Virus record (IMG/VR): IMGVR_UViG_3300022178_000749
Location: 1 to 24,602 of that record
Source of the DNA: a virus
Lineage: Duplodnaviria > Caudoviricetes
Length of the DNA stretch: 24,602 nucleotides
Strand: one strand, 5' to 3'
Shown in pieces: positions 1-24,602 of this stretch. Positions within the stretch are counted from its first letter, which is position 1. Every line of letters starts with the position of its first letter. The position numbers were made by a program, and so were the translations under genes. The notes under the pieces are model-generated. The model ran no database searches, was not told where the DNA came from, and saw only the letters and a program-made list of their open reading frames with translations.

Positions 1-473
1 AATTCGTTACCTTCTTCAATTTCACTATCATCAGTTTCATTGATTTCGTAATACTTTCCTAATGTTTCACCGATTTCATCATAAGATGATTCTAATCGTT
101 GTTGTAGTGTTGCAACTTCTCTTAAAGTTTTTTCAAATATTTTGAATGATTCATTCATTCTCTTTACGTGTCTACTAACAGTAATACCATCAAATGAACC
201 TTCAGTTTCTTTAACCATATTTTTACCAGCAACTTCTACCAACCCTCTGATTGATTCGTATACTTCAGATAACCCTTCGTTTCTATATACAGTTTCACCA
301 AATGATTTGTATGCTTTAACTGCTTCTAAGAATGCATGTTTTTGTTCTGTAGTCATCTCTGAGGATTCTTCATCTTCGTTTTCTTTAACGAATGATTTAG
401 CGTATGGGTCAGAATAAACTTTACCTAACTGTGGGTTGATAGTTTCATTCAGTAAATCTTTTAGTTTTTTCAT
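1..473 (-). CDS. Hypothetical acidic, probably prohead-associated protein (3' end outside window; absent from ORF track)
   Basis: Manual translation from ATG at 473: MKKLKDLLNETINPQLGKVYSDPYAKSFVKENEDEESSEMTTEQKHAFLEAVKAY...YYEINETDDSEIEEGNE, open to position 1. TAAGGA SD-like sequence upstream. Directly follows the prohead protease. Confidence 0.85.
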   Translation of the reverse strand, partial: MKKLKDLLNETINPQLGKVYSDPYAKSFVKENEDEESSEMTTEQKHAFLEAVKAYKSFGETVYRNEGLSEVYESIRGLVEVAGKNMVKETEGSFDGITVSRHVKRMNESFKIFEKTLREVATLQQRLESSYDEIGETLGKYYEINETDDSEIEEGNE

Positions 474-482
474 GTGATATCC

Positions 483-1100
483 TTAAATTGAACAAACACC
501 ATCTATTTCACAGATGATATCTCTTACTAATGTATTAATTTTTTTATATGATGGTGTTTTGCCTTTACCTACTACTGATTCGTTCATTGGTCTCATAAAT
601 GCACCATGTGTTGATGGATTTGAAACAAAGTCCCAGCATATCAAATCAAAGTCATCTTCCACAGTAACAGATTTACCATTACTTGCTTCTTTTACAGAAC
701 CCATACCTCTTGAAGAGATACCAACCGTACACCCTGCTTCTAAAAGCTCTTTGAGGATATTACCTGCTGGTGTTTTAAGTACTTCTACTTTACCCATTAC
801 ATCGTCACCCTTCCAATATACGTCTCTGATGATATGTGAAGTGTTTTTTAGTTCAACTACTGATGATTCTGGATGGTCTAATTCACCAAATGCTCTATTT
901 TCTTTGATTTCTCTACCTTTGTACTTATCCACTTCTCTTTCTAAGATTGAACGTGGATAAACTCTACCATTTTGGTTTTCTGCTTCCGCTCTCTGTAAAA
1001 CACCATTAACAATCAATCTACCATTGTTATCTTCCAATGATTCATTGATTTGAGTCTTACTCATTTTAAACGGAATAATATCTACTAATAGTCTACTCAT
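483..1100 (-). CDS. gp21: Prohead maturation protease, T4 gp21-like (peptidase S77 type)
   Basis: Motifs GVLQRAEAENQNGRVYP, GELDHP (His), GISSRGMGS (Ser) and DFVSNPST are typical of gp21 homologues. Lies downstream of the portal. Confidence 0.95.
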   Translation of the reverse strand: MSRLLVDIIPFKMSKTQINESLEDNNGRLIVNGVLQRAEAENQNGRVYPRSILEREVDKYKGREIKENRAFGELDHPESSVVELKNTSHIIRDVYWKGDDVMGKVEVLKTPAGNILKELLEAGCTVGISSRGMGSVKEASNGKSVTVEDDFDLICWDFVSNPSTHGAFMRPMNESVVGKGKTPSYKKINTLVRDIICEIDGVCSI

Positions 1101-1234
1101 TACTTATCCCAAACTTTTCGTTTTCTATATAAATCAAACATAATCTGTGCTACCTCATATCTAATAAGTAGACGAATATTTTCCAAATCTTTATTTGAAA
1201 GTTCTTCTTTTAATATTTTCTTTTTAGAAATCAT
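1100..1234 (-). CDS. Small 44-aa hypothetical protein (absent from ORF track)
   Basis: MISKKKILKEELSNKDLENIRLLIRYEVAQIMFDLYRKRKVWDK. Start overlaps the upstream stop (ATGA) and stop overlaps the protease start (TAATG), filling the gap exactly. Confidence 0.85.
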   Translation of the reverse strand: MISKKKILKEELSNKDLENIRLLIRYEVAQIMFDLYRKRKVWDK

Positions 1235-1719
1235 GCGGATAACTCTTTTAGGTTTCTAGCCACTTTTAGCATACGTTCTGAAATCTTACTGAATCGTCTC
1301 TGCGTTGATTCCCAATACTGACCATTGTGAACTCCTGCTTCTGTCTTTAATTTAGTATTTTGATTAACAATTCTTTCTAATTTAAACATCATACTATTAA
1401 TTTCTTTGATAGAATGATTGATTTTCTGATGTTGTTTTAGGTTTTCATCTTTCTTATATTCCTTATAAGAAATTTCGTTAATTTTATTTTCTAACTTACG
1501 TTCTAAAGATTCTAATTTTTTTGTATTCATTTTAGTTTCCTTTGACTTCTTCATACCTAACACTTCAATGTGGTCATCATCTAACTCATCTTCATCTTTA
1601 CTCTTTGAAAACGCATATGGGGTCTTAACGGGCCCTTCACCACCATCTAAGTTACCAGTTACATTGGCTTCTTCAATCTCATCAAACTTATCTTCGATTT
1701 CTTTTATGAAACTTTTCAT
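1231..1719 (-). CDS. Hypothetical protein, possible prohead core/scaffold component
   Basis: 162-aa ORF between portal and protease, overlapping both neighbours. Acidic N-terminus, helical/coiled-coil C-terminal half, IEE|A and INE|I motifs. Function inferred from position only. Confidence 0.75.
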   Translation of the reverse strand: MKSFIKEIEDKFDEIEEANVTGNLDGGEGPVKTPYAFSKSKDEDELDDDHIEVLGMKKSKETKMNTKKLESLERKLENKINEISYKEYKKDENLKQHQKINHSIKEINSMMFKLERIVNQNTKLKTEAGVHNGQYWESTQRRFSKISERMLKVARNLKELSA

Positions 1720-2564
1720 TTAAATGCCTTATTTAACTCATCGTATAATTCATAGTATCTGAGTAGTGATAAAACTTGTGATTCAGTTATTACTTTTGAT
1801 GATTTAAGTTTAGACGCCAATGAAATCACTTCATTAATTTTTATTTTAGTCACCTTGTCGGTAATATTTACTAATTTTAGTGATTTTTGTAATTCTGTTG
1901 TCTCTCTTATAACAAACTTCTTTAATTTTTCAGAGTTGTCAACTGAATTTATGTATTCTTTAAGAATACTACGTTGTTTGTCTGATAAATTTGTATATTT
2001 GTTGTTAAAATTCTCAACTAACATCTTCCACGCCAACAATCTAACTTCTTTTGGTTGTTTGGCGTAATCTTCATTGATTGTAGTTACAACTTTATCCGAA
2101 TTTTGTGATTTTCCAGTTAAATGTTCCAACAATGTTGATTTACATTCTACATATTGTTTTGGGTTATCTGAGTTTTTGTATTCAAATAACTTATACACCG
2201 ATGCGGTCTCTTTGTAGTTTGAAATTCTATACTTAAAGAAATCCTCTAATACAAAATTACTCTTAATATCTTTTATTAAGTTGTACTTTTGTTTATTTAG
2301 TGTAGACTCTGTAAGTTTACGTCTTTCATTAAGTATAATGTTAAGGAACTCACCTGCTTTATAATCAGAATTGAAAGATTCTTTGATAGCAGATTGGTAT
2401 AACTTTAATTCCTTTGCCAAATCAGTTTGTTTTCCAAAATGTTCTTTGATAATAGCAGTTGCTTTTGAATCTTTGTTGTTCAAAGTATCTGTCGCAATTT
2501 GACGTACTAACAATTCAAATAGAATGCCTGTATTTTTGTACTTACTATGTTTAATATTCTTCAT
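1716..2564 (-). CDS. Hypothetical helical protein in the head module
   Basis: 282-aa Lys/Leu-rich ORF directly downstream of the portal, with GAAGGA SD-like sequence and an upstream ATATTTATA motif. Confidence 0.8.
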   Translation of the reverse strand: MKNIKHSKYKNTGILFELLVRQIATDTLNNKDSKATAIIKEHFGKQTDLAKELKLYQSAIKESFNSDYKAGEFLNIILNERRKLTESTLNKQKYNLIKDIKSNFVLEDFFKYRISNYKETASVYKLFEYKNSDNPKQYVECKSTLLEHLTGKSQNSDKVVTTINEDYAKQPKEVRLLAWKMLVENFNNKYTNLSDKQRSILKEYINSVDNSEKLKKFVIRETTELQKSLKLVNITDKVTKIKINEVISLASKLKSSKVITESQVLSLLRYYELYDELNKAFK

Positions 2565-2605
2565 TAGTTCCTTCTATTTTTGACAAAGTAACCTATATAT
2601 TTGGT

Positions 2606-2614
2606 TATAAATAT
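2606..2614 (-). promoter_or_regulatory. Conserved ATATTTATA motif (candidate late promoter element)
   Basis: Intergenic, about 40 nt upstream of the ATG at 2564. One of six gene-proximal copies. Confidence 0.6.
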
Positions 2615-2615
2615 C

Positions 2616-4523
2616 CTATTTATCAAAATTCAATATGTTTTTCTCATCTAATAGTCCTGATTCTTTATTATTATCATCAGATTTGAGTGATTCAGTAATT
2701 ATCTTCTTAGTTTTTGTCTTATATTTCATTTTAGATAACATTGAATTGGTGACTTCTTTATTTAAAACTTCGTTCGCATTATACGAATGACCAGGTCTAT
2801 CCGCTTTTACTGAAATAGATTTATTTCCTAATGGGTCTCTACCAAATGGATTTTCGTCCGTTCCATAGTTACCACTTTCTTTAGGTCTACCTGCTCCTTC
2901 AAATCCACCTTCAGGTGCGCCACCTGTGTCTTCAACAGTTGGAAATCCTGCATTTGCTCCGCTATTATCATCAACTCCATCACCACTTTGTTGTAGTGTT
3001 GCTAAATCATGTGGAGTTCCGAATGATTCTCCAGTTTTGACTGGGTCATTACCTTCTGATTCGATTTGCTCATGTCTGAATCCCAATTTAATATCATTAA
3101 TAACTTTAAACTGCTCTTCTTTCCACTCATCATCTGACATATTGAAAATGTTTTTATACATCCATTCTTGTGATATCATTTTAAGGTCTTTCATATCAGA
3201 AACTAAAGATACTTTTTCAGACCAAAGGTTCGCCTTCTCTTGCTCATATATAATAGATGGTGTTGTTAACTCTAATTCAAAGTTTACTAATTCCTCATCT
3301 GTATATCCTTGTGAATATAAATGTACTACTGCAATTTTAGTTAGTTCTGAAAGAACAATCTTTTGGATTCTCTCTACCGACCTTGCAAATCTAATATCTT
3401 CTTGTGCCAATGTAGACTTACCCTCAACACCATCTTCAAATCCAATAAATGCTTTTGGAACTTTAAATGCAGCCAACATTTTATTCTTTAGATATTCAAT
3501 ATCATCAATACCGGTAAACTCCATACCACTTAATGTGTCTATCTCAGTACCACTTTGCCCACCTCTTACAGGTAAGTAATAATCCTCTAGCATATTCTGC
3601 ATATTGAATTTTAAGTTGTACTCACCAGTCGCTTCATCTACATATGGGACTTTCTTCATTTGGTCAATGATATTTGCCATGTACGAATCAACTTCTGCTG
3701 GTGGAATGTTTCCAATATCAATTTTAAAAACTCTTTTTTCAGGTGCTCTCATAATTCTATGAATAAGCATTGCATCTTCCATAAGTGTTAACTGTTTCCA
3801 AACCTTACGTGCACCTTCTAATAGTGACCGACCATATGGTAAAAAGTTTGTATCAGTTAATAATCTGAAATGTGCTACTTGAAATGATTCTAAAAACTTA
3901 GTATTGTTTCTTTGTGAAATTGCGTTTGTGTTTTGTTCTTCTATTTCAAATCTTACTGAATAAGGGTTATCTAAATCATAACCTTCTTCTCTTCTAGTTT
4001 CATATGCAGATAATGGTTGTGCGTTTACAACACCTAACTCATCATCAATATCTAAGTAAAGATAGTAATCGCCATATTTGTTCATACCCCTTACCCATGA
4101 CCATAAATTGAACTCAATATTCAATACATCGTAAAATAGGTTGTGTAGTGTTTTCTTTAATTTCTCATCAGATGATTTGATACGAAGTACATCACCCATA
4201 TCATTTTTTAGGGTAGTCTCATCTGAGTATATATCCAATATAGATGAAATAATGGAATCTTTATCCATTGCTTCATAATCAGTATATAGTTCTAATTTGT
4301 TTGAATGGTAGTTAAATCGTTCGTTGTATGTTTGCCAGTTCTTTCTTGAATTAGAACCATGTAGTCTACCATATCTATCATAATACGCAGAACCTCTGCG
4401 ATTACCATCAGACTGCATTCTTGCTGAATCGATTACTTTTATCTTATCCTTACCAACACGTCGCACAACGACTTGTGTTGAAAATAACTTAGAAAGTCGT
4501 TTGAATAATGATGTATCTGCCAT
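2616..4523 (-). CDS. gp20: Portal protein, T4 gp20-like
   Basis: Motifs EDAMLIHRIMRAPEKRVFKIDIGN, EDYYLP, GTEIDTLSG and EDIRFARSVERIQ. Lies between terminase and protease and has a low-complexity C-terminal tail. Confidence 0.95.
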   Translation of the reverse strand: MADTSLFKRLSKLFSTQVVVRRVGKDKIKVIDSARMQSDGNRRGSAYYDRYGRLHGSNSRKNWQTYNERFNYHSNKLELYTDYEAMDKDSIISSILDIYSDETTLKNDMGDVLRIKSSDEKLKKTLHNLFYDVLNIEFNLWSWVRGMNKYGDYYLYLDIDDELGVVNAQPLSAYETRREEGYDLDNPYSVRFEIEEQNTNAISQRNNTKFLESFQVAHFRLLTDTNFLPYGRSLLEGARKVWKQLTLMEDAMLIHRIMRAPEKRVFKIDIGNIPPAEVDSYMANIIDQMKKVPYVDEATGEYNLKFNMQNMLEDYYLPVRGGQSGTEIDTLSGMEFTGIDDIEYLKNKMLAAFKVPKAFIGFEDGVEGKSTLAQEDIRFARSVERIQKIVLSELTKIAVVHLYSQGYTDEELVNFELELTTPSIIYEQEKANLWSEKVSLVSDMKDLKMISQEWMYKNIFNMSDDEWKEEQFKVINDIKLGFRHEQIESEGNDPVKTGESFGTPHDLATLQQSGDGVDDNSGANAGFPTVEDTGGAPEGGFEGAGRPKESGNYGTDENPFGRDPLGNKSISVKADRPGHSYNANEVLNKEVTNSMLSKMKYKTKTKKIITESLKSDDNNKESGLLDEKNILNFDK

Positions 4524-4552
4524 AATTTACGTTTTACTTATTGTCTACAATC

Positions 4553-4561
4553 TATAAATAT
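4553..4561 (-). promoter_or_regulatory. Conserved ATATTTATA motif (candidate late promoter element)
   Basis: Intergenic, about 30 nt upstream of the portal ATG. Confidence 0.6.
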
Positions 4562-4606
4562 ACAAAAAATATTTTTAATATCCTAATTTTGTTTCATCTG
4601 AATTCG

Positions 4607-6178
4607 TTACAATAACCAACTGATGTCTTCGTCACCTCTACCTGTATTTAGTTTCCAAGAATTCTTAGCAGTACTTTGTCCTGTTTTAAAAACACCCGAT
4701 TGTTTTGCTGTTGCCGATAGTGCTCTTTTACTTAATTCAATTCCTTGTTGTCTCAATTTTAATGCAGTATCTCTAACCCATAATGCAGTTGAGAATGATA
4801 TTGTTAAATCATCATTATAACCACGCTGTGCTTCTGCTCTACTACCATTCCATATGAAAGTAAAAAGTTCATCAATTAATCGTTTAGAACGGATGATTGG
4901 AACTCTCTCCCTCATATAAGTATCTAATTTTGAGATAACCAATGGACGAGTTCTACTTGTCATTGAAAATCCTGGCACCATCTGAGATTTATCTTTTAAA
5001 TCATATCCCTTTTGTAAATGAACATCATCATCGACATACCCAAATTCTTTGTATGAATAATATAAGTTTGTATAGTTTCTATCAATTGCTTCTTGAATTA
5101 CTGCCCACCCAATGTTTGCGTTTTCAATTACTAATAATGCATCATTCCATTCAGTTGCAACGTTAACTAACATTCTACCGTAATCTTTGGTATCTATTTT
5201 ACCCTTATACTCTGCGACCTGTTCCATAGATTCTACATCTATAACGTGGAACGCTGAGTAATCAACACCATCACCTCTAGCGACATCTGCTACTACAATA
5301 TAATCTCTACTGTAGTTTGGTTGCTGCCATAACCAATAGTTTCCATCAAAACCACGCTTTTCAACTGGTTCTTGTACGTGAGTTTCTTCATACCATCGTA
5401 GTAATTCACCATCAACAACTGTATAACCAGATGAAATGAAATCACAATCACATTCTTGTGCTGCCATCTTTTCACCTAATAGTTGAGTTTGTTCTTTTCT
5501 CCACTTTTCAGTTCGTTCTGGATGTACAGTCCAATGTAATTTAATTGGATTCCACCCATCACCTTGCTCACCCTTTAACCATGTCTTATGAAAGAAGTTA
5601 CCAACACCATTCGGAGTTGATAATACAATTGCCTTACCACCAGTAGATAGTGTGGATTGGGATGATGCCCATATATCGTCAATACCTTTAATGAATGCAC
5701 CCTCGTCTATAATCAACATTGATAATGCTTCAGAACGACCTGCATCACCACTAGCTGATGTTGCTTTAATTGTTGAACCATTTCGTAATCGTAAGGATAG
5801 TTTGTTATCTTCTTCGGTATCACCCCTTAACCAACTCGGTAAGTTCTCATGCATATACCTAACTTTAGTAACTAAGTTTTTAGCTACCTCTTGTTTAGTT
5901 GCAATTACCAATATGTTTTTATCTTCGTGAAATAACATCATCCATAAAGAATAACCTGCGGATAATGTTGAGATACCTAACTGACGTGATTTAAGAATTA
6001 CATTGTATCGGTGGTTGTTAAACTCACCCATAACATCTTCTTGAAACGGATACAAATCAAAAAGAATTTTACCTCTCTTTGGGTGTTGTATATAACAATA
6101 TTTCTTAAAGAAGTAAACTGGGTCTTTAGCACATTTAATATACTCTTCTCTAATGAGTTCTTTTATAGATTGTGACAT
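4607..6178 (-). CDS. terL: Terminase large subunit, T4 gp17-like
   Basis: LYPFQ adenine-binding motif, Walker A KSRQLGIST, Walker B LIIDE, coupling motif STPNG, RNase H-like nuclease motifs ADVARGDGVD and NDDL. Confidence 0.96.
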   Translation of the reverse strand: MSQSIKELIREEYIKCAKDPVYFFKKYCYIQHPKRGKILFDLYPFQEDVMGEFNNHRYNVILKSRQLGISTLSAGYSLWMMLFHEDKNILVIATKQEVAKNLVTKVRYMHENLPSWLRGDTEEDNKLSLRLRNGSTIKATSASGDAGRSEALSMLIIDEGAFIKGIDDIWASSQSTLSTGGKAIVLSTPNGVGNFFHKTWLKGEQGDGWNPIKLHWTVHPERTEKWRKEQTQLLGEKMAAQECDCDFISSGYTVVDGELLRWYEETHVQEPVEKRGFDGNYWLWQQPNYSRDYIVVADVARGDGVDYSAFHVIDVESMEQVAEYKGKIDTKDYGRMLVNVATEWNDALLVIENANIGWAVIQEAIDRNYTNLYYSYKEFGYVDDDVHLQKGYDLKDKSQMVPGFSMTSRTRPLVISKLDTYMRERVPIIRSKRLIDELFTFIWNGSRAEAQRGYNDDLTISFSTALWVRDTALKLRQQGIELSKRALSATAKQSGVFKTGQSTAKNSWKLNTGRGDEDISWLL

Positions 6179-6183
6179 AAAAC

Positions 6184-6804
6184 TTATTTACCAATTTTCC
6201 ACATCATTCTAAATGAAATAATGGGTTGTAGATTTTGGTTAATACCTAACCCAGCTCCAATGACTTTTTTCTGTTTGCTTCTCCAAAGTAATTCACCCCC
6301 AATATAACTGAATTGATTTTGGTTACCTGCTAATCCGAATCCATAATAGAACTCATGTTTAGAAATTAATGAATCACGTTCTATGGTTGTAGTTGGAATA
6401 TAAATGTTTGGATTGATTTCTCTGAATATTATTTGGTTTTTTGATATAGTGTCATTAATTACTATATTACCCAATGAATCTAAATCTAATGTGTCTGTGT
6501 AAAAATACTTTGAGTAATAATCTTTTAGAATTGATAATGTATCGATGTCGGTGGGTATCGTATCGTGCTCTGTGACTATACGAGTTCTCCATTTTGGTAC
6601 ATATACTAAACTATCTATTTTTAAAGTATCCCATTTTGTTTCTATTTTAGTAATAACCGAACCTTCTGTCATAATCGGTTGTTTGTCTTTTTTAGGAAAC
6701 AAACTAAACCCCATAGATGGGCCAGAACATTGTTGCATTAGTATTATTATTACAATCAATACCAATATGATAATGTTCTTTATATTACTTAGAAATTCAT
6801 TCAT
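6184..6804 (-). CDS. Membrane-anchored/exported protein, possibly lysis- or envelope-related
   Basis: N-terminal hydrophobic helix (IIILVLIVIIILMQQC), repeated D(S/T)(L/I) motifs, and C-terminal amphipathic beta-strand-like segments. Confidence 0.7.
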   Translation of the reverse strand: MNEFLSNIKNIIILVLIVIIILMQQCSGPSMGFSLFPKKDKQPIMTEGSVITKIETKWDTLKIDSLVYVPKWRTRIVTEHDTIPTDIDTLSILKDYYSKYFYTDTLDLDSLGNIVINDTISKNQIIFREINPNIYIPTTTIERDSLISKHEFYYGFGLAGNQNQFSYIGGELLWRSKQKKVIGAGLGINQNLQPIISFRMMWKIGK

Positions 6805-7247
6805 TACTTTTTATGATGTAACTCATACACCTTATTAATCAATGCAGTCTTTGAAAGATTAGAATCTAATTTAATACCAAAGTCTTTTTTTGCTTGAAAT
6901 ATTAGTTCAACTTTTTTCATTGTTCGAAGAGAACTCTTTGTTACTTTTGTAGGTTTTTTACCTTTTCGTTTTGAACCACCTGCTGCTTTAGCCACATCAT
7001 CTATTTGGTTGATAACTTCAGATGTAGATTTTTTAACATCGTTAATTTCTTCTTTAACTCGTTTGACTCTACGCTTAACTTCTGATTTTACGGCTGAGAC
7101 ATCTTCTTTGATGTCATCTATTTTGTCCTCTACTACATCTGGAATAAAATCCCCATCTGTATCTTTTATTTTACCCATATATAGTAGTACTGAGTATATT
7201 CCCACTGCGATTACTACGATTCCTATGATAATTAATGCTATGTTCAT
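6804..7247 (-). CDS. Membrane protein with coiled coil and possible C-terminal Rho-N/HeH-like domain
   Basis: N-terminal TM helix, DTDGDFIPD motif, heptad-like region, and C-terminal LRTMKKVELIFQAKKDFGIKLDSNLSKTALINKV. TAATG coupling to the next gene. Confidence 0.7.
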   Translation of the reverse strand: MNIALIIIGIVVIAVGIYSVLLYMGKIKDTDGDFIPDVVEDKIDDIKEDVSAVKSEVKRRVKRVKEEINDVKKSTSEVINQIDDVAKAAGGSKRKGKKPTKVTKSSLRTMKKVELIFQAKKDFGIKLDSNLSKTALINKVYELHHKK

Positions 7248-7276
7248 AATTTAATGTTTTTAAATTTGTTTATAGT

Positions 7277-7285
7277 AATAAATAT
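7277..7285 (-). promoter_or_regulatory. Conserved ATATTTATT motif (candidate late promoter element)
   Basis: Intergenic, about 30 nt upstream of the ATG at 7247. Confidence 0.55.
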
Positions 7286-7308
7286 TAAATTATTTTTAAT
7301 AAACCCAA

Positions 7309-8937
7309 TTACCATTTTTTACAAGACCAGTAGTTTGCTTTCCATTTTGGGCCAGGGTTATCACAATTCATTCTTGCTCTAAATGATTTACGGGCTGCAG
7401 GATTATCTTTTTTGATTACCATTCCCTTTTGACCAAAGTTTACTTTAACAACATTACCTTTATCGTTCTTAACATAAACTTTAAATTTCTTAACATCACC
7501 TTGCATTGGCTTGTTAAGTTCTACTTTTCTACCTTGGTACTCAGCTTCTTCAATTACTTCAGAAGTATTTTCTTTCTTCATAAGTTTGAATGCCGTATTA
7601 ACCATACCAACTAAACCCATACCAACAAATTTATCTTTATTTGATTGTTGTTTTAGTGCATCATACACTTGAGTAACTACTGATGCTGAGTATAAATCAA
7701 CTCTCATCGTTTTACCACTTTTTGGGTCTTTTAATTTTTGATTTTGTTTTTTTGAAACGATATCTCTTAATTGTGAAATTATATCTGGTTCATTAGCTTC
7801 ATTCATTTTTTCTTCATCAGAACTGTGTCCGAATGTTTTATGAACTAACTTATCTAAATTTCTGTGGAATTCATCCTCTTCTTCTGGAGTTGCTTCTTTT
7901 ACTGATTCGTAAATGACCATATCTCTTTCAAATCCAGATGGTAATTCATTCCACTTTTTATCAAAATATTTCTCAGCATCGTCTGGGTCTTTAACTACGG
8001 ATAGAAGTGCATCGATTTTTTTATCATCATCCATCTTTGCCCACATTTGCTTAGTTACTTTTTTTGAACGAGCTTCAGTAACTACTGATTCATACATATC
8101 TTCAATAGTAGCACCCATATTGCCAATTGCCAGAGATACGTTTCCATCTCTCTGATATAGATAATACTTAACACCTTTTGGATTTGCTACATTTTGTAGA
8201 ATGATTCTCTCTACCTTCTGCTTACCTACTAAAGTTTTACCCTTAGTCACTTTGAATTTGGCTTCATTACCACTACTCATCGATGAGCCATACTTAATTG
8301 TAATCTCATCACCTTTTTTGAGTTTATCGTAAACCTTTAGTCGTTTTTTCATGTCCATTGATTTGGCTTCGTTTACTGATTCTTTATTTTCAGTCTTCCA
8401 ACCACCACCTGCTGCTTTGTATTTTTTAGCAGCCCATCCATTTGCGTATGCTGATGGATATACATCGAATTTCTTCTTTGCTTGAGCTTTATAGTAAGAC
8501 CATTTGGATGAATCAGTTGGAACATTCTTTTCTGTAAGTTCCATTACTCTTTCTTCTAACCCTTTTTGGTTTACTACTTTTTCAATCACATCAACGTGAC
8601 CTTGTATATATGAATGTTCTTTTTCTAACCCCATCATAGATGCCATCTTCATAATGTTCTTTGCTATATTATTAGCAACCATTACATAATCTTTTTCTGG
8701 ATTATAACCATCTCGTTGGATGTGTTCTTCTACAAAGAAAAGTGCGTCTTGTAATCTTACACTTCTTTCTGCCATATCCATATCAACACCTTTGGATTCT
8801 ATATCACCATATAGTTTTGATGCACCTGGGCAAACATGGAAATATTTTGTTTGATAGTTACCTACTTTAATTTCTTGTGGGTCGGTTTCATCTTCTGATA
8901 TTTCATTGATGTAGTTTGATATCCATTTATTATTCAT
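7309..8937 (-). CDS. Modular 542-aa protein, candidate capsid-internal polyprotein
   Basis: About seven unrelated small modules separated by LTE|K, ESVNE|A, ESVVTE|A, ESVKE|A, KMNE|A and VIEE|A. Includes basic modules YPSAYANGWAAKKYKAAGGGWK and VNFGQKG...RKSFRARMNC...ANYWSC (resembling DUF5872- and DUF6321-type phage families, from memory). AAGGA SD-like sequence. Confidence 0.8.
   Translation of the reverse strand: MNNKWISNYINEISEDETDPQEIKVGNYQTKYFHVCPGASKLYGDIESKGVDMDMAERSVRLQDALFFVEEHIQRDGYNPEKDYVMVANNIAKNIMKMASMMGLEKEHSYIQGHVDVIEKVVNQKGLEERVMELTEKNVPTDSSKWSYYKAQAKKKFDVYPSAYANGWAAKKYKAAGGGWKTENKESVNEAKSMDMKKRLKVYDKLKKGDEITIKYGSSMSSGNEAKFKVTKGKTLVGKQKVERIILQNVANPKGVKYYLYQRDGNVSLAIGNMGATIEDMYESVVTEARSKKVTKQMWAKMDDDKKIDALLSVVKDPDDAEKYFDKKWNELPSGFERDMVIYESVKEATPEEEDEFHRNLDKLVHKTFGHSSDEEKMNEANEPDIISQLRDIVSKKQNQKLKDPKSGKTMRVDLYSASVVTQVYDALKQQSNKDKFVGMGLVGMVNTAFKLMKKENTSEVIEEAEYQGRKVELNKPMQGDVKKFKVYVKNDKGNVVKVNFGQKGMVIKKDNPAARKSFRARMNCDNPGPKWKANYWSCKKW
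7892..8382 (-). repeat. Three dispersed direct repeats GAATCAGTA-N3/6-GAAGC encoding ESV(x)xEA linkers
   Basis: Plus-strand copies: gcttcttttactgattc 7892-7908, gcttcagtaactactgattc 8072-8091, gcttcgtttactgattc 8366-8382. First and third match at 16/17. Confidence 0.8.
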
Positions 8938-8945
8938 AGTATTCC

Positions 8946-9242
8946 TTAGTTTATGTAATGTGTCAATTCAAATTTACCACTATCCATACCATACAATGAT
9001 ATAGATAATCCTTTTCTCTGAGGTTTGCCGTTTTTAAGTAATCCAATTTGGAATGAATGTGTTTTACCAACACCAGGTCTTAAACGATTGTACTTACCAC
9101 CATGTGTGATTTGATTATTCCAATCATCTTCATCAATAGTAAATCCTTTTTTCTCAGCTGCGGTTTTAGCAAAATCAACGGCTTCGCCTGCTGTTTTAAA
9201 GTAATCATTATTACCTTCTAGTAATTCTTTTAATTTTATCAT
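8946..9242 (-). CDS. Hypothetical 98-aa protein with MIKLKELLE leader
   Basis: AGGAG SD-like sequence, start abuts the upstream stop, compact alpha/beta-looking domain after the leader. Confidence 0.85.
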   Translation of the reverse strand: MIKLKELLEGNNDYFKTAGEAVDFAKTAAEKKGFTIDEDDWNNQITHGGKYNRLRPGVGKTHSFQIGLLKNGKPQRKGLSISLYGMDSGKFELTHYIN

Positions 9243-9659
9243 TTATGCTCCTGTTTTGCTATTTGTAGGGGCTTTACCCTTAGTACGGTTACCACCTTTT
9301 TTGGAATCACCAGCTTTCTTTTGTGCTCTTCGTTTTCGACCTACAAAAGTTTTACGTCCAGCTGGCCCAAGTTTAGCAGCTTTCTCTTTTGATAAACAAG
9401 CTGCGTATGCTCCACCCTTCTTACCATCACCACACTTACCTAACTTCTGACCATCACTTCCGTATCTATCCCATCCACCACCTGATGTAGTACCAGTCTT
9501 TCCTTTTCCAAACCATTTGCGAAGGTCTTCGGTCATTAGGTTTTCTGAACATAAGGTTTCATACAAGTCTGATAATGCGTATTCAACACATAGAACTTCA
9601 TCTACTTTTTGAGTGTAATACTCATTAAATCTTTCTCTTAAATAACCTTTAATATCCAT
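9243..9659 (-). CDS. Hypothetical protein with acidic N-terminal part and highly basic Gly/Lys-rich C-terminal module
   Basis: Likely start is the ATG at 9659 (MDIKGYLRE, TAATG overlap with upstream stop) rather than 9689. LMTE|D precedes the module DLRKWFGKG...GGGWDRY...GKCG...ACL. Confidence 0.8.
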   Translation of the reverse strand: MDIKGYLRERFNEYYTQKVDEVLCVEYALSDLYETLCSENLMTEDLRKWFGKGKTGTTSGGGWDRYGSDGQKLGKCGDGKKGGAYAACLSKEKAAKLGPAGRKTFVGRKRRAQKKAGDSKKGGNRTKGKAPTNSKTGA

Positions 9660-9925
9660 TATTCTTCTTTTTTTCCTTTGTTTCCCCAAATCTTATCTAC
9701 AGATGCAATTCCTAATGCTCCTAATGTGATGTATAAGAATCCATCAAATACAAATTCATGTATTGGCATTTCATCACCTTTGATTCCTGTATATAAATCA
9801 ATAAGTAATGTTAATACCATCATTAAGAAAGCTAAAAAACCGATTACGGCCTTTTCATTTATTGAATTATCATCTTTAAACATTTCAGTTAATCCATTTT
9901 CAATCTTTTTGAATAATCTTTTCAT
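9659..9925 (-). CDS. Small two-TM membrane protein, holin-like candidate
   Basis: 88 aa with two hydrophobic segments (AVIGFLAFLMMVLTLLI; FVFDGFLYITLGALGIASV), charged C-terminus, AAAGGAG SD. Holin function not established. Confidence 0.65.
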   Translation of the reverse strand: MKRLFKKIENGLTEMFKDDNSINEKAVIGFLAFLMMVLTLLIDLYTGIKGDEMPIHEFVFDGFLYITLGALGIASVDKIWGNKGKKEE

Positions 9926-10505
9926 TAAGTTCTCCTTTGAGTTTTCCTATAAAGTTTTCTTTAAACTTTTCGAAACCCTCTTCAATTTGTTTCATCACTT
10001 CTTCTTCTGATAAACCATCCCACTCTTCAATAGAACCATCCTCATTTATAAATGATGCTTTAATTGTTGATTTTAAAACTTCTTTTTCTATTTCTGCTTC
10101 TTTCAACCAAGACTCAGCATTATTTAAAAGTTTTTTACGTTCATATTCATCGTACTCTCCTTTTAATTTTAAATCATGCTCCATATCAGTAACACAATCT
10201 AAACACATACCATGATATGCCTTCATCTTTAAATCAGCTTGACCTGCATCTGTACAAGTACAAACATCTTTTCTACAATTTGGAAACCCTTTCAACTCTT
10301 CTCTAAGTTTGGCGAGTTTCCCTACCTTTACTTTGTAACCTTTTCTCTGCTCCCACTCTTGACCTTTGGTATCTGTCCAAAGTTCCCCAACTTCTCTTCT
10401 TACAACTTCTTTACCATCAAATGCGATAGTTTTTTTGGTTTGGGTTTTGTGTTTACCCTCCAACATTTCACTAACTGCTTTTATGTTTTTTAATTTCTTA
10501 CTCAT
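9900..10505 (-). CDS. Hypothetical protein with Cys cluster (possible Zn binding)
   Basis: 201 aa with CRKDVCTC and HGMCLDC motifs, a Trp-containing beta-like segment and a helical acidic C-terminus. Confidence 0.8.
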   Translation of the reverse strand: MSKKLKNIKAVSEMLEGKHKTQTKKTIAFDGKEVVRREVGELWTDTKGQEWEQRKGYKVKVGKLAKLREELKGFPNCRKDVCTCTDAGQADLKMKAYHGMCLDCVTDMEHDLKLKGEYDEYERKKLLNNAESWLKEAEIEKEVLKSTIKASFINEDGSIEEWDGLSEEEVMKQIEEGFEKFKENFIGKLKGELNEKIIQKD

Positions 10506-10522
10506 AACTTATTTTTGTTTTA

Positions 10523-10531
10523 TATAAATAT
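10523..10531 (-). promoter_or_regulatory. Conserved ATATTTATA motif (candidate late promoter element)
   Basis: Intergenic, 17 nt upstream of the ATG at 10505. Confidence 0.6.
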
Positions 10532-10543
10532 TGTATTATTTAA

Positions 10544-12853
10544 TTAAAAGTACATTAAACCTAATATCTGGTTTAAACTTGCAAAAGCACCTGTAAGTTT
10601 GTAAGTATCTCCTTTGTAAACAAATACTAAACCTTCATTTGGTACAATCTTATCCTTACCACCTATTGCTGCTAATCTTTCTAACTCCATTTTAAGTTTA
10701 GTAATCTTTTCAGGACTACCCGATTTACTAACATCTTTAATCGTTTGGTCTAATCTCTTCTTCATATCTCTAACTGCCTTATCAGGATTAACTGTAAGTA
10801 CTGAACTCATAAATGATAGAACTTCTGCTCCAACACCTAAAAAGATATCTTCGAATTTTCTAGTGTTTTCTTTTGCTAACTTAGTATGGTCTTTTTTATC
10901 GATTTTCTTAGACCACTCTAATGTATCGGAATCAGTAATGTTTTTCTTATCTAATCTAAATGATTTATCATCAAACGCCCAACGTTTTACCAATCCCATT
11001 TTGGTTTTGTTATCTAATGTAGATGGTGAGTTTGAATCAACCCATTGTTCCCACCATGCTTGATGATAATCTGCTACACCATCAGAATCTTTTAATTTAA
11101 ATTCAGATTGAACTTTTTTAAGTTGTGAATTAAACCTAGATTGCATTTTGGATAGTTCTTGATTTTTAGGTAGTTGTGTTACTGGTGGGCCTTGTATTGT
11201 GTACTTATCAGTAACGTTTTTATTTATTTGTTTAATCATCCCGGCTAATATCTTAGCTGCATCGGTATTTGCTCCAATTTGAATACCGTCATCATTAAAC
11301 TCACCTGTGTTGTGGAATACTAATAGAGCTTGTCCGTAAGGAACTACGTTTACTGATGTAGGCCATATAACCTCTAAGTTCATAAATGATGAACCTTGTT
11401 TAAATATCTTATCTCGTTGAGCTGATGATAGCGATTTTATTGCATCATTTAAATCCCTCATTGCGTAATTGTATGCATCGGTTAATCCACCACGTCCACC
11501 AAATTTAGATGCCATTGCACTTATATCTAATGCGTTTTCACCTTTGTTCTTTAAGTGTCCTTTGTTTCGTGCTGCGATTAAACCTTTATCATCTCTCCAA
11601 CTAACTGCTAATGCTTGTCCATCTGTTTTTTCTCTAGCTAATTCTAACTTACCGTTTAATGCACCTCTAATGATTTGTTTTAAATCACCAAATGTTAAAT
11701 TCATTTCAATATCAAATGGATGATTCATATGTCCATATGCCCCACCTTCAGTTATTAAAGATTCTTTTAGTTCTTTAAACTTTTCCGTTTCTACATCTGA
11801 TGTATTATTAGGGTCTGATACTTTCTTTGGTTCGTTTTTAGAACTATCAGCTGCTTTTTCAGCATCTAAGAAATCTACTAAAGTATATCCAACCATTGTT
11901 GCTACTTTTGTAATATGTTTTGCCCATGTCTTATATGCAGGATTACCTTTTAAATCTGTATATCTGATTTGTCCATCCAATCCTGGTTTACCTGATGGGA
12001 AGTATGATACTGGGTATTTATCACCCAATATTCTTTCATCATCTGCATAAATTGAATCTTCATCACTACCTAAGATATAATCAACTACTTGCCAACCCAA
12101 CATTTGAGCAACATCTTCACCAACTTTTTTGTATGTTTTTGAGTTACCATATGTAAATCCAGGCCCATCATCTACTAATGATTTTCCAATTGATGAATTT
12201 TGAGATGCTTCTAAAAGTGGTTCTATATCAAATGAGTTAATGAATCTTTCCATCTTAGATTCAATCTTAAACAACTTATCACTAACCAATTTAAATATTT
12301 TTGGGTCAAACTTTCCGTATGCTTTTTTGAATCCACTCTTTCTTTGTTCTTCTGAACCTTTGGATAACCAATTTCTAACATCAGTTCCACTAATTGGATT
12401 TGATTGAGCAGGTGCTACATACACATATCCCTTATCTTCGTATCCTTTTTCAATTCTATCAGGATGGTATGGTTCAAAATATTTACCTTTTAATCTGTAT
12501 CTATCTTTTTCACCAACTACAGTTATGAATGCTGTAGTTTCTTTGTTGAACTTACCAATGATTTCGGTTGGAGCGTATGGGTTTTTGATTTGAACAATTT
12601 TGTTTGATGAGATGCCAAACATTTTTGTCATAATCATTTTCTTTTCGTTAAACTTAAATGGTGATTTGATGTTATCAGTTTTATTGGATGTACCAATATA
12701 AACATTATCTCTGCCAAATTGTTTTACCAAATGCTCGTAAGTTGCATTGTGACCTTTGTGAAATGGTTGAAATCTACCAGCGTAAACTACTACCTTTTTC
12801 TCTATACCCTCAGTTAAGATTCCCTTAACCCATTCTTTTATAAGTTTTCCCAT
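10544..12853 (-). CDS. Fusion of HxGH cytidylyltransferase-like nucleotidyltransferase, unknown middle module, and KxDG ligase-like nucleotidyltransferase domain
   Basis: N-terminal YAGRFQPFHKGH and ISGTDVR. C-terminal EKTDG, ARNK, NLEV, LLVFH, EGLVF and YKL appear in the order of ligase/capping-enzyme motifs I, Ia, III, IIIa, IV and V. Confidence 0.8.
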   Translation of the reverse strand: MGKLIKEWVKGILTEGIEKKVVVYAGRFQPFHKGHNATYEHLVKQFGRDNVYIGTSNKTDNIKSPFKFNEKKMIMTKMFGISSNKIVQIKNPYAPTEIIGKFNKETTAFITVVGEKDRYRLKGKYFEPYHPDRIEKGYEDKGYVYVAPAQSNPISGTDVRNWLSKGSEEQRKSGFKKAYGKFDPKIFKLVSDKLFKIESKMERFINSFDIEPLLEASQNSSIGKSLVDDGPGFTYGNSKTYKKVGEDVAQMLGWQVVDYILGSDEDSIYADDERILGDKYPVSYFPSGKPGLDGQIRYTDLKGNPAYKTWAKHITKVATMVGYTLVDFLDAEKAADSSKNEPKKVSDPNNTSDVETEKFKELKESLITEGGAYGHMNHPFDIEMNLTFGDLKQIIRGALNGKLELAREKTDGQALAVSWRDDKGLIAARNKGHLKNKGENALDISAMASKFGGRGGLTDAYNYAMRDLNDAIKSLSSAQRDKIFKQGSSFMNLEVIWPTSVNVVPYGQALLVFHNTGEFNDDGIQIGANTDAAKILAGMIKQINKNVTDKYTIQGPPVTQLPKNQELSKMQSRFNSQLKKVQSEFKLKDSDGVADYHQAWWEQWVDSNSPSTLDNKTKMGLVKRWAFDDKSFRLDKKNITDSDTLEWSKKIDKKDHTKLAKENTRKFEDIFLGVGAEVLSFMSSVLTVNPDKAVRDMKKRLDQTIKDVSKSGSPEKITKLKMELERLAAIGGKDKIVPNEGLVFVYKGDTYKLTGAFASLNQILGLMYF

Positions 12854-12856
12854 AGC

Positions 12857-12865
12857 AATAAATAT
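12857..12865 (-). promoter_or_regulatory. Conserved ATATTTATT motif (candidate late promoter element)
   Basis: Occupies most of the 15-nt gap, 3 nt upstream of the ATG at 12853. Confidence 0.5.
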
Positions 12866-12868
12866 AGT

Positions 12869-15800
12869 TTAATTATTAGAACCACTCTCTAAAATTTCTA
12901 TGCGATTCTGTAGAGTTTTTATTATTTGTTGTTGGTCTTGAATTGCTTTAATCATTGGTGATATAAATTCACTATACCTCAACGATAGATAGCTCCCATC
13001 ATCATCATATCCACCAAAACTATGAACACTAAACTCAGAGAGTGATTGTGATACTTCTTGAGCGATTAACCCATAATGTGTTGTATCATCATTCATATTG
13101 TATTTTACAGGTTTAAGTGAATCTATAAAACTCAATCCTAAATCTGATATTTCAATATTTGATTTTAATCGTCTATCAGAAAGTGTTGATACTGCGTCTT
13201 TTAAATATGCAGTCTTCCATCTCTTATCAGCAGTTCCTAGTGTATAGATTGATTCTGAAAGTGCACTATTGGATGATGTTGATATCGGTACAAAGTTACC
13301 TTTATGTGCTGTTGATAATTTACCATCCCATGTTAAGTATGTATCTTTAAAGTGTAATGTTTGAGTATCGATTGATATCGCTCTAACGGGTTCAACCATT
13401 CTCATTTCAGTAAGTGCCCATCCAATACCATTAACATCAGTTCCTAATGTACCAGTTGAAGATGAACCACTATAGTTCATACTTAATTTAACTTTAAACT
13501 CTTTGGCGACTGATGTGTCGGTGTTATTAGTTGCGCCTGTTGTTAAAATATCTGTGATTGGAATATCAAATACTTTCCAAGTTCTATGTGTTGCATTCTC
13601 ATCTTTATACTTTTTTGAAAAGTATGTCGTAGAACCAGATATGATGTCAACTTGATATTGTGGGAAGAAACCAGTAAATCCATCTGTATATGGATGTGTA
13701 GTTCCTCTTGCTGCAAACTGTAAATGAGTGTTTCTGTAATTGTTATTTAAAGATTCAGATATATTAATAAATTCAGAAGTTATTGTTTCTAGTACTGCGG
13801 AGCCAGTTCTTGTAAATGACGCACTATTGAAAACTAATTGAGTTCCCACTAAAGTAGGTGATAATGACGCAGACGCGTCTGATACATTAAATACATTAGT
13901 GTCATCAATAAATTTATAATCAGTTGTTAAGTCACTTATCCCATACCAACTCTTAAACTCATCTGGATAACCTACACCATCGAATGTTGAACCCGTTACT
14001 AAATACTGAGTTTGGGATTTTATAAACCCACCAAGCCTCCAATTACCATGTGACCCTGCAAATTTATCTGATGAATCTGAACCTGTAATATCTAATCTTT
14101 TATCTGTCGATGATGTTGTCCATGCTTCAATAAATGGTAATTGATATGTTAGATTTGCAACGGATGGGTGTCTTACACCAGTTTCTACTATTTTACCACC
14201 TAAGAACGTTTCTTGTATAAAACCAGTACTTGCTCTTATATCACCTTTAACTTCTAAGTTATTATTATCTAATGATAAAAGAGATGATGATATAATAAAA
14301 TTATTAGGATTCCCAAATATTCTACCATTTCGATTTTTAAATTCAAATCTATTTGCACTAATATTTAATGCAGAACCAGAAATTGTTCCACCTGAGAAAT
14401 TTACTTGAGAACCTGTGATATCCCCTTTATCATCTAAAAAGAAATTTGATGATGATAACTCACCACTACCACTAATTGTAAATGTTACTTTTTCTACAAA
14501 TGAGCCAGATTGAGTACCAGTTGATACTCTACCTTCAGAAAATTGTTTTGTAGATTCGTGTGTTACGGAGTATGAACGTCTAGTACCAGCAACTTCATCA
14601 TTTGCGGCGGTTGTTGCATATAATATTTGTAATTCAGCTAACTCTGCATTTGTTAAATCTGTTTGAACTCTAGTCGAATCTAATCTTGAAGTAATATTTA
14701 TTGCGGTGGATGCGCCAGAAGATGTTAGTGCATTGATAATCTCAGTCGAGAAAGAAGTTCCGATTGGTTGAAATGAACCACTTTCTGCAATATCCAATGG
14801 CCAAATTGCATCATATAATTTTACTTCCTTTGATATAGTGTATTTTTCTCTAACAAAGTTATTATATAAGGTTAGTGGAACTCCATGACTTGGGGTTGTA
14901 TCGTTGTCATCTGGTACAAATGTACTATGATGAGCACTACCACTTATTCCTATTTCAGCCCAGCTGTTTGGATAGGAGTTAGGATAAGCTTCAGTATTAG
15001 TATCTATACCATTTATTATTGCCTCTACAGTAGGGTGTAGTGTCCAACCTGGTTCTAAATATGCAGCATAGTAATTACTTACTGCGGTTTCACCAGGTAC
15101 ACCATAATTTAAGTTAGCACTAGGGCCAGCGCCACTATTGACGTGGGTTTGCCAATCTACTGGAGTTGAAGTAACCCCCCTAAGTGGTGCATATGATTGT
15201 GTTACGAAACTTGCAGCTTCTTCCCCACCACCTGCTAGTCTTGCATTTTGCATTTCCAGCTGACTGCCATATCCTAATGTACCTTCAGCGCCTGGGTCAA
15301 ATAGAAAAAACGATGATGAAATTGTGTTATATTCGGATGGTGTTATTGATTGACCTGAGTAAACTGTTGCGGTTGCGAGGGGTGGTAATAATTCGCTATC
15401 TGGTTGGTCTGCAACTGCTCCAAATGATGCGGTTAAAAAGAAATTATAGAAAATATTACCGGTTAGTGGTTCTCCACTTCTTTGGTCATCAACTGAAGCA
15501 CTATAAATCCAAATAAATTGTGTGGGTGGGTCGTATGCACCTGCAGACGCTTCCCAATATGCGTTTATAAAATCTTCAGTTGGGTTTGTTGAATTAGTTA
15601 AAGAACTAAAACCTTCCACAAATGAACCAGCGTTCCATACATCTTGTAATATAAATTCAGGAGGCCCGCTTTCAACATGCCAGCCACTTATATAATCTTT
15701 TGAATCTGATGATGATACTACAATTGATGTTGAAGAACCAGTTAAAGATGAAATCATTCTTAAATCTGGTTTTATAAAAAATTCCAAATCAGAATTATTA

Positions 15801-18800
15801 GCGGGAAAAAATTCAACTCGTTCGTCTAAAGAAAGTGCATTGGATGTTGCGAGACTTCCGAAAAATGGGTTTAATGCTGTTAAATCATTTGGAGCACTAT
15901 TAAACTTGGTTGGGTGAAATGCTTCTATTGCAAATGCATATAGTCCTTCTACACCACTTAAAAAGTCATCTGATGAGTATGTAGTAAACTCTCCCTCTGG
16001 CTTTCCTAAAGAGTAAAATCCACCCGAAACTGCTCCGTAAGAGCCAGTTGCAAATTTAGTAAGTATAGATTCACTAACAAATGTCACCTTACCACTATTA
16101 AAGGTAAACGACCCACTATACTCTATTTCATAATCTTCTTTTTCAGAAAATGTTGAAGTACCTAGTTGAAGGGTAGTTGCGTTAGTTCTTTCAGAAACTG
16201 CAATTCTACTAGAAGTAACGTTTGTAATTGTTATAGTGGCTCTATTGTCTACTTCTGTTGGAATACTTGGGGTACTACCATCACCAAATTCTGATGCGAT
16301 GAATGTAGCAGTTGTTCCTACAATTGGAGTAAATTCTTCTACTAATCTAAGTGCATCGAAATTAGATGATGATATGATGAAAGATGCTATTCTACCCGCT
16401 TCTGCGTAAATAGTACCATTTAAGATTGCATCACCACCTGGTTGTAAATGAAAGTTAGATGAACTAATTTCCAAATTACCATTTGAACCACTAACAAATT
16501 GAGATGCACCACCTAAGAAGAATCTATCTACTGTGATGTTTGCGTTAGAACCACTTACTAATAATTCTTTTGTTGTGTTATCCCAAACAAATTGAGCTTC
16601 AGAAGAACCACTACCTAAATAGAAGTTACCATCTGAATCTAAGTATGATGTAAAATCATCTAATGAACCATTAGAGCCTGAAATACCATCGTGGAATCCA
16701 AATACATTTGAAGTCATTAAAAGACCAGGAGATGCAATCGGGCCAACTCCGGTTAGGTTTTCATTAGCCCAAGTGAAATCTTGATTATCATCTCCTTGTG
16801 CTCCAGTTACACCCTGTCTTGCTTCTGATATTGACATTGTTTTTGCCAAACTAACACTTTCGGATGTTGCGGTTATTACAATAGAACCTGTAAATGGTGT
16901 TGTTGAATTTGTTAAGGTTACAGTATCACCAACCAATGTTGTTGTCATATGTGCTGGTGCAGTTCTACTGATTGTGTAATCATTAGTAACATCCGATGTT
17001 CCTTGAAAAACTATAATATCAGTACTTGCTCCAGTAAACGATATAACTTCATCTGATGAACTTATAGGTAAAGTATGTGAATCGTTTGTTAAGAATGCCG
17101 TAATTGCTGATACACCATCTGCTCCAGCTGCACCATTCTCACCATTAGTACCACCTTCTACTTTGAATATTTTTACAGAATCTTCCAATCCATCTTTTGT
17201 AGCGGTAATCGTAACAGGTAAATTAGATTTGGTAGAATTTAAACCGCCTGTATTTAATGCTCCACTAAATGATATACTACCACTTACAATACCAGTACCA
17301 CTACTAACATCGTTATTATCAAAATCAAAATTAGTAACATTTCCACCTGCGGTTGATATAGTAATATCACTACTACTAATTGTACCACTAAGGTTTTGTT
17401 GTTGGAAACTAAAGATAATTGATGTTGGGTCTGCCGAAGTATCTGCAGTATCATCAAATGCAAATACTTGTGAATCTAAACTACCAATCAATAATTTAGC
17501 AGATGTTCCATCAGCACCAGTTATACCTTGTTTAGATTTAACTAAACTCATTGTTTTTGATAAAGAAACACTAGCAGAGGTTGCAGTTATAATAACCGAA
17601 CCGCTATCATTTGCAAGTGCGCCGATATTCACCGTCTTTGGTGGTGCAAGTGATGAACTTACCCCAGCACCATTAGATGCTGATATTGTATAATTTGATG
17701 TTACATTTGTAACTCCCTCAAATACTTCCATATCAGTAGAACCACCAACAAAAGATACAATAGTACCATCGGTTGCTGCAGCGAATGTATGTGCTTCATT
17801 TGTAAGGAATGTAGTAACACCATCTACACCATCTGCTCCAGCTGCACCACTATCACCTAAAACGGCAATAGCCATAAACGTACTATCCCCATTACTTAAA
17901 TTGGCCCAACCATTTTTATCAATATGTGTGATATCTACCGTTCTCCAAGAACCATTATCTGTTTGGTCAGTTACATAAGCTGATTCGTAATATGATTGAT
18001 TTGCTTCTTGTCTAAATGTAATTATAGATTTGTTAGGAGTATTTGTTGATGATGTTAATTGGTTTAATAATGGTGCTACTCCCAACCCATCTAAATCTGT
18101 TTCACTTATATAAACTTCAGTAGCTGCGGCAGGGTCAGCGGCGTTAAATCTAAATTTACCCGAACCAGGGTCTGCTTCTGTTGTAGATGTAGAATACTCT
18201 ATACTAAAACCAGTAGTTGAAACACCATCAGCACCCGCTGCACCATCAGCGCCACCCTCTACTTTAAATATTGTAGTTGTATCTAATAGTGAATCTTTAG
18301 ATACTTCAATGGTTATTGGTAAATCGGATTTTGTCAATGATTCACCTGAGAATGATAAACTACCACTCAATTGACCAGAACCATTCGTAACTACCCCACC
18401 TAATGTTGGGGTTGTGATTGTACTACCACCATCTTTTGTGATAGTGATATCAGATGTCGTTATAGTACCAGTTAAGTTTTGTTGACTTATTGTAAATACA
18501 ATTGTATCGGGTGTTGCTGTTGTATCTGCTGAGTTATCGAATGCATACACTTGAGAATCAACACCAATAGATAATGCTCTTGCGGTTGATGATTCAGTTA
18601 CTGCGTTGATTGCTTCTTCAACACCAGTCCCATCCGCTAATTGGATTTGACCTCTAACTACTAATGATGTTCCATTCCAAGTAAGTCTATCACCCAATGA
18701 GAAGTTGGATGCTGAATCAATGTAGAATCCAGTGTTTAAGTTAGCCCATGTTCCATTACCATTGTAGAGTTTACCGGCTTCCATATTAATCCCACCGATA

Positions 18801-21694
18801 GAACCTGTATTTGCTTTAATACCACCTTGAAGATATACGTTGTTTGTTGCCAATCCATAACCTGGTGCTGAACTACCAAATACATAATCACTTCCCGCTA
18901 ACCCACTTAAATCACCTAATCTTGCAGCGAGTGCTACATCATATAAACCTGAACCAGTCCGTTCAACGATATCCATAAATGGAGTAGCTTGGTCAGATGG
19001 GTTTGCGTTTAATTTAATATAACCCGTTCCAATTTTACCTGTTGATACTACAACTTGCCCATCTTCGTATGATTGTGATATACTTCCAATATCCCCCACA
19101 TAATCACCCGATGAACCACTACCATACCCTCTAGTTACATATAACCTGCCATAATTTTCATCTTCATTACTTTGGTCACCCTCAAGAGATGATGAGTTAA
19201 CTAATATATATTCTGTCTGAAATCCAGTGTTATCAACTTTTTTAGCTAATAGTATTTCACCATTTACAAATCCTTTTATGTTCTTAACAGACATTGTTGC
19301 TGCAGTTGCTAAGATTGAACCTGTAAGTGTTGATGAGTTAGCAATCCACAATTGACCACCTACTGCATTAACTGATTCTTTTTCGAATGTAGTGGTTCTC
19401 ATCGTACCTCTAATTCTAACATTTTCAAATTCAGCAGTTCCGTTTCCTTCAGATGATATTTTCCATCCTTTTAATCCACTTGCAAAATCTCTTGTTTGTA
19501 AGATACCCTCTGGTCTCATTAAAAGGTTTCCACCTTCAATAGATGCAGTAGTTATATCCCAACCACCAATAGATGCTGATTTGAATGATGCAAATCCATC
19601 TGATGTAATCGATGAACTTGCATTTGTTATATCAGCAGGTGAACCTGCGATTGTGGCTGGTGTAAATATCTGGTCTACTGATAAATCACCCCTAACAACT
19701 AAATTCCCATCATCATATTGAACATATTGTGATGATGCTTTATCACCAAATAAGAAACCATCTGATGCGGTAATCTGTCCACTTGATTTGAGGATTAGAT
19801 TATCGTTTATAGAATTAATTTGAGTACTTGCTACTTCAAATCCAGCTATTGTTCCACCACTAAATAATACATTTGAACCTGTAATTTGACCGCTATCCTT
19901 TAATATTAGATTGTCGTTTGCCGAATTGATTTGGGATGTACTTATTTCAAACCCACCAATTGACGCTGATACGAATTTAGCGAATCCATCTGATGTAATC
20001 GATGCAGATGCGTTCAGTATAGTTGATTGTGAACCACCAATTGTTGCTGGTGTAAATATTTGATTTGCAGATAAGTCTGCGTTTATTACTGTACCTGCTC
20101 CAATTACTAATGAATTGTTTTTTGGGTCTAAGTGAAATAAAGATGAACTGATTTCAATGTTTGAGTCAGAACCACTAATAAATTGAGTATTATTTGTACC
20201 AATAAAGAATTTATCAGTTTTAACATCTAACAATCCACCATCATCTGTTGTAAATATAAAGTGTCTATCATCATTATCACCAATCATTTGCATACCAACA
20301 CCATGTAGTACGTCATCTCCGATTAGCATATTACCAGAACCACTATAGATTATAAACCCACCTGGCCCTTTACCTAATGATGCAGATGTTTGTCCATCAA
20401 ATCCCACAGAACGTATGAACCCAGAGGATACCCCTCCCATTTCAATTCCAGTACCAAGTGCATTGGAAATAAACATCGAACCACTTATAAGGTTTTTATC
20501 ACCCCCTATATATGAGTTACCACCTTGAAATACAAATGGGGCAGTAATCGTCTCAGTTCTTGATATTTCACCGACTGAGTTTAGATATTGTATTTTTAAT
20601 AATTTCGGGTCTTTTAAGTTTTCAGATGGAACTGGTACTTTTACACTAAATGACGCACTATATGGTACTGTAACTTCATTTAATAATTCAAACTCACCTG
20701 GTAATCCATCAGACTTAATTAAAACCTTTACCTTATCAACTACCCCTGCAATTGGGTCTACGTTCGATAATGTTATATTAGCAAAAGACCGTTCATTTTC
20801 AGTTACAACATTAGAACCACTTCTAACATATTGAATACTATAATTTGCAGATGCAATTTTTCCGTATGTGTGTGTTAACTCATCTCTATTATCAAATGAT
20901 GTTGTATATTCATTTAATAATACTGCAGTTGTGTTGTTTATAAGTTTAGATATTGATGAACTGAAAAACGTATCACTAAGTGGGTTATCATATTTAGAAA
21001 CTGGTGTTGCAGGTTCGATGTAGTTGGATAAAACAATTGATGCATCAATCATTTCATTATTGAAGGTAGTCCCATCGGTTAATTGGACTATGGGTGTTTC
21101 ACCTTTATATATGTAACTAGCATCTGTTCCGGTTTGCGATACTGATAACAATTCATTACCACTTTGAGGTTGGTTTCTATATGATTCAATACTTTCTGAA
21201 ATCTGTATTGTTGGTGTCTGCTTAGCTTTAAAAAGTACAGATGATGTATTTTTTCGGATTCTATCAACGTTTACAGTAGTCTGCCATCTAACATTGGGGT
21301 TTCCTTTAAATCTCTGAGGAACGGGTTCCCCATTATTACCTACATTGGATGTACCAACTAATGTTATTGTAGCTTCACCATTTGCAGTATTGTCGTCACC
21401 CTTATCGTGGTAAATCCAAATAGATATTGCTCTACTTTTATCTTCTTCTAAATAATCAGGAATTTCAAAGTATATTGGATTTCCACTTGAATCTCTAACG
21501 TCTACAAGAATCTGAGAACCTTCTACTAAATTAGTAGGATGCGCTGATATTCTTAATAGGTTCTTACCTTTCTGTAAAACTTCAGGTACATCAGACACTC
21601 TAAAGTACTTTGTAGATGTTGGTGATGTGTCATCAACATAAACTGATAATTTTGATAACTCTTCTCTTGCTACTTTTTTAAATGGTAATGACAT
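12869..21694 (-). CDS. Very large tail fibre/receptor-binding-like protein with C-terminal intramolecular chaperone (peptidase S74-type)
   Basis: 2941 aa, Ser/Gly/Thr-rich, with internal duplications and Gly-x-y linkers (GADGAAGADG). C-terminal SDRRLK...LKPVKY...YGLIAQEV...MIKAIQ plus coiled coil from about 13180. GGAG SD. Confidence 0.88.
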   Translation of the reverse strand: MSLPFKKVAREELSKLSVYVDDTSPTSTKYFRVSDVPEVLQKGKNLLRISAHPTNLVEGSQILVDVRDSSGNPIYFEIPDYLEEDKSRAISIWIYHDKGDDNTANGEATITLVGTSNVGNNGEPVPQRFKGNPNVRWQTTVNVDRIRKNTSSVLFKAKQTPTIQISESIESYRNQPQSGNELLSVSQTGTDASYIYKGETPIVQLTDGTTFNNEMIDASIVLSNYIEPATPVSKYDNPLSDTFFSSSISKLINNTTAVLLNEYTTSFDNRDELTHTYGKIASANYSIQYVRSGSNVVTENERSFANITLSNVDPIAGVVDKVKVLIKSDGLPGEFELLNEVTVPYSASFSVKVPVPSENLKDPKLLKIQYLNSVGEISRTETITAPFVFQGGNSYIGGDKNLISGSMFISNALGTGIEMGGVSSGFIRSVGFDGQTSASLGKGPGGFIIYSGSGNMLIGDDVLHGVGMQMIGDNDDRHFIFTTDDGGLLDVKTDKFFIGTNNTQFISGSDSNIEISSSLFHLDPKNNSLVIGAGTVINADLSANQIFTPATIGGSQSTILNASASITSDGFAKFVSASIGGFEISTSQINSANDNLILKDSGQITGSNVLFSGGTIAGFEVASTQINSINDNLILKSSGQITASDGFLFGDKASSQYVQYDDGNLVVRGDLSVDQIFTPATIAGSPADITNASSSITSDGFASFKSASIGGWDITTASIEGGNLLMRPEGILQTRDFASGLKGWKISSEGNGTAEFENVRIRGTMRTTTFEKESVNAVGGQLWIANSSTLTGSILATAATMSVKNIKGFVNGEILLAKKVDNTGFQTEYILVNSSSLEGDQSNEDENYGRLYVTRGYGSGSSGDYVGDIGSISQSYEDGQVVVSTGKIGTGYIKLNANPSDQATPFMDIVERTGSGLYDVALAARLGDLSGLAGSDYVFGSSAPGYGLATNNVYLQGGIKANTGSIGGINMEAGKLYNGNGTWANLNTGFYIDSASNFSLGDRLTWNGTSLVVRGQIQLADGTGVEEAINAVTESSTARALSIGVDSQVYAFDNSADTTATPDTIVFTISQQNLTGTITTSDITITKDGGSTITTPTLGGVVTNGSGQLSGSLSFSGESLTKSDLPITIEVSKDSLLDTTTIFKVEGGADGAAGADGVSTTGFSIEYSTSTTEADPGSGKFRFNAADPAAATEVYISETDLDGLGVAPLLNQLTSSTNTPNKSIITFRQEANQSYYESAYVTDQTDNGSWRTVDITHIDKNGWANLSNGDSTFMAIAVLGDSGAAGADGVDGVTTFLTNEAHTFAAATDGTIVSFVGGSTDMEVFEGVTNVTSNYTISASNGAGVSSSLAPPKTVNIGALANDSGSVIITATSASVSLSKTMSLVKSKQGITGADGTSAKLLIGSLDSQVFAFDDTADTSADPTSIIFSFQQQNLSGTISSSDITISTAGGNVTNFDFDNNDVSSGTGIVSGSISFSGALNTGGLNSTKSNLPVTITATKDGLEDSVKIFKVEGGTNGENGAAGADGVSAITAFLTNDSHTLPISSSDEVISFTGASTDIIVFQGTSDVTNDYTISRTAPAHMTTTLVGDTVTLTNSTTPFTGSIVITATSESVSLAKTMSISEARQGVTGAQGDDNQDFTWANENLTGVGPIASPGLLMTSNVFGFHDGISGSNGSLDDFTSYLDSDGNFYLGSGSSEAQFVWDNTTKELLVSGSNANITVDRFFLGGASQFVSGSNGNLEISSSNFHLQPGGDAILNGTIYAEAGRIASFIISSSNFDALRLVEEFTPIVGTTATFIASEFGDGSTPSIPTEVDNRATITITNVTSSRIAVSERTNATTLQLGTSTFSEKEDYEIEYSGSFTFNSGKVTFVSESILTKFATGSYGAVSGGFYSLGKPEGEFTTYSSDDFLSGVEGLYAFAIEAFHPTKFNSAPNDLTALNPFFGSLATSNALSLDERVEFFPANNSDLEFFIKPDLRMISSLTGSSTSIVVSSSDSKDYISGWHVESGPPEFILQDVWNAGSFVEGFSSLTNSTNPTEDFINAYWEASAGAYDPPTQFIWIYSASVDDQRSGEPLTGNIFYNFFLTASFGAVADQPDSELLPPLATATVYSGQSITPSEYNTISSSFFLFDPGAEGTLGYGSQLEMQNARLAGGGEEAASFVTQSYAPLRGVTSTPVDWQTHVNSGAGPSANLNYGVPGETAVSNYYAAYLEPGWTLHPTVEAIINGIDTNTEAYPNSYPNSWAEIGISGSAHHSTFVPDDNDTTPSHGVPLTLYNNFVREKYTISKEVKLYDAIWPLDIAESGSFQPIGTSFSTEIINALTSSGASTAINITSRLDSTRVQTDLTNAELAELQILYATTAANDEVAGTRRSYSVTHESTKQFSEGRVSTGTQSGSFVEKVTFTISGSGELSSSNFFLDDKGDITGSQVNFSGGTISGSALNISANRFEFKNRNGRIFGNPNNFIISSSLLSLDNNNLEVKGDIRASTGFIQETFLGGKIVETGVRHPSVANLTYQLPFIEAWTTSSTDKRLDITGSDSSDKFAGSHGNWRLGGFIKSQTQYLVTGSTFDGVGYPDEFKSWYGISDLTTDYKFIDDTNVFNVSDASASLSPTLVGTQLVFNSASFTRTGSAVLETITSEFINISESLNNNYRNTHLQFAARGTTHPYTDGFTGFFPQYQVDIISGSTTYFSKKYKDENATHRTWKVFDIPITDILTTGATNNTDTSVAKEFKVKLSMNYSGSSSTGTLGTDVNGIGWALTEMRMVEPVRAISIDTQTLHFKDTYLTWDGKLSTAHKGNFVPISTSSNSALSESIYTLGTADKRWKTAYLKDAVSTLSDRRLKSNIEISDLGLSFIDSLKPVKYNMNDDTTHYGLIAQEVSQSLSEFSVHSFGGYDDDGSYLSLRYSEFISPMIKAIQDQQQIIKTLQNRIEILESGSNN
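16830..18560 (-). repeat. Duplicated ~90-110 aa domains (A-C-B-A'-B') with collagen-like linkers
   Basis: DSQV(Y/F)AFD...QQNL...FKVEGG occurs twice and T(T/A)FLTN(E/D)xH...SLxKTMS twice. Identical 25-mer tacaccatctgctccagctgcacca at 17111-17135 and 17825-17849. Domain boundaries approximate. Confidence 0.85.
19563..20062 (-). repeat. Nested internal repeats in the tail-fibre-like gene
   Basis: QIFTPATIxGS...NASxSITSDGFAxFxSASIGG occurs twice (identical 22-mer at 19593-19614 and 19983-20004), flanking two copies of QINSxNDNLILKxSGQIT. Confidence 0.85.
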
Positions 21695-21716
21695 TCACAC
21701 TCCGTTGTTTTCTTTA

Positions 21717-24602
21717 TTATAAATATCTAATAGATGAAAATCCATCAACTTTGGATATATCTATAATCTGGTCAACCATATCTCTAGTCTTATCTATATG
21801 TGATATCGTTACTATAAAATCAAATTGATTCTTTAGGTAATCAAATAATAAATATAAAGAATTAAAGTTATCACTATCTAACGAACCAAATCCTTCATCA
21901 ATTGCTATAAAGTTTGGTCGTGGTAAGTTTGATACATTTGTTAATGCAGTTCTTATTGCTACTGATGATATAAACTTCTCCATACCACTCGTTAATTCTA
22001 ATGGCCAGAACTCATCATCACCATATGCAATGTATGAGTTTATATTCTTACCATCGGTATTTAATAATATTTGGAAATCTACAAGTGGTTGTAATATGTT
22101 GTTTATCTCCACTTCTAACTTAGGTAGTACTTCTGAAATTAATTCGTATGGAATGCCATCCCTCTTTACAGATTTTAAATAATACTCATACCCTTCATAT
22201 TTACGTTCCATTTCACCCAATCTATTGATAGAGTCATTGACTGTTTTAATTGTATTTTCTGCTATCTTAACATCACCACTAACATCGATAATGGTTTCAG
22301 TTGTATCAAATACTAATTGTTCAATTTCTTTTAGATTGTGTTTGTGCTTATCAATTTCTATTTGTATCTTTGCATTATGCTCTACTGATTCTTTTTGTTC
22401 AATTGATTTTTGAATATCAGATTCTATATTACTAATTTTAGTTTGTAAATTAGTAAGTTCTAAGTTACATGATTTAGTTTGTAGTTCTACCTTTTCTATA
22501 TCAGATGTATAATCATCTATTTTTATTTTTAAATCTTTAACAGTTACTAATACATCCCTAACATCATACTTAATCATTTCAGATTTCATATCAATAATTT
22601 CATTACTCAATCTCTTTGATGTTAATGTTAGCTTTTTGATATCATCTGATAATGTTTTTGATTTTTTAGCGAATGGTGTATTTTGATTCTGTACACAATG
22701 CTCACACTCATCATCGAATGATAACGAACCAATCCCATCTAAATGCTCTTGCTTATGTTCAATATCAGTATTTAAACTATCTAAAGATGATGTTATCTCT
22801 TCTATGCGAGTAACATATGTTTGGTACTTTAAATTACTTTCTTGTAAATTCCTTAAATCATACTTATTAAATTTGGATTGATAGTCATTTAACTTAAATT
22901 GTAAATCAGCTAAATTATCGGCATAATCTTTACATTCGGATGATTTAATATCTAAATTTTCTTCTAATTTTAATTTTAATTTAATAAGATTATCAGTATT
23001 AATAACCGAAGAATCTACTGAGATTAACTCACCTAATAAACTCTCAATTTTAATACTAGCTTTTGTTTTTTGTTCAGAATACGTTTCTGACAATGTTTGT
23101 GTTTCAGATAATAGTTTTTTATTTTCTACTAAACTATCCTCTGCTTCAGATAATTTTTCAGTAAAGTTTTGATTCTTATAATCTTTTAATAAAGCACTTA
23201 ATTCTCTAATCTCATCATTTGCTATTTGATACAATTCTTCAAATACGTTCATATCTAAGAATTGTGCAAGAAGTTCTTTCTTTTCTTTTTGAGATTTCTC
23301 AATGAACCCACCACTATTAGATTGATTAGACATTGCAGTAAGTGTGAAGTCTTCATATGACCCAACATATTGTCTAATTATAGAATTTGTTTCTCTTCTC
23401 TCTTCGCCGTTTAGTGAGTGTTCAACACCATCAACAATACAATAAAAGTTTATATCAACTTTAACAGTACCTCGTTTGGGCGACTTCTTACCAACTCTTT
23501 CAATAAAGTAATCAACACCATTAATCTCAAAATTAAACTTACAATCAAATTTTGATTTAGAGTAGTTAAGAACGTCTAATGCTTTGGAAGTGCGAGAACA
23601 TTTGTCATATATACAAAATGAAAGTGCATCCCATAATGAAGACTTACCACTTGCATTGGATGCAAATATTCCATATGCACCTTTCATCTGAGTGAAGTCT
23701 ATTACATTGTCTGCACCATACGAAAACATATTAGAGAACTCAAATGTCTTTGGTTTCCATATAGTATTTTTCATACCGACTGATGTTCCTAATTTTTGAT
23801 TTATATCGTTATTGATATTTCTAACTACATCTAAATGGTCGTCACTTAAAACAAATCTGTCCGATAAGTAATCTTCTATAAGTTTATTTTGAAACCCAAC
23901 GTCCCTTACGTTCTGTAATATAATATTAGAACCACCACTATAATCTTTTGTGTCAGTAATTACTTTTTGGATTGATACCTCTTGCACCTTTCTACCTACT
24001 CTAATTTTAGATAGTACTTTTTTAAGTTGGGATTGGGTCGTATCCTTCACTCTAACCCTCATACGAGGTTTGTTTGGTATGTTTGGATTGCCAACTACCT
24101 TTCCATCTTCTACATCAACTGTAATGTATCCGTAATCATTGTGAATGGGAACAAACTCAGACTCTTTTGTCTCAACATCCCATACCAATATACCATGCTC
24201 TGGATATTTTGCTTCAGAGTGATTCTGCATAATAGTTGAACCACAATACTTAATTGTACCTTCTGAATTTAGCGATTGATTTGGAACGTGAATATCTCCT
24301 AATAAAACTAAATCATACCCATTAAACGAGTCTACGTTTACATTTTTGTTTTCAATTTCAAACCCATATTCAGTTTTCACCTTATCTACTGGTGCATGAT
24401 ATAGTGCAATTTTATAATCACCACTAACTTCTTCCGATGGGATGATTTCTTTTGATTCACCAAAGACTGATGAATGTGAGAATGATATACCACCCATTGA
24501 CCACACACCATCGTTTTTTAGATAGTGTAAGTTTGTATGTTTTAATGCATTTACAATCGGCGAAAGTGCATCTAATCGAGATGGGTTATTTAAATTTGCA
24601 TC
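21717..24602 (-). CDS. Single-chain Mre11/SbcD (gp47-like) nuclease fused to Rad50/SbcC (gp46-like) ATPase; 5' end outside window
   Basis: Frame is open to the window end (DANLNNPSRLDALSPIV...). Phosphoesterase motifs YHAPV, LGDIH and YCGS, then Walker A ASNASGKSS, Q-loop, Zn hook CEHC within coiled coils, signature TSGMEK, Walker B/D-loop IDEGFGSLD and H-loop ISH. Confidence 0.93.
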   Translation of the reverse strand, partial: DANLNNPSRLDALSPIVNALKHTNLHYLKNDGVWSMGGISFSHSSVFGESKEIIPSEEVSGDYKIALYHAPVDKVKTEYGFEIENKNVNVDSFNGYDLVLLGDIHVPNQSLNSEGTIKYCGSTIMQNHSEAKYPEHGILVWDVETKESEFVPIHNDYGYITVDVEDGKVVGNPNIPNKPRMRVRVKDTTQSQLKKVLSKIRVGRKVQEVSIQKVITDTKDYSGGSNIILQNVRDVGFQNKLIEDYLSDRFVLSDDHLDVVRNINNDINQKLGTSVGMKNTIWKPKTFEFSNMFSYGADNVIDFTQMKGAYGIFASNASGKSSLWDALSFCIYDKCSRTSKALDVLNYSKSKFDCKFNFEINGVDYFIERVGKKSPKRGTVKVDINFYCIVDGVEHSLNGEERRETNSIIRQYVGSYEDFTLTAMSNQSNSGGFIEKSQKEKKELLAQFLDMNVFEELYQIANDEIRELSALLKDYKNQNFTEKLSEAEDSLVENKKLLSETQTLSETYSEQKTKASIKIESLLGELISVDSSVINTDNLIKLKLKLEENLDIKSSECKDYADNLADLQFKLNDYQSKFNKYDLRNLQESNLKYQTYVTRIEEITSSLDSLNTDIEHKQEHLDGIGSLSFDDECEHCVQNQNTPFAKKSKTLSDDIKKLTLTSKRLSNEIIDMKSEMIKYDVRDVLVTVKDLKIKIDDYTSDIEKVELQTKSCNLELTNLQTKISNIESDIQKSIEQKESVEHNAKIQIEIDKHKHNLKEIEQLVFDTTETIIDVSGDVKIAENTIKTVNDSINRLGEMERKYEGYEYYLKSVKRDGIPYELISEVLPKLEVEINNILQPLVDFQILLNTDGKNINSYIAYGDDEFWPLELTSGMEKFISSVAIRTALTNVSNLPRPNFIAIDEGFGSLDSDNFNSLYLLFDYLKNQFDFIVTISHIDKTRDMVDQIIDISKVDGFSSIRYL
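21718..21726 (-). promoter_or_regulatory. Conserved ATATTTATA motif overlapping the last codons of the upstream gene
   Basis: Formed by AGA TAT TTA TAA (R-Y-L-stop), 23 nt upstream of the tail-fibre-like ATG. Confidence 0.55.

Follow-up and report, generated by a model that had tools for sequence, protein, structure and literature searches.

A phage gene built as an array of exchangeable mini-protein cassettes, with joints that are likely cut by a gp21-type head protease

The window analysed here, a stretch of 24,602 nt, encodes on its minus strand a 542-aa protein in which seven dissimilar modules follow one another, separated by short motifs that end in glutamate. Is this one protein, or several that are made, carried and released together? 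A first-pass annotation had favoured the latter, with a single leader taking the whole string into the capsid and the head protease setting the parts free. Here, we argue that the gene strings together exchangeable mini-protein cassettes at joints that a head protease of the gp21 type likely cuts, a reading to which we assign a probability of about 0.75.

Seven unrelated modules in a T4-like head region

Judged by its gene content, the window comes from the head region of a T4-like phage. The features on which the argument turns are the following.

3..473 (-), start of a second cassette polyprotein, directly after the protease gene; its leader ends LNE
483..1100 (-), gp21-type prohead protease (Peptidase_S77; PF03420 E=1.7e-34, phrog_207 E=1e-52), the presumed cutter
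2616..4523 (-), T4 gp20-type portal (PF07230 E=7e-72), context
4607..6178 (-), T4-type large terminase, context
7309..8937 (-), cassette polyprotein, leader and modules A to G, 542 aa
8893..8937 (-), leader, 15 aa, ends ISE; candidate capsid-targeting sequence, a role suggested by T4 (accessible text of PMC9026906)
8530..8892 (-), module A, 121 aa; an acidic bundle of helices, with five hydrophobic-x-Glu sites inside it
8530..8544 (-), joint 1, MELTE|K; candidate cut site without DNA word
8368..8529 (-), module B, 54 aa; basic and rich in Trp/Tyr; occurs on its own, too, as a single gene behind a leader
8367..8382 (-), joint 2, ESVNE|A, with DNA word GAATCAGTAAACGAAG; candidate cut and crossover site
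8074..8367 (-), module C, 98 aa; basic, beta-rich
8074..8091 (-), joint 3, ESVVTE|A; its DNA word begins GAATCAGTA
7894..8073 (-), module D, 60 aa; rare cassette
7893..7908 (-), joint 4, ESVKE|A; here the DNA word has one mismatch
7798..7893 (-), module E, 32 aa; acidic, with a single helix
7798..7809 (-), joint 5, KMNE|A; candidate cut site without DNA word
7546..7797 (-), module F, 84 aa; alpha/beta; stand-alone relatives exist
7546..7560 (-), joint 6, EVIEE|A; candidate cut site without DNA word, the best supported of the six joints
7312..7545 (-), module G, 78 aa, residues 465-542; very basic

The P1 glutamates are residues 136, 190, 288, 348, 380 and 464 (nt 8530, 8368, 8074, 7894, 7798 and 7546), and they delimit segments of 136, 54, 98, 60, 32, 84 and 78 aa, so that the six linker motifs and the segments all lie where the first-pass annotation had placed them. 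The first segment comprises the leader (1-15) and module A (16-136), because the leader is kept in relatives in which A is replaced. The modules were said to be mutually unrelated, which agrees with a best cross-match between them of E=0.02. A sharp change of composition at the linkers had also been claimed; net charges do shift from A to G (-9, +6, +8, -1, -6, +3, +14), but only B, C, F and G are basic. The pattern [ILVM][NTKSEDQ]E[AGS] occurs at 5 sites in the chain against 0.88 in 5,000 composition shuffles (P=0.0016), and ES[VI]x1-2E[AG] at 3 sites against 0.008, a number reached by 0 of 20,000 shuffles. Both patterns were picked once the joints were already known, and the motif-blind breakpoint test given below therefore carries more weight.

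G001, a longer contig in which the gene is identical, additionally has an acidic scaffold-like gene, a gp23 capsid gene and a bS21 ribosomal protein, and contains the second polyprotein as a chain of 746 aa. The scaffold-like gene sits before the capsid gene, separate from the cassette polyprotein, and the head set of gp20 portal, S77 protease and gp23 capsid is encoded in full. The nearest cultured portals are those of Microcystis phage Mel-JY01 (55%) and the Flavobacterium Immuto phages (51%), while cultured relatives that have the same protease together with module G are the Immuto phages, Melnitz, HTVC008M and C48C1. The host is likely a member of the Bacteroidota, since Bacteroidetes hosts were predicted for bS21 phages with the same head region in the accessible text of PMC9723584; bS21 lies on the opposite strand in those phages, unlike here, where it is on the same strand. 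The gene is present in runs labelled freshwater and marine. Six rows come from RNA-labelled runs, as contigs only, which gives no indication of transcription. Sigma-70 promoters were not in excess in 7000-10700 (7 against 16 expected).

Exchange of modules at the joints

Modules are gained, lost, replaced and occasionally reordered at the joints, and they travel between the cassette gene, the second polyprotein behind the protease gene and genes that hold a single module. The homologue search yielded 6,704 relatives from 7,984 scored candidates, and the analysis covered the best 120, which are 346-904 aa long and fall into 36 architectures with 17 orders of the seven modules. Among these 120, module G is always present and always last, followed in frequency by B (108), F (96), A (94), C (87), E (29) and D (4). 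Module order is mostly kept, with D before C in 2 of the 120 and F before C in L030 and L096, and the exchanged copies of a module have median identities of 67-100%. Full-length collinear homologues, which the first-pass annotation had named as evidence against a modular chain, were absent from this set, apart from the protein itself: the full set of seven is found in only one of the best 120 homologues, the protein itself.

The positions at which homology stops were located without reference to the motif. In the best 120 homologues, 321 of 539 internal alignment ends lie within 6 aa of one of the six joints (15.5% expected), and most of the remaining ends are found at an indel within G or at places that precede joint 1 by 11-13 aa and joint 2 by 7-9 aa. 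When homologues and locus ORFs are combined, the distinct breakpoints number 226, of which 203 are no more than 7 aa from [ILVM]xE (random 30%) and 124 are at ES[VIMLT]x1-2E (random 8%). This count supersedes one that included small indels (173/342 against 19.5%). Together with the 36 architectures, it bears out the claim that the chain is modular and shuffled. The linkers are conserved, as had also been supposed, in that, of the 142 junctions whose upstream neighbour is foreign, 128 keep the P1 Glu, 109 of them together with a hydrophobic P3. Splitting at the linkers gives 65 segment families, some of them composite; a strict count gives 36 families with a median of 66 aa, of which 33 are net basic.

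The same is seen in wild samples and in distant relatives. A single contig has an extra piece of ~240 nt at 7893-7900 (joint 4), some contigs skip 7908-8397 and others 7562-8362, and 8558-8894 (module A) is replaced in others; aligned at 88% likeness, these contigs come from related strains. Relatives of module C occur in 500 distant clusters, mostly with Glu-motif linkers on their flanks, often worded ESVELDE|A: the motif is found on one flank in 117 of 135 cases and on the other in 107 of 133, against a background of 21%. Linkers of other lineages have different wordings and still end in hydrophobic-x-Glu. The expectation that modules, searched separately, would be found standing alone or in other combinations and bounded by the same motif was supported.

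Joints 2, 3 and 4 have in common a conserved DNA word of 15-18 nt (GAATCAGTA...GAA), and crossovers fall 0-7 nt from it. In pairs of sequences with one common flank, which were chosen for a switch near the linker and are not independent of one another, identity ends within this distance of the word in 74/74 and 64/64 pairs. At these three joints, therefore, the candidate cut site and the shuffling site coincide. One form, GAATCAGTAAACGAA, accounts for 29 of the 54 linker contexts. With near-duplicates collapsed, Ser is encoded by TCA in 48/54 linkers (42% in dipeptide controls), Val by GTA in 47/48 (61%) and Asn by AAC in 38/45 (42%), figures that overstate independence because the linker copies have shared ancestry. 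Codon use in the capsid genes (AAC 70%, TCA 34%, GTA 63%) indicates that expression bias could account for AAC but not for TCA and GTA. The word is absent from the related complete genome G004, and a possible alternative is that the linker copies descend from a common source, with no ongoing selection on the DNA.

An array of unrelated small genes that are exchanged at a repeated junction is also seen in integrons. Here, in contrast, the units are fused in frame into one protein, tyrosine recombinase PF00589 was found in 0/5 related genomes (14/14 controls), and no hairpin was detected when the three joints were folded as RNA (z-scores -1.78, 0.13 and -0.39). Short-homology recombination is therefore the simplest reading; acting at the word, it would shuffle cassettes while preserving both the reading frame and the cut site.

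Joints as candidate head-protease sites

The T4 protease gp21 cleaves after L/I-X-E and removes targeting peptides of 10-19 aa from the internal proteins (accessible text of PMC9026906). The exchangeable leader here, of 15 aa and ending ISE, is a candidate for such a peptide. The P3 residues of the joints (V/I/L/M) are broader than the L/I rule of T4. A site of the same kind as the joints, LVKE60|A, is present in the capsid protein of the phage itself, and hydrophobic-x-Glu|Ala is found at residue 59-66 of five further related capsid proteins; a seventh, that of Mel-JY01, has such a site on a by-eye reading. By alignment, the mature start of T4 gp23 is within ~13 aa of the capsid-protein site. 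Among the 206 ORFs of a 97% complete relative (G003), the motif is densest in the scaffold-like protein, followed by the counterpart of the cassette polyprotein and then by the ORF after the protease gene.

Short proteins that contain single modules point the same way. Glu directly precedes G in 120 of the best 120 such proteins and B in 114 of 120, behind diverse leaders, although some of these short proteins are polyprotein fragments. Stand-alone B has the same C-terminal end as B in the polyprotein. In six small viruses, namely Roseobacter CRP-901, the pelagiphages HTVC026P, HTVC111P, HTVC202P and Kolga, and an archaeal spindle-shaped virus, G begins with Met-Ala exactly at the predicted P1'. 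PF03420 was found in 0/5 of these small viruses tested and in 5/5 large phages whose G is part of a longer ORF and follows a Glu motif. Because G starts with Met-Ala at the predicted P1', a cut at joint 6 would regenerate the N-terminus of the directly made protein.

The motif is, in addition, rare where a cut would do harm. In module bodies delimited by strict ES[VI] linkers only, [ILVM]xE occurs 8 times against 24.1 expected (36 families), and in distant module bodies 12 times against 24.0 (32 families). No depletion was seen for [ILVM]xD, [ILVM]xQ, [ILVM]E or Ex[ILVM], [ILVM]xxE was mildly low in one set (16 against 23.9, P=0.034), and ordinary, non-head genes show no depletion of [ILVM]xE (618 against 536). 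An initial figure of 8 against 24.4 was set aside as circular, the segments having been cut at the motif itself. Such depletion is the pattern expected of proteins that are exposed to a protease and have to survive it. Four sequence tests, the capsid site, Glu before B and G, Met-Ala G where the protease is lacking, and motif depletion, thus agree with the proposed fit to a gp21-type protease, and we infer that the product of 483-1100 cleaves the joints.

Could the chain instead remain uncut, as a polyvalent protein of beads on a string whose joints are spacers and recombination hot spots, with the Glu merely following from the DNA word? The word is indeed conserved at silent sites, and there are polyvalent proteins, the N4 virion RNA polymerase for one, that are packaged without processing (accessible text of PMC5512222). 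This is nevertheless very improbable, since joints 1 and 6 keep their P1 Glu behind unrelated leaders although they have no DNA word, Met takes the place of Glu exactly where the protease is absent, the depletion inside modules is specific to the cut motif, and the linkers of other lineages differ in wording while their hydrophobic-x-Glu ending persists.

Module A, with its five internal sites, is the exception to the depletion. Since A, D and E are acidic or neutral and A has these sites, not every module can be a surviving basic protein. In the low-confidence full-length model, a helix (H105-137) crosses joint 1. Module A may be a degradable, core-binding long propeptide, by analogy with SPN3US (available part of PMC5694885). 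Head proteins of SPN3US and phiKZ are likewise cleaved after Glu, have shared N-termini on diverged cargo and have long propeptides with several sites, which offer a model for leader plus module A (accessible portions of PMC5694885 and PMC7411985). They differ in that their multiple sites are in discarded propeptides and not between unrelated mature proteins, and in their motif, A/S-X-E; cassette shuffling is not reported in the accessible portions of these papers.

The acidic, helical nature of module A and its five sites would equally suit a prohead core component like T4 gp22, gp67 or gp68, which is loaded, degraded and discarded, the modules providing core bulk or shape. T4 core proteins are cut at many sites (accessible text of PMC5694885 and PMC9026906), and the gene sits in the head-gene region. 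Against this, the cut motif is selectively avoided inside module bodies, modules with median identities of 67-100% are nonetheless freely exchanged, G folds alone and is an independent gene in viruses without this protease, and another gene, acidic and scaffold-like, already precedes the capsid gene. We accordingly hold a discarded core component to be a very unlikely explanation.

Possible roles of the cassettes and relation to known systems

The cassettes offer few clues to function. The suggestion that the modules are DNA-binding or anti-defence effectors found no direct backing in the searches: no module matched a known-function family in Pfam, PHROG or PADLOC (PADLOC 0/15 proteins) or a known anti-defence protein, PDB searches with the full-length model and with G matched no solved fold, and three of the seven modules (A, D and E) are acidic or neutral. 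The full-length AlphaFold2 model, built from a 25-row alignment, has a mean pLDDT of 49.7 and a pTM of 0.25, with low confidence in the linkers but equally in C, D and G, and with F predicted best. Its PDB matches are confined to module A and to generic helical bundles (best Z 10.7, a designed protein), and in BFVD it matches only uncharacterised phage proteins. Module B resembles the N-terminal third of DUF5872 and phrog_27331, at 24.9 bits against a cut-off of 27.5 for DUF5872 (PF19197; profile positions 1-39 of 116). Pfam Big_8 and PLAT on C and G were rejected as below or at the cut-off and inconsistent.

Module G is weakly related to DUF5754/Tlr6F and phrog_7595. Against PF19058 (DUF5754), 18 of 35 aligned members match at E<=0.1 (best 5.4e-05), the window's own G not being among them, and G has an Atlas feature score of 0.92 to a cluster with 46% DUF5754. 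Modelled alone, G reaches a pLDDT of 88; its model has a best Z of 2.5 in the PDB and matches only uncharacterised viral proteins in BFVD, and its profile has a best E of 0.63 against PDB sequences. DUF5754 is Tlr6F (PMC12220804, accessible text), a small protein common to polinton-like viruses, giant viruses and phages whose function is not known (PMC4642659, accessible text), and purified particles of one virus yielded a few sub-threshold Tlr6F peptides (bioRxiv 2022.07.28.501842, accessible text). The resemblance, by profile and language model, is thus to a family that is spread over unrelated DNA viruses and stands alone in the accessible parts of these three sources, whereas G closes a polyprotein as its last cassette. 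Because G occurs in viruses without this protease, loading into the capsid by a tag is not its only route.

The closest parallel is with the T4 internal proteins IPI, IPII, IPIII and Alt. Both systems have a T4-type portal, an S77 protease and a gp23 capsid (accessible text of PMC9026906 and PMC5694885), and in both a short leader ending in hydrophobic-x-Glu precedes small, mostly basic, strain-variable cargo. In T4, as described in the same text, each protein has its own gene and tag and is trimmed of nothing but terminal propeptides; here, one tag serves seven or more modules, the sites are internal, and joints double as crossover points. No Pfam or PHROG match to IPI, IPII, IPIII or Alt was found in the chain. 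It works like the T4 internal-protein route and is not a member of that family, having no homology to it and many products per gene. Polyvalent proteins, too, are mosaic multi-domain chains for which packaging, delivery and proteolytic release have been proposed, with an analogy to RNA-virus polyproteins (PMC5512222, accessible text). Their domains are LPD and enzymatic ones, together with a metallopeptidase or MuF anchor embedded in the chain, and the accessible text describes no linker motif, whereas the modules here are of 30-130 aa and non-enzymatic-looking, with no embedded peptidase and the head protease acting in trans. Neither LPD or enzymatic conflict domains nor a metallopeptidase or MuF exceeded the cut-off in the window protein or in 20 close and 60 distant relatives, with a single LPD5 hint below it (E=0.045). 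Literature searches, with most subscription papers outside their scope, found neither a virion proteome of this phage group nor a description of cassette polyproteins linked by protease sites in such phages, and no arrangement of this kind is described in the accessible text of PMC9503650, PMC7824862, PMC7411985, PMC12085832 or 10.64898/2026.06.19.733378.

Taken together, the modules are probably loaded by one tag, cut in the prohead and retained with the DNA. The leader, perhaps with acidic module A, would very probably bind the prohead core. With similar probability, the protease would then cut after [VILM]-x-Glu, often twice per joint (MYE|SVVTE|A), so that the linker is trimmed. What follows is about evenly balanced: the freed proteins of 4-11 kDa may accompany the packaged DNA, in the head and then into the host, like T4 IPI/IPII/IPIII. 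Within that step, the conserved basic modules B, C, F and G would most likely bind or shield DNA, and the rare variable cassettes would most likely counter host-specific defences. By analogy with IPI, there is an even chance that some cassettes at least are ejected and have host-facing roles.

The products could, alternatively, be loaded and cut and yet be purely internal and structural, counter-ions or condensing proteins for the DNA with no role in the host, the shuffling being near neutral. This explanation has the first four steps in common with ours and differs only at the fifth. It fits the net basic charge of 33 of the 36 module bodies and the lack of an anti-defence match, and T4 IPII and IPIII have no known host target in the accessible text of PMC9026906; the occurrence of G-like Tlr6F across very different DNA viruses, with sub-threshold particle peptides (bioRxiv 2022.07.28.501842, accessible text), would suggest a general DNA role. 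However, dozens of distinct folds and rare cassettes exceed the needs of charge neutralisation, and T4 IPI is a precedent for a small ejected inhibitor in a set of internal proteins that varies among T-even phages (PMC9026906, same text). We consider a purely structural cargo somewhat unlikely.

The cassette reading can be extended, tentatively, to a widespread clade of T4-like aquatic phages. Their arrays would be recombinase-free, with one word serving as both crossover and head-protease site, so that captured mini-proteins are in frame, loaded, freed and injected; dozens to hundreds of undescribed anti-defence or host-takeover proteins active from day zero might be delivered in this way. 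If the cassette reading is right, it would extend the tag-and-trim route of T4 to a true protease-processed polyprotein in a dsDNA phage, and would account for the reshuffling of virion cargo without new tags or promoters. The 6,704 relatives would become readable, by a simple rule, as lists of mature mini-proteins of 4-12 kDa with exact ends, a ready screening pool for injected anti-defence factors, and the long-unexplained Tlr6F family would gain a testable handle.

Leader-bearing, cassette and other genes in the window

Cassette organization is not confined to the 542-aa polyprotein, as a second cassette polyprotein lies beside the gene for the gp21-type prohead protease, its presumed cutter. 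The second polyprotein was also located on G001, a longer contig with a gene identical to that of the 542-aa protein, and two smaller ORFs come after it, one of 167 aa that contains two linkers and a leader-plus-module ORF of 65 aa. Relatives of the 542-aa polyprotein also carry modules of the second one. The window further encodes the following genes.

3-473, minus strand in the window: start of the second cassette polyprotein, immediately after the protease gene; its full 746 aa are encoded at G001 16405-18645
1231-1719, minus: short leader ending IEE|A
8946-9242, minus: short leader ending LLE|G
9243-9659, minus: acidic N-terminal part ending LMTE, then a very basic Gly/Lys/Cys-rich part
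10544-12853, minus: cytidylyltransferase-like fusion, short leader ending LTE|G
12869-21694, minus: tail-fibre-like protein, 2,941 aa, S74 chaperone/peptidase domain at the C-terminus

The IEE|A, LLE|G and LTE|G leaders all end in a hydrophobic-x-Glu site and, because one of them precedes a cytidylyltransferase-like fusion, enzymes may be head cargo too. The ORF at 9243-9659, which had no match in Pfam or PHROG, is probably a further leader-plus-module gene.

bS21 and host

G001 19441-19698 (L088 3242-3496), same strand as the head genes: phage-encoded ribosomal protein bS21 (PF01165, E=4e-10)

The bS21 gene of G001 is located between the cargo genes and a scaffold-like gene. Phage Mel-JY01 (PP395634, L112) also has bS21, together with the closest portal and the same head-gene order; its recorded host, Microcystis, is hard to square with the prediction that this group infects Bacteroidetes (PMC9723584).

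Modules and linkers in other settings

Module G, the very basic last cassette, occurs as a stand-alone gene, often with terminase or head genes nearby, in podoviruses, a siphovirus-like pelagiphage and an archaeal spindle-shaped virus (L109, which is BK067786 ORF21, L082 and L105-L108), and Kolga gp56 shares 78% identity with it. The basic module C is present twice in P0416 (815 aa), a polyprotein whose repeats close with [YF]A[DK]GG-type rather than Glu linkers; here the same cassette has another linker, perhaps suited to a different protease. The very long polyprotein P0463 (2118 aa) combines a copy of module C with many ES[IL]DE|A linkers.

In 1231-1719, the hydrophobic-x-Glu site is followed by ANVTG, the same residues as follow the site of the Immuto capsid protein. 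In the L084 and L085 capsid genes, the 17 bases at the capsid-protein cut site match the window's word at joint 4 (ESVKE|A) in all but one position, a hint that the linker might have originated from this capsid site or might recombine with it.

Follow-up and report, generated by a model that had tools for sequence, protein, structure and literature searches.

In an uncultured phage that is distantly T4-like, one gene encodes an NMN adenylyltransferase (NMNAT)-like domain, a module of ~150 residues, and an RNA-ligase-like domain in a single chain. Judging from sequence and predicted structure, the phage's own gp21-type prohead protease probably cleaves this chain at three L/I-x-E sites, and the resulting pieces would travel inside the capsid and reach the host along with the DNA. 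We assign this reading a probability of about 0.5. Packing of the pieces in the capsid is thought probable because the joints between them resemble the cut sites of a head protease. The gene lies in a window of 24,602 nt (the whole stretch of DNA analysed, from IMG/VR record IMGVR_UViG_3300022178_000749), where it sits in the structural block and is a late gene. Its parts, together with the protease gene, are listed in Table 1.

Table 1. Features of the fusion gene and the protease gene in the window (a slash within a motif marks the candidate cut).
Feature	Position (nt)	Strand	Remarks
Whole gene, 769 aa + stop	10544..12853	-	ORF open over full length
Leader, residues 1-15, MGKLIKEWVKGILTE	12809..12853	-	amphipathic, ends I-T-E/G
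HxGH (HIGH-superfamily) nucleotidyltransferase domain, residues 16-215	12209..12808	-	GRFQPFHKGH + ISGTDVR; NMNAT-like
Joint 1, P-L-L-E/A, residues 212-216	12206..12220	-	candidate prohead-protease site
Middle module, residues 216-369	11747..12208	-	conserved core, then variable linker
Joint 2, L-I-T-E/G-G, residues 366-370	11744..11758	-	candidate prohead-protease site, directly N-terminal to ligase-like domain
RNA-ligase-like covalent nucleotidyltransferase domain, residues 370-769	10547..11746	-	motifs I, III, IIIa, IV, V + GGAYGHMNHPFD
All-helical insertion, ~residues 565-735, motif IIIa to motif IV	10649..11161	-	helices in predicted model
Prohead core serine protease, T4 gp21 type	483..1100	-	PF03420, phrog_207

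The first-pass annotation, made from the bare sequence, had described an HxGH nucleotidyltransferase fused to a ligase-like KxDG domain, each bordered by candidate protease sites. All of the motifs it named are found in the 769-aa ORF where it had placed them. ILTE/G occupies residues 12-16 (nt 12806-12820) and FHKGH residues 31-35, with ISGTDVR at residues 154-160. In the ligase-like domain, EKTDG occupies residues 408-412, and ARNK, NLEV, LLVFH, EGLVF, and YKL start at residues 428, 492, 510, 740, and 751, respectively.

By its sequence, the first domain belongs to the HIGH superfamily. It passes the Pfam gathering score for PF01467 (31.9 bits vs. a cut-off of 21), matches phrog_395 (E 1.2e-14), and displays both expected signatures, with H32-K-G-H35 as HxGH and I154-S-G-T-D-V-R160 as ISxTxxR. 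Among 51 close relatives, H32, G34, H35, S155, G156, T157, and R160 are invariant. NMN adenylyltransferases are the nearest relatives of the domain in both sequence and fold, in keeping with the HxGH assignment made earlier. For instance, the best sequence match is to the NMNAT 2qjt (E 1.4e-5), in an alignment confined to the first 60-70 domain residues, and Foldseek retrieves NadM 2r5w (E 8.4e-5). The GRFQPFHKGH and ISxTxxR signatures and the PF01467 match are shared with the NadM/archaeal-type NMNATs (2qjt, 2r5w, 1f9a). In contrast to these enzymes, the phage domain scores far under the equivalog cut-offs and has no Nudix partner. None of the NCBIfam cut-offs for NMNAT equivalogs or the subfamily was reached, the best scores being 34.1 bits against 397 and 33.5 against 127.

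The C-terminal domain has, in its predicted model and by its sequence, the fold and motifs of a ligase-type covalent nucleotidyltransferase. Motif I is assigned to EK409TDG, motif III to NLE494V, motif IIIa to LVF513H, motif IV to E740GLVF, and motif V to YK752L. Among 43 sequences sharing 38-70% identity with the query, no variation is seen at K409, D411, G412, E494, E740, G741, and F744, and almost none at F513, H514, and K752. The domain also possesses its own conserved N-terminal signature, GGxxGHxxHPFD. In one relative (L012), a split intein lies exactly between the K and the T of EKTDG, with a free-standing ORF between its halves. Inteins are usually located at active sites.

Neither Pfam (at E up to 5) nor NCBIfam holds a family for the C-terminal 400 aa. 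PF09414 (RNA_ligase) and PF09511 (RNA_lig_T4_1) gave no match anywhere in the window with E-values up to 10, and PF09414 was touched by one of the 43 family members (E 0.0057). Comparison with Rnl1 by hhalign gave E-values of 0.16, 0.065, and 0.039 at a probability of no more than 1.3%, with motifs I, Ia, and III correctly aligned. EKTDG was paired with K99-x-D-G of Rnl1 and EKIHG of Rnl2, and NLEV with NFE159 of Rnl1. Use of a larger local profile (139 sequences) still left the Rnl1 comparison short of significance. A profile search of the PDB with this domain retrieved no ligase other than LigA at E 3.4, at motif I. The same search matched ribosomal protein eS6 (E 8.7e-4), which was set aside as compositional because the match falls in the Lys-rich helical insert. 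Another candidate, DUF6267 (PF19782), was an Atlas lead carried by 24% of members in the nearest clusters; it was dropped, having no match in the window, the controls, or the 43 relatives, and no mention of it was found in the literature searched.

The model predicted for the ligase-like domain (pLDDT 94.5, pTM 0.90) was compared with 48,161 chains by VIA-align. The top nine rows are all ligases, with 175-204 residues aligned and Z 7.1-8.9. VIA-align rates such values as middling, and by its own account models that lack a true match commonly reach a best Z of 7-8 as well. The top eight neighbours are all RNA ligases. The best is Naegleria NgrRnl (5cot; Z 8.9, rmsd 4.2, 189 residues aligned), and others include T. 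brucei REL1 (1xdn, 8.6), T4 Rnl2 (2hvq, 8.2), fungal Trl1 (6n0t and 9r3w, 7.9), and T4 Rnl1 (9do4, 7.8). Nearly all top rows of a Foldseek search of the PDB are likewise RNA ligases (best E 5.6e-3, none reaching E 1e-3), and in BFVD the family's own members come first, followed by named viral RNA ligases. In the model, motifs III, IIIa, IV, and V lie in canonical order on strands 121-128, 142-151, 373-378, and 381-385. The large insertion that had been noted before EGLVF is real: LLVFH and EGLVF are 225 aa apart, and the gap is predicted to be helical, with helices at model residues 197-367 forming an insert of ~170 aa ahead of motif IV. This insert has no counterpart in the ligases among the structural matches listed. 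The model stops 17 residues past motif V, which leaves no room there for an OB domain. The invariant or nearly invariant motifs, together with a predicted fold nearest to RNA ligases, bear out the earlier KxDG ligase-like call, and domain-by-domain Foldseek searches lead from the HxGH domain to NadM and from the C-terminal domain to RNA ligases.

The ATP-dependent RNA ligases T4 Rnl1, Trl1, T4 Rnl2, REL1, and NgrRnl have the fold predicted for this domain (Z 7.8-8.9) and motifs I, III, IIIa, IV, and V in the same order. Local resemblance is seen with Rnl1, in that EKTDG/ARNKG/NLEVxxP of the phage domain is similar to K99xDG/KSKG/NFE159YVAP, and the spacing from motif IV to motif V is 12 aa as compared to 13-15 in Rnl1. 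However, the phage domain has no significant HMM or profile match to RNA ligases. The spacing from motif III to motif IV also differs (246 aa vs. 68 in Rnl1), owing to the all-helical domain of ~170 aa that precedes motif IV. The extra, clade-specific domain of Rnl1 and Rnl2 follows motif V. The phage domain lacks a domain of this style in that position and has extra helices between motifs IIIa and IV instead.

Between the two enzymes lies a module with a conserved core (VDDGPG ... YPVSYFPSG ... VGYxLVDFLDA) that ends in a variable linker of ~40 aa, rich in P, K, E, and S. The module has no family in Pfam or NCBIfam and no Atlas lead of 0.9 or above. The model of the whole protein is poor (pLDDT 54; <50 in this module), so the fold of the module and the disorder of the linker rest on a weak model. 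The proposal that domain borders coincide with the xxE sites held up on three kinds of evidence. Termini aside, the smoothed conservation profile drops under 0.55 at just two places, residues 216-221 and 339-362, the second of them in the poorly conserved linker. Insertions in relatives are placed after residues 215, 221, and 224, and extra modules, including CCA-adding and HD domains, are inserted at the joints. Lastly, residues 1-4 of the ligase-domain model have a pLDDT <50.

To judge from their sequences, the joints resemble sites that the head protease of the phage would cleave. There are five [LI]xE tripeptides in the protein (residues 5, 13, 213, 362, and 367), each of them within the leader or at one of the joints, and none in the three domain bodies; composition predicts 5.9 for the whole protein. 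At the last joint, [LIVM]xE is present in 255 of 287 relatives, and GG stands after this position in 285 of the 287. Inside the ligase-like domain, [LI]xE is avoided family-wide according to tripeptide counts. For example, 285 sites were observed in 289 proteins against 870 expected (ratio 0.33), and 138 representatives of 50% clusters gave a ratio of 0.52 (bootstrap 0.44-0.59), both depletion ratios overstating the evidence because related sequences are not independent. Control tripeptides gave ratios of 0.71-2.06 in the 289 proteins and 1.07-1.78 in the 138 representatives, with only [VM]xE (0.71) under 0.98. At least one internal [LI]xE is retained in 142 of the 289 domains. The ratio is 1.26 in 314 neighbouring ORFs, and [LI]xE is enriched in the upstream modules when joints are included (ratio 1.50). 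Avoidance in the HxGH body (0.67) was rejected as a specific signal, the control [LI]xD being equally low (0.73).

The same motif recurs wherever the protein is extended or shortened. Each extra module of the relatives carries its own [LI]xE/[AG][SG] joint, and 10 of 15 stand-alone forms have a leader of 10-30 aa that likewise ends in the motif. The leader is conserved among full-length relatives, and [LIVM]xE occurs within it in 215 of 225 proteins. It has a hydrophobic moment of 0.55 (0.27 in shuffles) and, in the whole-protein model, a helix at residues 2-13 predicted with low confidence. The leader is referred to here as a candidate capsid-targeting propeptide.

T4 offers a close comparison. 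L/I-X-E is the sequence after which its gp21 protease cleaves, and IPIII is described as being targeted to the capsid by its first 10 residues (PMC9026906). Alt of T4 provides a precedent for an enzyme as head cargo (PMC9026906). A short leader ending in L/I-x-E is common to the phage protein and to T4 IPI, IPII, IPIII, and Alt, the last of which starts MELITE. As with those head proteins, a gp21-family protease is encoded in the same genome and the gene sits in a structural block. The protease ORF (PF03420, E 1.7e-34; phrog_207, E 9.8e-53) is of the S77, gp21 type, and the three core/scaffold-like ORFs around it possess 27 [LI]xE sites as compared to 10.5 expected. Unlike the T4 proteins, the present precursor would hold several enzymes separated by internal joints.

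The fusion gene begins 15 nt past the stop of a 2941-aa ORF. The C-terminus of this ORF is a Peptidase_S74 tail-fibre chaperone domain, and its content of [LI]xE is at chance level (19 observed, 18.8 expected). This neighbour therefore looks like a tail fibre, and the premise that the fusion is a second polyprotein alongside it is not supported. The T4 late promoter TATAAATA was discarded as evidence of late timing: its four matches are all on the non-coding strand and are no more than expected by chance, and the coding strand has no match to the consensus.

The family is widespread in marine and freshwater viromes, where >3,500 proteins were matched and 507 viral contigs found; clustering of the ligase-like clade at 50% identity gives at least 1,694 clusters. 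The number of modules varies from one to about a dozen among relatives, and the ligase-like domain nearly always comes last in the chain. A scan of 20 longer relatives found the HxGH domain in 19, a PolyA_pol (CCA-adding type) head domain in seven, and an HD domain in seven. In two relatives (P0002 and P0025), an insert after LITEGGAY was considered as an intein and rejected, because its end reads LLTC/GG and no His-Asn precedes the junction. Neither the fusion nor the family is described in the literature searched, including the text portions covered of PMC9503650, PMC7824862, and PMC5512222.

If the joints are cut, the following course of events can be proposed. The 15-residue amphipathic leader would act like a T4 capsid-targeting sequence and dock the precursor on the prohead core, where the protease would cut after E15, E215, and E369, and possibly E364. 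The three products would remain in the head and be ejected together with the DNA. Early in infection, the HxGH product may make NAD+ from NMN and ATP, or carry out a related adenylyl transfer. The ligase-like product would be adenylylated on K409 and seal RNA breaks, of which those made in tRNA by anticodon nucleases of the host are the likeliest target. In longer relatives, a CCA-adding enzyme and an HD phosphohydrolase would join the same chain. A broader and more tentative proposal, which we hold somewhat less probable than the reading of the single protein, is that distant T4-like aquatic phages possess a modular "enzyme kit" in which the RNA-ligase-like clade supplies the constant final module. 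Such a kit would be made as a single precursor, cut by the prohead protease, carried in the capsid, and injected, so that RNA repair and NAD+ supply would be ready before phage expression and would pre-empt tRNA-cutting and NAD-depleting defences.

The protein could instead be an uncut, cytoplasmic, multidomain enzyme that works as one chain, with the [LI]xE/G or A joints being a recurring linker or recombination motif for module shuffling. We consider this rather unlikely, yet it is the foremost of the alternatives. Glu at P1 of the last joint is absent in 32 of the 287 relatives, and the LLTC/GG end of the extra module in P0002 and P0025 is likewise in its favour. So is the case of T4, where RNA repair enzymes are not known to be head proteins; RnlA and PseT act in the cytoplasm, and the T4 annotation calls RnlA a tRNA repair ligase. 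However, a linker motif leaves unexplained why avoidance in the ligase-like domain is specific to [LI]xE, with [LI]xD, [LI]xQ, and [LI]xxE not avoided. Nor does it account for the stand-alone forms, which still keep a short leader with the same ending, and the joint motif is the known specificity of a protease family encoded nearby.

Other alternatives concern what the C-terminal domain does. It may be a covalent nucleotidyltransferase with another substrate, such as a DNA nick ligase, a capping-like enzyme, or an AMPylase of protein or nucleic acid, with the 170-aa helical insert binding that substrate. DNA ligases and capping enzymes are indeed found at Z 5.0-7.1 (Pmar-Lig 6rce, ASFV ligase 6imk, T4 DNA ligase 6dt1, Chlorella virus ligase 2q2t, and capping enzymes 1p16 and 4pz6), the insert is peculiar to the phage domain among the ligases listed, and a fold by itself does not show function. 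We nonetheless regard this as improbable, given that RNA ligases fill the first eight structural places, that the short tail after motif V cannot house an OB domain, that hhalign against T4 DNA ligase gave nothing, and that relatives carry a CCA-adding enzyme and HD as co-fused modules. Less credible still is a role as a tail-fibre attachment or assembly factor in the manner of T4 gp63 (RnlA), with enzyme chemistry secondary. The idea draws on gene order, which is fibre ORF then fusion gene in both the query and L012, on the T4 record, which calls RnlA "RNA ligase 1 and tail fiber attachment catalyst", and on T4 Rnl1 being among the structural neighbours. Against it, catalytic motifs are invariant over 38-70% identity, the L012 intein targets the motif I lysine, and the fusion partners are RNA-end enzymes rather than fibre proteins. 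Moreover, in Microcystis phage Mel-JY01, a relative in culture, a small hypothetical protein is encoded directly upstream, with no annotated fibre gene there.

Capsid delivery of a processed precursor, the reading preferred here, has a parallel in the polyvalent proteins that phages and conjugative elements encode (Iyer et al. 2017, PMC5512222), described as large, variable, multi-enzyme proteins of late or packaging genes for which co-delivery with DNA and cutting were proposed. The phage protein is similarly a large, variable, multi-enzyme chain. It differs in that no MuF or MPTase peptidase is present, PF01467 being its only Pfam match, and in that processing would fall to the prohead protease at L/I-x-E. 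No RNA ligase is reported among polyvalent proteins in the text covered of PMC5512222.

Possible kin occur in cyanophages. The model of the ligase-like domain matches, in BFVD, a 591-aa "cytidyltransferase-like" protein of the T4-like cyanophage S-PM2 (A0A0M6VVW4; E 1.8e-6, TMq 0.42) that is only 12% identical. A precedent comes from cyanophage S-CREM2, in whose virions mass spectrometry detected a "cytidylyltransferase" (PMC10665884). This protein, ORF154, may be related to the present one and is much shorter, its printed coordinates spanning 861 nt.

If the preferred reading is true, capsid-delivered enzymes would extend beyond T4 Alt to a swappable toolkit for RNA repair and NAD. There would also be a new structural clade of RNA ligases, with an accessory helical domain inside the nucleotidyltransferase core, as well as a natural rule, readable from sequence, by which a leader and L/I-x-E joints would allow foreign enzymes to be loaded into T4-like heads. 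With a family this abundant in viromes from the sea and fresh water, a function that has gone unannotated bears on how aquatic phage genomes are interpreted. No proteomic data were found for the lineage, and Mel-JY01 is unmentioned in the literature searched; being cultured, this relative makes the reading testable. Its homologue has GIHH in place of HxGH, and its counterparts of the candidate cut sites read IFSE/DD and IIAE/GG. The Mel-JY01 major capsid protein possesses LISE/A near residue 60, which recalls the cut that removes the 65-residue propeptide of T4 gp23 (PMC9026906).

The 769-aa open frame is a single minus-strand ORF comprising a leader (residues 1–15), an HxGH domain (16–215), a middle module (216–369) and a ligase-like domain (370–769). 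All of the motifs that the first-pass annotation had listed for it are found, and the large insertion described ahead of EGLVF appears as a gap of 225 residues between LLVFH and EGLVF.

Positions of features in the window, the 769-aa protein and related loci; an arrow marks a candidate prohead-protease cut
Feature	Position	Strand	Remarks
769-aa gene	window 10544–12853	−
ILTE↓G	residues 12–16		leader end
FHKGH	residues 31–35
ISGTDVR	residues 154–160
PLLE↓A	residues 212–216		joint
LITE↓G	residues 366–370		joint
EKTDG	residues 408–412
ARNK	from residue 428
NLEV	from residue 492
LLVFH	from residue 510
EGLVF	from residue 740
YKL	from residue 751
Lys-rich helical insert	window ~10800–11100, residues ~590–680	−
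2941-aa ORF	window 12869–21694	−	Peptidase_S74 (endosialidase/tail-fibre chaperone), residues 2839–2887, E 7.6e-11
Small head-block ORF	window 8946–9242	−	leader MIKLKELLE↓G
Small head-block ORF	window 9659–9925	−	leader MKRLFKKIENGLTE↓M
Small head-block ORF	window 1231–1719	−	leader MKSFIKEIE↓D; [LI]xE 6 vs. 3.1 expected
Small head-block ORF	window 3–473	−	leader MKKLKDLLNE↓T; [LI]xE 8 vs. 3.1 expected
ORF flanking prohead protease	window 1716–2564	−	[LI]xE 13 vs. 4.3 expected
TATAAATA matches	window 2606–2613, 4553–4560, 10523–10530, 21718–21725	+	coding strand reads TATTTATA
Mel-JY01 homologue	L001 11243–13162	+	639 aa
Mel-JY01 S21 gene	L001 22183–22410 (record coordinates)		annotated ribosomal protein S21
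Interrupted relative	L012 3591–7083	+

The N-terminal domain is an NMNAT-like nucleotidyltransferase of the HIGH superfamily, in line with the HxGH enzyme of the first-pass annotation. Residues 23–161 score above the Pfam CTP_transf_like cut-off (31.9 bits vs. 21) and also match “cytidyltransferase” PHROGs (E 1.2e-14). The nearest solved proteins by sequence are NMN adenylyltransferases (2qjt, E 1.4e-5; 1f9a, E 1.8e-4), which have the signature GRFQPFHKGH in common with the domain. In the whole-protein model, which is poor overall (mean pLDDT 54), ten-residue blocks of this domain average 67–89, and Foldseek ranks NadM (2r5w, E 8.4e-5; 2qjt), NadD enzymes and the M. jannaschii NMNAT first. The domain is referred to as NMNAT-like, and not as NMNAT, because its nearest relatives are NMNATs, yet it scores far under the cut-offs of all NCBIfam NMNAT models. 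GRFQP occurs within the first 120 residues of 225 of 301 distinct family proteins; most of the 225 keep HxGH, and G[KPR]HH replaces it in at least 15. The homologue in the cultured Microcystis phage Mel-JY01 lacks the middle module and has GRFQPMGIHH in place of HxGH, but retains SGTxxR, an IIAE↓GG joint and EKLDG.

The C-terminal domain very probably adopts a ligase-type fold, as modelling suggests. Pfam and NCBIfam hold no family for it, even at lax thresholds, PF09414, PF09511 and PF19782 have no match in the window, and a profile search of the PDB with the domain returned no ligase. Alignment by hhalign with T4 RnlA, T4 RnlB and a 30-sequence Rnl1 profile was not significant (E 0.16, 0.019, 0.065, 0.039), pairing EKTDG with K99xDG/EKIHG, ARNKG with KSKG, and NLEVxxP with NFE159YVAP. 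The family is nonetheless large, with 1,694 clusters (50% identity) at E ≤ 1e-3 and 506 at E ≤ 1e-30, and among the matches listed the domain forms the extreme C-terminal end in most of 150 rows (exceptions seen: P0171, P0173, P0258 and P0265). In an alignment of 43 members, 38–70% identical to the query, K409, D411, G412, A428, R429, D467, F484, G487, E494, Y506, E740, G741 and F744 are invariant, and F513, H514 and K752 nearly so; only one of the 43 touches PF09414 (E 0.0057).

AlphaFold2 run on this alignment gave a confident model (pLDDT 94.5, pTM 0.90) in which the motif residues lie on successive strands (model residues 36–41, 121–128, 142–151, 373–378 and 381–385) and an all-helical block (model residues 197–367) is inserted ahead of motif IV. 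In a profile comparison, the Lys-rich part of this insert weakly resembles the C-terminal helices of eukaryotic ribosomal protein eS6 (E 8.7e-4), a similarity that is probably compositional. The first nine rows of a VIA-align search of 48,161 chains are ligases throughout: NgrRnl (5cot; Z 8.9, rmsd 4.2, 189 aligned), REL1 (8.6), T4 Rnl2 (8.2 and 8.1), Trl1 (7.9 and 7.9), T4 Rnl1 (7.8; rmsd 3.8, 175 aligned), Candida Trl1 (7.3) and Pmar-Lig (7.1), although best Z values of 7–8 are common even for unmatched models. DNA ligases and capping enzymes come next (Z 5–7), and the remaining rows are short helical matches. Foldseek found nothing in the PDB at E ≤ 1e-3, its top rows being nearly all RNA ligases (best 8rbj, E 5.6e-3). 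In BFVD, the top matches belong to the family itself and bear no annotation beyond “cytidyltransferase-like domain-containing”; distant uncharacterised proteins come next, one of them a 591-aa protein of S-PM2 (E 1.8e-6), and named viral RNA ligases appear from rank 25 on. Since such Z values are common, the assignment rests jointly on four findings: the top rows are uniformly ligases, the match spans the entire core (model residues 3–397), the motifs come in the right order and their residues are invariant. Together these uphold the ligase-like KxDG domain proposed earlier.

One relative (L012) is interrupted exactly between K and T of EKTDG. Its upstream half ends in AREK followed by an intein-N-like stretch starting with Cys, and its downstream half opens with an intein-C-like stretch whose last residues are His-Asn, and then reads TDGQ; a free-standing 244-aa ORF between the halves may be a homing endonuclease. 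Judged by sequence, this is a split intein, a natural experiment that supports the K of EKTDG.

The domain differs from known RNA ligase clades in several respects. Motifs III and IV are 246 aa apart compared with 68 aa in Rnl1, the helical accessory domain is an insertion and not a terminal addition, just 17 residues follow motif V, and a conserved GGxxGHxxHPFD lies ahead of motif I. The literature searched, including passages of PMC9503650, PMC7824862 and PMC5512222, contains no description of the fusion or of this ligase-like clade. The fusion would join two known kinds, an RNA-ligase-like enzyme and T4-type head cargo. It is most nearly foreshadowed by T4 Alt and the IP proteins, by the concept of “polyvalent proteins”, and by a “cytidylyltransferase” detected in S-CREM2 virions, according to the available text of PMC10665884.

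The domain boundaries coincide with the xxE sites, as had been proposed. Across 51 close relatives, only residues 216–221 and 339–362 have a smoothed conservation under 0.55, and insertions follow residues 215, 221 and 224; the ligase-domain model starts with four residues of pLDDT < 50. In an alignment of 11 relatives of differing lengths, extra modules enter exactly at the joints, each with its own [LI]xE↓[AG][SG]. The gene is complete in 47 of 80 viral loci and encodes 395 to 2104 aa with a conserved leader. Among 20 relatives scanned, 19 begin with the HxGH domain, seven have a PolyA_pol head domain (CCA-adding type) and seven an HD domain; in seven of these with mapped domains, [LI]xE sites lie mostly between Pfam domains. 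Two family proteins, P0002 and P0025, carry a ~250-aa module with a ROS_MUCR-type zinc finger (precomputed PF05443) and an HNH-like pattern right behind LITEGGAY; GGAY is repeated at the module end, where the joint, LLTC↓GG, lacks Glu. The middle module of the 769-aa protein has no family, Atlas lead or confident fold.

All large ORFs of the window, a 24.6-kb fragment of a virus record, lie on the minus strand, in the order SbcC-like ATPase, 2941-aa ORF, 769-aa gene, seven smaller ORFs, T4-type large terminase, T4-type portal, two small ORFs, T4 gp21-type prohead protease (PF03420, E 1.7e-34) and a scaffold-like ORF. The portal shares 55% identity with its counterpart in Microcystis phage Mel-JY01, 51% with the one in Flavobacterium phage immuto and 33% with the one in Rhodothermus phage RM378, which places the source phage as a distant T4-like myovirus. 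T4 gp21 cleaves behind L/I-X-E, and the 10 N-terminal residues of IPIII are enough to target it to the capsid, as stated in the available text of PMC9026906. T4 Alt begins MELITE, and LISE↓A occurs around residue 60 of the capsid protein of Mel-JY01. The leader of the 769-aa protein is amphipathic, its hydrophobic moment being reached by only 2.2% of 5,000 shuffles. Four small head-block ORFs have similar leaders ending in [LI]xE and may encode further head cargo or core proteins.

In the most likely course of events, with a probability of about 0.5, the precursor would be synthesized together with the structural genes, docked on the prohead core by its leader, and cut by the gp21-type protease behind E15, E215 and E369. 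The three products, an NMNAT-like enzyme (~200 aa), the middle module (~150 aa) and a ligase-like enzyme (400 aa), would stay inside the head and be delivered to the host along with the DNA. There the ligase-like enzyme would seal broken RNA via a K409-AMP intermediate, and the HxGH enzyme would either replenish NAD+ or catalyze a related adenylyl transfer.

Processing and packaging of the precursor are predicted with slight preference, and an uncut cytoplasmic enzyme is an unlikely alternative. The protein has five [LI]xE tripeptides (residues 5, 13, 213, 362 and 367), near the 5.9 expected from composition, and none inside the three domain bodies. Of 289 distinct proteins with a full ligase-like domain, 287 have upstream sequence; [LIVM]xE stands immediately ahead of the domain in 255 of these and GG follows in 285, and 10 of 15 stand-alone forms have a 10–30 aa leader of the same ending. 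The last joint lacks Glu in 32 of the 287, and 142 of the 289 retain at least one internal [LI]xE site. Relative to composition-preserving shuffles, [LI]xE within the domain is reduced to 0.33 (285 vs. 870) in the 289 proteins and to 0.52 (bootstrap 0.44–0.59) in 138 representatives of 50% clusters, the sequences being related and the samples thus non-independent. Control tripeptides (e.g., [LI]xD, [LI]xQ and [LI]xxE) gave 0.71–2.06 and 1.07–1.78, respectively, with [VM]xE alone below 0.98 (0.71, 289-protein set). The ratio is 1.26 in 314 other ORFs of the same loci and 1.50 in upstream modules plus joints; the HxGH body shows no [LI]xE-specific avoidance. The three core/scaffold-like ORFs flanking the protease have 27 sites vs. 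10.5 expected, as expected for scaffold/core proteins cut to pieces, and portal, terminase, fibre and SbcC are at expectation.

The ligase-like domain is probably an active covalent nucleotidyltransferase, and RNA is its marginally favored candidate substrate; the fused CCA-adding and HD modules of relatives point to tRNA ends as the target, and action on another substrate is rather improbable. Least probable is a gp63-like role in tail-fibre attachment, which is suggested by the placement of the gene after the fibre gene: the 2941-aa ORF, probably a giant tail fibre, stops 15 nt before the start of the 769-aa gene. This neighbor has no PHROG family, and the C-terminal Peptidase_S74 is its sole significant Pfam match. 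The earlier view of it as a first polyprotein is not supported, given this terminal fibre chaperone and an [LI]xE count at chance.

No late promoter consensus occurs on the coding strand of the window. The four TATAAATA matches, not above chance in number (4 vs. 4.9), are oddly placed, each 18–42 nt upstream of a minus-strand gene start. In Mel-JY01, the annotated S21 gene lies between the prohead protease and capsid genes, in the head-gene block.
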